Part shown: piece after piece, positions 1 to 64,000 of the stretch
Layout of the letters: the number at the start of each line of letters is the position of its first letter
How positions within the stretch are numbered: the first letter of the stretch is position 1
Source: Arcticibacter sp.
Lineage (GTDB): Bacteria > Bacteroidota > Bacteroidia > Sphingobacteriales > Sphingobacteriaceae
Length of the DNA: 64,000 nucleotides
NCBI RefSeq assembly: GCF_045629565.1
Contig: NZ_JAZQRL010000007.1
Span: 88 to 64,087 of the forward strand
Reading direction: 5' to 3'
Made by a program: the position numbers and the translations under genes
The notes under the pieces: model-generated
The model's input: the letters and a program-made list of their open reading frames with translations, nothing else
Told to the model about the DNA's origin: nothing
Databases searched by the model: none

Positions 1-59
1 TGCATCCTCTTTTTTATTTACAGAGCTAAAACATTTAGTATTTTTACGGCAAAATAATT

Positions 60-893
60 ATGTCGGTATCAATAGCATCTCTTAATTCGGGCAGCAATGG
101 CAATTGTTACTACATCGGTGATCAGACCGGTGGGATCTTTATAGACGCTGGTATATCATGCAAGGAAACCGAGGCCCGGATGTTACGCCTGGGTATATCC
201 ATCCGTTCCATTAAAGCAATTTTCGTCTCACATGAACACACAGATCATATAAAAGGCATAGCTGTTATTTCCAGAAAATATCAGATTCCTGTTTATTTGA
301 ACCAGACGATGATTTATAACGGATGTGTAAACGTTCAAAAAGATTTGATAAGAAAATATGATGCTAACCAGCCAGTGAGGATTGGAGCACTGGAGATTAC
401 GTCATTCCCCAAACTTCACGACGCTTGCGATCCGCATAGTTTTATTGTCAGGGCTGGTACTATTACCATTGGAGTGATGACCGATATCGGCCGCGCATGT
501 GAGCAGGTTATTAAATATTTTAACATGTGCGACGCCGTTTTTTTGGAGGCTAATTACGATGATGAGATGCTCAGCAAGGGAAAATATCCGTATTACTTAA
601 AGAATCGGATCAGAAGCGGAAAAGGGCATTTGTCTAACAGGGAAGCACTTGAGTTGTTCTTAAATCACCGGGCTCCGTCTTTGAGTCACCTACTGTTATC
701 GCATTTGTCGAAAGATAACAACTGTCCTGATCTCGTTCAAAATTTGTTTAATGAGCATGCTGGAAAAACTCAGGTGATTGTTGCTTCCCGCTATAATGAG
801 TCGCAGATATTCCGGATAGGGAAGGAGCCAGGAGAGCCCGCTGCGACCAGTCCGCTAGCCGCAGTCGAAGATGCTCAATACAGCTTATTTTAA
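60..893 (+). CDS. MBL-fold metallo-hydrolase (YycJ/WalJ/PhnP-like)
   Basis: SGSNGN N-terminal motif, HEHTDH (HxHxDH) metal motif, EANYD and GHLSN motifs. Confidence 0.85.
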   Translation: MSVSIASLNSGSNGNCYYIGDQTGGIFIDAGISCKETEARMLRLGISIRSIKAIFVSHEHTDHIKGIAVISRKYQIPVYLNQTMIYNGCVNVQKDLIRKYDANQPVRIGALEITSFPKLHDACDPHSFIVRAGTITIGVMTDIGRACEQVIKYFNMCDAVFLEANYDDEMLSKGKYPYYLKNRIRSGKGHLSNREALELFLNHRAPSLSHLLLSHLSKDNNCPDLVQNLFNEHAGKTQVIVASRYNESQIFRIGKEPGEPAATSPLAAVEDAQYSLF

Positions 894-1054
894 AAGCTAT
901 ACCCTTTTAAAGGGAAAAGTTTGACGAATTTAGGTTCCAACCTTGATAAACACGGTTATATAGTCAAAGTTTTATTTTTTTTTTAATTTTAAATTAACTG
1001 TCTATCAGTCAGTTGTCTTTAAAGTGAACTTTATGTGTAAAACCTGTTAAATAT

Positions 1055-1085
1055 TTTGTGAATGTTGAGCTTATAACTATATTTG
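1055..1085 (+). promoter_or_regulatory. Bacteroidetes housekeeping promoter (-33/-7)
   Basis: TTTG (1055-1058), 19-nt spacer, TATATTTG (1078-1085); exact match to the TTTG-N19-21-TAnnTTTG consensus. Confidence 0.75.
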
Positions 1086-1088
1086 TAT

Positions 1089-1157
1089 GCCCTCTCAAAG
1101 GGCATGTTTTTCATAGGTAGATGTAGGGTCGAATACTTGTATTCGACCCTTTTTTAT
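1089..1157 (+). ncRNA. candidate small non-coding RNA (5' hairpin, single-stranded core, terminator)
   Basis: Directly downstream of a canonical promoter: ATGCCCT/AGGGCAT hairpin (1087-1105), linker GTTTTTCATAGGTAGATGT, then a 12-bp perfect terminator stem plus T-tract; no ORF. Ends are estimated. Confidence 0.5.
1125..1157 (+). terminator. intrinsic terminator
   Basis: AGGGTCGAATAC (1125-1136) / GTATTCGACCCT (1139-1150) perfect inverted repeat followed by a T-run. Confidence 0.8.
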
Positions 1158-1192
1158 TTTCAACCACAATTATACTTATTTGTTGAGTAATC

Positions 1193-1756
1193 ATGATAAA
1201 AAGAAAAGTTGTAATAGCCGTAACTGGTGCCAGTGGTGCAATTTATGCGAAAGTGTTACTTGACAAGCTAGTGGAACGGCCAGGTCAGGACCTGGAAGTA
1301 GGATTGATTATGTCCGATAACGCCTTACAGGTATGGCAGTTTGAATTGCAAAATCAGAATTATCGAAATTATCCCTTCAAAATATACTCCAAAACAGACT
1401 TTAATGCGCCGTTTGCTTCCGGATCGGCAAAATATGATACCATGATCATCTGTCCATGCTCTATGGGTACACTCGCCCGCGTTGCTTCAGGGGTATCAAA
1501 TGATCTTACTACCAGAGCCGCCGATGTGATATTGAAGGAACGCCGAAAGCTTATTCTTGTTACCCGCGACACGCCTCTGAGCTTGATACATATACAGAAT
1601 ATGAAATTGGTTACACAGGCAGGCGCGATTGTATGTCCGGCAACTCCTTCTTTTTACAGCCTGCCGAAGTCATTTGAAGAGCTTGCTGCTACGGTTGTTG
1701 ACCGGGTACTTGATCTTGCCGACCTCGAAGTTTCTTCGTTTCGATGGGGCGAGTAA
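1193..1756 (+). CDS. ubiX: flavin prenyltransferase UbiX
   Basis: VTGASGA, PFASGS, PCSMGTL, RAADVILKERRKLILV, P.FY motifs. Confidence 0.9.
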   Translation: MIKRKVVIAVTGASGAIYAKVLLDKLVERPGQDLEVGLIMSDNALQVWQFELQNQNYRNYPFKIYSKTDFNAPFASGSAKYDTMIICPCSMGTLARVASGVSNDLTTRAADVILKERRKLILVTRDTPLSLIHIQNMKLVTQAGAIVCPATPSFYSLPKSFEELAATVVDRVLDLADLEVSSFRWGE

Positions 1757-1770
1757 ATAGTAAAAATAAC

Positions 1771-1778
1771 TATCTTTG
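1771..1778 (+). promoter_or_regulatory. -7 promoter element for mtaB
   Basis: TATCTTTG 10 nt upstream of ATG 1789; supports a start at 1789 rather than 1744. Confidence 0.55.
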
Positions 1779-1788
1779 CCCCTTGATT

Positions 1789-3111
1789 ATGAGCAGAAAA
1801 GTTGCATTTTACACGCTAGGTTGTAAACTTAATTATTCTGAAACTTCAACAATAGGAAGGTTATTCAGTGAAGCGGGATTCCAGACGGTTAGTTTTACAG
1901 ACACTCCGGATGTATTCCTTATAAATACTTGTTCCGTTACCGACAACGCGGATAAGAAGTGCCGAAAAGTAGTAAAGGAGGCTCTTAAGCAGTCGCCTAA
2001 CGCATATATTGTAATCGTAGGGTGCTATGCTCAACTCAAACCCGCAGAAATAGCTGAAATTCCGGGCGTGGATCTGGTTCTTGGGGCAGCAGAAAAGTTT
2101 CGGATCATTGAGTATCTGACCGATTTAACCAAGCAGCCGAAAACGATAGTCCATAACCAGCCGATTGTCGAAGCAAATCAATTCGTGCCATCCTTTTCAT
2201 ATGGCGACCGCACCCGTACCTTTTTAAAGGTTCAGGACGGATGTGATTACTCATGCACATTTTGCACGATTCCTCTGGCAAGAGGCTCCAGCAGAAGTGA
2301 TACAATCGAAAACGTTGTTGCCCAGGCGCAGGCCATCGCTGCTTCCGGCGTGAAAGAGATTGTTTTAACAGGTGTAAATATTGGAGACTTCGGTATTCGA
2401 GAAGGCGCAAGGGAAGATAGATTTTTTGATCTGGTTCAAGCACTTGATGAAGTGGAGGGTATCGATAGGATTCGCATATCGTCTATTGAGCCTAATTTGC
2501 TTACCGAAGAAATTATTAGATTTGTAGCGAATTCCAAGCGTTTTGTGCCGCATTTTCATATTCCTTTGCAATCTGGCAGTAATAAAATACTGGGTTTAAT
2601 GCGCAGGCGTTATAAGCGGGACCTCTATCAGGAGAAAGTTGCAGCGATAAAGGCGATAATGCCCGACTGCTGCATCGGTGTTGATGTGATAGTGGGTTTT
2701 CCGGGAGAGACGAGAGAAGATTTTCTCGACACCTATAATTTTATAAATGGCTTGGATATATCCTACCTCCATGTGTTTACCTATTCAGAGCGTGAAAATA
2801 CTCCTGCTGCTGAAATGCCCGATCCGGTACCCGGATCACAAAGAGCGGATCGGAGCAAAATGCTTCACATCCTGTCTGACAAAAAAAGAAGGGCATTTTA
2901 TACAAGTCAATTGGGCAGTAATCAACTCGTGCTGTTTGAGGCTGACCAGAAAGATGGTTACATGCATGGTTTCACGTCCAATTATGTAAGGGTTAAAGTG
3001 AAGTTTGACCCCTTACTGGTGAACGAAACGAGGCTTGTTCTTTTAACTTCAGTAGCAGACGATGGCGATGTCGAAGTAGTGGAAGCAGCAGCTGAAGTAT
3101 TGATTCATTAA
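1789..3111 (+). CDS. mtaB: tRNA t6A37 methylthiotransferase MtaB (radical SAM)
   Basis: TLGCKLN, INTCSVT, radical-SAM CDYSCTFC, HIPLQSGS; start reassigned to MSRKVAF at 1789. Confidence 0.9.
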   Translation: MSRKVAFYTLGCKLNYSETSTIGRLFSEAGFQTVSFTDTPDVFLINTCSVTDNADKKCRKVVKEALKQSPNAYIVIVGCYAQLKPAEIAEIPGVDLVLGAAEKFRIIEYLTDLTKQPKTIVHNQPIVEANQFVPSFSYGDRTRTFLKVQDGCDYSCTFCTIPLARGSSRSDTIENVVAQAQAIAASGVKEIVLTGVNIGDFGIREGAREDRFFDLVQALDEVEGIDRIRISSIEPNLLTEEIIRFVANSKRFVPHFHIPLQSGSNKILGLMRRRYKRDLYQEKVAAIKAIMPDCCIGVDVIVGFPGETREDFLDTYNFINGLDISYLHVFTYSERENTPAAEMPDPVPGSQRADRSKMLHILSDKKRRAFYTSQLGSNQLVLFEADQKDGYMHGFTSNYVRVKVKFDPLLVNETRLVLLTSVADDGDVEVVEAAAEVLIH

Positions 3112-3138
3112 TTTTTATTATTCATTTCATAATCAACC

Positions 3139-4305
3139 ATGTTTCCTAACCTCTCGCATCTGATAGAGTATCTCACCGGACTGAATATTCCGCTTCCCAT
3201 CCAAACGTTTGGCTTCTTTGTAGCACTTGCCTTCGTGGCGGGCTATTGGGCGTTTAGCGAAGAATTAAAGAGAAAGGAGAAACAAGGACTGGTTCATCCT
3301 TTCAAAAGAAAGGTTACCATTGGCGAGCCTGCTTCTACTTCGGAAATGCTGATGAATGGCTTGTTTGGTTTCTTGTTAGGATATAAAATTGTTGCCGCCA
3401 TTTTTAGTTATAGCGAATTCGTCAATGATCCGCAAAGCTTTATTTTATCGGGGAGAGGCAACTTTTTCGGTGGCCTAATTGTCGGTTTAGCTTTTGCTTT
3501 CATGGCTTTTAACGATAAAAAGAAAGTTCAACTCCCAAAACCGCGGGTTGTCGAAGAAGTCGTTCATCCTTACCAGTATATGAGCACGCTGATCGTTTGG
3601 GCAGCTGTATGGGGCTTTCTCGGTGCAAAGATCTTCCACAATTTGGAGTATTTCGATGAGTTTATGCGCGACCCGATAGGTGGCCTTATTGCGTTTAGCG
3701 GACTCACCTTTTATGGTGGTTTAATTTGTGGTGGTGCCGCAGTTTTATATCTGGCTCATAAGAGGGGAATTAAGCCGGTTCATATGCTGGATGTAGGCGG
3801 ACCAGGTATGATGCTTGCCTATGCTGTCGGTCGGATGGGATGCCACATGTCGGGAGATGGTGACTGGGGTATTGAAAATTACAGCCCGAAGCCGGGATGG
3901 CTTAGCTGGGCTCCTGATTGGGTATGGTCATTTAAATTTCCCCATAATGTTATTAATGAAGGTGTACCTATTCCGGGATGTGTCGGCCGGTATTGTAATG
4001 AGCTTCCTGTAGCAGTGTACCCCACCTCATTGTATGAGTTCCTGGGCGGACTTTTACTATTTGCGGTGCTGTGGTCTCTGAGAACAAAGATAAAGCCTGC
4101 GGGAATGATGTTTTCTCTATACCTTATTTTAGCAGGTGTTGAGCGCTTTCTTATTGAGCTTATCCGGGTTAATTCTAAATATCATGTAGGGGGGCTTAGT
4201 TTTACTCAGGCCGAACTTATTTCCACCATAATGGTTTTGCTAGGAGTAGCAGGGATCATTTGGTCGCTGAATAATTACAAAAGCCAGAAAGTCCAGTCAG
4301 TATGA
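3139..4305 (+). CDS. lgt: prolipoprotein diacylglyceryl transferase
   Basis: Multi-TM; GLTFYGG, GRMGC, YPTSLYE, RFLIE.IR motifs. Confidence 0.88.
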
Positions 4306-5096
4306 ATTTAGAGCATTTAACCAATCAGGTAATAGAACTGGCAAAGTCGGCGGGTTCGTTCATCCGCGAAGAATCCTCCAGATTTGATGCTGCGAAGATT
4401 GAGTATAAGGGGCTTAACGATATGGTATCTTACGTTGACAAGGGTGCTGAAGAAATGATCGTTGCCGGCTTATCCAAATACTTACCAGCAGCAGGCTTCG
4501 TTACGGAAGAGCAGACGATTAACAAAGTTGGCGAAGTGTATAACTGGATCGTAGATCCTCTTGATGGAACCACCAACTTTATTCATGGCATACCTGCTTT
4601 CTCCGTGAGTATCGCTCTCCAAAAGAACGATGAACTGCTTATCGGGGTTATCTATGAAGTTAATCGGGATGAGTGTTTCTATGCCTGGAAGGACGGCGGA
4701 TCTTTTATGAATGGTAAGAAAATTACGGTAACGGGCAATGAAACATTTTCTGCTTCCTTACTCGCGACGGGGTTTCCTTATTATAACTTCGAAAAACTAG
4801 AAAGATACATTAACGTATTCAGGGAACTTACTCAGGTAAGCCACGGCTTAAGGCGCATAGGTTCAGCGGCGGTAGATCTCGCCTATGTAGCCTGCGGTAG
4901 GTTTGACGGATTTTTTGAATATAATCTTAACGCATACGATATTGCAGCTGGTGTCATCCTTGTTCGTGAGGCCGGAGGATTGGTAACAAACTTTTCCGGC
5001 ACGGAAGAAGTGTTTGAGGCAAGGGAGCTGATCGCAGGTAATCCCTTTATCGCTTCAGAGCTTCACCAAGTCATTAGTAAGCATTTTAGCGATTAA
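4302..5096 (+). CDS. suhB: inositol monophosphatase family (SuhB)
   Basis: [28 protein letters not shown] motifs. Confidence 0.87.
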
Positions 5097-5151
5097 GCCG
5101 CCAATACTCCCGGTTTGTTGTTAGACGTGAGACTCGACTGCCGTTGGCTGA

Positions 5152-5194
5152 TAAACAGAAGCCCTTTAGTTTCTTACTAAGGGGCTTCTGTTTA
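5152..5194. terminator. bidirectional intrinsic terminator between convergent suhB and NifU-family genes
   Basis: TAAACAGAAGCCCTTTAGT / ACTAAGGGGCTTCTGTTTA inverted repeat (one G-U pair). Confidence 0.75.
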
Positions 5195-5242
5195 TAAAAG
5201 GAAATCTATATGAACTGATGGCAGATATGACCTGCGTAAACA

Positions 5243-5800
5243 TTAAAGAGCTTCGGAAACAACTTCTGTTACTTCGGGAACCATCCTTTTTAAAAGACTC
5301 TCAATACCGGCTTTCAACGTGTAGGTGGAAGACGGGCATCCACTGCAAGATCCTCTTAGCTCAACAGTCACTATACCATTTTCAAAAGATCGGTAACTGA
5401 TAGCACCGCCATCTTGCTCTACGGCAGGTCTTACGTAATCGTGAAGAATTTGCTGGATCTTAATTTCAGTTTCTGTTCCTTCAAACGCCGTGTTTTCATC
5501 TACCACTACATCTTTAACGCGCAGCTCTGCCTCGGTGGCACCTTTAACAAATTCCTTAAGTATCGGCTCTATGTCGGCCCATTCAGCATCTTCCGTTTTG
5601 GTAACAGTGACGAAATTACTTGCAAAGAAAACACCATTTACGAAATTAAACTTGTAAAGTTCTTTTGCAAAGGGAGAGGCCTCAGCACTCTCTTTCGTCG
5701 GGTAATCCACACTTCCGTTAAGCAGAAGCTTGTTCACCAGAAACTTCATGGTAGCTGGATTGGGTGTGGACTCTGTATATACGTTTATATTAATTGCCAT
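5243..5800 (-). CDS. NifU/Nfu family Fe-S carrier (NifU_N + NifU C-domain)
   Basis: TESTPNPATMKF N-domain; VRPAVEQDGG and GSCSGCPSS (CxxC); TAATTTTG -7 box at 5818-5825. Confidence 0.88.
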   Translation of the reverse strand: MAININVYTESTPNPATMKFLVNKLLLNGSVDYPTKESAEASPFAKELYKFNFVNGVFFASNFVTVTKTEDAEWADIEPILKEFVKGATEAELRVKDVVVDENTAFEGTETEIKIQQILHDYVRPAVEQDGGAISYRSFENGIVTVELRGSCSGCPSSTYTLKAGIESLLKRMVPEVTEVVSEAL

Positions 5801-5903
5801 TAGATGTATGTTTTATACAAAATTATCAAAAATATCAGCCTGCCCCTGTGTTAGCTGAGCTTTTTACGTGTAGATGACCCACAGGCGACAGGTGTGCCCT
5901 GGA

Positions 5904-7247
5904 TTATACGCCAACGTAGGTGAGTGGACTGATTTTTCTGATTTCATCCTTCACGTCTTCTGAAACGTTGAGGGTAGACACGAAAGCGGATATGGTTGAA
6001 GCGCTCACCTTCTCATTGGTCCGCGTGAGCTCCTTTAATGCCTCGTACGGATTGGGATAGCCCTCTCTCCTTAAAATGGTTTGTATGGCTTCTGCGGCCA
6101 CCGCCCAGTTCTCATTCAGATGTCCTTCAATTACGGTTCTGTTGAGGAGTAACTTTCCAAGCCCCTTTAAGGTCGACTTCACGGCTATCAGCGAGTGTGC
6201 TATCGGTACACCTACGTTTCTTAACACTGTAGAATCGGTCAGGTCTCTTTGTAGGCGGGATACCGGCAGTTTGGCAGCAAGGTGTTCAAAAAGTGCGTTC
6301 GCTATTCCCAGGTTTCCTTCAGAATTTTCAAAGTCAATCGGATTTACCTTATGTGGCATGGCTGATGAACCAACTTCTCCGGCTTTGATTTTCTGGCCGA
6401 AATAGTTCATCATGATATACATCCACATGTCGCGGTCGAGATCCAAAATAATGTTATTGATCCGCTTAAATACGTCGCAATGTGCAGCGAAGTTATCGTA
6501 ATGTTCTATTTGTGTAGTGTACTGTGAGCGATTTAAGTGGAGTTGGTTGTTAACAAAGTTATTCGCGAATTGCTTCCAGTCGATTGAAGGGTAAGCGATG
6601 TGATGTGCATTGAAATTACCCGTCGCGCCACCGAACTTCGCGGAAAATGGGATTACTTTTAACTGCTCGAGTTGAGCCTCCAGACGTTCCACAAAGACGT
6701 AGATCTCTTTACCCAGGCGGGTGGGTGAAGCAGGCTGTCCATGTGTGTGCGCCAGCATCGGGATTTCTGCCCAGTCTGAAGCCAGTCCCTTTAACTTATC
6801 GATCAGCTCGGTAATAGCAGGCAGGTAAGATTCTTCGACAGCAAGCTTTAGCGAATAGGGTATTGCCGTATTGTTGATGTCTTGAGATGTAAGTCCGAAA
6901 TGTATAAATTCCTTATATTCTTGTAAATTCAGACTGTCAAAAACTTCCTTTATGAAATATTCAACCGCCTTAACGTCATGGTTGGTAACACGTTCTATCT
7001 CCTTAACACGTAAAGCATCCTCATCCCTGAAATTAATATAGATAGACCTTAGCGCGTCAAAATGCCCGGCTGGAAAGTTTTCAAGCTGGGGAAGAGGAAT
7101 AGATGCCAGTGCGATGAAGTACTCTATTTCCACATAGACCCTGAACTTGATGAGCGCGGCCTCTGAAAAATATGCTGATAGTTCGCGGGTGGAATTTGCA
7201 TATCGCCCATCAACAGGAGATATGGCATTTAGTGAAGATAGTATCAT
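5904..7247 (-). CDS. purB: adenylosuccinate lyase
   Basis: SPVDGRY, TNHDVKAVEY, GSSAMPHKVNPIDFENSEGN signature; TAACTTTG -7 box at 7262-7269. Confidence 0.95.
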   Translation of the reverse strand: MILSSLNAISPVDGRYANSTRELSAYFSEAALIKFRVYVEIEYFIALASIPLPQLENFPAGHFDALRSIYINFRDEDALRVKEIERVTNHDVKAVEYFIKEVFDSLNLQEYKEFIHFGLTSQDINNTAIPYSLKLAVEESYLPAITELIDKLKGLASDWAEIPMLAHTHGQPASPTRLGKEIYVFVERLEAQLEQLKVIPFSAKFGGATGNFNAHHIAYPSIDWKQFANNFVNNQLHLNRSQYTTQIEHYDNFAAHCDVFKRINNIILDLDRDMWMYIMMNYFGQKIKAGEVGSSAMPHKVNPIDFENSEGNLGIANALFEHLAAKLPVSRLQRDLTDSTVLRNVGVPIAHSLIAVKSTLKGLGKLLLNRTVIEGHLNENWAVAAEAIQTILRREGYPNPYEALKELTRTNEKVSASTISAFVSTLNVSEDVKDEIRKISPLTYVGV

Positions 7248-7323
7248 TTTGTAAATTTTGCCAAAGTTAATGTTTTATGGAAGACAGGGAAAAAGTATTG
7301 TAGATTGTAAGGCAAGACAAAAA

Positions 7324-7354
7324 AAAACCTGTAACTTGATAAGCTACAGGTTTT
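7324..7354 (-). terminator. intrinsic terminator of the small-lipoprotein pair
   Basis: AAAACCTGTA...TACAGGTTTT stem; A-run on + strand gives a U-tract on - strand. Confidence 0.65.
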
Positions 7355-7397
7355 AAAACATGTCCTTCTGTAAGGAACAGAAAGTGTGTTTTGAATA

Positions 7398-7607
7398 TTA
7401 GTTCTGAATTGAATCAACAGCAGCAGAAGAAGCTGAATCGATAGTGTCAGTTTTAGCGTCAGCAGAAGCGTCGATTGAATCGATGCTAGCATCTGCAGTT
7501 GAATCGATTGAATCTGCAGTGTTGTTTTCAGTTTGAGAAGAGTTACAAGCTGATGCAGAAAGAGTAATAGCTAAAGCTAAAAAGCCGAATTTAAATAGAT
7601 TTTTCAT
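7398..7607 (-). CDS. small acidic lipoprotein A (69 aa), D-S/T-rich
   Basis: Signal peptide II MKNLFKFGFLALAITLSASA-C; paralogous to 7705-7899. Confidence 0.8.
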   Translation of the reverse strand: MKNLFKFGFLALAITLSASACNSSQTENNTADSIDSTADASIDSIDASADAKTDTIDSASSAAVDSIQN

Positions 7608-7629
7608 TTTATTTTTTAATAGTTTATTG

Positions 7630-7657
7630 TTAATACCGGTATTTCTAATAGGTAACC
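7630..7657 (-). promoter_or_regulatory. putative ECF-sigma promoter GGTTAC-N14-GGTATTAA
   Basis: Minus strand reads GGTTAC ctattagaaatacc GGTATTAA, 22 nt before lipoprotein A start. Confidence 0.6.
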
Positions 7658-7704
7658 TTGACTTGCGAAAAAAATCAAAAATATTTCTCGCTTTTTCTCA
7701 AAGA

Positions 7705-7899
7705 TTATTGAGCTACAGTTGAATCAACAACTACAGTTGAATCAAGAACAGCAGTAGTGTCAGATAGCATAGTAGTGTCAGTTGTAGCAGAATCTACCAA
7801 AGTAGAGTCAGCACCACTTTCAGTTTTAGTAGAGTTGCAAGCAGATGCTGTTAAAGTGATAGCCAATGCTAAGAAACCGAATTTTACTAGATTTTTCAT
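7705..7899 (-). CDS. small acidic lipoprotein B (64 aa), D-S/T-rich
   Basis: Start reassigned to MKNLVKFGFLALAITLTASA-C (ATG 7899) by alignment with paralog A. Confidence 0.8.
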   Translation of the reverse strand: MKNLVKFGFLALAITLTASACNSTKTESGADSTLVDSATTDTTMLSDTTAVLDSTVVVDSTVAQ

Positions 7900-7936
7900 T
7901 TTAATGTCTTTATGATTTTTTACAAACAATTTACTG

Positions 7937-7964
7937 TTAATACCAGGTCTCCCGAAAAGTAACC
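7937..7964 (-). promoter_or_regulatory. putative ECF-sigma promoter GGTTAC-N14-GGTATTAA
   Basis: Minus strand reads GGTTAC ttttcgggagacct GGTATTAA upstream of lipoprotein B. Confidence 0.6.
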
Positions 7965-8008
7965 CAAATAACTCAATATTTTTTTCTTTCTAATTTTACT
8001 TATCATTG

Positions 8009-8036
8009 GGTTACAAATTTCTTAAAAAGGTATAAA
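8009..8036 (+). promoter_or_regulatory. putative autoregulatory ECF promoter GGTTAC-N14-GGTATAAA
   Basis: Plus strand GGTTAC aaatttcttaaaaa GGTATAAA immediately upstream of the ECF sigma gene. Confidence 0.6.
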
Positions 8037-8047
8037 TAGTGAGTAGA

Positions 8048-8605
8048 ATGATAAAAAGGTCAGAGCCAGCGGATAATGAGGTGATCCTCGGAATTCTGAA
8101 TGGTTCTAAGGGCATACTGGAAGAAATATATAAAGCGTATTTTCCGATGATTTTGCAGCTTGTGGTAATGAATAACGGGAATGACGATGATGCGAAGGAT
8201 GTTTTCCAGGAATCTGTTATCGTTCTTTATGATAAAGTCAAGAAGGGTGATTTTGTGCTGAATAGTAAGCTCAAAACCTTTATCTACTCAGTATGCAGGA
8301 GGCTATGGTTAAAAAGGCTTTCGCAGAAAAGTCGTAATACGGGTAATATTACAGACTTCGAGGATGTGCTTACTGTGGAAGATGACATCGAAAGGCATGA
8401 AGAGAAAGACCGACAGTTTACCATGATGGAAGCAGCTTTAGGACGACTCGGAGAGCCTTGTAAGACGATTATTGAGGATTACTATATAAACAACAGATCT
8501 ATGCAGGAGATCTGTGAGAAATTTGGTTACACAAATGCTGATAATGCAAAGAATCAGAAATACAAATGCCTGCAACGCTTAAAGAAACTATTCTTTCAAG
8601 TATAA
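8048..8605 (+). CDS. ECF-type RNA polymerase sigma factor
   Basis: DAKDVFQE (region 2), LKTFIYSVCRRLW, region-4 SMQEICEKFGYTNADNAKNQKYKC; ATG 8048 preferred over GTG 8039 because of the promoter position. Confidence 0.9.
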   Translation: MIKRSEPADNEVILGILNGSKGILEEIYKAYFPMILQLVVMNNGNDDDAKDVFQESVIVLYDKVKKGDFVLNSKLKTFIYSVCRRLWLKRLSQKSRNTGNITDFEDVLTVEDDIERHEEKDRQFTMMEAALGRLGEPCKTIIEDYYINNRSMQEICEKFGYTNADNAKNQKYKCLQRLKKLFFQV

Positions 8606-8618
8606 AGGAGTTTAGATT

Positions 8619-9716
8619 ATGGATATTACAGAACAAATTGAAGCATATTTACGGAACGAAATGTCGGCTGATGAGGCTGCTGCTTTCGAACGATTAAGAG
8701 CTTCTGATCCCGATCTGGACCAGAAGGTGGTATTGCATGAGCAGTTTATCAAACAGATGAAGGATTACGGAGAGCATCGTAAGCTGATTTCTGACATGAA
8801 TGCCATTCATGCAGGTCTTGATATCGAGTCGATCAGAGAAGAGGTGATCCCGTTCGGACTGAAAGTCAGAACGATGTGGAGAAAATACCGGGTTAATGGT
8901 GCTATAGCTGCATCTGTTGCGCTTATGGCAGTCTTTACTACGTTATTTTCCACGGGCTATTTCAACAAGGCTACTTCCATACGTTCGGATTATAACGCAC
9001 TTCGGAGAGAATGGAGCAGAGATATTAATACAAAGGTTAAGCGCTCTCAGAACGAGATATTGCAAAATATTAATGCCACCACCAAAGAGCCTTCGGCTCC
9101 ATCTCTATTTGGAGGTACAGGCTTTGCGTTGAACACAGAAGGATATGTAGTGACTAATTATCATGTAGTCAAAGGGGCCGACTCTGTTTATATCGAGGAT
9201 AATGATGGAAACTCATTTAAAACAACAACAGTTTATGTTCACCCGTCTTACGATATTGCTGTACTGAAAGTGACTGACGCTTCTTTCAAATTACCAAAAT
9301 CCCTTCCTTATTCGTTTAAGAAATCAGGTGCGGACTTGGGACTGGATGTTTATACGTTGGGCTATCCTAAAGACGACATAACCTACACCCGCGGATACTT
9401 AAGTTCCAAGAGTGGGTATGCAGGGGATACGCTTGCTTACCAAGTTGATATTTCCGTGAATGGAGGAAATAGTGGAGGTCCGCTGCTCGATAGTAAAGGA
9501 AATGTAGTTGGAGTAGTAAATGCAAAACAAGATCGTACTGATGGTGCATCTTTCGCAATTAAGTCTGCTTACCTCCTTGAAGCTATTGATGCTATTCCGA
9601 AAGATTCCTTAGGACGAAAAGTTTCAGTCAATACTAAGAACACGTTAGCGTCGTTAAATAGAAGTGAGCAGATCAAAAAGATAGGCAATTACATTTACAT
9701 GGTTAAGGTTTATTGA
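8619..9716 (+). CDS. anti-sigma-like N-domain + TM + S1/HtrA-like serine protease (no PDZ)
   Basis: N-term EQIEAYLRNEMS..EAAAFE helix; TM GAIAASVALMAVFTTLF; catalytic TNYHVV, YDIAVL, GNSGGP. Confidence 0.8.
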   Translation: MDITEQIEAYLRNEMSADEAAAFERLRASDPDLDQKVVLHEQFIKQMKDYGEHRKLISDMNAIHAGLDIESIREEVIPFGLKVRTMWRKYRVNGAIAASVALMAVFTTLFSTGYFNKATSIRSDYNALRREWSRDINTKVKRSQNEILQNINATTKEPSAPSLFGGTGFALNTEGYVVTNYHVVKGADSVYIEDNDGNSFKTTTVYVHPSYDIAVLKVTDASFKLPKSLPYSFKKSGADLGLDVYTLGYPKDDITYTRGYLSSKSGYAGDTLAYQVDISVNGGNSGGPLLDSKGNVVGVVNAKQDRTDGASFAIKSAYLLEAIDAIPKDSLGRKVSVNTKNTLASLNRSEQIKKIGNYIYMVKVY

Positions 9717-9735
9717 TAAGAGTTAGTTTGAGTGA

Positions 9736-9772
9736 ACAAAGAAGCCGTTTGGATTTCCAAACGGCTTCTTTG
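9736..9772. terminator. bidirectional terminator
   Basis: ACAAAGAAGCCGTTTGG / CCAAACGGCTTCTTTGT perfect stem between convergent genes. Confidence 0.8.
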
Positions 9773-9792
9773 TGTTATAAGGGTTTGTCTTA

Positions 9793-10968
9793 TTATCTGT
9801 CCAGCTCGCCAAGTACAATATCGACGGAGCCTATTATCGCTATCAGGTCTGCGATAAGAATTCCTCTGGAGATCTCAGAAATGACTGATAAGTTGCAAAA
9901 GCTTGGTCCCCGCGCTTTTACACGCCTGGGTATTTCAGACTTTCCATCTGTGATAAAGTAGAAGCCAAGTTCCCCCTTGGGGTTTTCTGCCCTCATGTAG
10001 AAATCCTGAGCCTTAGGAATGATTTTTTTAGGCAGCCTCGCTCTCGGGTCAAATTCCTTTGTACGCTTGAGATCGCTCTGTAGTCGTGCCAAACACTGAC
10101 TGATAATACCCACCGACTGCTCAATCTCATCTATACGAACCTTGAACCGGTCCCAACAGTCTCCCACAGTGCCCATTTCGCCCTTACCCACCGGAATCTC
10201 AAATTCCAGCTCTGGGTATGCTGAATATTCGTCAACTCGTCTTAGGTCCCATTTCAGCCCCGATCCACGCAGCATAGGTCCTGAGCATCCGTAATTGATC
10301 GCCGTGGAGAGTGGCAATACACCTACATTGGCAGTTCTGGATATGAAGATTTCATTTCCGGTTAGCAGTTCATTTAACTCGCCCATCTTTGGTTTAAAAT
10401 AGTCGATAAATTCTTTGCACCTTTCTTCAAAACCAACCGGAAGGTCATAATACAACCCGCCAACCCAGATATAGTTGTATAACATCCTCGATCCTGAAGC
10501 CCATTCAAGCATATTCATGATGTGTTCCCTATCCCTGAAACACCACAGAAAAGGCGTAAAGGCACCGATGTCTATTCCATACGTCCCTAAAGCGATAAGA
10601 TGAGAACCTATCCTGTTCAATTCAGAGACAAGTACGCGTATGTATTCAATCCGCTTCGGGATGTCTCCATCTATACCCAGCATTCTTTCAACCCCCATCA
10701 CCCAGGCATGACTGCTGTTCATGGAAGCCAGATAGTCGAGGCGGTCAACGAAGGGAATAGTCTGCTGATACGTCAGATTCTCCGCATGCTTTTCAAAGCA
10801 TCTGTGAAGATAGCCTACGTGTGGGATTACTTCTTTCACAATCTCCCCGTCAGTGATCAGTTCAAGCCTCAGAACTCCATGGGTGGAGGGGTGTTGGGGA
10901 CCCATGTTCAGAACCATTTCAGTAGGTTCCACTTCTGATATAAGCTTATGATACCGTGTTGATTCCAT
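9793..10968 (-). CDS. nuoD: NADH-quinone oxidoreductase subunit D
   Basis: [43 protein letters not shown]. Confidence 0.93.
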
Positions 10969-11465
10969 TAGTCCACTTTAATTCCGTTATAATATTCCTG
11001 CGCCTTGTAATCCTTCCTTAGGGGGTGACCTTCCCAGTCGTCCGGAAGCAGAATCCTTCTAAGATCAGGATGGTTTTCAAATCTTATTCCGACAAGGTCA
11101 TAGGCCTCACGTTCGTGCCAGTCGGCGGTTTTCCAAACTTCAGATACGGTTGGGAAGGAGGGCAGTTCCTCGCGACTACGGTCATGGTACTTGCGTACTT
11201 TTAATGTCAGGGAACTTTTATAAGGTATGGATGCGAGGTGATAAACGACGCCAAATATATTTTCCTCAACACCATAGTCAACGCCGCTAAGTGAAGCCAG
11301 AAAATCAAACCATGTCTTGTCGTTGTCTCTTAATTCCAGACAGACATCTGCTATTGCTTCTGGCTTAATGACCAGTGCAGGCTGGCGCCCGGTGGTTTCT
11401 TCGCCTACGATCACATCCTGACCAAATTTATCAGTCAGCAGGATTTTTATTTCTTCGAACGTCAT
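10968..11465 (-). CDS. nuoC: NADH-quinone oxidoreductase subunit C
   Basis: [38 protein letters not shown]. Confidence 0.92.
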
Positions 11466-11466
11466 T

Positions 11467-12120
11467 TTAAGGAGCTAATCGTACAATTTTCCAATTATTG
11501 TCTACCAGTTTGTAGGCAATCCGGTCGTGAAGTCTCCCTGATCCGCCCTGCCAGAACTCAATAAAGGTAGGCTTTACGACATAACCTCCCCAATGTGGTG
11601 GCTTCGCAACCTCTGCACCATCTTTGTATTTCTCCTCAAGAAGTGTGAGATTGTTTAAAAGAAACTCTTTATTGTCTATTTCACGGCTCTGAGGTGATGC
11701 AACAGCTCCGATCTGACTTTTCCTTGGGCGTGAATGGAAATAAGCTTCCGAGTCTTTCTCGTTTAATTTTTCGAGGGTTCCTTCGATTCGAACCTGTCGT
11801 TCCAATTCCTGCCAGAAAAAAACCATTGCAGCCTGCGCATTCTTGGTAATCTCCTGACCTTTTCGGCTCAGGTAATTGGTATAAAAAACAAACCCTCGCT
11901 CGTCGAATCCCTTTAACAACATTACCCGCGCTGAGGGTTTGCCGTCAGCGGTTGCTGTAGCCAGTGTCATAACATTCGGCTCATATATCTGCGAAGCCAT
12001 GGCTTCGGCGAACCATTTTGAAAATTGGCTAACCGGATTGGCTTCAACGTCTTTTTCAGATAGGGTAGCACTTTTATAGTCCTGTCGCAGGTTTTGGATG
12101 GTCTCTTTATCTAAGGTCAT
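11467..12120 (-). CDS. pdxH: pyridoxamine 5'-phosphate oxidase
   Basis: LRQDY, PSARVMLLKG, FYTNYLSRKG, IEFWQG..GRLHDR; TAACTTTG -7 box at 12128-12135. Confidence 0.92.
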   Translation of the reverse strand: MTLDKETIQNLRQDYKSATLSEKDVEANPVSQFSKWFAEAMASQIYEPNVMTLATATADGKPSARVMLLKGFDERGFVFYTNYLSRKGQEITKNAQAAMVFFWQELERQVRIEGTLEKLNEKDSEAYFHSRPRKSQIGAVASPQSREIDNKEFLLNNLTLLEEKYKDGAEVAKPPHWGGYVVKPTFIEFWQGGSGRLHDRIAYKLVDNNWKIVRLAP

Positions 12121-12223
12121 AACTATACAAAGTTAGTAATTGCATGAATCTAACTATTATAAACACCGAGATTAGTTAGGAATCTTATAAAAACATATAA
12201 TCGCATGACATTGTTATTGATAT

Positions 12224-12790
12224 ATGCTGAATAAAACCCAACCAACAAAAGGAAGTTTGCTGATCTCCGAACCGTTCATGCTTGATCCCAACTTCAAAAG
12301 GTCAGTCGTATTGCTGGCAGAACATAATGAAGAGGGGACAATCGGATATGTATTGAACCAGAGAAGCAATCTCTTGCTGAAGGACGTTTTGCCGGATTGT
12401 CCGGACGCGAACTTTCCGATTTATGTGGGTGGACCGGTGGGAGCAGACACACTGCATTTTATCCATTGTTGTGACGAGAGAATCAGTGGCGGGCAGGAAA
12501 TCAGCAAAGGGATATTCTGGGGTGGTAACTTCGAAGCGTTGCTGCTGTTAATCAACACGCAGCAAATAGGGCAGGATGAAATAAAATTCTTTGTTGGGTA
12601 TTCAGGATGGGAACCCGGGCAGCTAGATCGCGAGCTTGAGCAAAACTCCTGGTTGGTTACCGATAACTATAAAGCAGCTTTCGTGATGAATGCAAATAAT
12701 GAAGAGGGTTTATGGAAGGAGATTGTAGCAAACCTGGGTCCCAGGTTTGCTCATATCGTTAATTTTCCGGAGAATCCGCTTTGGAACTAA
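12224..12790 (+). CDS. YqgE/AlgH (UPF0301) family protein
   Basis: [38 protein letters not shown]. Confidence 0.87.
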
Positions 12791-13274
12791 ACGCAGATTC
12801 CATCTCCCGTGCGGTTTCTTCAACCTTCAGCTTGAGGTCCTCCTTATAAGCCTTAAGATTTTCCGTGATTCGAGGATCTGCAGTTGCTAAGATCTGCGCT
12901 GCCAGGATGCCGGCATTCTTTGCTGCGTTTAAGGCAACAGTGGCAACCGGAATTCCGTTTGGCATTTGAAGGATAGACAGAATGGAATCCCAGCCATCTA
13001 TTGAGTTCGAAGACTTAACAGGAACGCCAATAACCGGAAGATGCGTAATTGATGCAACCATACCCGGAAGGTGAGCTGCGCCACCTGCACCCGCAATGAT
13101 CACTTTGATTCCTCGTTCAGCAGCGGTTTTAGCATATTGGAACATTCTTTCCGGTGTGCGATGCGCAGATACTACCGTTATTTCGAATTCGGCACCCAAA
13201 GCCTTTAAAACATCCGCGGCATCTTGCATAACCGGTAGATCCGATTTGCTGCCCATAATAATTCCAACTTTCAT
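12759..13274 (-). CDS. purE: N5-CAIR mutase PurE
   Basis: [35 protein letters not shown]. Confidence 0.95.
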
Positions 13275-13281
13275 GTATATA

Positions 13282-14421
13282 CTAAGCTATTACTTTAACT
13301 ATGCTTTGAACTAAACGGGCTTTTTCTACAGCTTTCTCACGTATATCATCAATTATGGTTACGTGACCCATCTTTCTGAACGGTTTAGTGAACTTCTTTC
13401 CATAAAGGTGAACGTATACTCCGTCCATTTTCAGGATATCATTCAGGCCCTCGTATACAGCTGGTCCTTCGAATCCCGGCTCTCCGAGTAAATTGATCAT
13501 GACAGCATTGCTTACCGGTCTGATATCGCCTAAGGGAAGGTTAAAGATTGCCCTGAGATGTTGCTCAAACTGAGAGACGTAGTTTCCTTCAATCGTATGA
13601 TGACCGCTATTATGCGGTCTTGGAGCCAGTTCATTCACGAGAATGGTGCCTGTTTTGGTTAGAAACATTTCGACAGCCAGAAGTCCGGTTATTTTTAATG
13701 AATTAGCAATTTCAAGAGCTAGAAACTCTGCCCTTTGCTGTACCTCAAGAGGTAAGGTGCTGGGTGAGATGAGAAATTCAACAAGATTAGCGTCTGGATT
13801 GAACTCCATTTCCACGCAAGGGAAAGCTTTTGTTTCCCCATCATTATTCCGGGCGACAATTACCGCAATCTCTTTATCAAAATCAACCCACTCCTCAATT
13901 ATGCTCGGCTCATTAAATGCAGTATCAAAATCACCTTCGTTTTTTATTTTATATACGCCTTTACCGTCATAGCCGTCTCTCCTCAGCTTTTGTATGAAAG
14001 GGAAAGGAATAGAAGCGTTTTTTAACGAAGCCCTCGACGTTATCAGCTGAAACGGCGCAGATGGGATGCCATGTTGCTTGAAAAATTCTTTTTGAAGCCC
14101 TTTGTCCTGAATCAACCGGATGACACGTGGCTCAGGATAGACGAGCACGCCCTCTTCCTCCAGCTTCTGAAGGGCATCGACGTTAACCTTCTCTATTTCG
14201 ATAGTAAGAAGGTCAAGATTTTTACCGAATTCATAGACCGTTTCATAGTCTGTTAGAGAACCAACTACGAACTTATTACACAGATATCTGCAAGACGCCT
14301 CCGGGTCAGGGTCGAGAACTCGGATATTAACGTTGTAGTTTATTGCTTCCTGGATAAGCATACGGCCTAACTGGCCTCCTCCAAGAATTCCTACGCGCAA
14401 ATCACCATAAAATGCTTTCAT
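13282..14421 (-). CDS. purK: N5-CAIR synthase PurK
   Basis: [34 protein letters not shown]. Confidence 0.95.
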
Positions 14422-14507
14422 TCGTGCAAGTTTACTCTAAATCTCCGAAAAAAGCTAATATATATCCCCCTGGAGACTACATAATCTAACACGAAATTGC
14501 TGGTTAA

Positions 14508-14993
14508 TCAGCTGGATGTCAGAAGACTCTCTTCGGTTATTTTTTTCTGCAATTCAAGGAAACCACCGATCAGGGACTCGGGGCGTGGCGGACAGCCTTG
14601 TACATATATATCCACGGGTATGATACGGTCGACACCTTTTACAACATGATAACCATGTTGCCAGTAAGGACCACCACAGTTTGAGCAAGATCCCATAGAA
14701 ATAACGTAGCGGGGTTCCGGCATCTGCTCATAGAGCCTTCTGATCCGTTCAGCCATTTTAAACGTTACCGTTCCCGCAATTATAATAACATCAGATTGTC
14801 TTGGCGTAGGCCGGGGAAATACCCCAATCCGGTCAAGGTCAAAATTAGCGGAATAAGCACCCATCATTTCTATCGCGCAGCATGCTATTCCAAAGCTGAC
14901 AGGCCACAGCGAAGAAAGCCGGGCCCAGTTAAGCAGGTCGTCGAGTTTAGTAACCATTACTCCACCATCCTGCGACATTTTATCTAAACTCAT
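14508..14993 (-). CDS. nuoB: NADH-quinone oxidoreductase subunit B
   Basis: [29 protein letters not shown]. Confidence 0.93.
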
Positions 14994-15574
14994 TTTTGTA
15001 CTCTTTTAAAAGCAGGCTTAAATGCCGGCTTGGGTGATGATACCGGAGCTAATTGCTCTGGTGCTGTCTTTAACGGTTCTGCAGAAAAAGCTCGTGTGAC
15101 GTAGGTTTCAGCATTGATCCTGTCATATGCACTCAGAGGTACGGCCGTTTCCACAACTGACAGTGTAGGCTTCGGCTTTATCCAGTTTAGGTCTTTTCGT
15201 CTCCAAACGTAGACGAGCCCCAGTAATAAGATGCCAACGAAGATGAACATTTCAATCAGCGCCAGCCATCCCCAGCTAGAATCTGCACCAATCAGTTCTT
15301 TTTGTGCAAAAATAGTCGACCACGGAAAAATAAATATCATCTCAACTTCAAAAAGAAGAAACACCAACGCAATAACGTAGAATCTGGAGTTAATTTGTAC
15401 CCATGCATTTCCGCTTGGTTCCTCACCACATTCATAAGAGCTTAGTTTTAACGCATTTGGCCTGGAGGGGGATAGAAGTCTTGACAAAAGCATGGTGCCC
15501 GACACAACCATTATACCCACCAGAAGAATTATAAATACTTTTCCAAATTCTGTTAATTGAGACACTTCCTCCAT
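14990..15574 (-). CDS. nuoA: NADH-quinone oxidoreductase subunit A (C-terminally extended)
   Basis: [24 protein letters not shown]; start reassigned to MEEVSQL at 15574. Confidence 0.88.
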
Positions 15575-15623
15575 AAAATCAAATGTAAGCAATCCTTTAA
15601 AAACACATATTATTAATACAAAA

Positions 15624-15654
15624 TTTGACAATAAAAAAAATCTCTCTATATTTG
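15624..15654 (+). promoter_or_regulatory. Bacteroidetes housekeeping promoter of the rpmH operon
   Basis: TTTG (15624-27), 19-nt spacer, TATATTTG (15647-54). Confidence 0.7.
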
Positions 15655-15691
15655 CGCTCTTTGTAAGAAAGAGTCATATTTTATATAAGTC

Positions 15692-15850
15692 ATGAAAAGA
15701 ACATTCCAGCCTTCCCAGAGGAAAAGAAGAAATAAGCACGGATTCAGAGAGCGTATGAGCACTGCCAATGGTAGAAGGGTTTTAGCTTCAAGAAGAGCCA
15801 AAGGTAGAAAAAGACTATCAGTATCTGACGAGCGTCGTCATAAAGCATAA
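15692..15850 (+). CDS. rpmH: 50S ribosomal protein L34 (not in ORF track)
   Basis: Manual translation [52 protein letters not shown]. Confidence 0.97.
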
Positions 15851-15919
15851 TTATTGATTGCAGCCGTTGTCCTTACGGAGCTGCAGATTATCTGCATTCA
15901 GGCGTAAAGCAATCAGTAC

Positions 15920-16312
15920 ATGCATACATTTAAGAAAGAAGAACGGTTATGTAACAAAAGGCTTTTAAAGAAGCTTTTTACTAGCGGTTCTTCTTTTTTA
16001 GTATACCCGTTTCGGGTTGTTCATATGCCTGAAGCTACTTCTGACCATTACCCGGTTCAGGTTGTAGTTGCCGTTCCCAAACGGAAGTTCAAAAAGGCAG
16101 TAGACAGGAATCTGCTAAAGAGAAGAATACGGGAAGCTTACAGGCTGCATAAAGATACTCACCTATATCCTGTATTGACCAGGAACGACACCCGCATCAT
16201 CCTCTCATTGAGCTATATAGGCAATGAGATAGCCGATTACAAGATCATAGAAAAGAAGCTGTTAACTGTTCTTAAACACTTGCATAAAGCATATGATAGA
16301 GAGGATAATTAG
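15920..16312 (+). CDS. rnpA: ribonuclease P protein component
   Basis: [25 protein letters not shown]; follows rpmH. Confidence 0.92.
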
Positions 16313-16538
16313 CGGACTTTCATGGCTCATCGGACGTCTTTTTCTAATAGTAATCCGGTTTTATCAGTATTTTATTTCTCCCTTAACTGGTGCATCATGC
16401 CGGTTTACACCCACTTGCTCGCAGTATGGTGCAGAAGCGATCAGAAAGCACGGGCCGTTTAAAGGCGGCTGGCTTACCATCAAACGTATCGGCAGGTGCA
16501 ACCCCTGGGGCGGTCATGGACATGATCCTGTCCCTTAA
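16293..16538 (+). CDS. yidD: membrane protein insertion efficiency factor YidD
   Basis: YQYFISP...[10 protein letters not shown]...[14 protein letters not shown]. Confidence 0.92.
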
Positions 16539-16569
16539 TTAAATCTGGAATTAAATCATCATCTAATTC

Positions 16570-17256
16570 ATGGCATTAATACTTCAAATCGAAACATCTA
16601 CCATATCATGTTCTGTAGCTCTTGCTGAGAACGGAGCTACCATAGCTTGTAAAGAAGCTTCGGAAAGAAACATCCACGCCTCCAGTATTACATTATTCAT
16701 CGAAGAGGTAATGAAATCAGCAGGGAAGGGACTGAGCGATCTGGACGCTGTCGCGGTCAGTAAAGGTCCAGGTTCCTATACGGGTTTGAGAATTGGTGTT
16801 TCCACTGCCAAAGGATTATGTTATGCTCTTGACGTTCCTTTGATCGCTATCGACACCCTAAAAGCTATGGCTTCCAACAGGGAGGTGAATTCGGGCAACG
16901 CAGCGTCTTTACTGTGTCCGATGATCGATGCACGGAGAATGGAAGTCTACACTGCTGTTTATGACAATGTCTTAAACGAAATCATTCCTGTTTCGGCAAA
17001 GATAATTGACGAAAATTCCTTCGCTGACTTACTCGATAGCAGGAAGATGCTTTTTTTTGGTGATGGTGCCGGGAAATGTATGGAGATCCTTGGAAGGAAG
17101 GCAAACGCCTCCTTCATAACCACGTTTGAAAATTCCGCATCAGATATGAGTGAGGAAGCTTTCAAACGCTTTAATCAGCAGCTTTTTGAAGATATCGCCT
17201 ATTTCGAGCCTTATTACCTCAAAGATTTCGTCGCAACTACACCCAAAGTCATCTAG
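16570..17256 (+). CDS. tsaB: t6A biosynthesis protein TsaB
   Basis: IETST, GPGSYTGLRIG, IDARRMEVY. Confidence 0.93.
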   Translation: MALILQIETSTISCSVALAENGATIACKEASERNIHASSITLFIEEVMKSAGKGLSDLDAVAVSKGPGSYTGLRIGVSTAKGLCYALDVPLIAIDTLKAMASNREVNSGNAASLLCPMIDARRMEVYTAVYDNVLNEIIPVSAKIIDENSFADLLDSRKMLFFGDGAGKCMEILGRKANASFITTFENSASDMSEEAFKRFNQQLFEDIAYFEPYYLKDFVATTPKVI

Positions 17257-18692
17257 TCACGTTTTCCAAATATCTTGTTCAGGAACCCTGTCCCGGGAAT
17301 CCGGTGGTTGATGCCTGGGATGTAATTCTCATTTTGGGGGTCACTTACAATTCTGCCAAACTTCAGTGAGAAGCCGAGATAGGCTGATGCTCCTTTGATT
17401 CCTTCGTTCAATCGTTCTTTACGCCGATTCTGATCGTCGGTAAGTAACACCCCGGCCTTGTAAGACTGGAAGAGATTGTCGGTTCCCATGAAGAACTCCA
17501 CATTGGGCGACTTAAGCATAAGCTGTCCTCCAAACTGGAAGTAATCGTTGAGATTATACGCCCCTGAAGCTCCGATATGTAAAATTTTATATCGAAAGGA
17601 ATTCATAAGAACGATATCTCCGCTATTGTTGAAAAGACTTTTAGACAACAATGCAGATAGCTTAAACGCACCGAAATTCTTTGATATAAGAGCTTCCGCC
17701 TTTCCGTTGATCACCGATGTGTAGCGTTCTCTCACCAGCACATCCTGTATGTTGTTTAATTGATCTTCTGCATCATCCAGCGTGTTTATATTCAAATCAG
17801 AGCCGTTCCTATAAGAATCATTACTCCAACGGATAAAGCCTATATCCTTCAGATTGGTCAGTACATTCCAACCGTCCCTGAGCTTCATATTGCTGCTAAG
17901 CGTTAAAGACATACCCGGATTACGGAAGTTAGGACGTAGATCATCCCAGGCTATATTGTCATAGTAGCTGCTGCGCAGAACTCCGCCGACAGTAAAAGTC
18001 CGGTAATCCGGAGAGGCAGGGTCAATATTAAGTTCGCCCGATCGCACCTTGACAGAATTATGAGCGATACCGCTGAGATAGCTCAGCTTAATTCCGTAGC
18101 TAAATTTTTGATTGTACTGCTCCCTGAATGTAAATCCAATCTGGTGGTAGGCTTGAGCCTGGAGGTCGGTGGCGCGGAGCTGATTAGGACCTGTTCTGTT
18201 CAAATACTCATCAATGCCATTAATCCCCTGTTCGTTAGCCGTTTTAAATACAATTAAAGCCTGGTTATGAAGCTTTCCATGACTCTCTGCCCTGGTTTGC
18301 CATGAAAAGCCAAGTTCACGCCTATGATCAACTGTCTTAAATAGCCGCAGCATCAGGAGATATGAATTCTCACTCGCATTAAGCCTGTTAAACCGCCGGG
18401 CATCGACATCCAGATCACTGATCGAGAGACCATTCGAATAGAGGAGAATGTTTTTGAGCGCAACCTGTGCCGGTCCGTTAAACTTCAAGTTCACACCACT
18501 GTTTGGCACAAAGAAATTCGAAGCAAACTGCCTGCTTTCATTCAGCTCGAAAGGAGATTGCGCAGGGTTCTCAAAAGAATCCCACAAAGATCCTGTTCCG
18601 TAAAGCGAAAACTGTTGTGCGGGGACTTTAGATGAGAGGAAAAAAAACAGAAGGCCGCACCAGGCAGCCCTCGATCTATAGCTTGTACGCAT
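17253..18692 (-). CDS. DUF5723-like putative outer-membrane beta-barrel protein
   Basis: The 597-aa ORF overlaps the upstream gene; likely start MRTSYRS (18692) with signal peptide ending PA-QQF; NPA motif and alternating beta-strands. Confidence 0.55.
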   Translation of the reverse strand: MRTSYRSRAAWCGLLFFFLSSKVPAQQFSLYGTGSLWDSFENPAQSPFELNESRQFASNFFVPNSGVNLKFNGPAQVALKNILLYSNGLSISDLDVDARRFNRLNASENSYLLMLRLFKTVDHRRELGFSWQTRAESHGKLHNQALIVFKTANEQGINGIDEYLNRTGPNQLRATDLQAQAYHQIGFTFREQYNQKFSYGIKLSYLSGIAHNSVKVRSGELNIDPASPDYRTFTVGGVLRSSYYDNIAWDDLRPNFRNPGMSLTLSSNMKLRDGWNVLTNLKDIGFIRWSNDSYRNGSDLNINTLDDAEDQLNNIQDVLVRERYTSVINGKAEALISKNFGAFKLSALLSKSLFNNSGDIVLMNSFRYKILHIGASGAYNLNDYFQFGGQLMLKSPNVEFFMGTDNLFQSYKAGVLLTDDQNRRKERLNEGIKGASAYLGFSLKFGRIVSDPQNENYIPGINHRIPGTGFLNKIFGKRD

Positions 18693-21309
18693 GTAGGTTG
18701 CCATCCGGACTGCCGCAGATAAGGTAGCGCAAACCATCGTTTCGAATAACGCCCATATAGAACTCTCCAACAGCCTTAATCGGAAAACCTCTGGATACAT
18801 TCCCTTCATTGTCAAATAGATATATTTCATTATTCTGGTAAGACGAAACAGCAATGCTCCAGGAGCTCTTATCAGTGCTGAAAAATTGTAGATTTCTCTT
18901 AACCGAATCCTCAAATTCATAGCTGAAAACAGATGTATTGTCACGGTTGAATACGGATAATCCCTTATTATCAAGGTAAATATACTCAGGATAACTATCT
19001 CCGGTAATATTTTTGTAACCAAATACATGGTTTTCATCCCAGACACCGATGCTGGTCCGCGAGACGGAATCAGTAAAAGAAATCTCGTGAAGCACGCCCG
19101 CCGTGTCTGTTGTTACCATCCAGGAATCTTCCGCCCGTTCTTTAATAACGGGAAAGAGTCCACTACGGAAATCTGTAACTACATTCTTCTCTGAAGCCTG
19201 GTGCAGGAGTGATCCGTCCCGCTCATCAAAGAAGAAGAACTCGCCTGTTCTTGTACCCGCGATAATGTACGGTGTTTCTCCGGCTTCAGTATAAACCAGC
19301 TCCGTAAAGATTCTGGAAGGCAGATTCTTATCCCAGGCTTCCAACGCTTTTCCTTCGGTTGTATACCCCAAAATCTTATTTTGTGCGGCGATATAGATCT
19401 TTGCCTGTGCCGGATCATTTCCTGTCAACGTCAGGCCATGTACGGTCTTCTGCGGAATCGATACCGGAAATCCACTAACTGCAGATCCGTCAGGATGAAT
19501 CCTGTAAATTCTGTCTTCTGTGTTGAATAGAATAGTTTCATCCTTCAACTGGTGGAGCTTACCCCGTATGGTTCCGGGAAGCTGAGTGGCCCAGATCCGC
19601 TTCCCTTCGTCAGAGATCGCATAGAGGTTATAAACATTATCCTGCACCATAATAATGTGCTGATCACCACTCCTGAATACCTGAGGGGCGGAGGCGATCC
19701 GTGCGTTCATCTTATAAGACCATTCTTTCTTGAAGTCGCGCTTCGCGAGTGTATTATAATTGGCAAATACATTGGTTTGGAAATGCTTACTCGCAGAACT
19801 CCATTGAACAGAGAGTCCGTAAAAGTTCGACAATCCCGATTCTTCATCTTTAAACAGGGCGGCATATCGGCTTTTCAAAGTGGAGCGGATCTGTCTGGAA
19901 GAATTTTTGTTTTCAGCGAAAAAGGAAATATTGCTGCTCGTTGCCACCAGCTGGTCGTGCTCCTTGAAGTCTTTTAACTTATTCAAGAACCTGCTAGCTT
20001 TATAGCTGTCCATATAGCGCGTAATCGCACCCTGTGAATTCGCCAGAACCATCATGTTGTCGAAGATCTGAAAGTATGGCCTCACAAAAGGTTTCATCGG
20101 ATCCCCGTAACAGTAATAGAAAACGTTAGAATAATCAATCCGGCTGATAAATTCGGAAGCTTTACCGGAAACCTGCTGAAGGGAAGCTTCCAGAGCCGGG
20201 CCATTGTTCAGTTTAAGCAGGGCCAGCTTTTCACCTTCCGCCGTTTCAAATACAAGGAATTCATTGCCTAACTTAGGGATCAGATCATGGTCGATGTTGA
20301 GCGACCTTTCTGTCATTATCGCTTTCACCTGCGCCTGAAGTCTGGGCAGCTCCTTCTTTTTGGTAAAGTAGTTTCTTAAATCTGCATGAAAGATCTTAAA
20401 ATTTGAAATGCCGAAGGTCAGGAAGTTAGCCGTGTTCTGTGGGAGGATACCTTTAAGCTGGTTTTGAACCGGACGTTGCTTAAGGAATGTATTCAAGTAG
20501 TTACTGCTGCTTGTGTCGGGCGTACTGTTTCCGTTAAACATAAGCGCATCGCTCTTGAAGTTCATGCCAAGTGCAGCGTATCCTTTCAGTCCGTTTAGAA
20601 GCTGCATATTACCGTTGGCACGCCCGTTCATAAAAGACATCACAAAGCGAGATAAATTTCCAGCGTTTACAAAGAGATTCACGGGCGAATTCAGGTTCTT
20701 ATCCGCTTCCTTATTGATCAGCTCAATGAAATCATCAGGAATTTTGTCGCTTTTCTCATTCAAAGCTATTGTGAGGAGGTCTAATGAGAAGCTGCCAATA
20801 ACCACGCCCTTGTCAATATGAATAAAGAACGGACGCTTTAACGTGCTCAATTCAAGTTTGAAGACTGAGTTCTCGCCAATCGGCGTGCATTTAACTCCTT
20901 CAATATTTTTAAGGGTCAGCTCTGCATCGTCCTTTTTAACCGATGAGCCTGTTCCGATAGCGAACAGGTAGTCGATCGAATCGGCTTTCAGCTGGTGAAA
21001 TGATATGAAAACCTTTTCACCGCTGCTTATCTCCGCAACAAGGGGATCGTTCAATAAAACCGACTTGAGCTGAGATATTTCAGCACTGCGTCGCTCACCA
21101 ATAACCTCGCCAAAAAGCTCATAGTCTTCCACGATATCATAAAATGATTCGTCATTACTGAAATTGACAACCAGGGTAGCGTCTGAGGGTATATATTTTA
21201 ATACTTTTGTATTGCTGTTGGAGTTACCGGTAAGTTCTGCAAAGTACTTGACCGCGATGAATATGATCGCGACTAATAGAACAGAACTGAAAATGATTAA
21301 TTTCTTCAT
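18676..21309 (-). CDS. large membrane-anchored hypothetical protein (DUF3352-like N-region, C-terminal beta-propeller-like repeats)
   Basis: N-terminal hydrophobic anchor; repeated GFPV/GFPI and W..G motifs in the C-terminal third. Confidence 0.6.
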   Translation of the reverse strand: MKKLIIFSSVLLVAIIFIAVKYFAELTGNSNSNTKVLKYIPSDATLVVNFSNDESFYDIVEDYELFGEVIGERRSAEISQLKSVLLNDPLVAEISSGEKVFISFHQLKADSIDYLFAIGTGSSVKKDDAELTLKNIEGVKCTPIGENSVFKLELSTLKRPFFIHIDKGVVIGSFSLDLLTIALNEKSDKIPDDFIELINKEADKNLNSPVNLFVNAGNLSRFVMSFMNGRANGNMQLLNGLKGYAALGMNFKSDALMFNGNSTPDTSSSNYLNTFLKQRPVQNQLKGILPQNTANFLTFGISNFKIFHADLRNYFTKKKELPRLQAQVKAIMTERSLNIDHDLIPKLGNEFLVFETAEGEKLALLKLNNGPALEASLQQVSGKASEFISRIDYSNVFYYCYGDPMKPFVRPYFQIFDNMMVLANSQGAITRYMDSYKASRFLNKLKDFKEHDQLVATSSNISFFAENKNSSRQIRSTLKSRYAALFKDEESGLSNFYGLSVQWSSASKHFQTNVFANYNTLAKRDFKKEWSYKMNARIASAPQVFRSGDQHIIMVQDNVYNLYAISDEGKRIWATQLPGTIRGKLHQLKDETILFNTEDRIYRIHPDGSAVSGFPVSIPQKTVHGLTLTGNDPAQAKIYIAAQNKILGYTTEGKALEAWDKNLPSRIFTELVYTEAGETPYIIAGTRTGEFFFFDERDGSLLHQASEKNVVTDFRSGLFPVIKERAEDSWMVTTDTAGVLHEISFTDSVSRTSIGVWDENHVFGYKNITGDSYPEYIYLDNKGLSVFNRDNTSVFSYEFEDSVKRNLQFFSTDKSSWSIAVSSYQNNEIYLFDNEGNVSRGFPIKAVGEFYMGVIRNDGLRYLICGSPDGNLHAYKL

Positions 21310-21374
21310 CGTCTGTTTACAAACTTAGATAAATTTTACCTTTAACCTTAATTTAGCACCCTTAAGATTTGAGT

Positions 21375-21758
21375 ATGAACAAAAAGATTATCGTCACTGC
21401 GGCACTGTTCGGAATTTTAGCTGTTATCCTGGGAGCCTTCGGAGCTCATGGACTAAAGAGTCTGATTTCCACATCTGACCTCGAAAACTGGAAAACAGCA
21501 GTCAGCTATCACTTTTATCATACTCTGGCCTTGCTGTTCCTTTCTACCATGGTCCGCTACCGCGACCGGTTCATCGAATTTGCCTATTATGCATTCACGA
21601 TAGGAATTCTACTATTTTCCGGTTCTCTTTATCTCTTGTCTACAAGAGCGGTAACCGGACTGGAATCCGGAATCCTTGGTCCGATCACCCCCATAGGAGG
21701 ACTCATGTTCATCCTCGGATGGGTGTTCCTTTTACTGGCAGCAATCAAGAATAAATAA
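21375..21758 (+). CDS. DUF423 (YgdD/TMEM256) membrane protein
   Basis: LGAFGAHGL, YHFYH, FSGSLY, GPITPIGG. Confidence 0.88.
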   Translation: MNKKIIVTAALFGILAVILGAFGAHGLKSLISTSDLENWKTAVSYHFYHTLALLFLSTMVRYRDRFIEFAYYAFTIGILLFSGSLYLLSTRAVTGLESGILGPITPIGGLMFILGWVFLLLAAIKNK

Positions 21759-24238
21759 TGCTCGAATTCAATGAAGCAGAAGGGGAGTTTAAGACCTACT
21801 TTGTAGAGGTAATACTACCTCTTTCTATATCAAAGACCTACACTTACCGTGTTCCCCGTGCACTCAACGATCAGATAGGTATCGGAAAGCGCGCCGTCGT
21901 GCAGTTCGGCAAGAGTCGCATTTATACCTCGGTGATATATGCTGTATCTGAGAAAGCTCCTTCTTTATATGAAGCTAAATATGTGATTGATATCCTGGAC
22001 GATAAGCCAATCGTTAATGCACAACAGCTGAAGCTGTGGGAATGGATTTCAACCTATTATATGTGCACCATAGGCGAAGTCATGCAGGCGGCTTTGCCTT
22101 CGGCACTCAAGCTCGCCAGTGAAACGCGCGTTGTTCTGATTGCTGATGCGGAGTATGATAAAGCAGACCTCAACGATAAGGAGTTTCTGATCATCGACGC
22201 CCTGGAGATTCAGCCGGAACTGAAGGTGAACGATATTGTTAAGCTTCTCGGCCAGAAGTCCGTTTTTAAACTCTTAAAGTCACTGTTTGATAAGGGGATT
22301 ATCCATATTTCCGAAGAGATTATTGAAAAATATAAACCCAAGACAAAAGCTTTCGTCCAACTGAATCCCATATACCAGGAAGACGGAAGCAAGAAGGCGC
22401 TCTTTGAGGTGCTGGAGCGGAGTCCCAAACAACTCGAAGCCTTTCTCGCCTGGCTTAAGCTGAGCAGGAACAACACCGAGGTGCTCCGAAAGGACATCAT
22501 GGAAGAATGCGGGTGCAGCGCCTCTGTGATCAAGACCCTTATTGATAAAGAAATTTTTGTTCTCGAAAGCAAGGTCGTTAGCCGGCTTGCTCATGGAGAG
22601 CTGGAGTTGGCCGATGAGTTCATGCTGAGTTCCAGTCAGCTAAAAGCTGAGGAAGAGATCAAGAGCCACTTCCTGCAGAAAGATGTCGTCCTCCTGTATG
22701 GTGTCACCTCATCCGGCAAAACGCAATTATATGTGAGATTAATAGAAGAGAACCTGCAGAAGGAAAAACAGGTGTTATATCTACTACCGGAGATCGCCCT
22801 CACTACCCAGATCATCGAGCGACTAAAGAAATACTTCGGAAATGCCATAGGTATTTACCATTCGAGGATGGGCGATAACGAACGAGCCGAGGTATGGTCG
22901 AGAGTACTCAAGAATGAGTATAGCATCATTCTGGGAGCACGATCTGCCGTGTTTTTACCCTTCACTGACCTCGGACTGATAGTCGTTGATGAAGAGCATG
23001 AAACGTCTTACAAGCAGCAGGATCCAGCTCCGCGGTACCATGCCCGTGATACGGCTATATACCTCGCGCATATCCATCAGGCAAAGGTCCTCCTGGGATC
23101 GGCCACCCCATCACTGGAGAGCTTCTTTAACGCAAAATCTTCCAAGTACGGTTTCGTGCAGCTGACCGAGCGATTTGGAGAAGCCGGGCTGCCCGAAATA
23201 AAGGTAGTCAGCATCAGTGAAGAAACCAGTAAGAAGACTATCCAGGCAAACTTCACGAGCGTCCTCATCGACGCTATCAGAGAGAACCTGGAAAAAAAAG
23301 AACAAGTTATCCTGTTCCAGAACCGCAGAGGCTATACCCCGTTGTCGATTTGCCGCACCTGCGGATATATATCCAAATGTATCCACTGCGATGTGAGTAT
23401 GAACTACCATAAGAGCACCGGTCAGCTCCATTGTCATTATTGCGGGTACAAGCAAGACGTGCTTTCCTCATGTCCGGCCTGCGGCTCTGTTCACATTGAA
23501 CCGAAAGGTTTCGGCACGGAAAAAATCGAAGACGACCTCAAGTACATCTTCCCTGAAGCAAGGATAGCACGCATGGACCTCGACACGACCAGAGCCAAGC
23601 ACAGCTTCCAGCATATCCTTAGCGAGTTTGAAGAGCAGAACATTGATATCCTGGTTGGAACGCAGATTGTGGCCAAGGGGCTTGACTTCAGTCACGTAAC
23701 CCTCATCGGTATTATTAATGCAGACAGCCTGCTGAGCTTTCCGGATTTCCGGGCTTTCGAAAAGGGATTTCAATTGCTTTCCCAGGTAGGAGGCAGAGCC
23801 GGCAGACGCGATAAGGCTGGTAGGGTTATTATTCAGACTTACGATACCAAACATCGTGTGATTGATCAGGTGATCCGTCACGATTACGAGAGTCTTTTCA
23901 ATACCGAAATTCAGGAGAGACTTAATTTTAAATATCCGCCTTTATACAGAATGATCCGGCTGGATATCAAGCATAAGGATCAGCAAGTACTCAATCAGGC
24001 TGCGCAGCGTTTTGCTGCAGCGATCCGCACAACGCTGGGAGAGCGTGTTTTGGGTCCCGAGGAACCCATGATTTCCAGAATCCGAAACCTATATATCAAA
24101 ACCATCTATATCAAAATCGAACGTAAGGGAATCCCGGTATCCAAAGTGAAAGAGTACCTGGCACAGGCGCTTCTGGGGTTTGAAGCCGATAAGCAAAACA
24201 AAGGAACATTTATACAGGTAGACGTAGACCCCTTTTAG
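21758..24238 (+). CDS. priA: primosomal protein N'
   Basis: GVTSSGKT, DEEHE, Zn-binding CRTC/CIHC/CHYC/CPAC, QVGGRAGR. Confidence 0.95.
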   Translation: MLEFNEAEGEFKTYFVEVILPLSISKTYTYRVPRALNDQIGIGKRAVVQFGKSRIYTSVIYAVSEKAPSLYEAKYVIDILDDKPIVNAQQLKLWEWISTYYMCTIGEVMQAALPSALKLASETRVVLIADAEYDKADLNDKEFLIIDALEIQPELKVNDIVKLLGQKSVFKLLKSLFDKGIIHISEEIIEKYKPKTKAFVQLNPIYQEDGSKKALFEVLERSPKQLEAFLAWLKLSRNNTEVLRKDIMEECGCSASVIKTLIDKEIFVLESKVVSRLAHGELELADEFMLSSSQLKAEEEIKSHFLQKDVVLLYGVTSSGKTQLYVRLIEENLQKEKQVLYLLPEIALTTQIIERLKKYFGNAIGIYHSRMGDNERAEVWSRVLKNEYSIILGARSAVFLPFTDLGLIVVDEEHETSYKQQDPAPRYHARDTAIYLAHIHQAKVLLGSATPSLESFFNAKSSKYGFVQLTERFGEAGLPEIKVVSISEETSKKTIQANFTSVLIDAIRENLEKKEQVILFQNRRGYTPLSICRTCGYISKCIHCDVSMNYHKSTGQLHCHYCGYKQDVLSSCPACGSVHIEPKGFGTEKIEDDLKYIFPEARIARMDLDTTRAKHSFQHILSEFEEQNIDILVGTQIVAKGLDFSHVTLIGIINADSLLSFPDFRAFEKGFQLLSQVGGRAGRRDKAGRVIIQTYDTKHRVIDQVIRHDYESLFNTEIQERLNFKYPPLYRMIRLDIKHKDQQVLNQAAQRFAAAIRTTLGERVLGPEEPMISRIRNLYIKTIYIKIERKGIPVSKVKEYLAQALLGFEADKQNKGTFIQVDVDPF

Positions 24239-24338
24239 TCAGATCTAAGCAAATTATGGCGTTGATTGCTAATGAAGTATCCGCCTTACACGTAATTGTA
24301 GCATTAAATTCTCGAATTAAGCTTATTTTTGGCGTAGG

Positions 24339-24998
24339 ATGGCTTACAAGTTCGTAGATAATTACAGGGAAAAAGGGGCGAGGAAAAAATTAGTGAAACT
24401 CCTTAAGGATGAACGACAGATTGAAGATATTAACGTTCTGGACGCGATAGGAAAAGTACCGAGACATTATTTCTTTGACGAGACCTTCTGGAACCAGGCC
24501 TATCGCGATATCGCTTTCCCGATAGGGGAAGGGCAAACCATCTCCCAACCGTATACCGTAGCTTACCAAACTCAATTGCTGCATATTCGAAACAATGATA
24601 AAGTGCTCGAAATAGGTACGGGATCTGGCTATCAAACCTGCATTCTTTTGGAGCTGGGGGCGGAAGTTTATACCATCGAGCGCCAGGAGAAGTTATTCCA
24701 TCGCTCCAAACTGTTCCTCAACAAAATGGGGTATTTTCCCCACTTCTTTCTTGGCGACGGGTCAAAAGGACTTTCAGAGCATGCCCCATACGACAAAATC
24801 CTGGTAACGGCAGGCGCACCTTTTGTTCCTGAAATTATGTTGAAGCAGCTGAAAATCGGAGGGACGATGGTTATTCCCGTTGGCGATGAGAAAAGCCAGA
24901 AGATGATCACCGTGATCCGTCTTAATGAGAGCGACTACGAACGCATAGAGCTGGACACGTTCCGGTTTGTTCCCCTGGTAGGTGATCAGGCCTGGTAG
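24339..24998 (+). CDS. pcm: protein-L-isoaspartate O-methyltransferase
   Basis: GQTISQPYTVA, VLEIGTGSGYQ, YDKILVTAGA, FVPLVG; TATTTTTG -7 box at 24324-24331. Confidence 0.92.
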   Translation: MAYKFVDNYREKGARKKLVKLLKDERQIEDINVLDAIGKVPRHYFFDETFWNQAYRDIAFPIGEGQTISQPYTVAYQTQLLHIRNNDKVLEIGTGSGYQTCILLELGAEVYTIERQEKLFHRSKLFLNKMGYFPHFFLGDGSKGLSEHAPYDKILVTAGAPFVPEIMLKQLKIGGTMVIPVGDEKSQKMITVIRLNESDYERIELDTFRFVPLVGDQAW

Positions 24999-25011
24999 GC
25001 TTAAGAGAACC

Positions 25012-25455
25012 TTAGCGTTTCATTGCTCTGTCGAGCTCGATCTTACTCTCCCTGTCTTTTATCGTGTCACGTTTGTCGAAGGTTTTCTTACCCTGCGCCA
25101 GACCGATCTCCAGCTTGGCGAAACCACGCTCGCTGATAAATAGCGCAAGCGGAACAATAGTAAAGCCTTTCTCTTCACTCTTGTCACGCAGCTTCTTCAG
25201 CTCCTTCTTAGTGAGTAACAACGCACGATCACGTTTCGACTCATGGTTGTAAAATGAGCCGTGAGAGTACTCTGAAATATGCATGTTCCTGACAAACAAC
25301 TGATCTCCCAGAAAAGCACAAAACGCATCATTCAGATTGGCTTTGCCTTCTCTTACTGACTTGATCTCCGTGCCCAGGAACTGAATACCCGCCACATATT
25401 TATCGAGGATATGGTACTCAAAGTATGCTTTTTTATTACGTATGTTGACGCTCAT
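25012..25455 (-). CDS. smpB: SsrA-binding protein
   Basis: NKKAYFEY, GTEIKSVREG, GKKTFDKR. Confidence 0.95.
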   Translation of the reverse strand: MSVNIRNKKAYFEYHILDKYVAGIQFLGTEIKSVREGKANLNDAFCAFLGDQLFVRNMHISEYSHGSFYNHESKRDRALLLTKKELKKLRDKSEEKGFTIVPLALFISERGFAKLEIGLAQGKKTFDKRDTIKDRESKIELDRAMKR

Positions 25456-25482
25456 TTTTTTTGTCTGTTGTTTAACAAAGGT

Positions 25483-26139
25483 CTAAACAATCATTATGTT
25501 TTCAGCAAATTTCTGAGAAACCGTATTTAACTGATTGTCAATCAGAATTTCAATCGTTCCATCATAGCTCTGACGGGACAAGACCTTTATGGGTGTATCT
25601 ATTTTTAGGTTCAGCTGACTTACGTACTGAAGAAAAGCGACAGTATTGTCGCGTACGGCAACCATCTTACACTGCCCGCCAGGCTCAACCTCTGCCAGTG
25701 ATTTCCTGAAAGAAGGTTTCAAATTTCCTTGGGCATCGGGTATGGCGTCACCATGCGGGTCATATTCGGGGAAGCCAAGAAACTTATCCAGCTTATCAAT
25801 CAGTTTCGGAGAATGGATATGCTCCAGCTGCTCCGCTACCTCATGCACCTCATCCCAGGTAAAGTCCAGCTTCTGAAACAGAAAAGTTTCCCATAGGCGG
25901 TGTTTGCGTAAAACTTCAAGCGCATGGCCTCTCCCGTCGTCAGATAAAGTAATCTTGCCGTACTTCTCGTAGTCGATAAGGCCCTTTTCCTTCAGTTTTC
26001 GTAACATGTCGGTCGCCGTAGCAGGCTTGACCCCCATATAGGAAGCCAGCTGGTTAGTTCCAGCCTCATTGGAATGTTCAATTTCGTACGTCAGGTGAAA
26101 GAGTGCTTTTAAATAATTCTCTTCTGTATAAGAAAGCAT
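25483..26139 (-). CDS. DtxR/MntR family metal-dependent regulator with FeoA domain
   Basis: EENYLK, RKHRLWETFL, EVHEVAEQLEH, DPHGDAIP; TACTTTTG -7 box at 26144-26151. Confidence 0.9.
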   Translation of the reverse strand: MLSYTEENYLKALFHLTYEIEHSNEAGTNQLASYMGVKPATATDMLRKLKEKGLIDYEKYGKITLSDDGRGHALEVLRKHRLWETFLFQKLDFTWDEVHEVAEQLEHIHSPKLIDKLDKFLGFPEYDPHGDAIPDAQGNLKPSFRKSLAEVEPGGQCKMVAVRDNTVAFLQYVSQLNLKIDTPIKVLSRQSYDGTIEILIDNQLNTVSQKFAENIMIV

Positions 26140-26209
26140 AGAGCAAAAGTACGAAAAGCTGCGCTTTTAACAGAAAGTCAATTATCTTCACATCTGCAAG
26201 GGATATTCC

Positions 26210-26683
26210 TCAGTGTACCATTTTATTAGCACATGCAGAACTGGCAAAAGCTTCAGGTTTCGCCTTGAATACGAATCCCATACTGAGTATATAACCCATC
26301 GCATCGTGCAGGGCCTGATTAGACTTGAACATAGGGTTCGTGTTGATATCCGCATGCACCTCCAGATCCACATGATACAGATCAAGAAGGTCACATAATG
26401 AGTAGGCCACCTCGATGGATTTCTGGACTTCGGTCAGCATTCTTTCCTTGATGCTCATCTTAATGGAACTTCGCTCCTGATGGATGAACATAAAGGCACC
26501 CTTCTTTTCCCTGATGAATACGATGACGGTAGCGTAGTCCGTCACTGATCCTTTCACCTGGGAATCGGTTCCAATGCAAACCTTTAGCTTATTTCCCTGG
26601 TGGTATTCGCGCAGAATAGCGCTCTCTACTGCTTCATGTATCGAGTTTGAAATCATCTCGCCACTAAATTTTTTCCAGGTCAT
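26210..26683 (-). CDS. ribonuclease H-like YkuK (DUF458) family protein
   Basis: IGTDSQ, ERMLTEVQKS, EVHADIN, KPEAFASS..A. Confidence 0.8.
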   Translation of the reverse strand: MTWKKFSGEMISNSIHEAVESAILREYHQGNKLKVCIGTDSQVKGSVTDYATVIVFIREKKGAFMFIHQERSSIKMSIKERMLTEVQKSIEVAYSLCDLLDLYHVDLEVHADINTNPMFKSNQALHDAMGYILSMGFVFKAKPEAFASSACANKMVH

Positions 26684-26818
26684 AAGAGTAAGTTTACATG
26701 CAGTGAAGTTTTCGATTGCTTGGTGTTAGCGTAAATATAAATAAAAGCATGTGAAAGGAATGTTTATTATTTGTTAACATATTCACATTCAGTTAGTGAC
26801 GAACCTGATGGAAGATAA

Positions 26819-26851
26819 AAAAAGCGGCACATTAAAAAATGTCCGCTTTTT
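26819..26851 (-). terminator. intrinsic terminator downstream of the phosphohexomutase gene
   Basis: AAAAAGCGG-ACAT...ATGT-CCGCTTTTT stem. Confidence 0.6.
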
Positions 26852-26873
26852 AATTATTTAACAAAAGTTTGAT

Positions 26874-28610
26874 CTACACTCCCAGATCCGCCATAATCGC
26901 ATCTACTTTCGCGTCCAGCTCCTTGCTTGCTGCATCATAAGCTGCCTTATCAGCAAGAGTTGTTTTAACACTACAATAGAACTTGATTTTAGGCTCTGTT
27001 CCAGATGGTCTCGCAGAAATAATGCTGCCATCTTCAGTAAAGAACTGAAGCACATCAGATTCAGGGAGTTCAATATCAGATTTCGTGCCGCTGGCAATAT
27101 CAGTCGATACCCGAAGCTCATAATCCTTCAACGTCGTCACCTTTGAACCACCCAAAGTCGCAGGAGGATTATTACGGAAACGCTCCATCATTGCTTTAAT
27201 CTCTTCAGCTCCCGACTTGCCTTTTTTCGTAACCGATACCAATTTTTCTTTATACAAACCATATTGCAGGTACATATTCAGCAAAGTATCATACAGGCTG
27301 CTTCCCTGATCTTTGTAATAAGCCGTCATTTCTGCTATAAATGCAGCCGATACAACAGCATCTTTATCACGTACCAGATCACCGATCAAGTAACCATAGC
27401 TCTCTTCACCGCCGCCGATGAACACTTTCTCATCCTTGAAGCGGGTCATCAGCTCACCGATATATTTGAAGCCGGTCAGCGTATTGTAGCACTCTACATT
27501 CTTCGCCTTCGCAATCTCGTCAATCAGGTAAGATGTAACGATCGTTTTAACAATGTATTCTTTGCCGGTGAACAAGCCTTTCTGCTCCCATGCAGTAAGC
27601 AGGTAATTGATCAGCAAGCTTCCGGTCTGGTTACCGTTCAACAAGATAAATTCACCCTCGTTGTTCTTTACCGCGATTCCGATACGGTCAGCATCAGGGT
27701 CGGTAGCCATGATCAGGTCCGCGTCCACTTCCACACCTTTTTCAAGGGCAAGCGTGAGTGCTTCCTTTTCTTCAGGGTTCGGATAGATCACCGTAGGAAA
27801 GTTGCCATCGGGCTGAATCTGCTTTTCCACCAGGTTCACGTTGGTGAAGCCAAACTTCTCAAGCGCTTTCGGAACCAGGGTAATTCCCGTTCCGTGAATA
27901 GGAGAGAACACAATCTTCAGGTCTTTCTGACGGGCTATAGCGTCAGGAGAGACACTCAGCTTAGCTATCTTGTCCAGATAAAGCTGGTCAATCTCTTCCC
28001 CAATCGCCTCGATGTTCTCTTCCACACGGTCAAACTTCACCTCATCGATGCTCTGGATAGCAAATACTTCTTCCAAAACCCTGGCATCTTCCGGACTCAC
28101 AAACTGTCCCCCGTCTGCACCATAAGCCTTGTATCCATTGTACTCTTTCGGGTTGTGTGATGCGGTAATCATCACTCCACTCTTACATCCGAGCTCACGT
28201 ATGGCGAAGGATAATTCAGGTGTAGGACGAAGTTCTTTGAAGAAATAAACATAAATCCCATTTGCGGAGAACACCTCTGCAGTCACCCGTGCAAAATAAT
28301 CGGAGTTATTACGGCTATCGTGTGCGATAGCCACCTTAATCTTTTCAGAAGGATAGGTTTTCTTCAGATAGTTTGCCAATCCCTGTGTGGTTTTACCTAT
28401 GGTGTACTTGTTAATGCGGTTGGAGCCCGGACCCATTGTTCCACGAAGTCCACCTGTACCAAACTGCAGATCTTTGTAAAACGAGTCGGTCAATTCAGTA
28501 AACGCTTTTTCGTCAAGTAGTTGTTGGATTTGTTGGCGGGTATCAGCATCATAGCTTCCCTCAAGCCATTCATTAATTTTGTTTAGAACAGAAGGCTCTA
28601 ATTCCTGCAT
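26874..28610 (-). CDS. phosphoglucomutase/phosphomannomutase
   Basis: FGTGGLRG, ITASHNP (phosphoserine), DPDADR, GEESYG, RPSGTEPKIKFY. Confidence 0.92.
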   Translation of the reverse strand: MQELEPSVLNKINEWLEGSYDADTRQQIQQLLDEKAFTELTDSFYKDLQFGTGGLRGTMGPGSNRINKYTIGKTTQGLANYLKKTYPSEKIKVAIAHDSRNNSDYFARVTAEVFSANGIYVYFFKELRPTPELSFAIRELGCKSGVMITASHNPKEYNGYKAYGADGGQFVSPEDARVLEEVFAIQSIDEVKFDRVEENIEAIGEEIDQLYLDKIAKLSVSPDAIARQKDLKIVFSPIHGTGITLVPKALEKFGFTNVNLVEKQIQPDGNFPTVIYPNPEEKEALTLALEKGVEVDADLIMATDPDADRIGIAVKNNEGEFILLNGNQTGSLLINYLLTAWEQKGLFTGKEYIVKTIVTSYLIDEIAKAKNVECYNTLTGFKYIGELMTRFKDEKVFIGGGEESYGYLIGDLVRDKDAVVSAAFIAEMTAYYKDQGSSLYDTLLNMYLQYGLYKEKLVSVTKKGKSGAEEIKAMMERFRNNPPATLGGSKVTTLKDYELRVSTDIASGTKSDIELPESDVLQFFTEDGSIISARPSGTEPKIKFYCSVKTTLADKAAYDAASKELDAKVDAIMADLGV

Positions 28611-28751
28611 AGTTATTAAGATTTAAGTATTTCTTTTGCAATCTACGTTATTGTACAAGTATAACAACACAATGTAAATTTAACGCACTTGTTTTACAAA
28701 GAAAAAAAACTTCAGCAAGAAACCCTAATGGTGGGCAGTGAATCGGGAAAT

Positions 28752-29195
28752 TTAGCGAAAGCTTAGCTTCAAAGCGGAAAGGTTGTCCAGGGAGTTGCGG
28801 ATATCTTTCATGTGATGGTCTAACATACAGCGAAGATGCTTGTTTTCGCTTGTGTGGGATAGTGTCGATTCATACTTTCGCAGGGTGACGTTGCCTTTCT
28901 GAAGCCCCCAACGTAATAAAGCGTCACTGTCGTGCTTGTTAATCGTCTGGCGGAAAGCTTCCCAGGCTGCCGGGTCAGGACAGTTTGCGAAGTTAAACTC
29001 ACTCAGCTTGCAGTTGGCCCGAACAAGGAAGGAGCGTATACCTACAATATGTTCTCCCCGCATCCAAAGATATTTCGCAAACGCCGACTTCAACGCAGGT
29101 ACCCGCACCAGATCAATCGCCTGGTCATAAAATCCGGTCTCGTTCAGGCTGTGGATTAATAGGGGTCTTAGGTTAACGATCAGATTATCCTCCAT
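28752..29195 (-). CDS. divergent ferritin-like four-helix protein (PA2169/DUF2383-like)
   Basis: Helical pattern with Y..A....LKS.F...R..H and ..Y...L; family assignment weak. Confidence 0.45.
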   Translation of the reverse strand: MEDNLIVNLRPLLIHSLNETGFYDQAIDLVRVPALKSAFAKYLWMRGEHIVGIRSFLVRANCKLSEFNFANCPDPAAWEAFRQTINKHDSDALLRWGLQKGNVTLRKYESTLSHTSENKHLRCMLDHHMKDIRNSLDNLSALKLSFR

Positions 29196-29323
29196 ATTTG
29201 AGCTTTCTTAAGGTTTACATGGTTATAGGTTAACGCCTTAAGATAAGAAATAGTTTATTCCTATATTGTAACTTTTTTACTCGATTCGCGTACGTGCTCC
29301 TGCTGTACCATTATATTTAGCTT

Positions 29324-30049
29324 ATGAATGCAGCCCACCTTTTGTTGATTGCATGCCTTTGTGCGGGTATGTTTTTCAGTGTATATCAAAGGAAGTTAAC
29401 CTTATGGGGATCGGTATGCGGGGGCATTCTTGCTTATATGCTTTATCTCGGTTCAGGATATGCAGGGGTGCTCATGATGGCGGGTTTCTTCGTTCTCGGA
29501 ACAGGTGCGAGCCAATGGAGACATCAACTAAAAGTTCGCATGGGACTTGCAGAAACCGATAAGGGACGACGGGTTGCGTCACAAGTGCTGGCTAACGCAG
29601 GCGTTCCCGCCATAGCTGCACTCATCGCGTTCAGCCTTCCGTCACAACGCGAGTTTTGCACGGTGCTCATTGCTTCGGCTTTTGCCTCTGCAACCTCAGA
29701 CACGCTCTCCTCAGAGCTGGGGAACGTCTATGGCCGTCGTTTCTATCATGTTCTCCACTGGCAGAAAGATGTCAGGGGAGAGAACGGAGTCATCAGTTTA
29801 GAGGGGTCGATGGCTGGATTAGCGGGAAGTGCTTTAATAGCTTTTCTATTCGGCTGCTTTGCCGGATTTACCCCTTTGGTCGCAATTGTGATGATAGCAG
29901 GTATGGCCGGAAACCTCTTTGATTCTGTACTTGGCGCCACCCTAGAGCGGAAACATGTTATAGATAATGATGTGGTAAACTTTTTAAACACGCTTTTCGC
30001 CGCATTGGTGGCAGGCGCATTACTATCCGCAAGTGATTTTTTAGGATAA
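29324..30049 (+). CDS. DUF92 (TMEM19-like) membrane protein
   Basis: QVLANAG, ATSDTLSSELG, NGVISLEGS, DSVLGATLE, NDVVNF. Confidence 0.88.
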   Translation: MNAAHLLLIACLCAGMFFSVYQRKLTLWGSVCGGILAYMLYLGSGYAGVLMMAGFFVLGTGASQWRHQLKVRMGLAETDKGRRVASQVLANAGVPAIAALIAFSLPSQREFCTVLIASAFASATSDTLSSELGNVYGRRFYHVLHWQKDVRGENGVISLEGSMAGLAGSALIAFLFGCFAGFTPLVAIVMIAGMAGNLFDSVLGATLERKHVIDNDVVNFLNTLFAALVAGALLSASDFLG

Positions 30050-30083
30050 AAAAAGCCCCTGCTATAATGAGTATAGCAAGGGC
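30048..30083 (-). terminator. intrinsic terminator
   Basis: GCCCCTGCTATA/TATAGCAAGGGC stem; the mismatch is a G-U pair on the minus strand, followed by a U-tract. Confidence 0.6.
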
Positions 30084-30168
30084 ACCTAAACCTTATCACC
30101 TACTTTAACGATGAAACCGGCTAATAGTTTCAAAAAAGTGAAAAATTTTTTAAATATTTTTTCTGACC

Positions 30169-30381
30169 TTATTTGTTCCCTTTTTTATCATAAAAAGGCG
30201 CTGTGGCAGCCAGAATCAGGAATATGATAATAAATACATATATAGTTAAATTTTCATGTCCTCGGTTGGAACCTGCAGTATTGCTTAAATCACTGTCCAC
30301 CACATTGACTGCGAATGAACCATATGCTGAAGAGGCGATTAACAAGAACGTGTACAGTGCTTTTTTTAAAAGAGATTTCAT
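30169..30381 (-). CDS. small hypothetical membrane protein (70 aa)
   Basis: Signal-like N-terminus, C-terminal TM, basic tail; terminator downstream. Confidence 0.55.
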   Translation of the reverse strand: MKSLLKKALYTFLLIASSAYGSFAVNVVDSDLSNTAGSNRGHENLTIYVFIIIFLILAATAPFYDKKGNK

Positions 30382-30517
30382 GAGTTTGCTTTGTTTGAGT
30401 TTCCAAATGTATTAAATATCCGTTTCAGACGGTACATATTTTTATTATAACCCTCTTTGTTACTATACTAACAATACAGGAACAGGATTGTTGTCACTGT
30501 CTGGATCAAACAAAACA

Positions 30518-31993
30518 ATGAAAATTCTACTCACAGGTGCAAATGGTTATATCGGCACACGTCTGCTTCCCGTACTGTTGGCGGAGGGTCATGATGTGGT
30601 TTGCATGGTTCGCGACAAGCGACGTTTTATAAAAAAAATCGAATATCCCGAGAAGGTAATGATCATCGAAGCCGACCTGGTGACGGGAAAGGGGTTGGAT
30701 CAGATCCCTGTGGATATCGATGCCGCTTATTATCTCGTGCATTCCATGTCCTCACCCAAAGGTGACTTCTCTGATGCGGAGAAACAAACTGCCGGAAACT
30801 TTGTGAGCGCCCTTTCCCGATGCGATAATTGTAAACAGATCATCTATCTGACAGGCATCGTCAATGATGCTAAATTATCGAAGCATCTTTCATCACGACT
30901 GGCTGTAGAAGATGTTTTGAAACAAAGCAATATTCCATGCACTATCCTAAGAGCAGCGATTATCATTGGATCTGGCAGTGCCTCATTCGAAATAATCCGC
31001 GACCTGGTAGAAAAGCTCCCCGTCATGGTTGCTCCTAAATGGGTGAGAACCCGCTGCCAGCCTATCGGTATCCGCGACGTGCTTCGTTATCTGAGCGGCG
31101 TACTCGTAAAAGAAGAAGCTTATGATAAGACATTCGATATAGGCGGTCCGGATATCCTGACCTACCAGCAGATGCTTTTGGAATATGCCGCTTCCCGAAA
31201 TCTCAACCGTTACATCATAAATGTACCCTTCCTGACGCCCAAGCTGTCATCCTATTGGCTTAATTTCGTTACATCTGTTCCTTTTTCACTGGCCAGTTCT
31301 TTAGTGGAAAGTATGAAAAATGAGGTAGTTTGCCAAAACGATAACATCAAGAACATTGTTCCCGGAGAATGCTTCAGCTATCGCGAATCGCTAAAACTCG
31401 CCTTCGTTAAGATCGAACAGCATTCGATCGTCAGCAGCTGGAAAGACGCTCTTAACAGGGGGTACCTTGAAACAACTTTTATGGATCAGATCAAGGTTCC
31501 TCAAAATGGGACCCTTAGTTCGCAGGTGAAGATTATCTTCGACAGAAGCTCGGACGAAGTGCTCGAAAATATATGGGGAATCGGAGGTAACAGGGGTTGG
31601 TATTACCTGAATTTCTTATGGAAGCTTAGAGGCTTTGCCGATAAAGTTGTTGGCGGTGTAGGAATGAGGAGGGGCAGAAGAAACCAGGACAGCCTGATCG
31701 CGGGTGATGCACTGGATTTTTGGAGGGTATTACTCGCCGACAAAGAAAAGAAACGGTTGTTACTTTATGCGGAGATGAGGCTACCGGGCGAGGCTTGGCT
31801 GGAGTTCTGCATCGATCAGTCGGACAGGTCGGGGAAAACATTGATCCAGACCGCAACTTTTCGTCCGCGCGGACTATGGGGACGTTTGTACTGGTATGCT
31901 ATGTGGCCATTCCATTTGTTTATATTCAAAGGTATGGCCACGCAGCTCACGCAATATCAAAATAGTGTTGGGTTACCGTCGCCCAAAGATTAG
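30518..31993 (+). CDS. atypical SDR/NAD(P)-binding protein with DUF2867 domain (YbjT-like)
   Basis: MKILLTGANGYIG Rossmann motif (start 30518), GSGSASFE, ALDFWRV, AEMRLPGEAWLEF. Confidence 0.85.
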   Translation: MKILLTGANGYIGTRLLPVLLAEGHDVVCMVRDKRRFIKKIEYPEKVMIIEADLVTGKGLDQIPVDIDAAYYLVHSMSSPKGDFSDAEKQTAGNFVSALSRCDNCKQIIYLTGIVNDAKLSKHLSSRLAVEDVLKQSNIPCTILRAAIIIGSGSASFEIIRDLVEKLPVMVAPKWVRTRCQPIGIRDVLRYLSGVLVKEEAYDKTFDIGGPDILTYQQMLLEYAASRNLNRYIINVPFLTPKLSSYWLNFVTSVPFSLASSLVESMKNEVVCQNDNIKNIVPGECFSYRESLKLAFVKIEQHSIVSSWKDALNRGYLETTFMDQIKVPQNGTLSSQVKIIFDRSSDEVLENIWGIGGNRGWYYLNFLWKLRGFADKVVGGVGMRRGRRNQDSLIAGDALDFWRVLLADKEKKRLLLYAEMRLPGEAWLEFCIDQSDRSGKTLIQTATFRPRGLWGRLYWYAMWPFHLFIFKGMATQLTQYQNSVGLPSPKD

Positions 31994-32334
31994 GATTGCT
32001 TCAGTGGCTCCTTTTCTTTTTTAGGCTCCATACCTACTTCAACAAGTTCTTCCTCATGTTGTTCAGCCGCTGCTGCGGTGGCATAATTAAGTTTTCGGAA
32101 TCGCCAGATGGCGAAGGCCGGTTCCTGGTATTTGTTGATGAGTTTAAAAAACTTGGGCAGATTATAAATCTCCTCCAAAAGGACTCCGGTAACAATACCA
32201 TTATTGTCAAGTATCTCCCTTATAGTGTACTCTTTATCTTTAGTAACCCAAATTTCGAAATCACGACTGATCTCCTCTTTTTTATCTGCGTCTATAAGCG
32301 CATTGATGCAAATAACTTTATCCCCTGGTTTCAT
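31990..32334 (-). CDS. hypothetical protein
   Basis: 114-aa ORF with normal composition; TATTTTTG -7 box at 32373-32380. Confidence 0.7.
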   Translation of the reverse strand: MKPGDKVICINALIDADKKEEISRDFEIWVTKDKEYTIREILDNNGIVTGVLLEEIYNLPKFFKLINKYQEPAFAIWRFRKLNYATAAAAEQHEEELVEVGMEPKKEKEPLKQS

Positions 32335-32432
32335 GCTAATCGGCTTTCTGTGTTTCTCTACGAGATTTATTACAAAAATAGCTAAAAATGGTTTGTAGTT
32401 AAGGTATTCATGGAGTCAATCGGTAAATATTC

Positions 32433-32448
32433 GGATAAGGCCTTATCC
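32433..32448. repeat. perfect 16-bp palindrome GGATAAGGCCTTATCC
   Basis: Read directly from sequence. Confidence 0.9.
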
Positions 32449-32474
32449 TATATGTGGGCGTATAAAAAGCGACT

Positions 32475-32530
32475 TGCAGCCCATATGAGTCCGACTAACA
32501 GGCTTGAAACTCGGACTCATATGGGCTGCA
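32475..32530. repeat. perfect 20-bp inverted repeat with 16-nt loop
   Basis: TGCAGCCCATATGAGTCCGA (32475-94) / TCGGACTCATATGGGCTGCA (32511-30). Confidence 0.9.
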
Positions 32531-32909
32531 TACCCGCCCATTATGGGTATCATATAGATCATGATGTGGAGAAAACCCTTTTAATGTTCATTCAGGTTGA
32601 CGTTATTTTGCAGTTTGTATTTCTTCTGATATTCCAGATTTCCAGTTTTTTACAGCCCGTTTTTCTATGGCTCTATCAGTCGTCCACCGGATTTGGTTTG
32701 GAGCCTTGGTGTAGAAGCTAAGCTGACCGTTTCATATTACCAATACGGTAACATTATTTATCTTTGTACCAAAGGATGGGAGTTATAGGAACAAGAGTTA
32801 TTTTCATCCTTTTTATAAGGGCATTACCTAAACCTCGGATATCATCCTTTGATCGGTCAAGACAGAAAGGTATATTAGTTAAATTGATTAAAAATTCGTT
32901 AAAACTAAA

Positions 32910-33875
32910 TTGATCACAAATCAAATTTGGCTTCGGCTACTGAGGCAAAAGGAATTGAATTGCTCTTTTCGAACTGACCTTAAGGTTCTTTGTGCTTACT
33001 GTATATTCCATCTGATTACAATTTTTTTAGATTCTTCTGTGCCGGTAGCATTGCTATATGGTCCGGTATTGTATAGATTGTATCGCAGTCTAACGATGGA
33101 ACCCGTAACAAGTCGTATTGAATATCATTTGCACCAGGTGCCGTTTTACGCGATGACGGTGCTAAGTCAGATTGATATTGACTTATATCATGCCATTCAT
33201 CTTCCCGCAATGCCGTTAAGCATAGTGGCGTATGGTTTGTATATAGGTTTTTCACGAAGCAAGATTCCCAGGGAAGCCAGCCTCTCGGATGTGCAGATTT
33301 TGAAGCTGTTGACTATTATATCTTTAGCTATATCCGTTCCGCTCTTCATGTTCGCATCTCAACGTCATATTACATGGGACTGGGGTTTTGGAGTAGGGCA
33401 GCTTACTTATTATATATTGGCCTTTTGTGTATTGATGCTGGGAGCATATGTATTTTTCAACCCTAAGCAACCGTCAGCGGATCTTATTGAAAAGAAAGGG
33501 GATAGTATACACATGGTCGGTTCCCTTGTTGATAGTCAAAATCTCAGCAAAGTGCTCATCGAGCGTCAGTTGTACCTCGATCCGCTGCTTTCACTTGAAA
33601 AGTTTGCTTCTGAAGTCGGACTTCCCAAACATAAGTGTACTAAACTTATTCAGATAGAGCATGGCAAAAGTTTTTACCAGCTTATAGCCGAATACAGAAT
33701 TGAACATGCCAGCCGTCTATTGAAACAGGATGTATTAAGCGAGCTCACCATAGAGAGTATAGCAGAATCATGTGGTTTTAATTCAAAAGCATCATTTAAT
33801 CGTTACTTTAGAGACATAAGCGGATGCACCCCTTCTGAATATCGAAGGAAGTTCAGCGAATCTTCTGATGCATAG
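32910..33875 (+). CDS. membrane-embedded AraC family regulator
   Basis: N-terminal TMs with LYGPVLY; C-terminal TIESIAESCGFNSKASFNRYFRDISGCTPSEY; start codon uncertain. Confidence 0.82.
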   Translation: MITNQIWLRLLRQKELNCSFRTDLKVLCAYCIFHLITIFLDSSVPVALLYGPVLYRLYRSLTMEPVTSRIEYHLHQVPFYAMTVLSQIDIDLYHAIHLPAMPLSIVAYGLYIGFSRSKIPREASLSDVQILKLLTIISLAISVPLFMFASQRHITWDWGFGVGQLTYYILAFCVLMLGAYVFFNPKQPSADLIEKKGDSIHMVGSLVDSQNLSKVLIERQLYLDPLLSLEKFASEVGLPKHKCTKLIQIEHGKSFYQLIAEYRIEHASRLLKQDVLSELTIESIAESCGFNSKASFNRYFRDISGCTPSEYRRKFSESSDA

Positions 33876-33887
33876 CTACCAGACCTT

Positions 33888-34985
33888 ATGGAGGATATTC
33901 TACGGCAAATCATTTCATGGTGCCTGGCTGCAAATGTTACTGCAGGCATCATTGTGGCTTATATGAGTTTTAAGATCAGATCAGGCCCCCTGCATGAAAA
34001 AATACTGACCTTTGGTGTTGGCCTGGTTGTAGTGCATAGCTTTCATGCGCTAGTGGTCGCATCTTTTTTTGCTGATAAGGCTTATCTTGATTGGGCAGCG
34101 CCATACGGACTGGCTTATGGGCCGACCCTCTATTTCGCGATGAGGACAGTACAGGGTAATCATCGTTTCAATAAGAAGGATTATCTGCTGCACGCTACAC
34201 CTTTTATTTTGTATTACCTGTTGTATATCGTCTGGATCAGCACTTCTGCAGATAAGGATATTTTGTATGTGATGATCAGGTACTCCTTATTCAATGCTAT
34301 CATCCTATCATTGCTCGGTTACGGAGCATATAGCTTCTACCTCTACAGGAATGGAACTATGAAGTTTAAAAGAGTCTTAGATCTTTTGTCAACCGCCGGG
34401 ATAATGCTTGTTTTTACCGGTTTCCTGTTAATTACGGTTGATTCTTCCTCACCAAGAAGTCACGCCTCATTTTACGTTCCGCGTTTGATGATGTATGGGA
34501 TCATGACCATAGTTGTTTTTATCGTCCTGGATCATAAGCTGCGCTTGTTGATTTATCCGGAAGGTACGTTGAATGCTGGCAACACGGACGAGGTTATGGC
34601 AGTAGAACCCAGGGCCTATGCCAAATCAGGATTACCCGAACAAGCTCTGGTTATATATGAAGAGCGTCTGACAGCGATGGTGGAAAATGAAAGACTGTTC
34701 TTAGACCCTTCGCTTAGCATCGACCGCCTTTCGGAATCGACTAAGATTCCGAAGCATTATTTGTCGCAAATATTCAGTTTACAGATGGGCAAAAGTTTTG
34801 CCGACTACATTAATCAACTGCGCATTCAATACGCCTGCAAAGAATTGGAACAGCCAAGAGATATCTCCATGGAGCAACTGGGATATGAATGTGGCTTCAA
34901 TTCTAAAGTATCCTTCTACAGGAACTTTAAACTTCATACCGGTTTGACACCCTCACAGTATATCACAAAAGTGAGGAACTCTTAA
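33888..34985 (+). CDS. membrane-embedded AraC family regulator
   Basis: Multiple TMs with AYGPTLY; C-terminal GYECGFNSKVSFYRNFKLHTGLTPSQY. Confidence 0.87.
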   Translation: MEDILRQIISWCLAANVTAGIIVAYMSFKIRSGPLHEKILTFGVGLVVVHSFHALVVASFFADKAYLDWAAPYGLAYGPTLYFAMRTVQGNHRFNKKDYLLHATPFILYYLLYIVWISTSADKDILYVMIRYSLFNAIILSLLGYGAYSFYLYRNGTMKFKRVLDLLSTAGIMLVFTGFLLITVDSSSPRSHASFYVPRLMMYGIMTIVVFIVLDHKLRLLIYPEGTLNAGNTDEVMAVEPRAYAKSGLPEQALVIYEERLTAMVENERLFLDPSLSIDRLSESTKIPKHYLSQIFSLQMGKSFADYINQLRIQYACKELEQPRDISMEQLGYECGFNSKVSFYRNFKLHTGLTPSQYITKVRNS

Positions 34986-35129
34986 AATTTCATAAAATCT
35001 GCGTTTTTACGCTTTAAACGCTGTTTTCATTTTTTTGGGAAGTACATATCGTTCATAAAGTGGTACTTTTTTCTACCCCGCAAAGCCTTTCTTTGCACAA
35101 AATTTATCATACATCACATAACGGGTAAT

Positions 35130-35492
35130 ATGGAAAAACATCATGGAAAAATTATCGAACGGGTAGTTAGGCGTGCGAATATGTCACTGAGTGAACTTTC
35201 GAAATTGATGGGAGTAAACCGCAGATCTATGTATAATTGGTTTGTTCTTCCCAAAGTTAAGCCCGAGATAATTTTCAGATTGGGAAAAGCACTCGAACAC
35301 GATTTTTCACAAGAATTTCCTGAGTTCTTTGAGCGCGACGATTTTAAAGATAGCCGGAGATATTCCGGAGATCCCAGTTATGAAATTGTCCCGGACAAAT
35401 CTACAGACGACGGTTTTTGGAAAGATAAATACATCAGTCTACTGGAGAAGATGAACAGTATGATGGTTGCGAAAAAGAATGTGAGCGTGTGA
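35130..35492 (+). CDS. HTH-domain hypothetical protein
   Basis: SLSELSKLMGVNRRSMYNWF helix-turn-helix; C-terminal WKDKYISLLEK. Confidence 0.7.
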   Translation: MEKHHGKIIERVVRRANMSLSELSKLMGVNRRSMYNWFVLPKVKPEIIFRLGKALEHDFSQEFPEFFERDDFKDSRRYSGDPSYEIVPDKSTDDGFWKDKYISLLEKMNSMMVAKKNVSV

Positions 35493-35577
35493 AGAATTAG
35501 ATTTACTTGTAATTGTCAGATAATCCTGACGTTTATTCTGGCAGAACATTTCGTTTTTATCACGAAGTTTGTAGTAC

Positions 35578-36795
35578 ATGAGGGTTCTGCATACAGCCGA
35601 CTGGCATTTGGGAAAAAAGTTAGAGCAATGTGAACGTACAGAGGAGCATCAGTTCTTTCTGGACTGGCTCATTGGGGAGCTCAGTCACCATTGTATTGAA
35701 GTTTTAATCATTGCCGGAGATGTTTTCGACACGGGTAATCCTTCGAATATAGCTCTTGAGCAATACTATAAGTTCCTGTGGCAGGTTAAGGGAACCTGCT
35801 GCCGGGAAGTGATCATCATTGGCGGCAATCACGATTCGATCAGTACGCTCAACGCACCCAAAGAGCTGCTGAAGTTTTTCAATATTCATGTTGTTGGTGG
35901 AGTTCCGGAAGATATTCGTCAGCAGATCATTCCGGTTTTGAATGCAGATGGGAAAGTAGAGCTTGTGATATGTGCGATTCCTTTTTTGAGGGACAGAGAC
36001 GTTCGGCTCTCTGTTGCAGGCGAAACCGCGCAGGACCGGGAGTCGCGAATTAAGGAAGGGATTTGTGCGCATTACAATAGGTTCAAAGCCGAGATTGCCG
36101 CCTATAAAGAAGAGGGAATACCGGTCATTGCGACCGGGCATCTATTTGCTGCTGGCTCCAGTACTTCTGAAAGTGAAAAGGAGATCCACGTTGGCAATCT
36201 GGGGCAGATCTGCGGAGACCAGTTCCCTGAAGAATTCAATTACGTAGCCTTAGGTCATATACACCGTCCGCAGATCGTGAACAAAATGAGTCATGTACGT
36301 TACTCTGGTTCACCTATTCCTTTAAGCTTTTCAGAAACAGATGACGAAAAGCAGGTGCTGATTCTGGACTTCCGAGAAGGAGGGCTGCAACAGATCACAG
36401 CATTGAAAGTGCCTTGCTGCAGAAAGCTGATCAGGATAAAAGGAACACTGGAAGAAGTAAGAATGAAGCTGGACGTTATGGAAGACCGGGGTATGATGAT
36501 GCCTGCCTGGGTAGAGCTTCAAATAAAGACCGACCGTTTTATTCATGATTTGGATGAGCAGTTGGACAAGTTAAAAGCCGGCAAGCCATTTATTGAACGC
36601 TTCTTTCCGCGTCAGATCAAGACAAGTGCTGCCCTTAGCTTAAACGAGCAGACCATTTTGGAATCTGCGTTGCATGAGCTGGAACCCCGTTCGGTATTTC
36701 TAAAGCGATGTGAATCGGAATTTCCAAATGAGGACCATGGTGAACTGCTGCGATTGTTCGACGAAATCCTGGAAAAAATGGCTCAGAGGGACTAA
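35578..36795 (+). CDS. sbcD: exonuclease SbcCD subunit D
   Basis: HTADWHLG, AGDVFD, GGNHDS, ALGHIH, YSGSPIPLSFSE. Confidence 0.93.
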   Translation: MRVLHTADWHLGKKLEQCERTEEHQFFLDWLIGELSHHCIEVLIIAGDVFDTGNPSNIALEQYYKFLWQVKGTCCREVIIIGGNHDSISTLNAPKELLKFFNIHVVGGVPEDIRQQIIPVLNADGKVELVICAIPFLRDRDVRLSVAGETAQDRESRIKEGICAHYNRFKAEIAAYKEEGIPVIATGHLFAAGSSTSESEKEIHVGNLGQICGDQFPEEFNYVALGHIHRPQIVNKMSHVRYSGSPIPLSFSETDDEKQVLILDFREGGLQQITALKVPCCRKLIRIKGTLEEVRMKLDVMEDRGMMMPAWVELQIKTDRFIHDLDEQLDKLKAGKPFIERFFPRQIKTSAALSLNEQTILESALHELEPRSVFLKRCESEFPNEDHGELLRLFDEILEKMAQRD

Positions 36796-36798
36796 CTC

Positions 36799-39700
36799 AT
36801 GAAAATATTAAGCGTACGTTTTTTAAACCTGAATTCCCTGAAGGGAGAACATCAGATCCGCTTTGATCAAAGCCCCTTCACCGAAAGTGGATTATTCGCT
36901 ATTACAGGCCCTACGGGAGCTGGGAAGACGACCATCCTGGATGCTATTACCATTGCGCTCTATGGCCGCGTTCATCGGCATGACAGAGATGTTTCTGAGA
37001 GTATGACCAGGCATACAGCGGAGTCTTTCTCAGAGGTGGAGTTTGAGATCAAGGGAAAGGGCTATCGGGCGAAATGGTCGCAGCGCCGCGGTTATGGCAA
37101 GGTGGACGGTGCACTGCAGACTCAACGGATGGAGCTTGTTGATCTTAGCACTTTGGAAATTATGGTTAATCACCCTCTTTCTGAAGTGCAACAGCAGATC
37201 GTCGCCCTATGTGGACTTGATTATCATCAATTTCTGCGCTCGGTAATGTTGTCTCAAGGAGACTTTACGCAGTTTCTCAAGTCGAAAGAGAATGAGCGTT
37301 CGGAACTACTGGAAAAAATCACCGATACGGCAGTGTATTCGGAGATCTCCAGGTATGTGTTTGACCGGGCAAGGCAGGAGAGAGAGAAGCTGGAAAGGCT
37401 GAGAGAGCAACTGGATAATGCAGATATCCTTTCCGATGAAGAAGTTTCACAGCTGAACATTTCTTTGCAGGATCTGAGTATTCGGGAAAAGGCCGTTCGG
37501 GATAACTCTTTGGATACACGAGATAAAATCAACTGGTTAGGAGTTTTAGGTAAACTGAAAGTTGATGAAGCGCGGCAACGGGATTTGCTGCGTGAACAGC
37601 AGGAGAAGTTGATTCTCCATCAGGAGGACTTCCAGAAGCTGGCGCTGCATCAGAAGGCCATGGCCTACCGTTCAGACCTGCAGGATATTCAGAATCATGA
37701 AGGGAGAATCGAGGAACTTGCATTAAGGATTCGGGAACAGGAAGAGGTGCTTCCCTCGGTTCAGGAGAAGAGCCGGCAGGCAGATCAGGCATTTGAGGAA
37801 GGTAAAAAGCTGCTCGATCAGAAGGACGGGAGCTTGCAAGAGCAGGAGCCGCTGTTTGAGAAGGTGATTCAGAAAGATCTGCAGCTGGACGGCTTCAGAA
37901 AGGAGCTCGAGAGGGCAGAGAGCTGGGCTAAGACGGCACTAAAAGATGTGGATCAGACCATCAGTGACCGGGATACTTTAGCTCAAAATATTGCTGCGCT
38001 TGAGGTGGAGATCAGCGCTTTGAACCAGTTGATTGTCGGTCAGCCCAAAGAAAATGAACTGGAGACGGCAATTGTTCGCATCGATCAATATCAGCAGGAA
38101 TTAGGCCGTGCGCGGCTTTCACTTCGGGATAAAAAAGCCGAAGAAAGAAGTGTCGTCGATCTGCAAAAGGATCAGGAAAAGTCGCTTCTTGCCATTGAAG
38201 AGGAAATAGCTAAATCAAATGCCGGCTTGTTGCTCAAGCAGCAGGAACTGGTTCGACTTCGAGACAAGCTGCGGACGGAGTTTGAGGGCAAGTCGCTTGA
38301 CGTCCTGGAAGAGTCGGCAGACAAGCTTCCTGGCTTGATCAGCCTATGTCAGGATCAATCGAGGTTAGCTAAAGAGTACTTCCAAACCCGCGCTCAGCTG
38401 GATGCTCTAAAGCAGGAGCAAAGCCGGAACCAGGAATCGGTGGTTTCGCTTGAGGCAGTGCTGGCCCTCCAAACGGAGGAAAAGCAGGAAGCCGAACGCA
38501 TATTAGAAGATCACAGGAAAGTGGTTGATATACAGATTCGCATACAAAAATACGATGCGGATAGAGGTCAGCTGCAGGAGGATCAGGAATGTCCCCTTTG
38601 CGGATCAAAAGAGCACCCCTATGTCGAGAAACACTATCATTCGGCACTTACGGAAGCAGAACAGAAGCGGAACGCCCATGAAGTCTATGTGCAGAAACTT
38701 TCCAGGGAGATTCAGGATTCGGCAATCAAGCTGAGTGCCTCGAAAGAGAAACTCGCAGGCCAGCTTAAGCAGTCGGCAGAGCGTGAAGAGAAGCTTTCTA
38801 ATATGGAGAGTTCCTTCGCTTTAAATAATGGGAGGTTGCCTGCACCACTGGCGCTGGAGAAGCCCGCCATTATCAATGCGATCGTTCTTAAGAAACAAAG
38901 TGAATTGTCAGCCTTGCAGGCTCAGATCCAGGCACTGCGTGTTCTGCAGAAAGACATCAGCATGGTGGAGCTGATGTTGATCGATTTGAAAAGTACGATC
39001 GAACAGGCGAAGACCAGGAAAGAATCGCTGCTGACACAACTCAGCAGCGGGGCCGGAAATCTGGAAAAGGTCCGGCTGGAAATTGGCAAGTTGGATCTTG
39101 AAATTGGTGACCTACAGAATAAGATTCAGGACGTGTTAAGATCTTTGCAGATTACCGACATTCCGGAAGATATCATCCGCGCGTTGAACGCACGTTTGCT
39201 GGTATGCCGGCAGTCGAATGAGAAGTTAGCTTCGGCCACATTGCGAAAGCAGGAGCTAGGCGCAGAGAGTATAAGTCTGGAAAAGGTTCTGAGAGCAAAG
39301 CAGGAACTTCTTCAGCAACGGGAGAAAGAGCGCAAGCAGGCTGATCTGCGTTTGCAGGAAGAGCTGGGCGAACGTCGGGAGCTGTTTGGTGAGAAAGATC
39401 CTGTGTTTGAGCGCGAGCAGCTTAGGAACCAGCTGAAGCAGCTTCGTGAAGCTTTGGAGAGGCAGCAGGAACTGCGGAATCAGCTGCAAAATCAGTTGCT
39501 AGCGCTGGAAGCTTCATTACAGAAGGACAGGCAGGACCTGGATAAAGCGGGCAAGGATTTGTCCCGTCTTTCAGCGGAATTGACAAGAAAACTTCAGGAA
39601 CAGGGTATTGCCGATATAGCGGAGCTCCGTTCCTATAGACTTGATGAGGGTATCGCTGCTGAGATCTCGACGATGGAGGCTGAGATCAAGACGGCTATCG

Positions 39701-40458
39701 CCAATGCAGAGCATCTGTTAACGAGGTTGCGTGCCGACTTGCAGCTTGAGCGATCGAAGGCTCTTACGGAACTGAGTTCTGAGGAACTTCAGGAGCAGCT
39801 AAGTTCTCTGGACGCCTCCTGGCGGGACCTGAATCAGGAGATCGGAGGAATTCGAAACCGGCTGCAGTCTGATTTTGAGACTAAGCTTCGTTTCAAAGAA
39901 ATTGCCGATCAGATCGTCGTTCAGCAGGGAGAGCTGCAGAGGTGGCAGAAAATATCGTCGCTCATTGGTTCAGATAATGGCAAAAAGTTCAGCAACTTCG
40001 CTCAAGGACTTACCTTGGCTCGTTTGACGGAGTTAGCCAATCTGCATTTGCAGAAGCTGACGGACCGTTACCGGATTCTAAAGAGCCCTTCGAAGGACCT
40101 GGAGATCCAGATCATCGACGGATATCAGGCTGATGTGGTCAGGCCCATGACGACCTTGTCGGGAGGGGAGAGCTTTCTGGTAAGTTTGGCGCTGGCCCTG
40201 GGTCTATCGGACCTGGCCAGCCGGAAGACGCAGATTAATTCTTTGTTCATTGATGAAGGCTTTGGTACCCTGGATTCGGATACGCTGGATGTTGCGATCT
40301 CGGCATTGGAGAACTTGCAGGCGAACGGTAAGACAATCGGGATTATCTCGCATGTGGAGGCGCTGAAAGAGCGGATTGGGACGCAGATTCAGGTGAGCAA
40401 GCAGCCGGGCGGGGTGAGTAGGATCAGGGTGATGAGTTATGGGGAGGTTGTGGGGTGA
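36799..40458 (+). CDS. sbcC: exonuclease SbcCD subunit C (Rad50-like)
   Basis: GPTGAGKT Walker A, long coiled coil with CPLCG zinc hook, LSGGE, LFIDEGFGTLD. Confidence 0.93.
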   Translation: MKILSVRFLNLNSLKGEHQIRFDQSPFTESGLFAITGPTGAGKTTILDAITIALYGRVHRHDRDVSESMTRHTAESFSEVEFEIKGKGYRAKWSQRRGYGKVDGALQTQRMELVDLSTLEIMVNHPLSEVQQQIVALCGLDYHQFLRSVMLSQGDFTQFLKSKENERSELLEKITDTAVYSEISRYVFDRARQEREKLERLREQLDNADILSDEEVSQLNISLQDLSIREKAVRDNSLDTRDKINWLGVLGKLKVDEARQRDLLREQQEKLILHQEDFQKLALHQKAMAYRSDLQDIQNHEGRIEELALRIREQEEVLPSVQEKSRQADQAFEEGKKLLDQKDGSLQEQEPLFEKVIQKDLQLDGFRKELERAESWAKTALKDVDQTISDRDTLAQNIAALEVEISALNQLIVGQPKENELETAIVRIDQYQQELGRARLSLRDKKAEERSVVDLQKDQEKSLLAIEEEIAKSNAGLLLKQQELVRLRDKLRTEFEGKSLDVLEESADKLPGLISLCQDQSRLAKEYFQTRAQLDALKQEQSRNQESVVSLEAVLALQTEEKQEAERILEDHRKVVDIQIRIQKYDADRGQLQEDQECPLCGSKEHPYVEKHYHSALTEAEQKRNAHEVYVQKLSREIQDSAIKLSASKEKLAGQLKQSAEREEKLSNMESSFALNNGRLPAPLALEKPAIINAIVLKKQSELSALQAQIQALRVLQKDISMVELMLIDLKSTIEQAKTRKESLLTQLSSGAGNLEKVRLEIGKLDLEIGDLQNKIQDVLRSLQITDIPEDIIRALNARLLVCRQSNEKLASATLRKQELGAESISLEKVLRAKQELLQQREKERKQADLRLQEELGERRELFGEKDPVFEREQLRNQLKQLREALERQQELRNQLQNQLLALEASLQKDRQDLDKAGKDLSRLSAELTRKLQEQGIADIAELRSYRLDEGIAAEISTMEAEIKTAIANAEHLLTRLRADLQLERSKALTELSSEELQEQLSSLDASWRDLNQEIGGIRNRLQSDFETKLRFKEIADQIVVQQGELQRWQKISSLIGSDNGKKFSNFAQGLTLARLTELANLHLQKLTDRYRILKSPSKDLEIQIIDGYQADVVRPMTTLSGGESFLVSLALALGLSDLASRKTQINSLFIDEGFGTLDSDTLDVAISALENLQANGKTIGIISHVEALKERIGTQIQVSKQPGGVSRIRVMSYGEVVG

Positions 40459-40908
40459 TTCGTCTTGAGTCCTCAAAAGTATGAAACCAGCAGATTCACG
40501 CCGCTGATAGTTCGTGTACAGCGTGACAACGCGAGCGCCCTAAGGGATATTTGTCTCATAAAGTCAACGAATGTTTAAATTGAAGAGACAAATATTTGAT
40601 ACGGGATTTTGAGACTGGATAATGGTTTTTTGAGGTCCATCTATTGATTTGTTTAGGGTGTTTGTAAAACGTTCGTTTTATGAGCCTACAACCATGAAAG
40701 AGTATTATCATTTACTCATTATCAAAAACTAGGAAGTATCGTTTGATTAGTGGAATGAGTTCTTGATAATTAAAGGACGTCTCCTGATTGATCCGGTTAG
40801 AGAGGACAGTGCTCTAAGCCAGTTCTCCCCCTAGATCAGAAAACGAGGGAAAAATGATAATTAGGATAATCGTTTAATAAAGTTTACACTAAAAACCGTT
40901 GAAAGTTG

Positions 40909-41928
40909 TTACTGGCCGAATTGATTTCCGTATCCGCTACGTTTAAAGATTTCTTCGCTTGATAAATTATATATGTCTTTCCAAGAATTTGGCCCGTGAT
41001 TTTTCACATAAGCTTCTATAATTCTAAATCCTAACCAATAAAAGAGAGTTTTAGGAGCATCCGGGAATAATTTGAATTTATTATTTCTCAATAATGGATT
41101 TTCACCTGTTTCGTCAAAATACCTCTTGACCTTTTGAAATATTTCCTTTTCATGGGCAATATACCACTTCCAGTCTGCTTCAGACATATTCTCAACCGCT
41201 TCATGTTTTGAAATAGTTCCATCAAAAAACACCCATGTAAAATAACAAGCAAAGCCCTCATCAATAGTTTGTGCCAATGCAGTTTCGTGCTTGGGGTCTT
41301 TCATTCTATTTGGTTCATAAGCCAAATGATTGAGTTCATGTGGTATGCCCTTATTGATCGTATAATCGAGATCATTATTTTCGTAATTCAATTCAAGTGC
41401 AAATTGCTCTGCATTACACCCACCAAAACCAATACCCTGAATTGGTGTAAACAATATACTAATAACGGCTTTAGGTTTATAGCTAACCATCTTATTGAAC
41501 TTCCTTAAATTTACGGTTAAGATAGAGTCTAAATTCATGGCCAACAGTTCTCTGGCCTTATTGTCAAAAAGAGCTTTTTTTTCTGGATACAGAGTTTTAT
41601 TCCATGCAATCATTCCAGTAGAAGTGTTAAACTTGGAAGCGTTATCTGATCCAAAGATCATCCCATAACAGTTATCCCATAACTGCTTATGTGCCATGTA
41701 AACCTCGTTTATAATCATTAAGCTATCATATTTTCCAACCTCACGATGAGCTAAAATCTGGCTTTTAAATAAATTATGTACAATAATGTCCTCAACTTTA
41801 ACACTATCGGATACCATATTCAAGCTATCTATTAACGACAATGGCTTAGAATGAATTGGCTCTTTTGGCAATGAACACGAAAATAAAAATGTAAAAGCAA
41901 GGAAACCGACAAGTATACAATTCTTCAT
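40909..41928 (-). CDS. DUF2268-type putative Zn-dependent protease, lipoprotein
   Basis: Lipobox FLFS-C; HELNH...DEGFA gluzincin-like motif; YWLGFRII. Confidence 0.7.
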   Translation of the reverse strand: MKNCILVGFLAFTFLFSCSLPKEPIHSKPLSLIDSLNMVSDSVKVEDIIVHNLFKSQILAHREVGKYDSLMIINEVYMAHKQLWDNCYGMIFGSDNASKFNTSTGMIAWNKTLYPEKKALFDNKARELLAMNLDSILTVNLRKFNKMVSYKPKAVISILFTPIQGIGFGGCNAEQFALELNYENNDLDYTINKGIPHELNHLAYEPNRMKDPKHETALAQTIDEGFACYFTWVFFDGTISKHEAVENMSEADWKWYIAHEKEIFQKVKRYFDETGENPLLRNNKFKLFPDAPKTLFYWLGFRIIEAYVKNHGPNSWKDIYNLSSEEIFKRSGYGNQFGQ

Positions 41929-42191
41929 AGATGTAAATTAAAAAAAAAAGGTCATTTGTTGTGCCAGCATGAAAATGAGCCTTACGTCTACAAGAAAGCC
42001 ACATATTCAATATTAATAAACACTTGGCTGTTCATTAACGAGCATTTATGTACGAAATTGAACAAGCAAAAGTGATGAACTTATCTTTGTTATTAAGCTG
42101 ATTATCAAGAAACGGTTGTTTTCTGAAAATGACCGTACTAGACTCTTTATATCTATGAAGAAGCGCCATTAAGTGGGCAAGCATTCTCAAA

Positions 42192-42980
42192 TCACCTATC
42201 AACAACATGAAGTTTCCTTTCTGACAGAAGTCCAAGCGTTGTAACAACCATACATGTCAATATTGAGCTAATTAAAGCAATATACCAGACGCTGTTAATC
42301 TCTCCGTTATTCGAGTAAGTAGATGACAAGGCCGGCCAACCCCAAGGAAAGAAAATAGCGAGGTTTTGCTTTTGAATAAGAAATAAGCCAATTATCGTTA
42401 CAAAAATGCCGAAGCCAAAACTGGTATAGACATTTTTTAGAAAGACACTAAAAAAATAATGGATGGAAATAATTCCTAATGAACTTCCCATTACAATACA
42501 TGGCAAATACAAGAGTAGTAGTGGTGGATAGTAGTCTTGAAAATTCAAGCTCTTAAAGAACGTAGTTGCTATCATCCCATACAGGTATACATACGTTGAC
42601 AACATGCACAAACTGATGAATATTAAAAGCGCAACGACTAGCATCTTGGCTATGTAAATCGATGTTCTTGAGACGGAAAGACTAAATATGTTTCGCCATC
42701 CGCCATTACTACTTTCAAGATTATTGCTTATGATGGTTTGCAAAGCCACCAACGGAAGGAGTGCAAAACTGCTCCAAAAGTTCCAGACGACATTAGAGAA
42801 AAATATCCAGGAATCAATTTTCTTGGCTTCGATTCTCTCTTGATAATAAAACATCACCGCTCCGTAGATCAATACCGGTATCAGAGGATAGATAACTGCC
42901 AATTTGAAGGCAACAGTAGTTCTTGTCTTAATCAATTCAGCATTGATCGCTCTCCTAAGCTTTGCGAAACTCCTTAGCAT
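42192..42980 (-). CDS. ABC-2 type permease (LanE/G-, BcrB-like)
   Basis: About 6 TM helices; AELIKTR, LES.NGGWRNIFSL, FFPW. Confidence 0.75.
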   Translation of the reverse strand: MLRSFAKLRRAINAELIKTRTTVAFKLAVIYPLIPVLIYGAVMFYYQERIEAKKIDSWIFFSNVVWNFWSSFALLPLVALQTIISNNLESSNGGWRNIFSLSVSRTSIYIAKMLVVALLIFISLCMLSTYVYLYGMIATTFFKSLNFQDYYPPLLLLYLPCIVMGSSLGIISIHYFFSVFLKNVYTSFGFGIFVTIIGLFLIQKQNLAIFFPWGWPALSSTYSNNGEINSVWYIALISSILTCMVVTTLGLLSERKLHVVDR

Positions 42981-43872
42981 CTGTAAAATTAAAAAAGGTG
43001 TCTTCCAACTTACTTACCGCACTTAACATAAAGATATTAATACCCGAGTTGACCAATATCCGGTTGATCATGGGTATATCATCGATGTCCTGAAAATATA
43101 CTTGTAAAAAATCTTTCGAACTTCCAATACACTCATATCCACTCTTCTGCAAAACCTCAGCAGCTGCCAGATGGTTATCAACTTTTAATTGCAATACATT
43201 CCGATTTCGAGAAATGATTTTGTCAAGTTGATCACTGATGATAATTCTACCTTTACTAATGATAGCAATATCCGTACAGGTTTTCTCCACCTCGTCCAAG
43301 ATGTGGCTAGACATAAAGATTGTCTTGTTTAAGTCTCGATTTAATCTGAGTATGAGGTTTCTCATGTCTCGAATACCATCAGGGTCTAAACCATTCGCGG
43401 GCTCGTCTAAAATTAATAAGTCAGGATCACCCAACAACGAAAAAGCTATACCAAGCCTTTGTTTCATCCCAAAAGACAAATTCTTTGATCGGACATCTTT
43501 GAACTCCTTTAAGTCCAGGTCATCTAACACCTTATCGATCTCTAAAGATTTCAGGCCTAACAAAACTTGCTTCACCCTCAAATAATCATATACTGTTATG
43601 TCTGGATATAGCGCCGGCCCTTCTACAAACGCGCCTATCTTGGCAAGAGCCTTTAACTTCTCTTTCCTTATATCGATCCCGAAGATTTTGATATCCCCTC
43701 TTTGAGTCGTTAATAAGCCTAATAAAACTTTAATAAAAGTACTTTTTCCCGCACCGTTTAGACCCAGAAATCCAAAAATGGATCCGGCTGGAACATGGAT
43801 ACAAACGTCAGTTAAAATTATTTTTTTATTATAACCAAACTGTACACCCGAGGCTTCAATAGCGCAATTCAT
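42955..43872 (-). CDS. ABC transporter ATP-binding protein (LanF/BcrA-like)
   Basis: GLNGAGKST, LSFGMKQR, LILDEPANGLDP, SSHIL. Confidence 0.88.
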   Translation of the reverse strand: MNCAIEASGVQFGYNKKIILTDVCIHVPAGSIFGFLGLNGAGKSTFIKVLLGLLTTQRGDIKIFGIDIRKEKLKALAKIGAFVEGPALYPDITVYDYLRVKQVLLGLKSLEIDKVLDDLDLKEFKDVRSKNLSFGMKQRLGIAFSLLGDPDLLILDEPANGLDPDGIRDMRNLILRLNRDLNKTIFMSSHILDEVEKTCTDIAIISKGRIIISDQLDKIISRNRNVLQLKVDNHLAAAEVLQKSGYECIGSSKDFLQVYFQDIDDIPMINRILVNSGINIFMLSAVSKLEDTFFNFTDAKEFRKA

Positions 43873-44130
43873 AGCAAGGCTTAAAGTTTTTCCAGGTTTT
43901 CCCTTAGTGAGTATAAATCAAATTGGCGTAGTTCAACAATATACAAATTTTATTGGCCTGGTTTCAAAGAATGATCGTTGAGACAAATTAAAAATGCAGG
44001 TCTCCGTATCGGACCGACAATGTTTATTATGAAAACGGCAGTCATGAGGTAATCTAACCCTATGGTTAAATCTCATGCAGACTAGTACTCAAGTAATTTA
44101 AGTATCTGAAAATGAGAATTACGTTACAAC

Positions 44131-45021
44131 CTATTTTGGCAAATACTCGTCTAAGTACCCAGTTGCATTCAGAAAAGCATCGTAATCTTCAATATTCAAA
44201 ATATCACTTACAGCTTTTCTTTTGTCATCCTGTCTCTCGAAATAGGCTTTTACAATTTCATAACCCATCCAATAGCCAAGATCGTTGGGTCGCTCGTCCT
44301 TACCGCTGGTTCCATACAACCAATCCTGCGAATCCGTCTTGTGCATACGCTCAACGAACTCTTTGCTCAATGCTATTCTATTTGTAGCTCCATAGGTATT
44401 GGCTTCCATATTCCCCTTTATGCCTGTGACGAGTTCGGCAACAAAGTCGGCCGCACCCTCAATTATTGACTGTTGTAAAAGAGTCGTTTCGCCCTTTGGA
44501 TAGGTTTGTTGGAAATGAATTGACTCATGCATGATCAGCTCAGGCAAATGATCCAGGCTTATTAGCATCTCCGCACCGATCAACAAGCCGTCTTTCGAAA
44601 CTGTTCCCCCACTATTAAATCTGCCCATAACGAAATACGTTGGCGGGTATACCGCATCCGGATACCAGTACTCTAGAGCGTAGAAGTAGGGTTTAATTAA
44701 TTTCTCCTTTGCCTTTATCAAGCTATCTATATTACGCACCTTCTGATAGTCCGCCTTCCGCCTTTCAACCATTTTCAACAGAGAATCTGCCCCCATAATT
44801 CGATATGGAATAAACCCTTTTAATCCTATCGAGCCTTGATTAACGTATTCGTGAAATGGATTTTCCTTAGTCTTTCCGATAGCATCAAATGCCCGCCAGA
44901 AGTTGGGAATATCCGACAATATAAATTTTGCATTCTGAGGATCCGTAGGAAACGCCGTTTTTTGGCCGTAGCTATAGCTAACCCAAACCAGTAGAAATAA
45001 AAACATCACGCCCTTTTTCAT
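44131..45021 (-). CDS. DUF2268-type putative Zn-dependent protease, secreted
   Basis: Start reassigned to MKKGVMFLFLL (signal peptide); HESIH...IEGAAD; DLGYWMGYEIV. Confidence 0.72.
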   Translation of the reverse strand: MKKGVMFLFLLVWVSYSYGQKTAFPTDPQNAKFILSDIPNFWRAFDAIGKTKENPFHEYVNQGSIGLKGFIPYRIMGADSLLKMVERRKADYQKVRNIDSLIKAKEKLIKPYFYALEYWYPDAVYPPTYFVMGRFNSGGTVSKDGLLIGAEMLISLDHLPELIMHESIHFQQTYPKGETTLLQQSIIEGAADFVAELVTGIKGNMEANTYGATNRIALSKEFVERMHKTDSQDWLYGTSGKDERPNDLGYWMGYEIVKAYFERQDDKRKAVSDILNIEDYDAFLNATGYLDEYLPK

Positions 45022-45364
45022 AAAGTTTTTTTCGATAAGACGATTTTTCATACTATCAGGTTGCAGTTTCCTGTGGTTTTTCAACTCAGGCGATTTGAAT
45101 GCCATTCAGTACCCCTATCATAGATACCTATTGAAAATATAGCTGGAGATTTGCTAAAAGATATGTTGAAGTGAAATCCGTGCAGATTGTCTTAATAAAC
45201 CCTTGATCAGAAATGGAGGGAATAATGGGAAACGTTTTTCAGTTTCGCCCCCACCTTACAATACAAATTACTTCTTTCCAGTCACGCTCAATTCCGAATG
45301 CAGATTCTAGTTTAAGACAATCGATTTTCCTTAATTCATTGTGGATAGCATTTTATTTAACAAT

Positions 45365-45574
45365 TCATTCTAAATCGATGTCTTCCAAGCTGAAGATTTC
45401 ATTTACAGTCGTCCCGAAAACTTTCGCGATTTTCAACGCTAGCAAAGTCGAGGGCACGTACTTCCCCAATTCGATGGAATTTATGGTTTGCTGGGAAACC
45501 CTTACTTTTTCTGCTAAATCAGCCTGAGTGTAGTTATTTTTAGCTCGCTCTACCTTTATGCTATTAGTCATCAC
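45365..45574 (-). CDS. XRE-family HTH regulator
   Basis: TQADLAEKVRVSQQTINSIELGKYVPS. Confidence 0.85.
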   Translation of the reverse strand: MMTNSIKVERAKNNYTQADLAEKVRVSQQTINSIELGKYVPSTLLALKIAKVFGTTVNEIFSLEDIDLE

Positions 45575-46938
45575 CGGATTTCGTTAATAAATAGAAGTCC
45601 GTCAAAAGCATCGCTGGCGCACAGCATTAAATAGCTTACCTTATTTGCTTCCATAGGACGTCTCATCTTGAGCCAGGCTGAAACGTAGGGATTCCGTGAG
45701 GCCGGCTTAAGATCTAGTATAAAACGAGGTTTACCAACTTGAAGAAGGGCTCTATCCAAACTAGTAGAGTGAGCTTCGACTAGAGAAGGTGTGCAACTAC
45801 TTCCAATTATAAACACGTCATTCTTAGGAAAGATTGACTTAAGATATTGTCCCATGCTGTTCGGTGGCTTTGCAAAAGAATCCCAAACTCCCCCAGTGGT
45901 GACTTCATTTTTAACATGTGCATTATGAGCGACAACCAGCACTTTGCCTCTTTCGGTTTCAGAATTTAAGATCCAAATTAAATTATCGGTCATAGCAGCA
46001 TCACGCGCATTCATAGCCTTCCAAGCATCTGGTGAAATTTTTCCGGGTTGCTCTCGAGATGTGACTCTCACTATTCGGTCCGTTTGTCTGGCAAGTATTG
46101 CATTTCGATACGCCCACTCATATTTATTCTTTGAACTACTATTTATAAAATTAATTCGCTCACGTTCAAACAAGGCGATTAGATCATCCAATGTAGCACT
46201 AAGGCTGTTATGTTCTTCTGACGAAAGTAATGGATATTTTGCAACCGATAAACGTGGAAGGTAGGTTACTATAGCAGATTCCAGTTTTACAGCATCCTCT
46301 GGGGACACCTGTCTAAGATACCTTAGTGCTTCATCAATCGCAGCATGTGAAGGTGTCGTATCTCCGGGGAAACCTCTCAGCTGCATATCCATTCCGTAAA
46401 ATTTTAACCTATGCTTGTGAGCTGGGTTAGCGTTGTAATGTCGCATCCACTGTAAAAGTGCAACGTTTTCTAACGAAGGACTTCCGATGGTTAGTTTAGC
46501 CGCAGCTTCTTGTGCTGTACCAGGACCACCTGCGATGAAATCAGCAGCTACATACGATTCGGCAAAACCGGCTTCCAATACGATTGTCGTAAACCCCAAA
46601 TTCTCAACTAGAAAGCGAAACATTCTATTTCGGAGGGCAAGCAGTGTATGGATCCCATGTGCAGGTTCACCTAAAGCGACAATCCGCGCGTTACGAATGA
46701 TTTTCTTTAGCGGTTCTAGATCGGCACTGCCTTTTGCACGATCAGTGTTTTGTATTGGGAATGCATTAGTCCTTGCCCAATTAGTAAATCGCCTGTTTGA
46801 CGAGCTGTCTGTAATTTCAATACTAGCTTGCGCGGTACTAGAGACCGGTTTGTTTATCAATAAAAGAAATAATACGCCCTGTAGAATAAAAGAAAGTTGA
46901 TTAAAACAAGGCTTAATTCTATCTGGTGAGTTACCCAT
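45571..46938 (-). CDS. erythromycin esterase family protein (Ere-like), with signal peptide
   Basis: VALGEPAHG, LVENLGFTTIVLE, FYGMDMQ, RDAAM, AHNAHV. Confidence 0.8.
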   Translation of the reverse strand: MGNSPDRIKPCFNQLSFILQGVLFLLLINKPVSSTAQASIEITDSSSNRRFTNWARTNAFPIQNTDRAKGSADLEPLKKIIRNARIVALGEPAHGIHTLLALRNRMFRFLVENLGFTTIVLEAGFAESYVAADFIAGGPGTAQEAAAKLTIGSPSLENVALLQWMRHYNANPAHKHRLKFYGMDMQLRGFPGDTTPSHAAIDEALRYLRQVSPEDAVKLESAIVTYLPRLSVAKYPLLSSEEHNSLSATLDDLIALFERERINFINSSSKNKYEWAYRNAILARQTDRIVRVTSREQPGKISPDAWKAMNARDAAMTDNLIWILNSETERGKVLVVAHNAHVKNEVTTGGVWDSFAKPPNSMGQYLKSIFPKNDVFIIGSSCTPSLVEAHSTSLDRALLQVGKPRFILDLKPASRNPYVSAWLKMRRPMEANKVSYLMLCASDAFDGLLFINEIR

Positions 46939-47052
46939 AAAATGCTATTAATATTACTATAAGCTGTTGAACTCAAAATGTCAGGACAGGCCATTGTCAA
47001 TACTCGTCCAAATACACACTTGCCTTCAAAAAAGTATTGTAATCTTCAATGT

Positions 47053-47238
47053 TTAATTATTACCAACGGCTTGTTTTTTATCAAAAACAGATTTCACGAC
47101 TTCATATCCCATAGTAGCTTATGCCTTTGGACTCCTGTCCTTACTGCTGATGCCGTATAGCCAATTTCGCGAATTCGTCTTTGCATACAATATACTAAAT
47201 TTTCCTTCTCCTCTTAGATACTTAAATATTTCCTTAAT
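47053..47238 (-). pseudogene. remnant of a third DUF2268-type protease (C-terminal part)
   Basis: Manual translation KTNSRNWLYGISSKDRSPKA*ATMGYEVVKSVF aligns with KTDSQDWLYGTSGKDERPNDLGYWMGYEIVKAYF of 44131-45021. Confidence 0.7.
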
Positions 47239-47459
47239 CATTAACGATGCTCAGAACTTCCTACAAGCTAGGGCCAAGATTGCTAGTTTTTATGCCAGAA
47301 TAAGAGCAGTTTTTAGCAGGAATGAATCTATTAACATAAGATAAATTGTAACTATTATATTCTCCGAGAGAGGGCATTATGAGACCGTTTTTTTCTATCA
47401 GAGAGACATCAAGGTGAACCGACGAAAAATGTTCGTTTTGTGAGAGAATTTAAGTTCAG

Positions 47460-47531
47460 TTATTGCGAGGACATATAGATAATAATACAAGCTCCAATTA
47501 GAGCGATAACAGCACCAGTGATATCATACCA
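47460..47531 (-). pseudogene. probable YnfA/UPF0060 C-terminal remnant
   Basis: WYDITGAVIALIGACIIIYMSSQ* resembles the family C-terminus; no start codon. Confidence 0.45.
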
Positions 47532-47559
47532 GATCGATAGACGGTTGCGAGATCGAATA

Positions 47560-47673
47560 TTAGCTGCAGCATCCTGGAGGGCAGCAAGCCTCGGACGGCT
47601 TCTCTGCATAAACGGTAATAATTTCAATGTACTTCTGCCTTGCCAGTTCTTTCAGTTGTTCTTCAGTTTTCAT
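47560..47673 (-). pseudogene. 5' fragment of arsenite methyltransferase (ArsM-like)
   Basis: MKTEEQLKELARQKYIEII...EACCPPGCCS*, resembling the Cys-rich ArsM N-terminus; lies in an ars cluster. Confidence 0.6.
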
Positions 47674-47725
47674 AATATTTGATTTAATGGATATCTGCTT
47701 TTGACCCTCTGACAATCATGATCGA

Positions 47726-48475
47726 TTAACTATTCGGACAATCAAAACGCGTTTCGTATATTCTCCGCAATTCATTCGGGAGCAAGCTTTTTTCGATGTC
47801 TTGCGCTGAAGTTTCAACGTCATATTTGAACCTTCTAAATTCCACTTGAAAACAATTCTCCAGAATCTCAGCGTCTGGTTCAAGGGTCAACATCACATAG
47901 CAACCTCGCGGATCGCCGTCTTTTGGCTTCCCTGCCGAGCCGATATTCACAACCTGCCTGACCGAACTAGCGTTGGTCTTTAAGATCCGATGATATGGTT
48001 GATGTGAATGCCCCACAAAAAGCAAGTGCGCACCCGCTTCATCCATTAGTTCCAATACGTAATTTTCGTCTGTGTCTTCAAGTATATATTCATCTATGCG
48101 CCGGGTACTGCCGTGAGCAAAAACAAGATTCAACAAGCCTGCCCGTAATTTGTATTCTAATTTAATATGTGCAGGAAGAGCCTTCAAGTATGTTCTGTTT
48201 TCCTCCTTGATTAAATGGTAAGCATAATTCTTGCCTGGCTCTTGAAGGCTTTCTGCGGTCGTCTTTATCTTCTCAACCTTCTCATCATGGTTTCCTTTTA
48301 ATGTCCCTATCTTTCTTCTTCGAATCTCTTCTATGATCTCATTCGGATAGATGTGATATCCAACCAGATCGCCAAGGCAATAAATGATATCCGGATTCTG
48401 ACCGTCCATATCCTTTAGCATCGCTTAAAATGCAGCAAGATTCGCATGGATATCTGAAAAAAGTGCAATTCTCAT
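47726..48475 (-). pseudogene. ars-associated metallophosphoesterase, disrupted
   Basis: True start [16 protein letters not shown] at 48475 followed by in-frame TAA (48425-27); GDLVGY, GNHD, GHSH motifs; apparent 1-nt deletion near 47770 (restored frame reads EFAENIRNAF*). Confidence 0.8.
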
Positions 48476-49560
48476 TTTTGTATGATGTCTAAGGCTTTTG
48501 TGGGATAGTACTTTTTGCGGAAATAGAAGGCCAGATTGACTAATGCAATTAATGCAGGAACCTCAACCAATGGCCCAATAACACCTGCAAATGCCTGGCC
48601 TGAGTTGATCCCAAAAACACCGATGGCAACTGCAATGGCAAGTTCAAAGTTATTTCCTGTAGCTGTAAACGCAATAGAGGTACTTCTTGAATAATCAGCA
48701 CCAAAATATTTACCAGCGAAAAAGCTGATTACGAACATGATGGAGAAATAGATAACTAAAGGTATAGCAATCCTGACCACATCCATTGGTATCTGAACGA
48801 TCAACTCCCCTTTGAGGCTAAACATGATTACGATAGTGAAAAGCAGTGCAATAAGAGTAATCGGAGAAATAAGGGGAATAAACTTGTTTTGAAACCAATC
48901 CTCGCCTTTAAGTCTAATAAGGCTATATCTGCTGATAACACCCATTGCGAACGGAATCCCCAGGTAGATTCCAACACTTTTAGCAATCTCCGCGATAGTG
49001 ATGTTCACTTCAAGGCTGTCCAGCCCGAAGTAAGGGGGTAATACTGTAATGAAAACATAAGCAAACACACTGTATAGAAGCACCTGAAATATACTGTTTA
49101 ACGCAATCAGTCCGGCGGCATATTCCCTGTTGCCCTCAGCAAGCTCATTCCACACCACAACCATGGCAATACATCTGGCCAGACCAATAAGGATTAACCC
49201 CACCATATATTCTGGGTAATCTCTCAAAAAGGTAATGGCCAAAAAGAACATTAATATCGGCCCGATAACCCAGTTCAGGACTAGCGAAACACTTAAAACC
49301 CTGGTGTCTTTAAATACTTCACCCATTTTCTCATACTTCACTTTTGCCAGTGGTGGATACATCATCAGTATCAATCCAATCGCTAGTGGGATATTCGTGG
49401 TTCCGCTCGAAAATGAGTTGATAAATCCCGAGGAAGAAGGTAGGAAGTAGCCGGTAGCAACACCGATACCCATAGCAAGAAATATCCAGAGGGTAAGGAA
49501 ACGATCCAAAAAGCCTAATTTTTTTCTTTCGGCAGCAGGCGCGCAGTTATTTGCAGACAT
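48472..49560 (-). CDS. acr3: ACR3 family arsenite efflux transporter
   Basis: [51 protein letters not shown]; frame intact. Confidence 0.93.
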
Positions 49561-49563
49561 AGT

Positions 49564-49665
49564 CTAAATATTTTCTTTGATGAATTTCTCTGAGTAACTC
49601 CGGATCATATCCCTTACAGTTCTGAACTGCTGTTGGACTTGTTGCTCAGTTCGGATGCTTTTGCT
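49564..49665 (-). pseudogene. 3' remnant of LMW-PTPase-type arsenate reductase (ArsC)
   Basis: AKAS(+1 nt)TEQQVQQQFRTVRDMIRSYSEKFIKENI* matches ArsC C-terminal DPAKA.GT.......FR.VRD.I. Confidence 0.65.
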
Positions 49666-49805
49666 ACCAGATCGCCACATATGCAAGTATTGGAAATGAG
49701 TATTCTTTGCAAAATAGCAATACGGGCAGGATGAGCCATTGCCTTCAATAACTGTGCAAGCTGATTTTGTTCAGCTGTAAACATTTCCGTTTTTGTTAGT
49801 CCCAT
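49614..49805 (-). pseudogene. truncated ArsR regulator fused to ArsC remnant
   Basis: KAMAHPARIAIL...CICGDLV, then sequence breaks before the HTH recognition helix (SQHLK absent). Confidence 0.8.
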
Positions 49806-49847
49806 ATTGCAATATTGCGATTAATTATAAGAATGAAAAACTTTTCT

Positions 49848-50249
49848 TTACTTAGCCTCGGAAATCCATTCATCAACAATCTTAGCCAAGTCTAATTGTG
49901 CGTCTTCTATTTCCCGAATGTTCTTGAACGTTGCTATCGCCCTGTCATTCTCTTTCCAAGTTAATAACTTACTTTTTGTATCGATCAATCTGTTCGGAGG
50001 TTGTTCCAGCTTCTTTGCTCCCCTATGAAAAATTAATTGAATCTGCTTTGGCGGCTGAATCCTCATTGTGATTCTGTCCTCGTCATTAAAGCAGAAATTC
50101 GGTCCGTTCCATTTGATATTTTCGGTCAGGCCGGCATTCGCGGTTAGAATACATTTCCGCAATTCTTCAATTTCATTTCTTAGTGGGTGGTCCAGTGTGT
50201 CCAGAAATTCTGTCACTTTGTTATTCAGATACTGTGCTTGCTTTGACAT
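49848..50249 (-). CDS. DUF1801 (YdhG-like) protein
   Basis: HPLRNEIEELR, ENIKWNGP, LIFHRGAK. Confidence 0.8.
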   Translation of the reverse strand: MSKQAQYLNNKVTEFLDTLDHPLRNEIEELRKCILTANAGLTENIKWNGPNFCFNDEDRITMRIQPPKQIQLIFHRGAKKLEQPPNRLIDTKSKLLTWKENDRAIATFKNIREIEDAQLDLAKIVDEWISEAK

Positions 50250-50457
50250 GGTAGTGCTTTTAATTCAAGAAAGGGAATAATTATTACAAGTTAATACAGA
50301 AAAAGCTCGTCCAGCATGGTAAGTATCAATAATTCTGAGTCGTTCGTTTGGGGTGTAGATGGATGCGTAGACGCGTACTTTCTATAGTAACGGCTCTGAT
50401 ACGGAAATTTTAACGGCTAAGTCGTACTTTTGGGTTTTAAAGTACAAAGAAAGGTTC

Positions 50458-52920
50458 ATGTTTAAATCTCTGCTTTCCGAACATACTGTTCATTCATCAC
50501 TTAATTTCAAGTTCTTTTTAACCCTCATGATGCTGTCACTCTCTGCATTTACCTATGCGGATGACAGGAAACAACTTTTTAATAGGGGTTGGAAGTTTTA
50601 TCTCGGTGCAGCAGAAGAGGCGAAATCGTTTGAATTTGATGACCATCAGTGGCGCTCGGTGGATCTTCCTCACGATTGGAGTATTGAGCCAATAAAAAAT
50701 CAAGTTCCTGGTAAAACGATAGGTCCATTCAGCAAGGAAAGTCCGGGTGGCGCCGCCACTGGCCAGACGCTGGGTGGGGAAGGTTGGTATCGCAAAACAT
50801 TCACGATAGGTTCAGCTGACGCCGGGAAAAGACATGAATTGTATTTCGAGGGTATATACAATCAATCGGAAATATGGATAAACGGGAAAAAGGCAGGGGA
50901 GAACATGTATGGTTACAGTACCTTCCGCTTTGACATCACGGCATATTGTAATGCGCCCGGAGAAAAAAATGTAATTGCAATAAAAGTAGTTAATAAAGGG
51001 AAAAATTCCAGATGGTACGCAGGATCGGGTATTTACAGGCACGTTTATCTTATCAAGACAGGTCAATCGCATATTGATGATTGGCTTAGTTCTGTTCAGA
51101 CTACTTCCATACTCAAAGACGAAGCAAGGCTGAGCATAGCTACAACGGTAATTCAATCTAAGGGCGATAAAGATCTGATGATTGATGCAGTGCTGACAAG
51201 CCCGGAGGGGAAAGTTGTTGGCAAGGAACAAAGATCTGTTCCTTCTGCGGCAAATGATACTGCAGCATTGGCTTTTGATTTCATGGTATCTAATCCAAAA
51301 CTATGGAATGTGACTACTCCCTCTCTTTACAGCTTGAAGTTGACATTGAGCAATAAAAAGGGCGTTCAGGATATCGTTACCTTGCCTTTTGGCATTCGCA
51401 CTATCGCTTTTTCTGTTGACAAGGGGTTCCAAATTAATGGAGAGACGCTTAATCTTAAAGGGGGATGTATTCATCACGACAATGGTTTGCTTGGTGCAGC
51501 TGCATACGATCGGGCTGAGGAAAGGAAGATTGAGTTGTTGAAAGCGAATGGATTCATCGCTATCCGATCTCACAATCCGATGTCGGAAAGTTTTATGCAA
51601 GCCTGTGATCGTCTGGGAATGTTAGTCATAAATGAGGCTTTTGATCAGTGGGAGAGAAAGAAAAATCCGGATGACTATCATCAGTATTTCAAGGAATGGA
51701 GTGCAAAAGATATCAGATCGCTGGTATTAAGGGATCGCAATAAGCCGTCAGTTATCATGTGGAGCATCGGTAACGAGATATATGAAAGGCTTACTGAGAG
51801 AGGGATGGAAATAGCAGCCTACCTGAGAAAGGAAGTGTTGAAATACGATACTACCAGGGCCATTACTGCCGGAGTAAACAACCAGTGGGATAAAGAGCGT
51901 AAAAACAGGGTTCCGATTGACAATGCGTTTCGTTCCCTGGATGTGGCGGGATACAATTACATGTGGTCTGTGTATGAGCGTGATCATGTCAGATTCCCCG
52001 ACCGAATCATGTTGGGTACTGAAAGTGTAGCCACCGAAGCTGCAGCTAACTGGGATAAGGTGGAAAGGTTACCTTACGTAATAGGAGATTTTATCTGGAC
52101 TGCAATGGACTACCTGGGTGAATCGGGACTGGGCAGCTCCATTGAAGTCGATCCGACGGAAAATACACACTTTTTTCAGGATTGGCCGTGGTATAATGCC
52201 TGGTGTGGAGACATTGATTTGTTGGGTATTAAGAAGCCTCAGTCGTACTATCGGGATATCGTTTGGAAACAGCGGAACATTACGATGGCAGTAGAATTGC
52301 CCGCACAGCCAGGAAAGATCAGAAAAGTTAGCTTTTGGGGTTGGCCACAGGAAAGTCTGGAATGGAATTTTCCGGAACAAATCGGTAAAGAGGTTTCGGT
52401 AAATGTATATTCGAGGGCACCGATAGTCAAGCTGTTTCTTAATGGTAAGTTTCTGGCCGAACAAAAAACAGACAGCGTTTATAAAGCCACTTTCAAGACC
52501 CCGTATCATCCGGGAACGCTTAAAGCAGTGGAATATATCGACGGTGTAGCAGGTGACTCTATTGCACTGACTACTCCGGGAGAGAAAAGGATGTTGAGAT
52601 TATCGGCCGACCTCAATAAATTGCCTGCGAACGGGCAGTCACTTTCTCACGTGCTTATTGAACTTGTAGATCAGCATGGTCGAGTGGTTTTGGAGTCGGG
52701 TAGAATGATTGATATCTCATTATCAGGAAAGGCGGGTAAGATTGTTGCTTCGGGTAACGCCGCACCAAATGACATGGAAAGTTTCAATTCTTTACAACCG
52801 AAATTATTTAATGGCCGGGCGATCGTTATACTCAGATCGGGTTATGAAAATGGGAGTGTATCTTTAAAGGTTAGATCAAAAGGGCTAAAGTCTCGTAGTT
52901 TGAAAATCGGCGTGAACTAA
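50458..52920 (+). CDS. glycoside hydrolase family 2 (beta-galactosidase-like)
   Basis: VDLPHDWSIE, YFEGIY, WYAGSGIYRHV, GGCIHHDNG, WSIGNE (acid/base), GTES (nucleophile), WTAMDYLGE. Confidence 0.88.
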   Translation: MFKSLLSEHTVHSSLNFKFFLTLMMLSLSAFTYADDRKQLFNRGWKFYLGAAEEAKSFEFDDHQWRSVDLPHDWSIEPIKNQVPGKTIGPFSKESPGGAATGQTLGGEGWYRKTFTIGSADAGKRHELYFEGIYNQSEIWINGKKAGENMYGYSTFRFDITAYCNAPGEKNVIAIKVVNKGKNSRWYAGSGIYRHVYLIKTGQSHIDDWLSSVQTTSILKDEARLSIATTVIQSKGDKDLMIDAVLTSPEGKVVGKEQRSVPSAANDTAALAFDFMVSNPKLWNVTTPSLYSLKLTLSNKKGVQDIVTLPFGIRTIAFSVDKGFQINGETLNLKGGCIHHDNGLLGAAAYDRAEERKIELLKANGFIAIRSHNPMSESFMQACDRLGMLVINEAFDQWERKKNPDDYHQYFKEWSAKDIRSLVLRDRNKPSVIMWSIGNEIYERLTERGMEIAAYLRKEVLKYDTTRAITAGVNNQWDKERKNRVPIDNAFRSLDVAGYNYMWSVYERDHVRFPDRIMLGTESVATEAAANWDKVERLPYVIGDFIWTAMDYLGESGLGSSIEVDPTENTHFFQDWPWYNAWCGDIDLLGIKKPQSYYRDIVWKQRNITMAVELPAQPGKIRKVSFWGWPQESLEWNFPEQIGKEVSVNVYSRAPIVKLFLNGKFLAEQKTDSVYKATFKTPYHPGTLKAVEYIDGVAGDSIALTTPGEKRMLRLSADLNKLPANGQSLSHVLIELVDQHGRVVLESGRMIDISLSGKAGKIVASGNAAPNDMESFNSLQPKLFNGRAIVILRSGYENGSVSLKVRSKGLKSRSLKIGVN

Positions 52921-53116
52921 AATTTTGTCATTATAGGTTACGAAATGGAGGTGCGGGCAGCGAATTCATTGATGAACAGGATGATAACGAATGTGGATCT
53001 TTCCGAAGGCAAGCAGGCTGTCTAACATTGTTATTATAGAGCATTGATTTCAAATTAGAATACCTAATTTCGGTTTCGACTAACAAAGTTTTTGTATAGA
53101 CCTGTAATAATAACCA

Positions 53117-54319
53117 ATGAAGTATTCAAGAGTTCTAGTGATCTGCGTAGGTGTTTTGGCATCAGCTGGATGTGCGTCGCAAAAATTCCAAAATAAAAGC
53201 GTACAGCATGTGGATTATGCCACGGAGATCAGCAACACCATTATGCACAAATGGCCAGATTCGTTGACGCGTCTGGACGGCAAGTCCGCAGGATGGTCTT
53301 ACGATATCGGTCTGTATCTGGATGCGATCTCGAATGTTTATGCGAGAACCGGCGATCAGAAATATTTCGATTATATCCAGAGGCAAATGGATAGATTTCT
53401 GTTGCCTGACGGGAAAATCAGATATTATAGCCAGGAATCCTACAATATCGATTATGTAAGAAACGGTAAAATGATGTTGTACCTGTATGAAAAGACAGGT
53501 CAACAGAAGTATGCTGATGCAGCGACGTATCTGAGACAACAGTTATACAAGCATCCGCGAACAAGCGAAGGTGGTTTCTGGCATAAAAAAGTATATCCGC
53601 ATCAGATGTGGTTAGATGGGTTGTATATGGGACAGCCATTTTATGCGCATTATTCGAGTCAGTTTAATGAGCCAGGGAATTTTGATGATGTCGCCAGGCA
53701 ATTCATCCTGATGGAAAAAAATGGAAGGGACAACAAAACGGGTTTACTTCATCATGCCTGGGATGAGAAGAAGGAGCAAAAATGGGCAGACAAAGTTACC
53801 GGTAAATCGCCGAATTTCTGGGGACGTGCAATGGGTTGGTATGGTGTAGCGCTGGTTGATGTTCTGGATTATTTTCCGAAGGATCATCCCAATAGAGCGG
53901 AATTGATTGCAATACTTAACCGATATGTGGAAGCTGCTGCTAAGGTGCAGCATCCGAAGAATAATTTATGGTATCAGGTTTTAGATCAGGCCGGCAGAGA
54001 AGGAAACTATCCAGAAGCGTCTGCTTCTTCTATGTTTGTATACACCATGTTGAAAGGGTCAAGATTAGGATATATTCCTGCTGAGTATAAGGCTATTGGC
54101 CTAAAGGGCTATGACGGATTGATTAAGAAGTTCATTGTAAAAGGCGACGACGGGCATTACCACCTTAATGGGACGGTTATGGTTTCCGGTTTAGGTGGCA
54201 CTCCGTACAGGGACGGAACTTTTAATTATTATATCAGTGAGCCGGTTATCCAGGATGATCCGAAGGGGATGGGCGCATTTATTCTGGCCGCTAATGAGAG
54301 GCAGTTGGCGGGGAGGTAG
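53117..54319 (+). CDS. GH105/GH88-type unsaturated uronyl hydrolase, lipoprotein
   Basis: Lipobox ASAG-C; WSYDIG, HQMWLDGLYM, HHAWDE, WGRAMGW. Confidence 0.88.
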   Translation: MKYSRVLVICVGVLASAGCASQKFQNKSVQHVDYATEISNTIMHKWPDSLTRLDGKSAGWSYDIGLYLDAISNVYARTGDQKYFDYIQRQMDRFLLPDGKIRYYSQESYNIDYVRNGKMMLYLYEKTGQQKYADAATYLRQQLYKHPRTSEGGFWHKKVYPHQMWLDGLYMGQPFYAHYSSQFNEPGNFDDVARQFILMEKNGRDNKTGLLHHAWDEKKEQKWADKVTGKSPNFWGRAMGWYGVALVDVLDYFPKDHPNRAELIAILNRYVEAAAKVQHPKNNLWYQVLDQAGREGNYPEASASSMFVYTMLKGSRLGYIPAEYKAIGLKGYDGLIKKFIVKGDDGHYHLNGTVMVSGLGGTPYRDGTFNYYISEPVIQDDPKGMGAFILAANERQLAGR

Positions 54320-54417
54320 ACGCGGTGGTGCGATCTATTGTTGGTCTTTCGAAGACAAATCGACCGGGTCTGCTCGCCAACTAATTTCAAAGCGCAGTTA
54401 TGAGCTCTGGGTTTCCG

Positions 54418-54519
54418 TATTTTTAATTCGACATATTCTACGAAATTGTTCAATATGGCTTGGCAGCCTTCCTTCTGGAATTTGGGATCATTTTCTGTTT
54501 CGGCATCGAAGGTAGATTT
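54418..54519 (-). pseudogene. SRPBCC/AHSA1-like C-terminal remnant
   Basis: *KSTFDAETENDPKFQKEGCQAILNNFVEYVE resembles the family tail FDAE.EN..E.Q..GWQAILNNF..YVE. Confidence 0.55.
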
Positions 54520-54695
54520 TTACCAGTTTTGCCGTTGTTGTTTATTAAATATGGTGTTGGCTTTGAAATTTATTGTGTTGTATAAGCGACAACTTAGGGG
54601 GTATTACGACATTGAGGTGAAGAAAATGTTTAATGTCAGTAATTCTTTTTATGGGATCGCTATTGTAAATAGCTTTTAAAGGTTCCCTGACACCA

Positions 54696-56267
54696 TTAAG
54701 GTAAATTTTGCACCGGTGATTCCTGCGCCACTCGACTGGTTTTCGCTGTCCCGGAGTAAACAAAAGGATGCCTAAAGGATACAGCCTGGCTCTGCAGATC
54801 TGCTGACGATATATGAGATGCCCAGTCGAGAAAATTATAGTGCTTCAGAAGAGAGAGCTCACTCTTGTCACTGTAAATCAATTGGATTTTTCGTTGTATT
54901 TTTTTCCAGGTGTTCGTCTTGAATTGTTTACCTCTCCTTTTAATGTCGGCAGCTATTAGCGAAAAAATTATCTTTTCAATGGTTAAAAGTTTTTCCCCTT
55001 TGTTTAGTGCTCTCTTATAAGATCTCATTTCGTAGCTTAAGGTGCTCGAATCAATTGTTTCGTAACAAGATATAATGTATAAAAGCTTTCCGGCTCTATG
55101 TAAGGAGTCTTTAGATTTATGATGCAGAAAAGTCGATGCCAGTCGTCTGACAATAGTCCATTTTCTGACTTGGGCATGAAGAGAGCAGTTTAGCAGGATG
55201 ATTTCCAGATCTTTGGTATCGCTGATTGCCTGAAAGGGCGTGAGATTGTTTGGTGGTAGAAAGGTTCCCGCTTCTTCAAATTTTTTAAGTCCGACGAGGC
55301 GATGTAATGAATATAATTGAATGGTTTTCTTGATTTCATTTTTGAAGTGTTCCGGATAGGTTTTGCTGAGAAGATTCTCAAGTTTTTCGTTGTAAAACGA
55401 CATCTCGTCATATCTTCCTATCGTTCTTAGACTATCCAGAATGCCATCTAAGGCAGAAAGGTAGTCATAAGGAGGAAAGTCCCATATCTCCTCGTTTGCC
55501 TCGAACTCCTCATTTAGACTTTTGAACACCCGCAAGGCCGATTTATAATCGGATATGTGTATGAAGAAGAAGGACTGAAATAGTAAATGTAATTTTTGTG
55601 CGGAAAATATTTTTTTATTCTTTCCGGATATTAGGCTTAATTCACTGAATATAAGATCCTGAATGTTTTTGTTGTTTGATGGTTTTGAGATTAAAACCTG
55701 ATTAATGGTGCGTAACTTCAATAGTTCATAGAGCGAGAACTGCTCCTGGATTTGTTTGATTTTAGCCAGATTCGTTTTAAGGCTCATCTGCGTCATAATC
55801 AGTGCATCTTCATCCATATCAGGAAAATCAAGGTCTGCCAGGAGGGATGATTCCATTCTTTCAGCATGATAGGCAACAATATGATTTTGCTGTTTGTTGG
55901 CTGATTGTTTTGCATGTGATAGTTCCTTAAGGCCATATTCAGGAATGGACCTTTCCACGCAGAGCCTAGCTGTCATTAGCCGGTACAATTGGTTGTACCA
56001 ATCATCCTGCTCTATGCGGAGCATGACCAAGACTTTTAACAGGATCTTAAATAAATAAGATATGTTGTTTTGAAAAGACCTTCTGGGACAGCTACTGTTG
56101 AAGAGTTGCTGAATGGTTTCCCTGTTTTTTTCTTTTCCATTTAAGATGAGGTCATAGAGGCAGAGATAGTCCTTCTCGTCAGAATAAGCGTTTGTGTATG
56201 AACTAAACATCTTTTTCTCAACAGAGGAAAGCGAATGCACAAGTTTGTGTAATTCTTCAAACTTCAT
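54696..56267 (-). CDS. large helical hypothetical protein; probable RusR-like PUL regulator
   Basis: 523-aa ORF (LHKLVHSLSSVEKKMF N-terminus) divergent from the ribokinase operon; function inferred from position only. Confidence 0.5.
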   Translation of the reverse strand: MKFEELHKLVHSLSSVEKKMFSSYTNAYSDEKDYLCLYDLILNGKEKNRETIQQLFNSSCPRRSFQNNISYLFKILLKVLVMLRIEQDDWYNQLYRLMTARLCVERSIPEYGLKELSHAKQSANKQQNHIVAYHAERMESSLLADLDFPDMDEDALIMTQMSLKTNLAKIKQIQEQFSLYELLKLRTINQVLISKPSNNKNIQDLIFSELSLISGKNKKIFSAQKLHLLFQSFFFIHISDYKSALRVFKSLNEEFEANEEIWDFPPYDYLSALDGILDSLRTIGRYDEMSFYNEKLENLLSKTYPEHFKNEIKKTIQLYSLHRLVGLKKFEEAGTFLPPNNLTPFQAISDTKDLEIILLNCSLHAQVRKWTIVRRLASTFLHHKSKDSLHRAGKLLYIISCYETIDSSTLSYEMRSYKRALNKGEKLLTIEKIIFSLIAADIKRRGKQFKTNTWKKIQRKIQLIYSDKSELSLLKHYNFLDWASHISSADLQSQAVSFRHPFVYSGTAKTSRVAQESPVQNLP

Positions 56268-56390
56268 TAGGGAATATAATTGGCTAATTGGTTGATGGAA
56301 AGTGGAATATAGAAAAATAACGTGAGATAATAGTCTATTGTAATTATTTTTTTGTCTGATAAGTGGCTTATTAACGGTTTTATTCTCAAT

Positions 56391-56398
56391 TATATTTG
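56391..56398 (+). promoter_or_regulatory. -7 element of the ribose/nucleoside PUL operon
   Basis: TATATTTG overlapping the ORF-track TTG; supports a start at ATG 56426. Confidence 0.55.
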
Positions 56399-56425
56399 AG
56401 TACTAACCAATTAATTATAAACCGT

Positions 56426-57343
56426 ATGAGTAACAGAATTATTGTTGTGGGCAGTATGAACATGGACATGGTCGTCAGGACAGACCATATTCCAAGGCCG
56501 GGCGAGACGGTCCTCGGTGGCAACTTCTTCATGAATCCGGGAGGAAAAGGTGCAAATCAGGCAGTTGCCGTTTCAAGATTAGGAGGAGATGTTGTATTCG
56601 TTGGTAAGATAGGCAGCGACGTATTCGGTAAACAAGCGGCTCAGCTTTTTGATGATGAAGGTATTGATACTTCAGGTCTGATTGAGGATGATGACAATCC
56701 CTCAGGAATAGCTTTAATTACCGTGGATGCATCAGGAGAAAACAGTATAGTAGTTGCCTCCGGTGCAAACTCCAATTTAACTCCTGCGGATGTCAGTTCG
56801 CAACTAGACAATTATAAGGATAGCAAAATTTTGCTGATGCAGTTGGAAACACCAATGGAGACGGTTGAGCTGGCTGCGAAAAAAGCAAAGGAAAATTCCA
56901 TGCGGGTGATTGTAAACCCTGCGCCTGTAAATCCCAGAATTTCATCCATGTTCGGTATGATCGATATTCTTACTCCTAATGTGACGGAAGCGGAAATGCT
57001 GACCAATCTGAAGATCGATTCGATAGCTGATGCAAAGATTGCTGCGGAAGAGATAAACCGGCAAGGCGTAGCGAATGTGATTATTACCCTCGGAAAAATG
57101 GGAGCGGTACTGTTGGAGGCTGGTGAGTTTTATCATATTCCGGCTCCTGAGGTCAAAGTGATTGATACGACTGCCGCCGGGGATGTTTTTAACGGAGCGC
57201 TTGCGGTGGCCCTGGCAGAAGGGAAGAGCTTAATAGAAGCAGTAAAGTTTGCTTGTCAGGCATCTGCCATTTCTGTAACGAAGCTGGGTGCGCAATCTTC
57301 TATTCCGTCTCGAAATGAAGTTCTCCTGAATATCCTCGATTAG
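56426..57343 (+). CDS. rbsK: ribokinase
   Basis: GSMNMD, GGKGANQAVA, TPNVTEA, DTTAAGDVFNG. Confidence 0.9.
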   Translation: MSNRIIVVGSMNMDMVVRTDHIPRPGETVLGGNFFMNPGGKGANQAVAVSRLGGDVVFVGKIGSDVFGKQAAQLFDDEGIDTSGLIEDDDNPSGIALITVDASGENSIVVASGANSNLTPADVSSQLDNYKDSKILLMQLETPMETVELAAKKAKENSMRVIVNPAPVNPRISSMFGMIDILTPNVTEAEMLTNLKIDSIADAKIAAEEINRQGVANVIITLGKMGAVLLEAGEFYHIPAPEVKVIDTTAAGDVFNGALAVALAEGKSLIEAVKFACQASAISVTKLGAQSSIPSRNEVLLNILD

Positions 57344-57375
57344 ATAAGACCAATTTATTCCTAAAGCTATAGCTT

Positions 57376-58380
57376 ATGTTCATTGTAGAAAATTACCTTT
57401 TAGCAGTCGTATTCTGTGTAGTAACGATGCTTTGCTGGGGATCCTGGGCTAATACCCAGAAGCTCGTGCGCAAAGAATGGAGATTCGAATTGTTTTATTG
57501 GGATTATGTATTAGGCATCTTTTTCATCTCTCTGTTTGGAGCCTTTACTCTCGGGAGTTTCGGTGAAAATGGAAGGCCTTTTTTAACGGATATTGCCCAG
57601 GCTGATACTAGCAATATATGGAGCGCTTTGTTTGGAGGTATTGTCTTCAACCTCGCCAATATCTTGTTAACCGCGGCGATAGCGGGAGCAGGTATGGCGG
57701 TCGCTTTCCCGATCGGCATTGGATTGGCTCTCGTTATCGGTGTACTGATTAATTATTTATTGCATGCCAAAGGTGACCCGATGTTGCTGTTCTCAGGTGT
57801 CGCCTTAATCACGCTAGCCATTATTTTGAATGCCATAGCTTATCATAGACACTCCAGAAGCAGCTCAAATAAGAGCGTCGGCAAATGGATTTTGGTATCA
57901 ATTCTTGCAGGAATACTCATGTCGACATTCTATCCATTTATCGCTGCTGGTATGGATCTGGAGAATTTTGTTACTCCCATGGCTGGTAAGATGACGCCCT
58001 ATACGGCCTCAGTTGTGTTTGCAACCGGTATTCTGATCAGCAATCTTTTGTTCAACAGTATACTGATGCGCAGACCACTTGAAGGAGCCCCTATTCATTA
58101 TTCAGAGTATTTCAAGGGGAAATCGGGTATCCATCTAGTAGGAATCTTAGGGGGTGGAATCTGGGGCGTCGGTAATCTGTTCAATCTTATAGCTGCAGGA
58201 AAAGCCGGGCCGGCTATTTCTTACGGACTTGGACAAGGAGCCACTTTGATAGCGGCCTTATGGGGGGTATTGATCTGGAAAGAATTCAAAGGAAGTTCAG
58301 GGCCTGTCAACGTGCTTATTGCATCGATGTTCGTCCTCTTTGTAGTTGGCTTGGGACTCGTAATAGCGGCAGGTAATTAA
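57376..58380 (+). CDS. GRP/DMT-family sugar (ribose/nucleoside) permease
   Basis: CWGSWANT, RFELFYWDY, AISYGLGQGA, WGVLIWKEF; about 10 TM helices. Confidence 0.8.
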   Translation: MFIVENYLLAVVFCVVTMLCWGSWANTQKLVRKEWRFELFYWDYVLGIFFISLFGAFTLGSFGENGRPFLTDIAQADTSNIWSALFGGIVFNLANILLTAAIAGAGMAVAFPIGIGLALVIGVLINYLLHAKGDPMLLFSGVALITLAIILNAIAYHRHSRSSSNKSVGKWILVSILAGILMSTFYPFIAAGMDLENFVTPMAGKMTPYTASVVFATGILISNLLFNSILMRRPLEGAPIHYSEYFKGKSGIHLVGILGGGIWGVGNLFNLIAAGKAGPAISYGLGQGATLIAALWGVLIWKEFKGSSGPVNVLIASMFVLFVVGLGLVIAAGN

Positions 58381-58405
58381 CCATTCATGATTCAAATTAA
58401 TCGAT

Positions 58406-59446
58406 ATGAATTTAAAGTATTTATTTAACCTGGTATTATTATGCATGGTTGTTGGTCTGGGGGCATGCTCTCCTGATGGTAAAGGCGCCGATCCAGTGAA
58501 GCTTATATTTGAGACGGACATGGGGAACGACGTTGATGATGCCATGGCGCTGGATATGATCTACAAGTATCTGGATTCAAATAAGGTAGATGTTTTGGCC
58601 ATCATGTCAAACAAAAATAGCACTTATTCGACTGAATATATTCACTTGATGAACCATTGGTACGGATATCCTGACATCCCGATAGGAAAGGTTATAAACG
58701 GGATCGACAGTGAGAATGATGCGAGGAAATACGCAGAATTTGTGAGCTTGCAGAAGGATGAGCATGGCAAAGATTTATTTAAAAGACCGGCATTTGATTA
58801 TGAGTCCGTTCCTGAGGCCGTTAAATTTTACAGAAAGATCCTTTCAAGTCAGCCTGATAGTTCTGTAACGATAGTTTCTGTGGGTTTTTCCACCAATATT
58901 ATACGACTCTTAACGTCCTTGCCTGACAGTTTTTCGCCACTTACCGGGAAGGAATTGGTACAAAAGAAAGTAAAACTTCTCTCCATGATGGCGGGCAGTT
59001 TTGGAGACAATAAAATAGCCGAATATAATGTCGTGAAAGATATACCTGCGGCGCAAAAAATAGCCGACGAGTGGCCGACACCTATTGTCTTTACTCCATT
59101 TGAAGCCGGTATTGCCGTGAAGTATCCGGCAACGAGCATTGTGGAAGATTTTAAATGGACCCAACATCACCCCGTAGTAGAAGCTTACAAGCATTATCTG
59201 GATATGCCTTATGACCGTCCCACCTGGGATTTGATCGCTTTGCTTTATGTTATGGAAAAATCTTCGGGCTATTTCACGGAAAGTTCTTCCGGAAAAGTTT
59301 CTGTAGATGATAAAGGTTATACCGCGTTCCAGCCGGATAGTAGCCAACATCATCGCTATTTGGAGCTGGATAGCATACAGGCGGAAAACGTGAAACGGCA
59401 CTTTATAGAAATTATATCCAGACCGCCATTAAAATATAAGAAATAG
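58406..59446 (+). CDS. nucleoside hydrolase (IU-NH family), lipoprotein
   Basis: Lipobox LGA-C; ETDMGNDVDDAMAL, AEYNV, WDL motifs. Confidence 0.85.
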   Translation: MNLKYLFNLVLLCMVVGLGACSPDGKGADPVKLIFETDMGNDVDDAMALDMIYKYLDSNKVDVLAIMSNKNSTYSTEYIHLMNHWYGYPDIPIGKVINGIDSENDARKYAEFVSLQKDEHGKDLFKRPAFDYESVPEAVKFYRKILSSQPDSSVTIVSVGFSTNIIRLLTSLPDSFSPLTGKELVQKKVKLLSMMAGSFGDNKIAEYNVVKDIPAAQKIADEWPTPIVFTPFEAGIAVKYPATSIVEDFKWTQHHPVVEAYKHYLDMPYDRPTWDLIALLYVMEKSSGYFTESSSGKVSVDDKGYTAFQPDSSQHHRYLELDSIQAENVKRHFIEIISRPPLKYKK

Positions 59447-59548
59447 CAAGCCGGCTGCTTTGTTTCCATATGCTTGCCATTGCTGTCTGTGCCATTTTAT
59501 TCAAAAAATCAATTAATGACATGATGATCAACATTAAATAAAATAGAG

Positions 59549-62500
59549 ATGAAAAAGATTTTATTTTTCTTAAAGCGAAGATTCTGGCTCAGGGCGATGA
59601 TGTCTTTGCTATGTGTTCTTCTAAGTTTTATTGCAGCCTTCGCACAGCAGGACGTGGAGGGTAGAGTGGTAGATGAAGCGGGTGAGGCCATTGTTGGGGC
59701 GAATATCACTGATAGAGGTACGAACCGTGGCGCATCAACAGGCGTTGACGGGAAATTCACTCTGAGAGTGTCACCAGGTGCTGTGTTACAAGTTACCTAT
59801 ATCGGATACGTTAGTCAGCAGGTAACGGTTGGAAGCCAGCGTAATCTGGAGATCGTACTGAAACTGGATAATCAGGCATTAGAGGAGTTGGTGGTGATCG
59901 GATACGGTACTGTCAGGAAGAAGGATTTAACTGGTGCGGTGTCTGTTATCAATACGGAGCAGCTTCGTGACCGAAACTCTCAGGATATCGTCGGGGCCAT
60001 GCAGGGACTTGCCTCGGGAGTGAAAGTTACGTCGAGCGGCCTACCGGGGCAACAAGCTTCTATCATTATCCGTGGTTTGGGGAGCCTTACGAACAACGCA
60101 CCCTTATTTGTTATTGATGGGATGATTGGTGGGGAAGCGCATTTAAATCCTGCTGATGTAGAATCCATACAAATTTTAAAAGATGCGGCATCCGCGGCAA
60201 TTTACGGTTCCAGGGCGGCAAATGGTGTAGTAATTATCACCACCCGAGGGGGGAAAGAGGGGCCTATGAAGGTTCAGTTTGATGGCAATTTAACCACGAC
60301 AACTTTGCCGCGCTACGATCTGATGGACGCTGAGACCTGGAAAAAATTTGATGATTTAGCGTATGATGAAGCTATAAAATCAGGGGTCGGAGTGGTGAAA
60401 AGGCAAAATCATTTTGAAGGAAATACCGATTGGCAAGATGAAATGTTAAGCACAGGAGCTTTACAGAATTACAATCTTTCGTTGTCCGGAGGCTCAAAGC
60501 CGGGCAAATATTTTGTCGCATTCAACCGGATGATTGATGACGGAGCTCTCTATGGATCGGGTTACGACAGGTATGGGTTTCGTGTAAATACCAGCGGTCA
60601 AAAGGGAATCTTCTCTTTCGGGGAAAATATTGTATATACAAAGACCTCAGTCCAAATCTTAAATGGAAACCCATGGGCTGATTTTATTGCCATTTCACCT
60701 ACTATTCCTGTACGGGATGAGTCTAACCCAGGTGGTTACGGTTATGGAGATCCCGACAGGGCTAATAACTTTGGCCGGAATTTGGTGGCGATGCAGGATC
60801 TACGGATTCAGGAAAGGCCGGAGGATATCCTCAAAGCTAATGTATTTGGTCAGGTGACATTATTCGATGCACTTCATGCGAAGCTAAATGTCGCTTATAC
60901 ACATTATTCGGGCATAACCAACACGTTGCGGAAATTTGGTAACTGGACGATGGGGCAGGGTAGCGATGCTCCCAGCCTGGGATTTGATAACTATCGGAGC
61001 GACGACGTTCTCCTGGAACAAACGTTCAACTATAAGAAGCTAATCGGTAAGCATAATATTGATGCGCTTGCCGGAGCGACATATAATACTTTCTTAGGGG
61101 AGTCGAACTGGATCACTAAGCTGGATCCACTGGTGGTTGGTGATAAGTATATTACCTCTCTTGATGCTGCTACCGGTATAACCACCGCAGGTGGTAATTA
61201 TCAGAAGGCTAGAATTATGTCATTCCTGGGGCGGGTAAATTATGCTTATGATGATAGATACTTAGTGCAGGCCACCTTGAGAAGGGACGGCACTTCCCGT
61301 CTGCCGGAAAATACCAGGTGGGGTAACTTTGCTTCTTTTTCGCTGGGCTGGAGAATCAGTAATGAATCGTTTTTTGATATTCCCTTCATCGATGATTTGA
61401 AAATCAGGGGAAGTCATGGTACTCTGGGGAATAGCAGCATAGGATATTGGGACTATCAGTCTGTAATCAATACCGCTCCTCGTGCAGTGTTTGGCTCTCC
61501 GGAACTCCTGGTTATGGGAATGACCCAATCCCGTCTCTCGAATACGGATTTGGTTTGGGAAAGAAAAACCACTACCAATATCGGATTTGATGCCACTTTA
61601 CTCCGTCACAAACTGACCATCACAGCAGAGTACTTCAACTCGAAAAGCAAAGACCTACTGGTGTATCTTCCTATACTGATGTCCTCAGGTAATGAGGGTG
61701 GAAACCCAGCGGTGAATGCGGGCAGCTTGTCTAATAAAGGTTTTGAGGTAGAAGCCGGATGGAAGGACAGAGCAGGCAAGGACTTTTCTTATTCCGCTTC
61801 CCTCAATTTCTCGCGATTAAGAAATAAAGTGCTCGATTTAGGTTACGGACGAGTCGAATACTTCGAGTTCTTGTCGAAAACCCAAATCGGTCAACCTTTA
61901 GGTGCCTTTTATTTACACCGCATGCTGGGCATTTTCCAATCTACTCAAGATGTGGCCAACCACGTGAATTCGGAAGGGAAGGTCATACAGCCAAATGCTT
62001 TACCCGGAGATATCATATATGACGATTACAATGATGACGGCATTATTTCTTCAGAAGACAGACAACAGGTAGGCAGTCCATGGCCGAAGTTTGAGATGGG
62101 GCTGTCGCTTGGCGCGGCATATAAAGGCTTTGATATTGGTGTTAACGGCTATGGACGTTTTGGACAGGACGTGTGGAATGGAGCAGCGGCAGCCGCTGCA
62201 GACTTTGCGAATAATCAAAATAATTTCAATGGCATCCAGCCCTGGACGGTCGAAAATCAGGTGAACGACCGCCCCAGGATTGTTTTCGGTGATACACGCA
62301 ACAGTCGCGGGGATCAAAGCAGATGGTTGGAAAAAGGTTCTTTCTTCCGTTTGAGTCAGATAGCATTAGGTTATACAATTCCGTCGAAAGTCTCGAATAG
62401 TATAAGGCTTGAGCGGATTCGCGCGGGCGTTACTTTGCAGAACTTCGTCACTTTCACGAATTATTCCGGACTTGATCCTGAGTTCAGGGATTCGGGAATT

Positions 62501-62575
62501 TTTACTCTGGGAGCCGACAATACCTCATTTCCGAATCCTCGTTCTGTGTTATTTTCATTATCAGTTACTTTTTAA
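59549..62575 (+). CDS. SusC/RagA TonB-dependent transporter
   Basis: VVIGYGT.RKKDLTGAVS, ILKDAASAAIYGSRAANGVVIITT, RYLVQATLRRDGTS, C-terminal SVTF. Confidence 0.95.
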   Translation: MKKILFFLKRRFWLRAMMSLLCVLLSFIAAFAQQDVEGRVVDEAGEAIVGANITDRGTNRGASTGVDGKFTLRVSPGAVLQVTYIGYVSQQVTVGSQRNLEIVLKLDNQALEELVVIGYGTVRKKDLTGAVSVINTEQLRDRNSQDIVGAMQGLASGVKVTSSGLPGQQASIIIRGLGSLTNNAPLFVIDGMIGGEAHLNPADVESIQILKDAASAAIYGSRAANGVVIITTRGGKEGPMKVQFDGNLTTTTLPRYDLMDAETWKKFDDLAYDEAIKSGVGVVKRQNHFEGNTDWQDEMLSTGALQNYNLSLSGGSKPGKYFVAFNRMIDDGALYGSGYDRYGFRVNTSGQKGIFSFGENIVYTKTSVQILNGNPWADFIAISPTIPVRDESNPGGYGYGDPDRANNFGRNLVAMQDLRIQERPEDILKANVFGQVTLFDALHAKLNVAYTHYSGITNTLRKFGNWTMGQGSDAPSLGFDNYRSDDVLLEQTFNYKKLIGKHNIDALAGATYNTFLGESNWITKLDPLVVGDKYITSLDAATGITTAGGNYQKARIMSFLGRVNYAYDDRYLVQATLRRDGTSRLPENTRWGNFASFSLGWRISNESFFDIPFIDDLKIRGSHGTLGNSSIGYWDYQSVINTAPRAVFGSPELLVMGMTQSRLSNTDLVWERKTTTNIGFDATLLRHKLTITAEYFNSKSKDLLVYLPILMSSGNEGGNPAVNAGSLSNKGFEVEAGWKDRAGKDFSYSASLNFSRLRNKVLDLGYGRVEYFEFLSKTQIGQPLGAFYLHRMLGIFQSTQDVANHVNSEGKVIQPNALPGDIIYDDYNDDGIISSEDRQQVGSPWPKFEMGLSLGAAYKGFDIGVNGYGRFGQDVWNGAAAAAADFANNQNNFNGIQPWTVENQVNDRPRIVFGDTRNSRGDQSRWLEKGSFFRLSQIALGYTIPSKVSNSIRLERIRAGVTLQNFVTFTNYSGLDPEFRDSGIFTLGADNTSFPNPRSVLFSLSVTF

Positions 62576-62586
62576 ACTAATTAGCT

Positions 62587-64000
62587 ATGAAAAGATTTGT
62601 AGTGTGTTTGACATGCATATTATCACTTGTCGTTATCTCTTGTGATAAGTCAAAACTGGATATCATTAACGAAAACACCATATCTACGGGAAACTTTTGG
62701 AAGACAGAAGCCGATGCGGAAGGCGGCGTAGTAGCAGTCTATAACATGTTTTACCGACAAGGTACCTGGACGCGGAACATATATACGCAGATGCAGGGCA
62801 TGGCCGATGACGGAGTTAGTATGGCAGGCTGGACGGAGCTAAATGAGTACACCAAATTTTTATATACGAATTACGATTTTGGTGAAGTAAATGTGAAGAT
62901 CTGGCGGGAACATTATGTTGCCATCTTTCGTGCAAATCAGGTTCTGGATAATATTGAAAATATTCCCTTTCAGGATGAACAGCATAAACAGGATCTGATA
63001 GGACAAGTAAAGTTCTTACGTTCCTTCTACTACTTTTATTTGACGTCACTTTGGGATAATATTCCTTTTGTATTGAAGTCTTCATCAGCATCTGACACTC
63101 CTGAACAGAAAAGTCCGGAGGAGGTATTTGCTCAGCTGGAGGTGGATTTGAAAGATGCCATATCAAAATTACCCGCTACACGGCCTGCATCAGAACATGG
63201 TCGTCCGACCAAAGGAGCTGCCTATGGGTTGCTGGCTAAAGTTTATATGCAAGAGCATAAATGGCAGGACGCTGTTACCTGTTTGGAGTGGCTTGTAGAT
63301 GGTGAGGGTAAAAATTATTACGATCTGATTACTGACTATGGAAGTAATTTCAGAAACACTACTGAGAACAATAAAGAATCCCTGTACGAGATTCAATTCT
63401 CTCTTATCAACAATGTTGGATTTGATCAGACAGACAATCATCTCGATCCAAATGCACAGCTTGGTAGCCAGATTGAAATGAATCAGGCGCCTCCGGGACT
63501 TGGTTGGAATAATGTGGAGGCACGCAGATGGTTGGTTGATTACTATAAGCGCGAAAAAACGGTAGATAATAAAAATGATATCCGTCTTTTCTACAGTGTA
63601 TGGTACAACAATGCAGGGAAAGATTTTCCTGACCGTGCTGATACACTGGTTTACGGTAACACCTGGCGTGCGGATTGGGGAAACAGAGTTTTTATTAAAA
63701 AGTACAGCACTCCCGCAAATCCCTTGTTCTATTGGAATGATAACAATTTCCGGTCATTGCGCTATTCTGATATGCTGTTGTTGTATGCGGAAGCGCTTAA
63801 TGAATTAAGTGGACCCACTCCAAAGGCCGTGGAATGCATGAATCGTGTCCGTCAGCGTGTTAATCTGCCGCAGATACAAAATAGTGTTTATTATAATGGT
63901 GCTCAGATAGTTGCTAATAAGGATGCTTTCCGGAATCAGCTGAAGATTGAAAGAGGGCTAGAGCTCAGTCTCGAGTGTGTTCGTTGGATCGACCTAAAGA
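62587..64000 (+). CDS. SusD/RagB nutrient-binding lipoprotein (partial; runs off window, not in ORF track)
   Basis: Manual translation MKRFVVCLTCILSLVVIS-C; WREHYVAIFRANQVL, LRYSDMLLLYAEAL, ERGLELSLECVRWIDLK. Confidence 0.92.
   Translation, partial: MKRFVVCLTCILSLVVISCDKSKLDIINENTISTGNFWKTEADAEGGVVAVYNMFYRQGTWTRNIYTQMQGMADDGVSMAGWTELNEYTKFLYTNYDFGEVNVKIWREHYVAIFRANQVLDNIENIPFQDEQHKQDLIGQVKFLRSFYYFYLTSLWDNIPFVLKSSSASDTPEQKSPEEVFAQLEVDLKDAISKLPATRPASEHGRPTKGAAYGLLAKVYMQEHKWQDAVTCLEWLVDGEGKNYYDLITDYGSNFRNTTENNKESLYEIQFSLINNVGFDQTDNHLDPNAQLGSQIEMNQAPPGLGWNNVEARRWLVDYYKREKTVDNKNDIRLFYSVWYNNAGKDFPDRADTLVYGNTWRADWGNRVFIKKYSTPANPLFYWNDNNFRSLRYSDMLLLYAEALNELSGPTPKAVECMNRVRQRVNLPQIQNSVYYNGAQIVANKDAFRNQLKIERGLELSLECVRWIDLK

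Follow-up and report, generated by a model that had tools for sequence, protein, structure and literature searches.

A conserved small RNA candidate of Sphingobacteriaceae, usually encoded upstream of ubiX

In gamma-proteobacteria, 6S RNA (ssrS) is encoded directly upstream of ygfA; it is ~180 nt long, mimics an open promoter, is processed from a co-transcript, and is abundant and constitutively made. The element analysed here lies upstream of ubiX in a stretch of Arcticibacter DNA of 64,000 nucleotides (the window). It shares with 6S RNA the fixed tandem position of a small RNA gene before one unrelated metabolic gene over long evolutionary distances, but it has a predicted length of ~67 nt, has its own terminator and does not match the Rfam 6S models. 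Closer in phylogeny, the intergenic sRNAs GibS, MasB and BatR of Bacteroides thetaiotaomicron have been reported to pair with mRNAs, in a host that works without Shine-Dalgarno-led initiation or Hfq (PMC7366714, PMC10994844, PMC10861873). These sRNAs and the element have in common the phylum, a free-standing gene, a sigma-A promoter of the TAnnTTTG type, an intrinsic terminator and an exposed single-stranded region. However, they have no similarity in sequence or structure (the best Bacteroides Rfam model, BTnc231, scored 14.9 bits against a cut-off of 80.4 bits), and the element is shorter (~67 nt), restricted to Sphingobacteriaceae and far more conserved in its exposed region. Terminator riboswitches and attenuators of the preQ1-I type also combine a promoter-proximal hairpin, a conserved single-stranded tail and a terminator before a cofactor-biosynthesis gene. 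The element differs from them in that it has neither an antiterminator nor a conserved loop-tail pseudoknot, that some of its copies have no co-directional downstream gene, and that the downstream gene apparently has its own promoter. Finally, the guide RNAs of dCas12f-sigma-E systems in Bacteroidota carry the guide at the 3' end of the scaffold and are linked to rpoE-dcas12f loci (PMC13472631). We rejected a guide RNA of this kind as the identity of the element, as its 3' end is a conserved terminator and no such genes were present among the adjacent ORFs inspected.

An earlier note on this DNA, made from the sequence alone, had not recognised the element as a known family and had called for an Rfam scan. 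We used the 4,227 models of Rfam 15 in a permissive scan of positions 850-1250 and, at gathering thresholds, in a scan of the whole window and of L005, L020 and L021. No Rfam 15 family reached its gathering score in the permissive scan (the best, Listeria SbrA, RF01489, scored 27.3 bits against the 45 needed, and the others fell further below their cut-offs), and the gathering-threshold scan gave no matches in the whole 64-kb window, L005, L020 or L021. This agrees with the note, which had not recognised a known family in it. At Rfam gathering scores, the whole window likewise yielded no tRNA, rRNA or riboswitch. SbrA is like the element in being a small RNA of ~70 nt that ends in a GC-rich terminator hairpin; however, its score came from the terminator stem and U-tract only, the element has a 30-nt insertion against 13 nt in the model, and Listeria belongs to an unrelated phylum. 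The match is a chance resemblance between terminators. We found no description of the element in the literature searched and no Sphingobacteriaceae-specific sRNA family in either Rfam 15 or that literature. The element is a new RNA family built on the general plan of known sRNAs.

All of the features that had been claimed for the element were found in the window where they had been placed. The locus is laid out as follows:

1055-1058, + strand: -33-like TTTG, a weak, poorly conserved promoter half, read from the window sequence
1078-1085, + strand: sigma-A type -7 box TATATTTG (TAnnTTTG), after a 19-nt spacer from the TTTG
1089-1156, + strand: predicted small RNA transcript, ~66-70 nt (ends approximate, +/-3 nt)
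1089-1103, + strand: 5'-terminal hairpin GCCCU-CUCAA-AGGGC (the DNA inverted repeat ATGCCCT/AGGGCAT occupies 1087-1105)
1106-1124, + strand: linker GTTTTTCATAGGTAGATGT between the 5' hairpin and the terminator
1104-1129, + strand: invariant 26-nt block ATGTTTTTCATAGGTAGATGTAGGGT, of which 1104-1124 is predicted to be single-stranded and 1125-1129 is the start of the terminator stem
1125-1150, + strand: intrinsic terminator hairpin of 11 bp with a 4-nt loop (terminator scan)
1151-1160, + strand: terminator U-tract TTTTTATTTT, a T-run kept in all homologues
1161-1192, + strand: spacer to ubiX; a -7-like box close to the consensus, CTTATTTG at 1175-1182, precedes the ATG by 10 nt
1193-1756, + strand: ubiX (flavin prenyltransferase family; Pfam Flavoprotein PF02441, E = 3.4e-41), outside the RNA and its usual downstream neighbour
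60-893: gene for a metallo-beta-lactamase-fold protein, which flanks the element

The predicted small RNA transcript is ~67 nt long, and the covariance model spans 1085-1157 at 99 bits. The 5' hairpin had been described correctly, although as DNA the palindrome is longer than the hairpin. The perfect 12-bp terminator of the earlier note stands as an inverted repeat with a T-tract, but its 12-nt arms are only 2 nt apart, so that the realistic stem is the one listed above. The further flanking genes are lgt and a gene for an MtaB/MiaB-like radical-SAM methylthiotransferase. On the other side, 9 nt past the stop codon of the metallo-beta-lactamase-fold gene, a palindrome CCCTTTTAAAGGG at 902-914 forms a weak hairpin with no clear U-tract on the + strand; it may mark the 3' end of that gene.

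Homologues, for which a search had also been called for, were collected by blastn, nhmmer and a covariance model built in this analysis. The genome set comprised loci encoding UbiX relatives, one genome per species (81 sources), and the metagenome set came from a degenerate pattern scan of contigs that gave at least 120 loci, one of which (L122) was a chance match, leaving at least 119. The element was recovered in 26 genome loci and in these metagenome loci. The 26 genome copies, which scored 62-99 bits, all come from Sphingobacteriaceae-like sources and represent seven genera (Arcticibacter, Pedobacter, Pelobium, Daejeonella, Mucilaginibacter, Sphingobacterium and Parapedobacter), while none was found in those ubiX loci of the 81-source set that were titled Chitinophagales, Flavobacteriales, Saprospiraceae or Vicingaceae. 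The nearest relative of the window is Arcticibacter eurypsychrophilus, with a UbiX that is 83% identical. All 100 metagenome loci searched with the covariance model matched it, at 59-97 bits. We rejected an origin from a mobile element or phage, as no match was found in IMG/VR viral contigs, GenBank phages or PLSDB plasmids.

Some loci depart from the common arrangement. Five from Parapedobacter, Sphingobacterium and Pedobacter (L003, L009, L025, L052 and L057) had no covariance-model match within 2.5 kb of ubiX; these genomes have either lost the RNA or carry it elsewhere, as the Parapedobacter-like metagenome contigs do. In L160 the whole unit is duplicated: a single ubiX is preceded by tandem copies at 5545-5617 and 5780-5853, and both have a -7 box and a terminator of their own. 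At 13359-13435 of L114 lies a variant of the family in which the terminator hairpin is longer (...CGAATAACTGCGAGAGTTTTTCGACC...) and both the 5' hairpin and the promoter region differ, and variants of this type also occur in RNA-library contigs (loose ends, runs X27, X28 and X34).

The alignment shows, in order, the -7 box, a few variable bases and the 5' hairpin, the invariant block ATGTTTTTCATAGGTAGATGTAGGGT and a covarying terminator. Among the matches listed, 130 of 138 unique copies share the identical 26-mer, also at the seven positions left free by the search pattern; in the genome loci, a set found without that pattern, it is identical in 23 of 26. UbiX from the same loci has a mean identity of 67% (range 52-77%) to the UbiX of the window. 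The near-invariance of the 26-mer against this mean indicates that the RNA is under much stronger constraint than its neighbour. In the ensemble of the 68-nt transcript the linker positions have unpaired probabilities of mostly 0.6-0.9; the unpaired core proposed earlier is therefore predicted to be mostly unpaired and is essentially invariant. The linker contains three UAG repeats (UAGG-UAGA-UG-UAGG). An invariant stretch of 26 nt, kept across genera, exceeds the typical length of an mRNA seed. This length favours the main rival reading, which we regard as rather unlikely and in which the element is a protein-binding or housekeeping RNA whose linker is a platform for a conserved protein or a conserved RNA (rRNA or tRNA); such an RNA would act by sequestration or within a ribonucleoprotein and not as an mRNA-pairing seed.

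The 75-nt RNA has a folding energy of -29.1 kcal/mol (z = -5.98), and none of 200 shuffled sequences was as stable. Each of the 26 genome homologues, folded independently, adopted the same two-hairpin shape in spite of differing stems and loops. Covariation, another check that had been proposed, was found in both helices across the genome and metagenome homologues. In the 5' hairpin, stem changes are compensated (GCCCU/AGGGC, UACCCU/AGGGUA and GCCUC/GAGGC) while the loop is free to vary, and double changes occur at 5 of 7 pairs in 100 sequences. The terminator covaries as well (for example GGGUCAGAAC/GUUCUGGCCC in two Pedobacter species); in the 100 sequences 98.9% of its cells are paired and 6 of its 11 pairs show compensatory changes. 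For both helices together, the 100 sequences have double changes at 11 of 18 pairs (74 cells, compared to 14.5 in shuffles), and 92.7% of cells are paired compared to 34-58% when the partners are slid. The smaller, independently ascertained genome set agrees, with 7 pairs showing double changes versus 1.8 in shuffles. At three terminator pairs, U·G or G·U was found in 25-44 of ~92 sequences; on the minus strand each of these would turn into a C·A mismatch, which assigns the RNA to the + strand.

The earlier statement that the element holds no ORF has to be amended: a mechanical 35-aa ORF with a TTG start (1083-1190) spans the element, but a coding role is not credible, given that loops vary in length from species to species and that no stop precedes the terminator. 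The existence of this ORF and the invariance of an ATG at 1104 are what a small protein gene, read from that TTG or from the ATG (MFFIGRCRVEY...), would have in its favour, and we give such a gene hardly any credence. The sequence is invariant to the same degree at all three codon positions, with no synonymous-site substitutions; the terminator loop varies from 3 to 6 nt by species and thereby shifts the frame; the frame runs without a stop up to the terminator U-tract and so has none within the transcript; and the stem substitutions are compensatory at the RNA level. The ORF from the ATG at 1104 was rejected on account of the frame-shifting terminator loops, and a 9-codon ORF from an ATG at 1087 was rejected as that ATG is not conserved.

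The promoter had been called perfect, which holds for one of its halves. Of the 138 unique copies among the matches listed, 130 carry a strict TAnnTTTG whose distance to the invariant core downstream is 16-21 nt (mode 19), whereas a -33 TTG at the matching distance is kept in just 40 of 130 homologues among these matches, so that the -33 half had been overstated. Moreover, the TTTG-spacer-TAnnTTTG pattern has 3 matches in the 64-kb window where 1.75 are expected, and 28 of 100 shuffles gave as many or more; taken alone, the pattern is not beyond chance. Apart from the element, just one full match to TTTG-N17-21-TAnnTTTG in the window looks intergenic, at 15624-15654 (TTTGACAATAAAAAAAATCTCTCTATATTTG). 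The alignment of genome homologues revealed no conserved operator-like motif upstream, and the combination of a conserved -7 box with no such motif is a further point for a protein-binding or housekeeping RNA. The sigma-A box TAnnTTTG spans -12 to -5 in Flavobacterium psychrophilum (PMC9723704), which predicts a start of the small RNA near 1090.

The conserved core is present in many RNA libraries. The window locus itself was found in one run only, a DNA metagenome, and no RNA run was found for the source organism; the metatranscriptome contigs that cover the element (X26, X27, X28, X32 and X33) are from related species and assembled from mixed relatives. In X32 and X33, short-insert soil metatranscriptomes of one study, contigs cover window-equivalent positions 1088-1122, with a word depth over the element of ~200 in the lower of the pair and ~2,400 in X33. 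In metatranscriptome contigs an adapter, always in the same orientation, is joined directly to 5' ends at window-equivalent 1086-1089, which is 1-4 nt after the -7 box and agrees with the predicted start at 1090 within a few bases (1-4 nt). Abundant short fragments in X32 and X33 also end, adapter-joined, at window-equivalent 1118-1128 (the linker interior or the base of the terminator); these ends may come from fragmentation during library preparation, from reverse transcriptase halting at the hairpin or from genuine processing of the RNA. The X26, X27 and X28 contigs include the terminator, and some run on into unrelated flanks, which may be read-through or contaminating DNA. Isolate-like RNA runs (X29, X30, X34 and X43-X48) gave shallow contigs at a depth of 2-30 with flanks included, a pattern in which RNA and DNA are not separable. 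The size-fractionated libraries X60, X61 and X70 yielded no contig of the element. Thus, the RNA is present in RNA libraries with a consistent 5' end, and its 3' end is placed at the predicted terminator U-tract. The conserved -7 box, the covarying hairpin and terminator, the RNA-library coverage and the free-standing copies away from ubiX described below together support the self-contained unit proposed by the earlier note. The element is very probably a genuine, independently transcribed and conserved non-coding RNA.

The proximity of ubiX raises the idea that the element controls this gene in cis, as a leader or attenuator or because its transcription and terminator modulate the overlapping ubiX promoter (by read-through or promoter occlusion); it would then tune the synthesis of the prenyl-FMN cofactor. 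We think this decidedly unlikely, even though the linkage is close. The distance from the end of the U-tract to the ubiX start is 16-80 nt in most genome loci, and the orientation is the same. Among the matches listed there are 113 informative metagenome copies, in which ubiX lies at most 100 nt downstream in 85 and 101-330 nt downstream in 10 (~84% of copies, 95 of the 113 listed, are therefore just upstream of ubiX, within 330 nt), ~1 kb away in 2 and nowhere downstream in 16. The sRNA-ubiX pair persists while the upstream neighbours differ between genera, the -7-like box of ubiX comes immediately past the terminator, and some RNA-library contigs, as noted, extend beyond the terminator.

In some lineages, however, the RNA is independent of ubiX. 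Of the 16 listed metagenome copies that lack a downstream ubiX, and so do not sit, as a riboswitch or attenuator always would, in the leader of the gene it regulates, 14 can be judged on 980 nt or more of downstream sequence, and these copies occupy several unrelated contexts. In the Parapedobacter-like context the element lies behind an ankyrin-repeat gene and is followed by genes for a 387-aa protein and an ABC-transporter-like protein (named by sequence only), while in five loci the only genes downstream are on the opposite strand (L137, ECF-sigma-like; L155, 6-phosphogluconolactonase-like; L172, L183 and L185). In L081, L089 and L159 an insert of ~140 nt with inverted repeats separates the RNA from ubiX, indicating that the spacing to ubiX is not essential. 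The insert (L081, ~4600-4775; L159, ~3662-3838; L089, where the sRNA is on the - strand at 5674-5746, within the ~180 nt that separate it from ubiX) carries repeated inverted repeats of the GACGTCCC...GGGACGTT type and has the look of a miniature repeat element. In a Pedobacter MAG contig (L020, 3059-4917) the sRNA is found ~0.8 kb downstream of ubiX, inside ~1.8 kb with no ORF of at least 60 aa and no Rfam match; this region may have decayed, may be non-coding in some unusual way or may stem from an assembly error.

The spacer between the RNA and ubiX points the same way. Of 84 unique ubiX spacers, 21 hold a strict TAnnTTTG, compared to a shuffle count of 3.8 (maximum 9), and the box usually precedes the start codon by 1-8 nt; the copy in the window spacer is imperfect (CTTATTTG). 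Judging by this enrichment, ubiX probably has its own promoter and a very short leader; its mRNAs may even lack a leader altogether, and the promoter seems to overlap the sRNA terminator. As the earlier note had also observed, no antiterminator pairing is apparent: the RNA forms one stable fold only, and neither terminator arm has a complementary segment elsewhere in it. A conserved loop-tail pseudoknot is absent too, and is not to be expected given the variable loop of hairpin 1. With ubiX-less copies, convergent genes, a spacer with its own box and neither antiterminator nor pseudoknot, an obligate ubiX attenuator or riboswitch is unlikely, and an attenuator role is disfavoured, though sRNA transcription may have a secondary, local effect on ubiX. 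The start region of ubiX as a local target was likewise rejected: its complementarity to the RNA (-8.9 kcal/mol) is no better than that of the mtaB control (-8.7 kcal/mol), so there is no preference, and the divergent L002 copy shows no compensatory change. Overlapping signals alone can explain the adjacency, and the linkage would best be accounted for in this way: a ubiX promoter in and just after the sRNA terminator would leave no neutral place for a rearrangement breakpoint.

We rate somewhat better than even the full statement that the element is an independently transcribed, non-coding sRNA, Sphingobacteriaceae-wide, that acts in trans via its linker. The sigma-A -7 box would drive transcription from ~1089/1090, the first 15 nt would fold into the 5'-terminal hairpin, probably protecting the 5' end, and the strong intrinsic terminator would form the 3' end. 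The exposed linker of ~21 nt and the first bases of the terminator stem would then be the working surface of the regulator, with the linker base-pairing with target mRNAs and possibly blocking translation initiation. Trans action, the seed and the translational mode are the parts of this explanation that we infer. Several ubiX genes and other ORFs in the fetched loci share the start context AUGAAAAA. The linker segment UUUUUCAU is its complement and could thereby block translation initiation. Paired with the start regions of ubiX and mtaB, the native linker gave ~-8.8 kcal/mol, compared to -6.6 +/- 0.6 kcal/mol for shuffled linkers. A target search by duplex energy in the 64-kb window had as its best non-self hit -25.9 kcal/mol, which is inside the range of shuffled cores (-22.9 to -30.5 kcal/mol). 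In 1.35 Mb of fetched loci, exact 10-mer complementarity to the specific (non-A-rich) half of the core was at chance frequency, and only A-rich matches of the ATGAAAAA type recurred.

That no mRNA target emerged from the 64-kb window, the ~1.35 Mb of loci or the ubiX start, together with the very high word depth in soil metatranscriptomes, would suit a protein-binding RNA. However, no candidate partner protein is linked to the element, as the neighbours besides ubiX vary; the hairpin-linker-terminator layout is standard for base-pairing sRNAs; and since the target search spanned ~1.35 Mb only, the absence of a target is weak evidence. Taken together, the length of the invariant block, the apparently constitutive promoter and the high abundance are about as compatible with a protein-bound or housekeeping RNA as with a trans-acting regulator. 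An unlikely and more specific proposal along these lines is that the element is a new housekeeping or ribonucleoprotein RNA of Sphingobacteriaceae, with its 26 nt read by a conserved protein or paired with a conserved RNA. One form of this idea would make it a general modulator of Shine-Dalgarno-less initiation via the anti-AUGAAAAA segment, with a standing like that of 6S or Y RNA.

Riboregulation in Bacteroidota beyond gut Bacteroides is almost unexplored. Sphingobacteriaceae are common in soil, the rhizosphere and cold environments, and the RNA, which is short, apparently abundant in soil metatranscriptomes and present in seven named genera, offers a well-defined entry point for this group. 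The covariance model built here can be used to annotate it in genomes, and the overlap of an sRNA terminator with a putative ubiX promoter makes a compact case for the insulation of tandem transcription units in the phylum. The constraint on the exposed sequence implies that its partner, be it a set of mRNAs or a protein, must be important.

Follow-up and report, generated by a model that had tools for sequence, protein, structure and literature searches.

The window analyzed here is a 64,000-nt stretch of Arcticibacter sp. (GCF_045629565.1, contig NZ_JAZQRL010000007.1). Its locus of interest holds a gene for an ECF-type sigma factor, a downstream gene for a membrane-anchored protease that is also its putative anti-sigma factor, and two divergent genes for very small lipoproteins. 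The sequence-only reading of this DNA had already placed and named these genes; the open reading frames confirmed the positions, and profile searches confirmed the identities. The features are as follows.

7324 to 7354, minus strand: intrinsic terminator after mini-lipoprotein gene 1, from a terminator scan (14-bp stem, then a T-run)
7398 to 7607, minus strand: mini-lipoprotein 1, 69 aa, "DSIDS" subtype, with a signal peptide and a relaxed lipobox (...LSASA-C)
7630 to 7658, minus strand: predicted promoter of mini-lipoprotein 1, aGGTTAC-N15-GTATTAA, with 22 nt from the end of the -10 box to the ATG
7705 to 7899, minus strand: mini-lipoprotein 2, ATG at 7899, 64 aa, "VDS/VDT" subtype, lipobox ...LTASA-C
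7937 to 7965, minus strand: predicted promoter of mini-lipoprotein 2, GGGTTAC-N15-GTATTAA, with 37 nt from the end of the -10 box to the ATG
8008 to 8036, plus strand: predicted autoregulatory promoter of the sigma/anti-sigma operon, GGGTTAC-N15-GTATAAA, with 2 nt from the end of the -10 box to the GTG
8039 to 8605, plus strand: ECF-type sigma factor of 188 aa, counted from its GTG start at 8039; the ATG found at 8048 is lineage specific
8619 to 9716, plus strand: putative anti-sigma/protease gene, an open reading frame of 365 residues
8619 to 8852, plus strand: its putative cytoplasmic N-terminal helical domain, residues 1 to 78, no cysteines, three predicted helices (pLDDT 76-86)
8853 to 8951, plus strand: predicted transmembrane helix, residues 79 to 111 (predicted helix 79-111), with the hydrophobic, family-conserved stretch AIAASVALMAVFTTLFSTGYF
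8952 to 9098, plus strand: predicted periplasmic linker, residues 112 to 160, in a low-confidence part of the model (pLDDT <50 for residues 116-163)
9099 to 9608, plus strand: HtrA/DegS-like S1C serine protease domain, residues 161 to 330 (Pfam Trypsin_2, E 5e-25)
9162 to 9164, 9252 to 9254, and 9471 to 9473, plus strand: His182, Asp212, and Ser285, the putative catalytic triad
9609 to 9716, plus strand: C-terminal tail, residues 331 to 365, and stop codon; the protein ends ...KVY-COOH, with a predicted helix at 348-358 and a strand at 359-364
9739 to 9770, no strand assigned: hairpin AAGAAGCCGTTTGG-ATTT-CCAAACGGCTTCTT, read from the sequence, where the anti-sigma and nuoD genes converge

The hairpin is probably a bidirectional terminator and is absent from the terminator-scan list; Rfam yielded no RNA family in 7000-10000.

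ECF sigma factors recognize bipartite -35/-10 promoter motifs. The pattern GGTTAC-N14-GGTATWAA, which the sequence-only reading had found in three copies, is matched exactly where that reading put it, at 7630-7657 (-), 7937-7964 (-), and 8009-8036 (+), and by 0 sites in each of 100 dinucleotide-preserving shuffles. Its by-eye impression that there is no further copy also held, as a scan of the 64 kb tolerating up to 2 mismatches returned no fourth. The refined pattern GGGTTAC-N15-GTATTAA, with ≤2 mismatches allowed, retrieves the same three sites alone (shuffle mean, 0.32). Only the boxes had been said to be conserved, and so it proved: the three spacers (CTATTAGAAATACC, TTTTCGGGAGACCT, AAATTTCTTAAAAA) are unrelated, and four Arcticibacter species share the boxes unchanged and have diverged spacers. 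The sigma promoter and the lipoprotein-2 promoter are divergent, 42 bp separating their -35 boxes. A generic sigma-70 promoter scan did no better than on shuffles.

The motif is retained at orthologous loci. Across 80 of these from Sphingobacteriales, the refined motif lies upstream of the sigma gene and of 1 to 3 divergent mini-lipoprotein genes, the spacer sequences vary freely between species, and the motif profile has near-maximal information in GGGTTAC and GTATTAA only. The core GTTAC-N15-GTAT has 164 matches in these 544 kb versus ~4 expected at equal base frequencies, and 162 of them are directly upstream of a sigma gene or a mini-lipoprotein gene. The sigma gene is preceded by the motif in 73 orthologous loci, and 74/92 family lipoprotein genes have the strict form ≤100 nt upstream; sigma-adjoining lipoprotein genes without it have one-base or one-spacing variants instead, and part of the family genes carry no motif at all. 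A scan of all genomes with the motif plus ATGAAAAA (a motif-plus-start-codon pattern), independent of the orthologue collection, returned at least 120 stretches in Sphingobacteriales, Chitinophagales, and Cytophagales; 97 contain a sigma orthologue and 87 the sigma together with a full-length protease-anti-sigma. This return of the same pair supports the earlier proposal that the motif is the cognate promoter of the sigma. The gene set and its motif are conserved across the three Bacteroidota orders. The regulon had also been called compact, which is shown for the 64-kb window; other genomes have distal promoter copies, one of them upstream of a DUF4349 lipoprotein gene.

The sigma factor scores 72 bits against TIGR02937 (sigma70-ECF; cut-off 42.9) and 26.5 bits against Pfam Sigma70_r2 (cut-off 24), and matches Sigma70_r4 weakly; its 188 aa agree with an ECF (group 4) protein, which has only the sigma-2 and sigma-4 domains in about 170-200 aa. 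It scores far under the cut-offs of the nearest NCBIfam subfamilies, Sig70_bacteroi1 (47.7 against 126 bits) and sigma_PG0214 (33.7 against 130 bits). Its start was assigned to the GTG at 8039 because GTG, TTG, and ATG alternate at this fixed place in 75/77 loci and in-frame stops lie just upstream. In Sphingobacteriales this start codon stands 1-3 nt past the -10 box, so that the autoregulated mRNA is predicted to have little or no leader; the predicted transcription start is on or beside the start codon, a point missed by the sequence-only reading. In the lipoprotein promoters, a conserved A-rich position follows GTATTAA by 6-7 nt, and if transcription of the sigma gene began at such a position, its start codon would lie outside the transcript. 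Either the sigma-side geometry is unusual, with a leaderless mRNA, or the sigma-side copy would have to work differently, a difficulty that counts against the module.

The putative anti-sigma gene begins 13 nt downstream of the sigma stop codon. The N-terminal 160 aa of its product delimit a small family (166 clusters at 50% identity), whose full-length members (~355-385 aa) share the same architecture. Judged from sequence and predicted fold, the protease domain of the protein is DegS/HtrA-like, its triad is intact, and no PDZ domain accompanies it. The protease domain matches MucD, DegP, DegS, and AlgW in PDB profiles (E about 1e-23 to 1e-18, with the best at 2e-23), the best Foldseek matches are DegS and DegS-deltaPDZ (probability 1.00, TM-score up to 0.73), and His182, Asp212, and Ser285 are invariant in 14 diverse family members. 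No PDZ domain was matched in the profile search, and just 35 residues extend beyond the protease domain; K363, V364, and Y365 at their end are invariant in the family alignment. The linker between the membrane and the protease is the candidate site-1 cleavage region. In the window protein, the Pfam anti-sigma domain zf-HC2 scores 16.1 bits, under the cut-off of 22.2, which counts against the module; weak matches occur in 8/14 family members (best E 0.0012). Residues 1 to 78 contain no cysteine, and the protein is therefore not a ZAS protein (ZAS motif, H-x3-C-x2-C).

The Bacteroidota O-glycosylation sequon, D-(S/T)-(A/I/L/M/T/V), is defined in PMC8550257 and PMC12871550, which together with PMC8729774 also place glycosylation in the periplasm and describe near-complete site occupancy. 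The 48-aa mature part of mini-lipoprotein 1 has 6 sequons (DSI, DST, DSI, DTI, DSA, DSI) versus 1.15 in shuffles, and mini-lipoprotein 2 likewise has 6 (DST, DSA, DTT, DTT, DST, DST) versus 1.48; with a signal peptide and a lipobox Cys as well, both are predicted substrates. The two genes are tandem paralogues with near-identical signal peptides. A protein search with mini-lipoprotein 2 gave 10 matches only, and the family was studied from DNA because genes so small are mostly not called. Family lipoproteins contain 402 sequons in 3327 mature residues, a density of 12.1 per 100 residues versus a background of 0.27 (45 times), or 5.4 per protein versus 1.04 in composition-preserving shuffles, and the median is 5 in 154 non-redundant members from three orders; 93% of their Asp residues are followed by Ser/Thr. 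No Pfam family was found for the mini-lipoproteins. NF050142 (PG1828_fam_lipo) is the best family for 12/12 tested, with 32.6 bits for mini-lipoprotein 1 and 38.7 bits for mini-lipoprotein 2 against a curated cut-off of 50; among relatives under this promoter, scores run from 24 to 56 bits, with two above the cut-off (56.2 and 50.3 bits). By these profile scores, the window lipoproteins are peripheral members of the PG1828 family or a sister group. The label Entericidin, borne by the UniRef cluster of the A. svalbardensis homologue, was rejected, with no Pfam or NCBIfam match at E up to 0.1.

We consider it likely that the locus is an autoregulated ECF sigma/anti-sigma module with a very small output, whose products are sequon-array lipopeptides. 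In the circuit that we infer, the sigma factor (8039-8605) would read the bipartite promoter GGGTTAC-N15-GTATTAA, one copy of which would serve the sigma and anti-sigma operon and two copies the divergent mini-lipoprotein genes. The anti-sigma (8619-9716) would be a single-pass inner-membrane protein whose N-terminal helical domain holds the sigma in the cytoplasm and whose periplasmic part is the DegS/HtrA-type serine protease. An envelope signal would probably activate the protease, which would cut the periplasmic linker of its own or a neighboring subunit, and the usual proteolytic cascade would then free the sigma. The products would be lipid-anchored peptides and, because 5-7 sequons fall on 40-50 mature residues, most likely densely O-glycosylated, mucin-like lipopeptides altering the glycan content of the periplasm or of membrane surfaces. 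A bolder version, which we put forward tentatively and think somewhat unlikely, is a phylum-specific envelope stress response whose output is essentially mucin-like O-glycosylated lipopeptides, whose anti-sigma is its own site-1 protease, and whose sigma mRNA is leaderless and GUG-initiated.

ECF sigma factors generally regulate their own transcription, which speaks for the adjacent sigma as reader of the motif. It is very unlikely that the motif is functional but read by another ECF sigma or a DNA-binding regulator, with the adjacent sigma a co-regulated target. Such a reader would be accommodated by the abnormal nearness of the sigma-side copy to its start codon, by a sigma-motif link that is drawn here from comparison of genomes, and by the average of ~22 ECF sigma factors per Bacteroidota genome (PMC7826278), but the motif and the sigma/anti-sigma pair co-occur in three orders in 87 of the at least 120 unbiased stretches, and the geometry is that of a promoter: non-palindromic, always pointing to the downstream gene, with a rigid 15-nt spacing and 22-51 nt before the lipoprotein start codons. 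That the copies resemble one another only through local duplication and have no function is scarcely credible; the clear paralogy of the lipoprotein genes would suit it, but spacers and flanks are fully diverged around invariant boxes both in the window and between species, the sigma-side copy is upstream of an unrelated gene, and the same boxes are kept in >200 distinct promoters in three orders, so that the comparative data already contradict it.

The roles of the products invite similar scrutiny. Envelope-stress regulons typically include HtrA proteases, as with degP in the sigma-E regulon, and the protease protein could on that ground, and given its sub-threshold anti-sigma match, be an ordinary membrane-anchored quality-control protease, co-transcribed with and induced by the sigma, and not an anti-sigma. 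We hold this to be quite unlikely: a conserved 78-residue cytoplasmic helical domain, needless for quality control, precedes the transmembrane helix; this N-terminal region is confined to proteins of this architecture; the gene is invariably at +1 to the sigma gene, the canonical anti-sigma position; and the open reading frames of the locus include no other anti-sigma candidate. More room is left, albeit still on the unlikely side, for a correct promoter with mini-lipoproteins that are not glycan carriers, their D-S/T periodicity being structural; they might form amphipathic or coiled-coil helices (Lpp/OprI "alanine-zipper" or LEA-type 11-mer) or act as acidic cation-binding peptides or as protease substrates or decoys. 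Some members do have regular 7- or 11-residue repeats (VDSAAAK x5 in Solitalea, DSIDSTAEVTT x3 in the Daejeonella type), sequon spacing peaks at 5, 7, and 8 residues, and one member weakly matches the Lpp/OprI alanine-zipper family NF040598 (18 bits, cut-off 43). Repeat length and composition differ between subtypes, however, and the three-residue sequon is the sole feature common to all; 88% of Asp residues lie within a full sequon, and nearly full occupancy of such motifs is reported for exported Bacteroidota proteins (PMC12871550). The glycan-carrier and structural roles are not mutually exclusive.

By analogy, the closest studied system to the proposed module is EcfO/Das1 (ECF21)-Reo/Dma1-NigD of Bacteroides fragilis, B. 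thetaiotaomicron, and Phocaeicola vulgatus (PMC10927553, PMC13114119). Both are restricted to Bacteroidota and pair an ECF sigma with a co-transcribed single-pass anti-sigma (co-transcription is predicted here) that sequesters the sigma through a short cytoplasmic region at its N terminus, as it would here; both have a very small regulon of phylum-specific lipoproteins with O-glycosylation sites and are thought to report envelope or outer-membrane stress. They differ in that the C terminus of Reo/Dma1 is an outer-membrane beta-barrel (OMP_b-brl_2; PMC10927553), whereas the C-terminal domain of the window anti-sigma matches no beta-barrel family and is Trypsin_2/HtrA-like instead. The targets there are of the NigD family and the hosts Bacteroidales; here they are PG1828-type sequon arrays of 55-80 aa in Sphingobacteriales, Chitinophagales, and Cytophagales.

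In sigma-E/RseA/DegS and AlgU/MucA/AlgW, as proposed for the window proteins, an ECF sigma is held by a single-pass anti-sigma, and an HtrA-family protease is anchored in the inner membrane and faces the periplasm; the window protease is nearest DegS and DegS-deltaPDZ in predicted structure and MucD, DegP, DegS, and AlgW in sequence. Here, however, protease and putative anti-sigma are one polypeptide, without a PDZ sensor or an RseB-like partner, and no RseA-type family was matched in Pfam or NCBIfam. The sigma-E promoter is GGAACTT-N16-TCAAA and its regulon a large set of folding factors, whereas the known output here is a handful of lipopeptides. The sigma-W type ECF promoter of Bacillus subtilis, TGAAAC-N16-CGTA, is likewise bipartite and autoregulated (predicted here), and in both motifs AC closes the -35 box and GTA lies in the -10 box; the window motif differs in its GGGTTAC (TAC, not AAC) and in a -10 box extended to GTATTAA, and its host belongs to a phylum, Bacteroidota, whose RNA polymerase uses atypical housekeeping promoters. 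Compared with the sigma-W and sigma-E consensus sequences of classical ECF promoters, the motif has a spacer shorter by 1-2 nt, an observation that counts against the module.

All that is known of Porphyromonas gingivalis PG1828 is that it is a lipoprotein activating TLR2 (PMC13466725, PMC6706054). The P. gulae locus was found via a published PCR primer, two further matches of which (L204, L206) were chance matches. The neighbor of PG1828 in P. gingivalis, PG1827, is the ECF sigma SigH. PG1828 resembles the window lipoproteins in its small size (about 60-70 aa) and its Ala/Asp/Ser/Thr-rich mature part, and the P. gulae orthologue also has D-S/T sequons. The Porphyromonas gene has a promoter of housekeeping type (TAtaTTTG) without the GGGTTAC motif, which counts against the module; the lipoprotein family is therefore not always under a window-type sigma. 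The neighboring PG1827/SigH orthologue is convergent with the lipoprotein gene. We rejected PG1827/PG1828 as the same module, as the P. gulae sigma is not significantly similar to the window sigma and both the motif and the protease-anti-sigma are absent.

The sigma/protease-anti-sigma/mini-lipoprotein gene set appears to be unstudied: a literature search gave nothing relevant on the motif string or on anti-sigma/serine-protease fusions, and the main text of PMC7826278 is silent on anti-sigma factors of protease type. Beyond what the sequence-only reading contained, the analysis adds the sequon arrays, the DegS/HtrA-like domain with its triad and no PDZ, and the sigma start 1-3 nt past the -10 box. 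ECF sigma/anti-sigma pairs are a standard signaling device, and in its overall logic the module is ordinary; what sets it apart are the protease borne by the anti-sigma, the sequon-array targets, and the conservation of module and promoter. The sigma-E pathway of the textbooks has its DegS-type protease as a separate sensor, and an anti-sigma/DegS-type fusion would in nature unite the cascade's first two steps in a single protein. Module and promoter are conserved in soil and freshwater Sphingobacteriales, Chitinophagales, and Cytophagales, and the regulon and its promoter should therefore be predictable in hundreds of genomes; promoter, sigma, and anti-sigma could together be used as an orthogonal switch in engineering Bacteroidota. 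The purpose of the Bacteroidota O-glycosylation system is an open question (PMC12871550), and stress-inducible, lipid-anchored glycan carriers would give a direct handle on its function. If true, the bolder version of the module would join self-cleavage of an anti-sigma to an inducible "glycan coat" role for O-glycosylation in this phylum.

The ECF-type sigma gene of the window is divergent from two tandem genes for mini-lipoproteins and is followed by the gene of a protease-bearing protein, the whole locus being enclosed by housekeeping genes.

Features of the sigma factor locus (window coordinates)
5904-7247, minus strand: purB, adenylosuccinate lyase, housekeeping flank
7354-7324, minus strand: predicted intrinsic terminator after mini-lipoprotein gene 1
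7398-7607, minus strand: mini-lipoprotein 1, 69 aa, in tandem with mini-lipoprotein 2
7705-7899, minus strand: mini-lipoprotein 2, 64 aa
8039-8605, plus strand: ECF-type sigma factor, 188 aa, divergent from the lipoprotein genes
8619-9716, plus strand: protease-bearing 365-aa protein, 13 nt downstream of the sigma gene
9739-9770: hairpin between the gene of the 365-aa protein and the convergent nuoD
9793-12120, minus strand: nuoD and nuoC (NADH dehydrogenase subunits D and C) and pdxH (pyridoxamine-phosphate oxidase), housekeeping flank

The same housekeeping flanks recur in other Arcticibacter species. No terminator-like hairpin is present in 7658-7704, between lipoprotein gene 2 and the lipoprotein 1 promoter, so gene 1 may also be transcribed by read-through from gene 2.

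The sequence-only reading had placed the motif GGTTAC-N14-GGTATWAA before the sigma gene (8009-8036, plus strand) and before each lipoprotein gene (7630-7657 and 7937-7964, minus strand), and these coordinates are exact: the window contains three matches, versus none in 100 dinucleotide-preserving shuffles. The three 14-nt spacers have no common sequence, as had been claimed. The same three sites were recovered with the shorter core GTTAC-N15-GTAT, and a search for GGGTTAC-N15-GTATTAA with up to two mismatches returned these sites only (shuffle mean, 0.32), in agreement with the view that the window holds no further copy. The three-site observation is confirmed and is far from what chance would give.

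When the intergenic regions of four Arcticibacter species were aligned, GGGTTAC and GTAT(T/A)AA (the –35 and –10 boxes) were invariant at all three sites and the 15 nt between them had diverged; of the boxes originally proposed, GGTTAC and GTATWAA are therefore retained, whereas the G preceding GTAT varies. We then compared 80 loci from Sphingobacteriales (among them Pedobacter, Daejeonella, Mucilaginibacter, Olivibacter, and Solitalea) in which a relative of the 365-aa protein is encoded at full length. The core GTTAC-N15-GTAT matched 164 times in 544 kb, compared with about 4 matches expected at equal base frequencies, and all but two of the matches lie directly 5′ of the sigma gene or, on the opposite strand, of a gene for a family lipoprotein of 54 to 80 aa; the motif is thus present before both gene types at the orthologous loci, where it had been expected. 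In a column profile built from 70 distinct sigma-side and 78 distinct lipoprotein-side promoters, near-maximal information is confined to GGGTTAC and GTATTAA, with a weaker (C/A)(T/A)TT signal immediately 3′ of the –35 box. The strict motif occurs within 100 nt upstream of 74 of the 92 family lipoprotein genes in these loci, 22 to 51 nt from the ATG (mode, 39). Sigma-adjacent lipoprotein genes without it have one-base variants (GGTCAC, GCATTAA, GAATTAA, ATATTAA) or a 16-nt spacer, and some second or third tandem copies lack the motif and are preceded by a terminator hairpin.

The pattern GGGTTAC-N15-GTATTAA-N(15-45)-ATGAAAAA, for which only a handful of chance matches is estimated, was scanned against one genome per species from 185,579 species and matched at least 120 stretches. 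Among the matches listed, the downstream gene encodes a D/S/T-rich mini-lipoprotein in nearly all stretches, an orthologue of the window sigma is found in 97 of 120, and this orthologue is directly followed by a full-length 365-aa protein in 87 of 120. The approximately 23 listed matches without a sigma orthologue in the stretch are in some cases distal copies, remote from any sigma gene, and in others lie at a stretch or contig edge. The hosts listed belong to the Sphingobacteriales, the Chitinophagales (Ferruginibacter, Puia, Niabella, Flavisolibacter, Chitinophaga), and the Cytophagales (Adhaeribacter, Hymenobacter), with one Flavobacteriaceae metagenome-assembled genome (MAG) and no Bacteroidales among the 120 listed. 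This co-occurrence indicates that the motif and the sigma/anti-sigma pair have stayed together across a wide evolutionary span. The comparative data strongly support the proposal that the motif would be the cognate promoter of an autoregulated ECF sigma factor, shared with the two mini-lipoprotein genes. The description of a compact regulon is valid within the 64-kb window; elsewhere there are distal motif copies. The same promoter in extended form, GGGTTACCTT...GTATTAA, occurs in a Pedobacter stretch (L090, 2389-3300) before the gene of a DUF4349 lipoprotein of 282 aa and in a Chitinophaga MAG (L149, 7857, minus strand) before that of a secreted protein of 409 aa that matches VWA weakly, suggesting that the regulon may include larger proteins in some genomes. 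Several module-bearing contigs from MAG records (stretches L121, L127, L137, L138, and L151 and protein P0106) are labeled Bifidobacterium, Acinetobacter pittii, Janthinobacterium lividum, or Pyrinomonadaceae and are probably mis-binned.

The window sigma scores 72 bits with TIGR02937 (cutoff, 42.9) and matches Sigma70_r2 above threshold. In 75 of 77 Sphingobacteriales loci, the first codon at which the sigma gene could start lies 1 to 3 nt 3′ of GTATTAA (8036-8041 in the window): 65 loci have GTG here, 9 have TTG, and 1 has ATG. This alternation marks the box-proximal codon as the true start. In-frame stops lie inside or just 5′ of the –10 box, and the next start codon would drop the conserved N-terminal region of the sigma factor. 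Given this spacing, the sigma transcript is predicted to be leaderless or nearly so, usually with a non-AUG start. The sigma-side geometry conflicts with that of the lipoprotein promoters, in which conserved A residues are found 6 to 7 nt 3′ of the –10 box, a more usual position for transcription start. In Chitinophagales, the sigma start codon is 9 to 16 nt after the –10 box.

The two window lipoproteins have nearly identical signal peptides, MKNL(F/V)KFGFLALAITL(S/T)ASAC, and mature parts rich in Asp, Ser, Thr, Ala, and Val. The mini-lipoproteins match no Pfam family; both window proteins and ten diverse relatives have NF050142, "PG1828 family lipoprotein" (cutoff, 50 bits), as their best NCBIfam model, with scores of 32.6 and 38.7 for the window proteins, below the cutoff, and of 56.2 and 50.3 for two relatives above it. 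The two window subtypes are kept as separate paralogues in several genera. The "DSIDS" subtype (7398-7607 in the window; L017, L008, L009, and similar loci) has three 11-residue repeats, for example, DSIDSTAEVTT, DSIDSTAEALT, and DTVDSAAEAKT, and VDSAAAK repeats, 7 residues long, are found in Solitalea and in some members from Chitinophagales.

Common to all subtypes is the triplet D-(S/T)-(A/I/L/M/T/V), the general O-glycosylation sequon of Bacteroidota, which is used on exported proteins in the periplasm and whose sites are usually almost completely modified (PMC8550257, PMC12871550, PMC8729774). The 74 promoter-linked proteins contain 402 sequons in 3327 mature residues, or 12.1 per 100 aa, versus 0.27 in long window open reading frames (ORFs); Ser or Thr follows 93% of their Asp residues, versus 10% in the background, and they average 5.4 sequons per protein, versus 1.04 in composition-preserving shuffles. 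In a set of 154 nonredundant members, drawn from three orders, 90% have at least 3 sequons (median, 5), and the typical spacing is 5 to 8 residues; each window lipoprotein has six. Read most economically, the mini-lipoproteins would be lipid-anchored carriers of several O-glycans; a live alternative is that the 7- and 11-residue repeats of some members play a structural role.

The 365-aa protein, 96% identical to its A. pallidicorallinus counterpart, contains an HtrA-type serine protease domain at residues 161 to 330 (Trypsin_2, E = 5e-25). Profile matches of this domain to the solved MucD, DegP, DegS, and AlgW have E values of 1e-23 to 1e-18, and the best Foldseek matches of the AlphaFold model (mean pLDDT, 71) are DegS and DegS-deltaPDZ, with TM-scores up to 0.73. 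H182, D212, and S285 are invariant in 14 diverse relatives, suggesting that the protease is probably active. The protein has no PDZ domain, just 35 residues remaining beyond the protease domain, and its C terminus, KVY-COOH (residues 363 to 365, window 9705-9713), is invariant in the same relatives. DegS is activated by the C termini of outer membrane proteins, of which the aromatic last residue is reminiscent; by analogy, KVY-COOH might be an internal regulatory element of this PDZ-less protease. D188 and S189 are also invariant, in an ADS(V/I)Y motif of the protease domain (window 9180-9188, residues 188 to 190). This motif, which to our knowledge is not general among HtrA proteases, includes an O-glycosylation sequon, which is DSV in the window protein.

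N-terminal to the protease, the model predicts three helices (residues 1 to 78), a transmembrane helix (79 to 111), and a low-confidence segment (116 to 163). The N terminus is without cysteines and gives subthreshold zf-HC2 matches in 8 of 14 members. Residues 1 to 160 retrieved 166 clusters from 1.84 billion representative proteins, and the full-length ones are almost all 355 to 385 aa, indicating that this N terminus goes together with the protease architecture. From its position and topology, combined with the weak family signal, the protein is likely to be an anti-sigma factor. Mechanistic steps beyond this sequence anatomy are inferred.

The protease domain has its closest relative in the sigma-E/RseA/DegS pathway, whose protease carries a PDZ sensor and is a protein in its own right. 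A parallel with Porphyromonas gingivalis, in which the sigma gene PG1827 adjoins PG1828, was rejected as the same module from the P. gulae locus: its sigma factor (the SigH/PG1827 orthologue) bears no relation to the window sigma, the sigma and lipoprotein genes converge, and no protease-anti-sigma is found at the locus. The PG1828-type lipoprotein gene of P. gulae (L205, 2744-3050) has a housekeeping-type promoter, TTTG...TAtaTTTG, and its product has 4 D-S/T sequons. Among studied systems, the ECF21 pair EcfO/Das1 and Reo/Dma1 of Bacteroides and Phocaeicola comes nearest: the EcfO/Das1 regulon comprises a few NigD lipoproteins, and the Reo/Dma1 anti-sigma crosses the envelope and has an outer membrane barrel at its end (PMC10927553, PMC13114119). 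The logic is alike, but the window module differs in anti-sigma output domain, target family, and host orders. Our literature search found no description of an anti-sigma factor fused to an HtrA protease, and the module, which is unusual both in this anti-sigma/protease fusion and in its targets, appears to be unstudied.

What the first reader, a model, noticed from the sequence alone, without database searches (positions are those of the whole stretch)
7398..7899. Tandem mini-lipoproteins saturated with the Bacteroidetes O-glycosylation sequon
Seen: after near-identical signal peptides II (MKNL.KFGFLALAITL.ASA-C), the ~45-residue mature peptides each carry six D-(S/T)-(A/I/T) triplets. A has DSI, DST, DSI, DTI, DSA, DSI; B has DST, DSA, DTT, DTT, DST, DST. 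In B every Asp lies in such a triplet, although the mature sequences of A and B have otherwise diverged. Established: D-(S/T)-(A/I/L/V/M/T) is the phylum-wide O-glycosylation motif defined in Bacteroides fragilis. Inference: these are lipid-anchored, mucin-like glycopeptides (envelope spacers, glycan carriers, or signals for the adjacent protease).
Basis: partly seen in the sequence, partly recalled or inferred. Interest (0 to 1): 0.7.

Follow-up and report, generated by a model that had tools for sequence, protein, structure and literature searches.

The report
Sequon-packed mini-lipoproteins under ECF sigma control
Two tiny tandem lipoprotein genes of a soil Arcticibacter encode peptides made almost entirely of the Bacteroidota O-glycosylation motif; they are divergent members of the PG1828 lipoprotein family and appear to be the main output of the neighbouring stress sigma factor.

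Summary
Two minus-strand genes (A 7398-7607, 69 aa; B 7705-7899, 64 aa) share a lipoprotein signal peptide. Each mature peptide has six D-(S/T)-(A/I/L/V/M/T) triplets, against about 1.3-1.5 expected by shuffling (P about 1e-4).

In 125 unique homologs, 84% of all Asp lie in the sequon (5.75 per peptide against 1.0 expected). Glu almost never substitutes, and the third-position residues match published glycoproteomes.

- **Family:** the genes are divergent, sub-threshold members of NCBIfam NF050142, "PG1828 family lipoprotein". Its founder, from Porphyromonas gingivalis, is a proven triacylated lipoprotein with four predicted but never observed glycosites.
- **Promoter:** each gene carries GGTTAC-N14-GGTAT(T/A)AA. 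So does the divergent ECF sigma gene, whose operon also encodes an anti-sigma fused to an HtrA-like protease. The motif occurs three times in 64 kb and is conserved across Sphingobacteriaceae.
- **Expression:** soil metatranscriptome contigs show short monocistronic transcripts.
- **Structure:** A has amphipathic-helix periodicity; B is predicted to be disordered.

Glycosylation itself, localisation and function remain untested. Verdict: a real feature and a new member of a known but functionally obscure family, of moderate interest.

The parts
7398..7607 (-). Gene A: 69-aa PG1828-family mini-lipoprotein. It has a 20-aa signal peptide plus lipobox Cys21. The mature peptide is acidic (10 D/E, 1 K), has 6 sequons and shows amphipathic alpha-helical periodicity.
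   Evidence: ORF and translation. NF050142 32.6 bits, below the cutoff of 50. 48 homologs. Hydrophobic moment at 100 degrees z=2.9. AlphaFold2 helix 30-68 at low pLDDT, 53-61. A transcript-sized metatranscriptome contig covers 7390-7617.
7705..7899 (-). Gene B: 64-aa PG1828-family mini-lipoprotein, rich in T and V. All 6 Asp lie in sequons. Periodicity is about 5.5 residues and the mature part is predicted to be disordered.
   Evidence: NF050142 38.7 bits. Pairwise match to the P. gulae PG1828 ortholog across the mature N-terminus, CNS.KTE.ADST.DSAT, E=3e-6. AlphaFold2 predicts coil, pLDDT about 50. Metatranscriptome contigs cover 7638-7921 and 7638-7902.
7630..7657 (-). ECF-type promoter of gene A: GGTTAC-N14-GGTATTAA.
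   Evidence: One of only 3 matches in 64 kb, against 0.02 expected. The motif lies upstream of 77 of 90 unique family genes in other genomes with fixed spacing. The RNA contig ends 13 nt downstream of it.
7937..7964 (-). ECF-type promoter of gene B: GGTTAC-N14-GGTATTAA.
   Evidence: The RNA contig's 5' end at 7921 lies 16 nt downstream of the motif.
8009..8036 (+). The same promoter motif (GGTTAC-N14-GGTATAAA) directly upstream of the ECF sigma gene, i.e. the presumed autoregulatory promoter.
   Evidence: Present in 46 of 46 unique sigma upstream regions. The extended pattern is found in at least 119 Sphingobacteriaceae-type genomes.
8039..8605 (+). ECF sigma factor, 188 aa from GTG 8039 or 185 aa from ATG 8048.
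   Evidence: Pfam Sigma70_r2 26.5 bits. TIGR02937 sigma70-ECF 72 bits, above the cutoff of 42.9. Syntenic with the mini-lipoprotein genes in most loci.
8619..9716 (+). Probable anti-sigma factor fused to a periplasmic HtrA/DegS-like serine protease without a PDZ domain. It has an N-terminal 60-90 aa domain and one hydrophobic segment around residues 95-115.
   Evidence: Trypsin_2 5e-25; zf-HC2 only E=0.012. MarP/DegP/DegS-type matches. Catalytic H182/D212/S285 are invariant in homologs. The gene starts 14 nt after the sigma stop codon.
7324..7354 (-). Intrinsic terminator downstream of gene A: a 14-bp stem followed by a T-run.

Best explanation
A and B are divergent paralogous members of the PG1828 family of Bacteroidota mini-lipoproteins.

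**Processing.** They are exported by Sec, cut by signal peptidase II at the invariant Cys, and lipidated. This is inferred from the lipobox and from the triacylated founding member.

**The peptide.** The 44-49-residue mature peptide consists of a short conserved linker (C-N-S-x-K/Q-T-E) followed by little more than a string of D-(S/T)-hydrophobic sequons. The most likely role of these sequons is to be O-glycosylated in the periplasm by the phylum's general system. This would give a lipid-anchored peptide carrying up to six glycans, so more sugar than protein by mass (inferred).

**Location.** The genes lack the Bacteroidota surface-export signal, so the products most likely face the periplasm (inferred).

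**Regulation.** Each gene has its own ECF-type promoter, identical in architecture to the promoter of the divergent sigma / anti-sigma-HtrA-protease operon. A and B are therefore the conserved and apparently principal regulon of that autoregulated envelope-signalling sigma factor. This is shown as motif sharing and conservation; sigma dependence itself is inferred.

**Working model.** A periplasmic signal inactivates or cleaves the protease-type anti-sigma. The sigma is released and raises its own level and that of the mini-lipoproteins. These coat the periplasmic face of a membrane with acidic, glycan-bearing, partly helical (A) or disordered (B) peptides.

**My sub-confidences.**

| Claim | Confidence |
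|---|---|
| Lipoprotein | 0.9 |
| Member of the ECF regulon | 0.8 |
| Glycosylated at several sequons | 0.6 |
| Stress-induced periplasmic glyco-lipopeptide as the function | 0.35 |
For: **Sequon enrichment**
- In A and B against shuffles, and 45-50 times the density of the other ORFs in the window.
- In 125 unique homologs, 719 of 858 Asp lie in the sequon. The reversed-motif control gives 158 and E[ST]x gives 23.
- Distant cluster representatives keep only the D[ST]x repeats while the spacers change from acidic to Lys-rich.

**Lipoprotein status and family**
- Lipobox in 125 of 125.
- NF050142 hits: A 32.6 and B 38.7 bits; syntenic Pedobacter orthologs 52.8-72.2; P. gulae PG1828 86.9. B matches PG1828 across the mature N-terminus at E=3e-6.
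- PG1828 is triacylated.

**O-glycosylation machinery.** It is functional in Sphingobacteriaceae. Sequons are 'generally nearly fully substituted', and engineered motifs become glycosylated.

**Location.** The surface-export signal is absent in 125 of 125. Glycosylation is concentrated on periplasm-facing proteins.

**Promoter**
- 3 exact sites in 64 kb against 0.02 expected, all in this locus.
- Conserved before 77 of 90 family genes, including loci far from any sigma gene, and before 46 of 46 sigma genes.
- In 1.5 Mb of fetched loci, almost every one of the 269 sites precedes one of these two gene types.

**Expression.** Transcript-sized metatranscriptome contigs begin 13-16 nt after the motif. 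A Pedobacter homolog is covered more deeply than its sigma operon in two of the three runs where the two are covered by separate contigs.
Against: - No family member has ever been shown to carry a glycan. PG1828 gave 0 spectral matches in the P. gingivalis glycoproteome.
- Sequons only 3 residues apart (DSIDST) may not all be usable.
- A and 84 of 125 relatives have alpha-helical amphipathic periodicity, so part of the hydrophobic-D-S-hydrophobic pattern could be structural.
- The presence of the glycosylation locus in this genome was not checked, because only 64 kb is available.
- Sigma dependence rests on motif sharing alone.
- In Sphingobacterium species the motif is conserved, but no sigma gene lies within 4 kb. 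I could not find out whether the sigma is encoded elsewhere.
- In Porphyromonas the family gene has a housekeeping-type TAnnTTTG box instead. ECF control is therefore lineage-specific and not a family property.
- The homologs are not phylogenetically independent, so the pooled counts overstate the statistical weight.
Confidence: 0.55

Rival explanations
1. Structural coiled-coil lipoproteins of the Lpp/OprI 'alanine-zipper' kind. In this reading the hydrophobic-D-S-hydrophobic pattern is a heptad feature of an amphipathic helix that oligomerises. The peptides act as membrane-wall or membrane-membrane struts, and glycosylation is absent or incidental.
For: - Sequon spacings of 3, 7, 8, 11 and 15 dominate in A-type members.
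- The hydrophobic moment peaks at 95-105 degrees in 84 of 125 members; A has z=2.9.
- AlphaFold2 draws one long helix for A.
- Pedobacter orthologs (VDSAAKT repeats) give weak hits to NF040598, Lpp/OprI alanine-zipper: 19.9-25.4 bits against a cutoff of 43.
- The size is similar to Lpp.
Against: - B and many relatives have 5-6-residue spacing, a beta-branched T/V-rich composition and no alpha moment, and are predicted to be coil. They nevertheless keep the same number of sequons.
- 88% of Asp are followed by Ser/Thr, and Glu almost never replaces Asp. That is much tighter than coiled-coil rules require.
- The helix prediction has low confidence, pLDDT 53-61.
- There is no conserved C-terminal Lys: A ends in N, B in Q, and only 24 of 125 end in K.
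- A and B do not hit NF040598.
- This rival is compatible with glycosylation rather than excluding it.
Confidence: 0.15
2. Regulatory partners of the sigma system rather than effectors. In this reading the mini-lipoproteins are ligands, decoy substrates or feedback inhibitors of the anti-sigma's periplasmic HtrA-like domain, comparable to CpxP or RseB. They might report whether lipoprotein processing or O-glycosylation is working.
For: - Tight, conserved divergent synteny with the sigma/anti-sigma-protease operon, and a shared promoter.
- The catalytic triad of the protease is conserved.
- The signal peptide is unusually conserved (MKNLFKFGF at least 96% identical) despite synonymous codon variation. 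This implies a constraint beyond export.
- The regulon seems to consist of little else.
Against: - There is no direct evidence of interaction.
- Family members occur at loci without an adjacent sigma, and in Porphyromonas without this sigma at all. The family's basic function therefore cannot depend on this protease.
- The C-termini are polar (N, Q, H, K), unlike DegS-activating peptides.
- The protease has no PDZ domain.
Confidence: 0.15
3. Unmodified acidic peptides that bind divalent cations or buffer charge at the membrane. In this reading the Asp-Ser/Thr pairs serve as metal ligands.
For: A has 10 acidic residues and 1 basic residue in 49; B has 7 and 1 in 44. Asp/Ser/Thr-rich repeats are common in cation-binding proteins (my own knowledge).
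Against: - Distant family members balance the Asp with many Lys (KKDTTKKDTT) and still keep D[ST]x.
- The strict requirement for a hydrophobic, Thr or Ala residue at the third position, and the exclusion of Glu, are not explained by metal binding.
Confidence: 0.07
4. An entericidin-like toxin/antidote pair of small tandem lipoproteins, as the UniRef name 'Entericidin' on some homologs suggests.
For: The genes are tandem, small, paralogous lipoprotein genes. UniRef labels two homologs 'Entericidin'.
Against: - No Pfam or NCBIfam entericidin hit at E<=0.1.
- Both peptides are strongly acidic.
- Copy number varies from 1 to 3 and single copies are common, which does not fit an obligatory pair.
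- The name looks like an automatic label.
Confidence: 0.02

Closest known systems
PG1828 (PGN_1739) lipoprotein of Porphyromonas gingivalis; NCBIfam NF050142 'PG1828 family lipoprotein'
   Same: - Precursor of 60-75 aa with a lipobox Cys.
- Mature N-terminus C-N-S-x-(A)-K-T-E-E.
- Ala/Ser/Thr/Asp-rich remainder with repeated D-S/T-hydrophobic triplets. The P. gulae ortholog has DST, DSA, DTA and DSA.
- Syntenic Pedobacter orthologs of A and B pass the family cutoff.
- PG1828 is experimentally triacylated and is a TLR2 agonist.
   Different: - A and B score below the curated cutoff: 32.6 and 38.7 against 50.
- They have 6 sequons rather than 4.
- They have a different, hyper-conserved signal peptide (MKNLFKFGFLALA against MKKFVAFAAVIAA).
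- They are tandemly duplicated.
- They are driven by an ECF-type promoter, whereas the Porphyromonas gene has a TAnnTTTG housekeeping-type box.
- The function of PG1828 in the bacterium is unknown.
Substrates of the general O-glycosylation system of Bacteroidota (D-(S/T)-(A/I/L/V/M/T) sequon)
   Same: The proteins are exported and carry the exact sequon. Asp cannot be replaced by Glu, and the third-position spectrum (T, V, I, A, L, S, M) is as in the glycoproteomes.
   Different: Typical substrates are folded proteins with one to a few sites. Here the sequon makes up about 40% of the mature peptide. No glycan has been demonstrated on this family.
Braun's lipoprotein Lpp / OprI alanine-zipper lipoproteins
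   Same: They are small lipoproteins of similar length. A-type members have heptad-like amphipathic periodicity and hydrophobic-D-x-hydrophobic motifs. Some orthologs give weak NF040598 hits.
   Different: A and B give no significant HMM hit. There is no conserved C-terminal Lys for wall attachment. B-type members are not helical. The genes sit under an alternative sigma promoter rather than a constitutive one.
sigmaE-RseA-DegS and other ECF sigma/anti-sigma envelope-stress modules
   Same: There is an ECF sigma with a downstream membrane-spanning partner, an autoregulatory promoter shared with target genes, and an HtrA/DegS-type periplasmic protease domain in the pathway.
   Different: The protease domain is fused to the putative anti-sigma itself and lacks a PDZ domain. 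The conserved regulon appears to be just the sigma operon and the mini-lipoproteins. I could not assign the sigma to a published ECF group.
Eukaryotic mucin domains
   Same: They share a high density of potential O-glycosylation sites in a low-complexity Ser/Thr-rich peptide. B is predicted to be disordered.
   Different: Here the sites are sequon-defined rather than Pro/Thr/Ser clusters. The peptide is only about 45 residues and is lipid-anchored. A-type members have helix periodicity. The resemblance is analogous, not homologous.

Membership tests
PG1828 family lipoprotein (NCBIfam NF050142) | Whole-protein HMM score at or above the curated cutoff of 50 bits | tested here: not met
   A scores 32.6 bits (E=1e-7) and B 38.7 bits (E=1.2e-9). 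Syntenic orthologs in Pedobacter score 52.8, 65.6 and 72.2, S. psychroaquaticum 51.2, and P. gulae PG1828 86.9. A and B are therefore divergent relatives of members, not members by the curated rule.
PG1828 family lipoprotein (NCBIfam NF050142) | Small precursor (about 60-75 aa) with a signal peptidase II signal and lipobox Cys | tested here: met
   A is 69 aa and B 64 aa. A PROSITE-type lipobox is present in 125 of 125 relatives.
PG1828 family lipoprotein (NCBIfam NF050142) | Sequence similarity that extends into the mature peptide, not only the signal peptide | tested here: met
   B against the P. gulae PG1828 ortholog: 14 of 20 identical over CNS.KTE.ADST.DSAT, E=3e-6.
PG1828 family lipoprotein (NCBIfam NF050142) | N-terminal triacylated cysteine | not testable with these tools
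   Known only for PG1828 itself, from the literature.
Bacteroidota general O-glycosylation substrate | Protein leaves the cytoplasm | tested here: met
   A predicted lipoprotein signal peptide. This is prediction only.
Bacteroidota general O-glycosylation substrate | D-(S/T)-(A/I/L/V/M/T) sequon present and conserved | tested here: met
   6 sequons in each protein, P about 1e-4. 84% of Asp in 125 homologs lie in the sequon.
Bacteroidota general O-glycosylation substrate | The organism encodes the glycosylation machinery | not tested
   Only 64 kb of this genome is available. For the family Sphingobacteriaceae there is functional evidence from Pedobacter heparinus.
Bacteroidota general O-glycosylation substrate | Glycan attached to the Ser/Thr | not testable with these tools
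   No published observation exists for any family member. PG1828 had 0 spectral matches and 4 predicted sites.
ECF sigma regulon member | The neighbouring regulator is an ECF sigma factor | tested here: met
   TIGR02937 72 bits against a cutoff of 42.9; Sigma70_r2 26.5 against 24.
ECF sigma regulon member | The target promoter matches the sigma gene's own (autoregulatory) promoter | tested here: met
   GGTTAC-N14-GGTAT(T/A)AA occurs 3 times in the window against 0.02 expected. It is conserved before 77 of 90 family genes and 46 of 46 sigma genes.
ECF sigma regulon member | The downstream gene is an anti-sigma factor | tested here: inconclusive
   zf-HC2 reaches only E=0.012, 16.1 bits against a cutoff of 22.2. 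The position, the single hydrophobic segment and the conserved N-terminal domain fit an anti-sigma.
ECF sigma regulon member | Transcription depends on the sigma | not testable with these tools
   There is only indirect support. RNA contigs start 13-16 nt after the motif.
Lpp/OprI alanine-zipper lipoprotein (NF040598) | HMM score at or above 43 bits | tested here: not met
   No hit for A or B at E<=0.1. Pedobacter orthologs score 19.9-25.4 bits.
Lpp/OprI alanine-zipper lipoprotein (NF040598) | Heptad or amphipathic helical periodicity | tested here: inconclusive
   A: yes, z=2.9. B: no. AlphaFold2 gives a low-confidence helix for A and coil for B.
Lpp/OprI alanine-zipper lipoprotein (NF040598) | C-terminal Lys for peptidoglycan linkage | tested here: not met
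   A ends in Asn and B in Gln. Only 24 of 125 relatives end in Lys.
Entericidin EcnA/B | Match to the entericidin family model | tested here: not met
   No Pfam or NCBIfam hit. The name occurs only as a UniRef label.
Surface-exposed Bacteroidota lipoprotein (LES-dependent) | C-X-K-(D/E)2 or an equivalent acidic cluster at +3 to +6 | tested here: not met
   0 of 125 have it; the rule is taken. The signal has not been defined in Sphingobacteriaceae.

The most novel reading that the evidence does not exclude
The sigma factor, the anti-sigma with its fused HtrA-like protease, and the sequon-only lipoproteins may form a surveillance circuit for envelope protein O-glycosylation or lipoprotein maturation.

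In this reading the mini-lipoproteins are dedicated reporter substrates. Their glycosylation or processing state is read by the protease domain and sets sigma activity. The hyper-conserved signal peptide would be part of that read-out.
Probability: 0.1. Interest if true: 0.85.

Novelty: new member of a known kind. Interest (0 to 1): 0.5.

Why it matters
- The purpose of the phylum-wide O-glycosylation system of Bacteroidota is still unclear. A natural family of about 45-residue lipopeptides that consist almost only of sequons would be the simplest native substrate available for studying the unknown oligosaccharyltransferase, site spacing rules and the function of the glycans.
- The finding gives a testable hypothesis for PG1828. 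This immunologically important P. gingivalis lipoprotein co-purifies with LPS, and its bacterial role is unknown.
- It defines a compact, easily assayed ECF sigma regulon with an unusual anti-sigma-protease fusion in Sphingobacteriaceae.

Tried and rejected
- **Pfam.** It gave nothing for A or B except a spurious 'New_glue' hit, 13.9 bits. Rfam gave no match in the locus or anywhere in the window.
- **RNA data for this organism.** None exist. Runs flagged 'RNA?' for S. spiritivorum turned out to be genome-like contigs of uniform depth and were uninformative.
- **A link to P. gingivalis SigH.** PG1827/PGN_1740 is adjacent by locus number to PG1828/PGN_1739. I fetched the P. gulae locus using a published primer. 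The two genes are convergent, the sigma has no detectable similarity to the window's sigma, and the lipoprotein gene has a housekeeping-type -7 box. I judge the adjacency coincidental.
- **Assigning the sigma to a published ECF group.** The main text of the reclassification paper does not mention protease-fused anti-sigmas, and its supplements are not held.
- **Locating the sigma ortholog in true Sphingobacterium species.** This remains unresolved.
- **Original PG1828 biochemistry papers.** Hashimoto 2004, Asai 2005 and Makimura 2006 are not held.
- **AlphaFold2 models.** Both are of low confidence and were not used for fold searches.
Full report
**Source and anatomy.** The window comes from an Arcticibacter (Sphingobacteriaceae). 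The protease gene next to the finding is 96% identical at protein level to that of A. pallidicorallinus. The finding consists of two minus-strand genes:
- A, 7398-7607, 69 aa.
- B, 7705-7899, 64 aa.

The genes lie between purB (5904-7247) and a divergent operon. That operon encodes an ECF sigma factor (8039/8048-8605) and a 365-aa protein (8619-9716). The 365-aa protein has a weak N-terminal anti-sigma (zf-HC2) match, one hydrophobic segment and a Trypsin_2/HtrA-like domain. A strong intrinsic terminator follows gene A.

The two signal peptides differ at 2 of 21 positions and end in a lipobox Cys.
- A has six D[ST][AILVMT] triplets among nine Asp. B has six among six.
- Shuffling each mature peptide gives means of 1.26 and 1.46 sequons, with P = 1.6e-4 and 6e-5 for reaching six.
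- Sequon density is 12-14 per 100 residues, against 0.27 in the 46 long ORFs of the window.

- A word-indexed search found 48 homologs of 59-72 aa.
- A genome scan found 218 confirmed loci, almost all in Sphingobacteriaceae.
- An exhaustive profile search found 272 cluster representatives, reaching Mucilaginibacter, Chitinophaga and Ferruginibacter.
- In 125 unique proteins, 719 of 858 Asp (84%) sit in the sequon. The mean is 5.75 sequons per peptide against 1.0 expected. The reversed motif occurs 158 times, and E[ST][AILVMT] only 23 times although Glu makes up 5.8% of residues.
- After D[ST], 95% of third-position residues fall in AILVMT, and 98% in T, V, I, A, L, S, M, which is the set reported from glycoproteomes.
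- In distant members the spacers change from acidic to Lys-rich (for example KKDTTKKDTTKKK), yet the D[ST]x units persist.
- Selection therefore acts on the triplet itself. Caveat: these sequences are related, so the pooled counts are not independent events.

**What the proteins are.** NCBIfam NF050142, 'PG1828 family lipoprotein', is the only family that matches.

| Protein | NF050142 score (cutoff 50 bits) |
|---|---|
| A | 32.6 |
| B | 38.7 |
| Syntenic Pedobacter orthologs | 52.8-72.2 |
| Porphyromonas gulae ortholog of PG1828 | 86.9 |

- I fetched the P. gulae locus with a published primer sequence. Its product reads MKKFVAFAAVIAAVSFASCNSQAKTEEAADSTAMDSATLVEEAAPVVDTAAMQIDSAAMKAEEAATEQAAQ and has four sequons.
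- B aligns with it across the mature N-terminus at E=3e-6.
- PG1828 of P. gingivalis is an experimentally triacylated lipoprotein. It contaminates LPS preparations and activates TLR2.
- In the P. gingivalis O-glycoproteome it is listed as a 7.1-kDa non-localised lipoprotein with 4 predicted sites, 0 identified sites and 0 spectral matches. Glycosylation of the family has therefore been neither seen nor excluded.
- A and B are thus divergent members of a named family whose function is unknown. Other database names for homologs ('Entericidin', 'ABC-type glycerol-3-phosphate transport system substrate-binding protein') are not backed by any model hit.

**Structure.**
- A-type peptides have significant alpha-helical amphipathic periodicity. 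A has z=2.9 at 100 degrees, and 84 of 125 relatives peak at 95-105 degrees.
- AlphaFold2 draws a helix over residues 30-68 of A, but at pLDDT 53-61.
- B has a period of about 5.5 residues and no alpha moment, and is modelled as coil at pLDDT about 50.
- Both types keep about six sequons. 'Mucin-like' therefore suits B; A may be a glycosylated amphipathic helix.
- None of the 125 proteins has the Bacteroidota surface-export signal C-X-K-(D/E)2.
- In P. gingivalis, glycosylation is concentrated on periplasm-facing proteins and avoided on abundant surface proteins. A periplasmic orientation is therefore the better guess.

**New finding: a shared ECF-type promoter.**
- The motif GGTTAC-N14-GGTAT(T/A)AA occurs exactly three times in the 64-kb window, against 0.02 expected. 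The sites lie upstream of A (7630-7657), of B (7937-7964) and, on the other strand, of the sigma gene (8009-8036).
- In other genomes the motif (consensus GGGTTACCTTTT-N10-GTATTAA) precedes 77 of 90 unique family genes with nearly invariant spacing. This includes copies far from any sigma gene and the Sphingobacterium genes next to purB.
- The version TATCATTGGGTTAC-N15-GTATWAA precedes 46 of 46 unique sigma genes. It is found in at least 119 genomes, all of Sphingobacteriaceae type.
- Across 1.5 Mb of fetched loci there are 269 unique sites. About 149 precede a mini-lipoprotein gene, about 104 precede the sigma ortholog, 15 have no ORF called downstream, and one precedes another gene.
- The motif lacks the Bacteroidota housekeeping TAnnTTTG box. 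That box is present upstream of the Porphyromonas PG1828 gene.
- The simplest reading is an autoregulated ECF sigma whose conserved regulon is its own operon plus these lipoproteins.
- The partner protein has an invariant His-Asp-Ser triad and no PDZ domain.

**Expression.** No RNA-seq exists for this organism. Soil metatranscriptome contigs from close relatives (95-99% identical) nevertheless lie on the window as transcript-sized pieces:
- 7638-7921 and 7638-7902, covering gene B, from two independent runs with the same 3' end.
- 7390-7617, covering gene A.

Their 5' ends lie 16 and 13 nt downstream of the promoter motif, and the sigma gene is hardly covered. At a Pedobacter locus, gene-sized contigs cover the homolog. 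In the three runs where the homolog and the sigma operon lie on separate contigs, the homolog is deeper in two (99.6 against 18.9; 365 against 192) and shallower in one (8.5 against 19.4). The intergenic promoter region is uncovered in three of four runs. Contigs are not reads, so this shows transcription and approximate transcript boundaries, not start sites.

**Signal peptide.** MKNLFKFGF is at least 96% conserved across genera, while codons vary synonymously (N3 AAT/AAC, G8 GGT/GGA/GGC, F9 TTC/TTT, A13 GCT/GCA). The constraint therefore acts on the peptide, not on the RNA. I have no tested explanation for this.

**Mechanism proposed.**
- Shown: sequon saturation and its conservation; the lipobox; family relationship to PG1828; the shared and conserved promoter; transcription as short units.
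- Inferred: lipidation; periplasmic multi-site O-glycosylation; sigma dependence; induction by an envelope signal sensed through the protease-type anti-sigma.
- If six glycans of the size known in the phylum (a nonasaccharide in B. fragilis) were attached, sugar would outweigh peptide roughly two to one. That figure is my estimate.

**Rivals.** These are detailed in the Rival explanations section:
- an Lpp-like coiled coil without functional glycosylation;
- a regulatory ligand or substrate of the protease;
- an unmodified cation-binding peptide;
- an entericidin-like pair.

**Verdict.** The genes belong to a family that already has a name, so they are a new member of a known kind. The added value is threefold:
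- the family's mature peptide is essentially a sequon array;
- in Sphingobacteriaceae it is wired to an ECF sigma / anti-sigma-protease module;
- its signal peptide is unusually constrained.

Noticed in passing
window 8030-8050 (+); the same region in L004-L083: The conserved sequence AGTGAG follows the -10-like box of the sigma promoter by only 3 nt, and its GTG is in frame with the sigma ORF (M-S-...). In Pedobacter orthologs no nearby in-frame ATG exists. The sigma mRNA may therefore be leaderless or nearly so, and may start with GUG. In the window an ATG lies at 8048.
   Followed up: partly
window 7545-7607 and 7837-7899 (-); 92 homologous genes in L004-L083: The n-region and first half of the signal peptide (MKNLFKFGF) are at least 96% conserved across genera despite synonymous codon variation, while the mature peptides diverge freely. 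Signal peptides normally evolve fast, so some constraint beyond export seems to act.
   Followed up: partly
window 8619-9716 (+), residues 188-190 and 270-272: The periplasmic protease domain of the putative anti-sigma carries conserved sequons of its own. D188-S189 are invariant within GADSVY, next to the catalytic His region. D270-T271 lie in GDT(L/V/T)AYQ.
   Followed up: no
window 7638 (-): Two independent metatranscriptome assemblies end the gene-B transcript at the same base, 7638. That lies inside the promoter motif of gene A, 67 nt past the B stop codon. No convincing hairpin terminator lies between B and A.
   Followed up: no
L008 (record titled Flavihumibacter soli strain R14): A contig labelled as a Chitinophagaceae genome carries a typical Sphingobacteriaceae-type locus with three tandem family genes. 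Its sigma is 75% identical to the window's. This may be a mislabelled or contaminated assembly, or horizontal transfer.
   Followed up: no
L005, L006, L007, L034, L038 (second family gene in each): A minority of family genes (13 of 90 unique upstream regions) lack the ECF-type motif. Most of these are second copies placed after a terminator-like T-run, so they may use another promoter.
   Followed up: no
L202 1839-2959 (Porphyromonas gulae): The PG1828 ortholog lies tail-to-tail with the SigH (PG1827/PGN_1740) ECF sigma gene. That sigma is unrelated to the window's sigma, and no protease-type anti-sigma follows it.
   Followed up: yes
L049, L053, L057, L058, L065-L070, L077, L081, L083 (Sphingobacterium species): The family gene sits next to purB with the ECF-type promoter intact, but no sigma/anti-sigma pair lies within 4 kb; an acyl-CoA dehydrogenase-like gene is upstream instead. 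Where, or whether, the cognate sigma is encoded in these genomes was not resolved.
   Followed up: partly

Follow-up and report, generated by a model that had tools for sequence, protein, structure and literature searches.

We describe a three-part gene module in a soil-type member of the Bacteroidota (Arcticibacter sp.), formed by an ECF sigma factor gene, the gene for a protease fusion, and genes for mini-lipoproteins. In the fusion, a putative anti-sigma domain is joined through a membrane helix to a protease domain of the HtrA/DegS type. The interpretation that we favor, giving it somewhat better than even chances, is that the fusion acts as an anti-sigma factor with a built-in site-1 protease, and that the sigma factor drives both its own operon and the lipoprotein genes. 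Table 1 presents the features of the module in the window, by which we mean the whole stretch of 64,000 nucleotides that was analyzed. No paralogs of the sigma factor or of the protease were found elsewhere within the window.

Table 1. Coordinates in the window of the genes, protein regions, and regulatory elements of the module
Feature	Position	Strand	Details or basis
Mini-lipoprotein gene 2	7398..7607	-	69 aa; lipobox LSASA-C; probably PG1828 family
Promoter motif of lipoprotein gene 2	7630..7657	-	GGTTAC-N16-TATTAA; ends 23 nt before the gene start
Mini-lipoprotein gene 1	7705..7899	-	64 aa; ATG at 7899; MKNLVKFGFLALAITLTASA-C...; probably PG1828 family
Promoter motif of lipoprotein gene 1	7937..7965	-	GGGTTAC-N15-GTATTAA; mirrors the sigma promoter
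Promoter motif of the sigma operon	8008..8036	+	GGGTTAC-N15-GTATAAA; conserved in 75/75 loci
ECF sigma factor gene	8039..8605	+	188 aa from a conserved GTG
Fusion gene (anti-sigma-like domain and protease)	8619..9716	+	ORF, 365 aa
Cytoplasmic N-domain (aa 1-90), putative zinc-less class-I anti-sigma domain	8619..8888	+	AF2 model; sub-threshold zf-HC2
Single TM helix (aa ~91-114)	8889..8960	+	Hydropathy, flanking charges
Periplasmic juxtamembrane linker (aa 115-163), candidate tether/cleavage region	8961..9107	+	Low pLDDT, low conservation
HtrA/S1C protease domain (aa 164-324), triad H182/D212/S285, GNSGGP, no PDZ	9108..9590	+	Pfam, PDB profile, Foldseek
C-terminal 41-aa extension (aa 325-365) and stop codon	9591..9716	+	Position of the PDZ in HtrA proteins
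Strong hairpin followed by a U-rich tract	9732..9778	+	MFE -30.5 kcal/mol, z = -6.6

A conserved pair of genes

The sigma factor is identified by its matches to TIGR02937 (4e-20, 71.9 bits for a cut-off of 42.9) and to Sigma70_r2 (26.5 bits for a cut-off of 24). The preliminary description of this DNA, made from the sequence alone, had placed the start of the fusion gene 13 nt after the stop of an ECF gene, and this is what we observe: the last base of the sigma stop codon is 8605, and the fusion begins with an ATG at 8619. No terminator-like site was found on the plus strand between the two genes. The hairpin after the fusion gene is likely the terminator of a two-gene operon, and it would be common to the convergent nuoD gene.

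The pairing is maintained over large evolutionary distances. An ortholog of the sigma factor (61-82% identity) is found directly upstream of the fusion and on the same strand in 80/80 related loci, with gaps of 14-81 nt. The adjacency extends to the distant loci L088, L089, and L090, and to Chitinophaga niabensis (L091); the distant relatives of the fusion, including those in Chitinophaga, are 30-44% identical. Whether the gene always sits next to ECF genes, a question raised in the preliminary description, can thus be answered in the affirmative for the 80 loci and the distant members. The module is present in at least 574 species genomes within the Bacteroidota and, judging by these sequences, the fusion architecture is ancient.

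Anatomy of the fusion protein

The fusion consists of a helical N-domain of ~90 aa, one TM helix, a linker of ~50 aa, the protease domain, and a tail. The single TM helix proposed earlier agrees with the hydropathy, as there is only one hydrophobic segment (aa ~92-114). Its flanks carry 5 K/R in the preceding 15 aa and 3 in the following 15 aa; the family means are 3.7 before and 2.5 after, which is a modest positive-inside bias. This excess of positive charges before the helix predicts an N-in/C-out topology, that is, a single-pass protein with a cytoplasmic N-terminus, and with it a protease domain that very probably resides in the periplasm. Inside the helix, A97 and A98 are invariant even among distant homologs.

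The linker is the least conserved segment of the protein, with an identity of 44% among close homologs and 16% among distant ones, and in the AF2 model residues 117-156 have a pLDDT below 50. An ALRRE motif in the linker is conserved in the close clade only, and a comparison of the close homologs together with 30 distant ones identified no linker motif conserved family-wide. The preliminary description had called this region a short coiled segment. In the model it is a helix (aa 120-150), predicted only at a pLDDT below 50, in a region with 16% identity in the distant set.

The C-terminal extension, on the other hand, is modeled confidently (block-mean pLDDT 78-94), with a helix at 348-356 and a strand at 359-364. 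In the close clade its last residues are MVKVY, of which K363 and Y365 never vary; in the distant set only FMVK is semi-conserved.

A protease domain with a complete catalytic triad

Several comparisons assign the protease domain to the HtrA/DegS type. Pfam Trypsin_2 matches aa 166-299 of the fusion with an E-value of 5e-25; PDB profile matches to DegP-like proteins, MucD, DegS, and AlgW range from 1e-24 to 1e-18; and the best Foldseek match is DegS-deltaPDZ (2qf0, E-value 1e-12, 30% identity). The NCBIfam models for HtrA and DegS all score far below their cut-offs (for instance, degS gives 70 bits where 423 are required), and the public annotation of the family is merely "S1C family serine protease". 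Of the features that define HtrA proteases (MEROPS S1C), the chymotrypsin fold, the triad, and GNSGG are all present, and the C-terminal PDZ is absent. The absence of a PDZ, which had been proposed from the sequence, is supported by the lack of any Pfam PDZ match in the fusion, and by there being just 41 aa beyond the protease domain.

The protease had also been proposed to be intact, with a complete His/Asp/Ser triad. The three motifs are found as TNYHVV (H182, cat at 9162-9164), YDIAVL (D212, gat at 9252-9254), and GNSGGP (S285, agt at 9471-9473). None of 88 close homologs and 30 distant representatives shows any change at the three residues; the motifs are therefore not a product of chance, and the domain appears to be catalytically competent. 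This invariance bears on the proposition that the domain is a dead pseudo-protease working as a pure ligand-binding sensor. We considered it because enzyme-derived sensor domains are common, and found no positive evidence for such a role; against it, H182, D212, S285, and the GNSGGP oxyanion motif remain invariant at 30-44% identity. We reject this possibility on account of the invariant triad, and consider it extremely improbable.

Is the N-domain an anti-sigma domain?

The preliminary description proposed a helical N-domain of ~85 aa. We obtain ~90 aa with four predicted helices (3-11, 17-29, 31-66, and 69-76) at an AF2 pLDDT of ~87-90, and invariant residues I7, Y10, F23, D34, L56, and H64. 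The accompanying claim that the domain is anti-sigma-like holds up only in part. In its favor are the coupling to a sigma factor in 80/80 loci, sub-threshold zf-HC2 matches in 28/31 family members, and relatives of a different architecture described below; but direct similarity to solved anti-sigma factors does not reach significance.

The zf-HC2 matches score 16-19 bits for a cut-off of 22.2, the best with an E-value of 2e-4. For the N-domain in the window the profile aligns to positions 3-26 (helix 1) with 19 bits against the same 22.2. A Foldseek search with the N-domain model produces 8 weak matches, 6 of them chains of ECF anti-sigma factors, all with E-values of 2.9 or larger. Among those non-significant matches, RsiW superimposes on the N-domain with an rmsd of 1.5 A over 47 columns. 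The sequence profile of the N-domain searched against the PDB returned nothing other than two chance matches at E = 6.5. An hhalign comparison of the same profile to RsiW(1-80) found no match, although with just one RsiW sequence as template such a test is not very sensitive. A word-indexed homolog search with the profile gave only 5 fragment matches, and one such N-domain fragment is named "anti-sigma factor RsiW" in its source annotation.

The defining zinc-ligand motif of the ZAS domains, H-x3-C-x2-C, is not found, since the fusion protein has no cysteine at all. Aligned by eye, R27-x3-P31-x2-D34 in the N-domain fits the spacing of that motif in RsiW. Additional evidence comes from distant relatives of the N-domain, which carry TPR ectodomains and are located 12-13 nt downstream of ECF sigma factor genes. 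The evidence is circumstantial; the most likely identity of the N-domain is that of a class-I (ZAS-type) anti-sigma domain in a derived, zinc-less form, and there is a good probability that it binds the sigma factor.

The alternative is that the N-domain is not an anti-sigma domain, and that the fusion is a membrane-anchored HtrA-like effector belonging to the sigma regulon, with the sigma factor controlled in some other way, for instance transcriptionally. A parallel would be the E. coli degP gene, which is a member of the sigmaE regulon. The alternative draws on the fact that every direct test of similarity between the N-domain and known anti-sigma factors remains below significance, and on the public annotation of the family, which mentions only the protease. 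It is also compatible with only ~6% of the ECF sigma factors of Bacteroidetes having a recognizable class-I anti-sigma neighbor (PMC7406223). Yet a conserved cytoplasmic domain with invariant residues argues for a specific partner, the weak matches consistently point to anti-sigma factors, and the same domain recurs with unrelated TPR ectodomains, again right after ECF sigma genes. Moreover, anti-sigma genes as a rule directly follow the sigma gene and encode one TM helix, which is their standard signature (PMC7826278). We regard the effector alternative as quite unlikely.

One promoter motif at three sites

A conserved ECF-type promoter motif, GGGTTAC-N15-GTATWAA, precedes the sigma gene and each of the divergent mini-lipoprotein genes, in the case of lipoprotein gene 2 in a shorter form. 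The full motif has 2 matches in the window where 0.02 are expected; for the shorter form, which includes the GGTTAC-N16-TATTAA copy, there are 3 matches with 0.10 expected. Considering the related loci that have upstream DNA, the motif is found upstream of the sigma gene in 75/75, and its mirrored copy in 74/75. A mini-lipoprotein gene follows 77 of 82 mirrored copies, and a lipobox is found in 77/82. The motif is also kept in the distant loci L089 and L090.

Because the motif stands at three sites (before the sigma gene and before lipoprotein genes 1 and 2), the predicted local regulon comprises the sigma operon and the two mini-lipoprotein genes. And because the lipoprotein genes share their promoter motif with the sigma operon, the lipoproteins would at least be outputs of the sigma factor; they may in addition be ligands of the fusion, as the preliminary description suggested. 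We considered whether the motif should be read in the reverse orientation; we rejected it, because the third copy, which is unpaired, lies 23 nt before lipoprotein gene 2 and in the right orientation to serve it. The -10-like element of the sigma copy ends 2-3 nt before the conserved GTG at 8039. If that copy is a promoter, the sigma mRNA would be leaderless or nearly so, and a spacing so unusually tight makes the promoter assignment of this one copy insecure.

The mini-lipoproteins probably belong to the PG1828 family

The preliminary description referred to neighboring lipopeptides. They are not lipopeptides: the genes encode lipoprotein precursors of 64-69 aa that probably belong to the PG1828 family. 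Lipoprotein 1 matches NCBIfam NF050142 with an E-value of 1.2e-9 (38.7 bits) and lipoprotein 2 with 1e-7 (32.6 bits), both under the cut-off of 50 bits; across the lipoprotein family 25/26 members match the model, the best with an E-value of 5e-18. Close homologs are named "PG1828 family lipoprotein" by NCBI/UniRef. The mature part of lipoprotein 2, of ~48 aa, is rich in A/T/S/D and has 11-residue repeats of the DSIDSTA type.

The Porphyromonas gingivalis PG1828 is a triacylated outer-membrane lipoprotein and a TLR2 agonist (PMC13466725, PMC10126205). We located the P. gingivalis contigs through a published primer sequence, and the lipoprotein gene is found at L094 3622-3834. It resembles the genes in the window in its probable family (NF050142), size, lipobox, CNS... 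mature N-terminus, and acidic A/T/S/D-rich repeats. Unlike the copies in the window, it has a sigmaA-type TAnnTTTG box (-7 box) upstream, and the GGTTAC-N16-TATWA motif is absent from it. None of the ORFs listed for L094 2300-6500 is a protease fusion, and a tblastn search of the P. gingivalis contigs with the window protease gave no match. There is a sigma factor adjacent to PG1828, SigH (PG1827), but the two genes are convergent, instead of divergent as in the window, and the BLASTP E-value of SigH to the window sigma factor is 0.86, which is no specific similarity. A link to SigH is rejected on these grounds: convergent genes, an unrelated sigma factor, no fusion, and no ECF motif. What the window module and P. 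gingivalis share is the lipoprotein family, and only that.

A proposed mechanism

In the reading that we favor, the ECF sigma factor would be co-transcribed with its cognate single-pass anti-sigma factor, the fusion (8619-9716), whose N-domain would sequester it. An envelope signal, for example an unfolded or mislocalized protein that resembles a substrate, would activate the protease domain, which is probably trimeric. The active domain would then cut the flexible linker of its own or of a neighboring protomer, as a built-in site-1 step. The stub left behind would be passed to an RseP-type site-2 protease and to cytoplasmic proteases, setting the sigma factor free. Free sigma would transcribe its own operon and the divergent PG1828-family genes from the GGGTTAC-N15-GTATWAA promoters.

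Self-cleavage as the trigger of sigma release is the tentative part of this proposal, and we put its chances somewhat short of even. Its plausibility comes from three sources. The TM helix and the protease are connected by a flexible stretch of ~50 aa, which has low pLDDT and is less conserved than any other segment. N-terminal autoprocessing is established in the HtrA family, as in HtrA2/Omi. And DdvA offers a precedent for the concept (PMC11506125).

It is also conceivable, though we find it doubtful, that the fusion does serve as the anti-sigma factor while its protease domain has a task other than the site-1 cut. That domain might work in quality control or processing as a tethered enzyme, or sense substrates by binding them; its targets might be the co-regulated PG1828-family lipoproteins or misfolded envelope proteins. 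Release of the sigma factor would then depend on a different site-1 protease, or on the engagement of a substrate that lifts a steric block to RseP. The conserved triad indicates that catalysis matters, yet the linker need not be the substrate, and it has no conserved motif. HtrA proteases favor A/V/T/S at P1, and the lipoproteins, which are the only other members of the local regulon, look disordered and are rich in those residues. The known site-1 proteases are separate proteins: DegS, PrsW, and signal peptidase (PMC8103513, PMC8844934). Two points speak against this reading: it is hard to see why protease and anti-sigma factor should be fused in more than 500 species unless catalysis is coupled to sigma release, and a bulky ectodomain generally needs to be removed before RseP acts (PMC11506125).

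A more ambitious version of the built-in site-1 protease, which we consider rather unlikely, would be a complete and autonomous "RseA-DegS fusion", in which the HtrA domain monitors the co-regulated outer-membrane lipoprotein of the PG1828 family, and the protomers of a trimer cut one another's linkers. The lipoprotein would be a substrate, a decoy, or an activator, and its supply or mislocalization would set the extent of linker cutting; the freed sigma factor would in turn set the levels of the lipoprotein and of the anti-sigma/protease.

Comparison with known systems

The preliminary description stated correctly that RseA is cut by a separate protease of the DegS type (PMC8103513). Both in the RseA/DegS/RseP-sigmaE system of E. 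coli and in AlgW/MucA of Pseudomonas, an ECF sigma factor is kept at the membrane by an anti-sigma factor with one TM helix, as proposed here. With RseA/DegS the module shares an HtrA-family protease anchored in the inner membrane and facing the periplasm (in the fusion, by prediction), and an autoregulated sigma operon (in the window, as suggested by the motif). The main difference is that there the "brake" and the "scissors" are on separate proteins, and here they are in one polypeptide. Without a PDZ, the fusion cannot sense OMP C-termini in the manner of DegS; at the position of the PDZ it has its 41-aa tail. The N-domain is not RseA-like in sequence, its weak similarity being to zf-HC2 alone, there is no RseB-like gene at the window locus, and the local regulon consists here of mini-lipoproteins.

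The closest conceptual relative is the DdvA-DdvS pair of Myxococcus xanthus. DdvA, too, is an anti-sigma factor that crosses the membrane once. Its cytoplasmic domain is of the ZAS type, a flexible linker lies between the TM helix and a periplasmic domain with a protease fold, and its authors propose a signal-induced trans-autoproteolysis as a built-in site-1 step ahead of RseP (PMC11506125). DdvA differs in having a TPR-CHAT ectodomain of ~900 aa, a caspase-like Cys protease with an incomplete active site (PMC11506125), whereas the fusion has a small S1C serine protease with a complete and invariant triad. DdvA is limited to Myxococcota and one Comamonas, in contrast to the at least 574 Bacteroidota species genomes with the fusion, and it controls a CBASS/CRISPR defense island, while the fusion module would control, by its motif, small lipoproteins. 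In both cases autoproteolysis is a hypothesis.

In RsgI, with its SEAL domain, and in the FecR/FoxR type, extracytoplasmic cleavage of the anti-sigma factor is intrinsic and precedes RseP (PMC10328401, PMC10556640, PMC12036975). The fusion fits this class in its anatomy, with a flexible and poorly conserved linker of ~50 aa between its own TM helix and ectodomain. In RsgI and the FecR/FoxR type the cleavage is non-enzymatic and constitutive (an N-O acyl shift or SEA-like), and the cut pieces hold together until they are parted upon a signal. The fusion, unlike these, has a genuine protease domain, catalytic triad included, which would allow for signal-regulated cleavage. Finally, RsiW-SigW and the class-I ZAS proteins share with the fusion an N-terminal helical domain of ~70-90 aa followed by one TM helix, and differ in their zinc ligands: the N-domain has neither the Cys nor the His ligands, and has R27, P31, and D34 instead.

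Implications

A literature search for anti-sigma::trypsin/HtrA fusions found none, with the proviso that the group-by-group supplement of the ECF classification (PMC7826278) may mention one. The only precedent found for an anti-sigma factor bearing a protease was the hypothesized one of DdvA (TPR-CHAT). Bacteroidota genomes have ~22 ECF sigma factors each, and for ~6% of them a class-I anti-sigma partner is recognizable (PMC7826278, PMC7406223); the fusion family would add a widespread and unrecognized anti-sigma type. An anti-sigma factor being its own site-1 protease was called unprecedented by the authors of DdvA (PMC11506125), and for that mechanism the fusion is a more widespread test case, and a catalytically complete one. 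The regulon being compact (one motif, three promoters), an S285A point mutant makes the hypothesis directly testable in strains of Pedobacter, Sphingobacterium, or Chitinophaga, which can be cultured.

The module unites in one protein what the textbook sigmaE pathway divides between two key components, and it ties regulation to the PG1828 lipoprotein family, whose member in P. gingivalis is a major TLR2 agonist. If the "RseA-DegS fusion" were true, it would be the first sigmaE-like envelope-homeostasis pathway defined in the Bacteroidota, and the first case of a catalytically complete protease domain in an anti-sigma factor serving as its own signal-regulated site-1 protease.

A conserved protease fusion paired with an ECF sigma factor

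The fusion protein is a membrane protein that combines a conserved cytoplasmic helical domain with an intact HtrA-type protease domain, and its gene forms an obligate pair with an ECF sigma factor gene. The preliminary description had the fusion gene starting 13 nt past the stop of an ECF sigma gene; the ORF coordinates bear out the distance, and the TIGR02937 and Sigma70_r2 matches the identity of the upstream gene. The protease motifs that it quoted are all found in the protein (TNYH182VV, YD212IAVL, and GNS285GGP), Pfam agrees with it in detecting no PDZ domain, and its single TM helix corresponds to the one hydrophobic segment, at aa ~92-114. The protein has no cysteines. Pfam Trypsin_2 matches aa 166-299 (E=5e-25), while the NCBIfam models for MarP, DegP, DegS, and HhoA cover only the protease domain and score far under all curated cut-offs, which indicates a non-canonical protein carrying a protease domain of the HtrA type.

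Features of the sigma-protease locus (nucleotide positions in the window) and of the fusion protein (residues)
Feature	Position	Strand	Evidence or comment
Lipoprotein gene 2	7398-7607	-	PG1828 family, tandem paralog, own motif copy
Relaxed motif copy	7630-7657	-	window scan, unpaired third copy
Lipoprotein gene 1	7705-7899	-	PG1828 family, tandem paralog, own motif copy
Strict motif copy	7937-7965	-	window scan
Strict motif copy	8008-8036	+	window scan
ECF sigma gene	8039..8605	+	TIGR02937 71.9 bits (cut-off 42.9); Sigma70_r2 above its cut-off
Fusion gene	8619..9716	+	ORF, 365 aa
N-domain helices 3-11, 17-29, 31-66, 69-76	residues 1-78		pLDDT ~80-94 (AF2)
Long helix containing TM segment	residues 79-111		moderate confidence (AF2)
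Linker	residues 117-156		pLDDT below 50 (AF2)
Protease barrel	residues 164-324		high confidence (AF2)
C-terminal tail, helix 348-356 and strand 359-364	residues 325-365		high confidence (AF2)

An AF2 model built from 88 homologs has a mean pLDDT of 80.7. Comparing it with the PDB, Foldseek places DegS without its PDZ domain at the top (2qf0, E=1e-12, 30% identity), followed by MucD, Deg1, HtrA1, and DegP, and a sequence profile search of the PDB concurs (DegP-like, MucD, DegS, and AlgW, 1e-24 to 1e-18). The hydrophobic/aromatic C-terminus, MVKVY-COOH (window 9699-9713, aa 361-365), is modelled as a confident beta-strand and does not vary within the close clade (K363, Y365); more distant members retain FMVK, and their final residues differ. 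This tail might, for instance, dock as a substitute for a PDZ ligand.

The fusion protein has more than 4000 database matches. The best 120 of these are all full-length, at 52-95% identity, mostly from Sphingobacteriaceae, and carry 'S1C family serine protease' as their sole name. A scan of species-representative genomes finds a relative in at least 574 species. In all of the best 80 loci, a sigma ortholog lies immediately 5' on the same strand (gaps of 14-81 nt), and it is better conserved than the fusion protein (61-82% vs. 49-66% identity). A profile of the N-domain retrieves 503 cluster representatives from a library of 1.8 billion proteins; the full-length ones, of ~360-378 aa, have the same architecture. 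In 30 distant representatives (30-44% identity), the N-terminal signature IExYLxGEMxxxExxxFE is retained, and H182, D212, S285, G283, G286, and P288 are invariant. That the protease domain is a pseudo-protease is contradicted by the invariant triad, and we regard it as very improbable. Identity in the distant set is highest in the protease (44%), followed by the C-terminal tail (31%), the N-domain (30%), the TM segment (27%), and the linker (16%). The sigma gene is also directly 5' in four distant members (loci L088, L089, and L090, and Chitinophaga niabensis CP154260.1), and one distant member is from Microscillaceae; the module thus covers at least Sphingobacteriia, Chitinophagia, and Cytophagia.

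No terminator was detected between the sigma and fusion genes. Between the fusion gene and nuoD, which runs convergently, a strong hairpin at 9732-9778 (-30.5 kcal/mol, z=-6.6) closes the operon, with a perfect 17-bp hairpin inside a longer stem. A simple terminator scan did not pick it up, and it is probably a bidirectional terminator.

Elsewhere in the window, the NADH dehydrogenase genes (9793-15631, -) appear split: nuoD (9793-10968, -) and a NuoC-like ORF (10968-11465, -) are set apart from nuoA (14990-15631, -; Pfam Oxidored_q4) by pdxH-, purE-, and purK-like ORFs and one + strand ORF, all names in the region other than nuoA being assigned by eye from translations. Two tandem AraC-family regulator genes (32910-34985, +; products of 321 and 365 aa) and, after them, an sbcD/sbcC nuclease pair (35578-40458, +) have no apparent connection to the fusion module.

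A shared putative promoter motif and its regulon

The conserved regulon at this locus is a new finding. Aligning the DNA upstream of the sigma genes reveals a bipartite motif, GGGTTAC-N15-GTATWAA, and a mirrored copy on the opposite strand. The strict motif occurs twice in the 64-kb window (0.02 expected), and relaxing it adds one further site (0.10 expected), the unpaired copy before lipoprotein gene 2, which settles the orientation of the motif. Among the 75 related loci with upstream DNA, the motif precedes the sigma gene at constant spacing in all, and the mirrored copy is present in 74. A gene for a lipoprotein of 54-80 aa follows the mirrored copy within 20-49 nt in 77 of 82 cases, and the distant loci L089 and L090 also carry motif and divergent lipoprotein gene. 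Through this common promoter motif, the mini-lipoprotein genes are tied to the operon.

The -10-like element ends 2-3 nt 5' of the sigma gene's conserved GTG start (in the window, at 8030-8041, GTATAAA ends 2 nt before it), and another possible start codon is lacking in most related loci. If the motif acts as the promoter, the sigma mRNA should be leaderless, with an unusually tight -10-to-start spacing.

The lipoproteins have a strongly conserved signal peptide and lipobox (MKNLFKFGFLALAISLSVAA|C-NSNK), whose conservation between species far exceeds that of the acidic mature peptide, which is ~45 aa long, 73% A/T/S/D/V, and made of xxD(S/T) or 11-residue repeats, with 11-mer DSIDSTAxxxT or 5-mer VDTAA units. 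NCBIfam NF050142, 'PG1828 family lipoprotein', matches 25 of 26 lipoproteins (best E=5e-18), with both window proteins under its cut-off, and homologs in Pedobacter, Sphingobacterium, and Solitalea bear the same database name.

In P. gingivalis, PG1828 is an outer-membrane lipoprotein that is triacylated and acts as a TLR2 agonist (PMC13466725, PMC10126205). Because PG1827 is the ECF sigma factor SigH, we checked the equivalence of the two loci, using P. gingivalis contigs retrieved via a published primer, and rejected it: the genes are convergent, the window promoter motif is not found at the P. gingivalis lipoprotein locus, and the window sigma and SigH are not related. The window protease has no tblastn match in these contigs, and no protease-fusion ORF is among the ORFs listed for positions 2300-6500 of L094, a P. 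gingivalis-like metagenome contig. A TAnnTTTG box of the sigmaA type serves the P. gingivalis lipoprotein gene, in contrast to the ECF-type motif of the window genes; in L094 (3560-3640), a Bacteroidetes housekeeping-type TAtaTTTG box precedes the PG1828 gene, whose mature product begins CNSQAK. A Pseudarcicella homolog is likewise unlinked, so the lipoprotein family is wider than the regulatory module. A 229-nt 'sRNA' beside sigH has been reported (PMC3422912) from the intergenic region that holds the L094 gene; that 'sRNA' may simply be the lipoprotein mRNA.

The N-domain as a candidate anti-sigma domain

Several signals suggest that the N-domain is probably the cognate anti-sigma domain. 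We count for this the strict +1 position of the gene behind the ECF sigma gene; that the fusion protein is a mere regulon member without anti-sigma function seems improbable. The Pfam model for the ZAS anti-sigma N-terminus, zf-HC2, matches helix 1 in 28 of 31 members, always sub-threshold (best E 2e-4, 19 bits vs. a cut-off of 22.2). With the N-domain modelled separately (pLDDT 87), all 8 Foldseek matches are at E>=2.9, yet 6 of them are ECF anti-sigma chains complexed with their sigmas (RslA, RskA, PupR, and RsiW), and RsiW superposes with an rmsd of 1.5 A over 47 columns. The conserved R27-x3-P31-x2-D34 is, by eye, spaced like the RsiW zinc motif H-x3-C-x2-C, consistent with a zinc-less derivative, and one source labels an N-domain fragment 'anti-sigma factor RsiW'. 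Neither a profile search of the N-domain against PDB sequences nor hhalign against a single RsiW sequence gave a match, and its scores against curated models are all under threshold.

In more distant relatives of the N-domain, a TPR ectodomain replaces the protease. These lie 12-13 nt 3' of an ECF sigma gene in both cases where Pfam identifies the upstream gene; in a third, the upstream 181-aa ORF has a sub-threshold ECF match (35 vs. 42.9 bits). In two metagenomic loci, L084 (2656-4084, -) and L085 (1938-4399, -), distant N-domain relatives lie 3' of an ECF or ECF-like gene, with a TPR ectodomain in L084 and none recognised in L085. In both, the gene that comes next lies on the other strand and codes for a TPR-CHAT protein of ~960 aa, reminiscent of DdvA, an anti-sigma factor with a TPR-CHAT ectodomain.

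Proposed mechanism and comparison with known systems

The N-domain would hold the sigma sequestered, with the protease domain predicted on the periplasmic side, and regulated proteolysis would free the sigma. The protease domain could cut the flexible, poorly conserved ~50-aa linker, its own or that of a neighbouring protomer, taking the role of DegS on RseA, and an RseP-type site-2 protease would act next. HtrA proteases are trimers and frequently autoprocess N-terminal regions. Such a self-cut would be the most economical trigger, a plausible one that we hold tentatively. Somewhat less probable is that a separate site-1 protease makes the cut and the HtrA domain serves as effector or sensor.

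The nearest functional analogue is RseA with DegS (or MucA with AlgW), which the fusion protein unites on a single chain without the PDZ sensor. The sole precedent we found for an anti-sigma factor with a protease-fold ectodomain is M. xanthus DdvA, which differs in its TPR-CHAT domain, incomplete active site, and narrow distribution, and for which trans-autoproteolysis is a proposal only (PMC11506125). In RsgI and FecR-type regulators, self-cleavage is non-enzymatic (PMC10328401, PMC10556640, PMC12036975). No account of an anti-sigma::HtrA fusion turned up in targeted full-text literature searches, and the ECF re-classification mentions none in its main text.

The fusion module is well supported as a conserved unit. 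The fusion protein is plausibly a self-cleaving anti-sigma factor, a reading that is readily testable.
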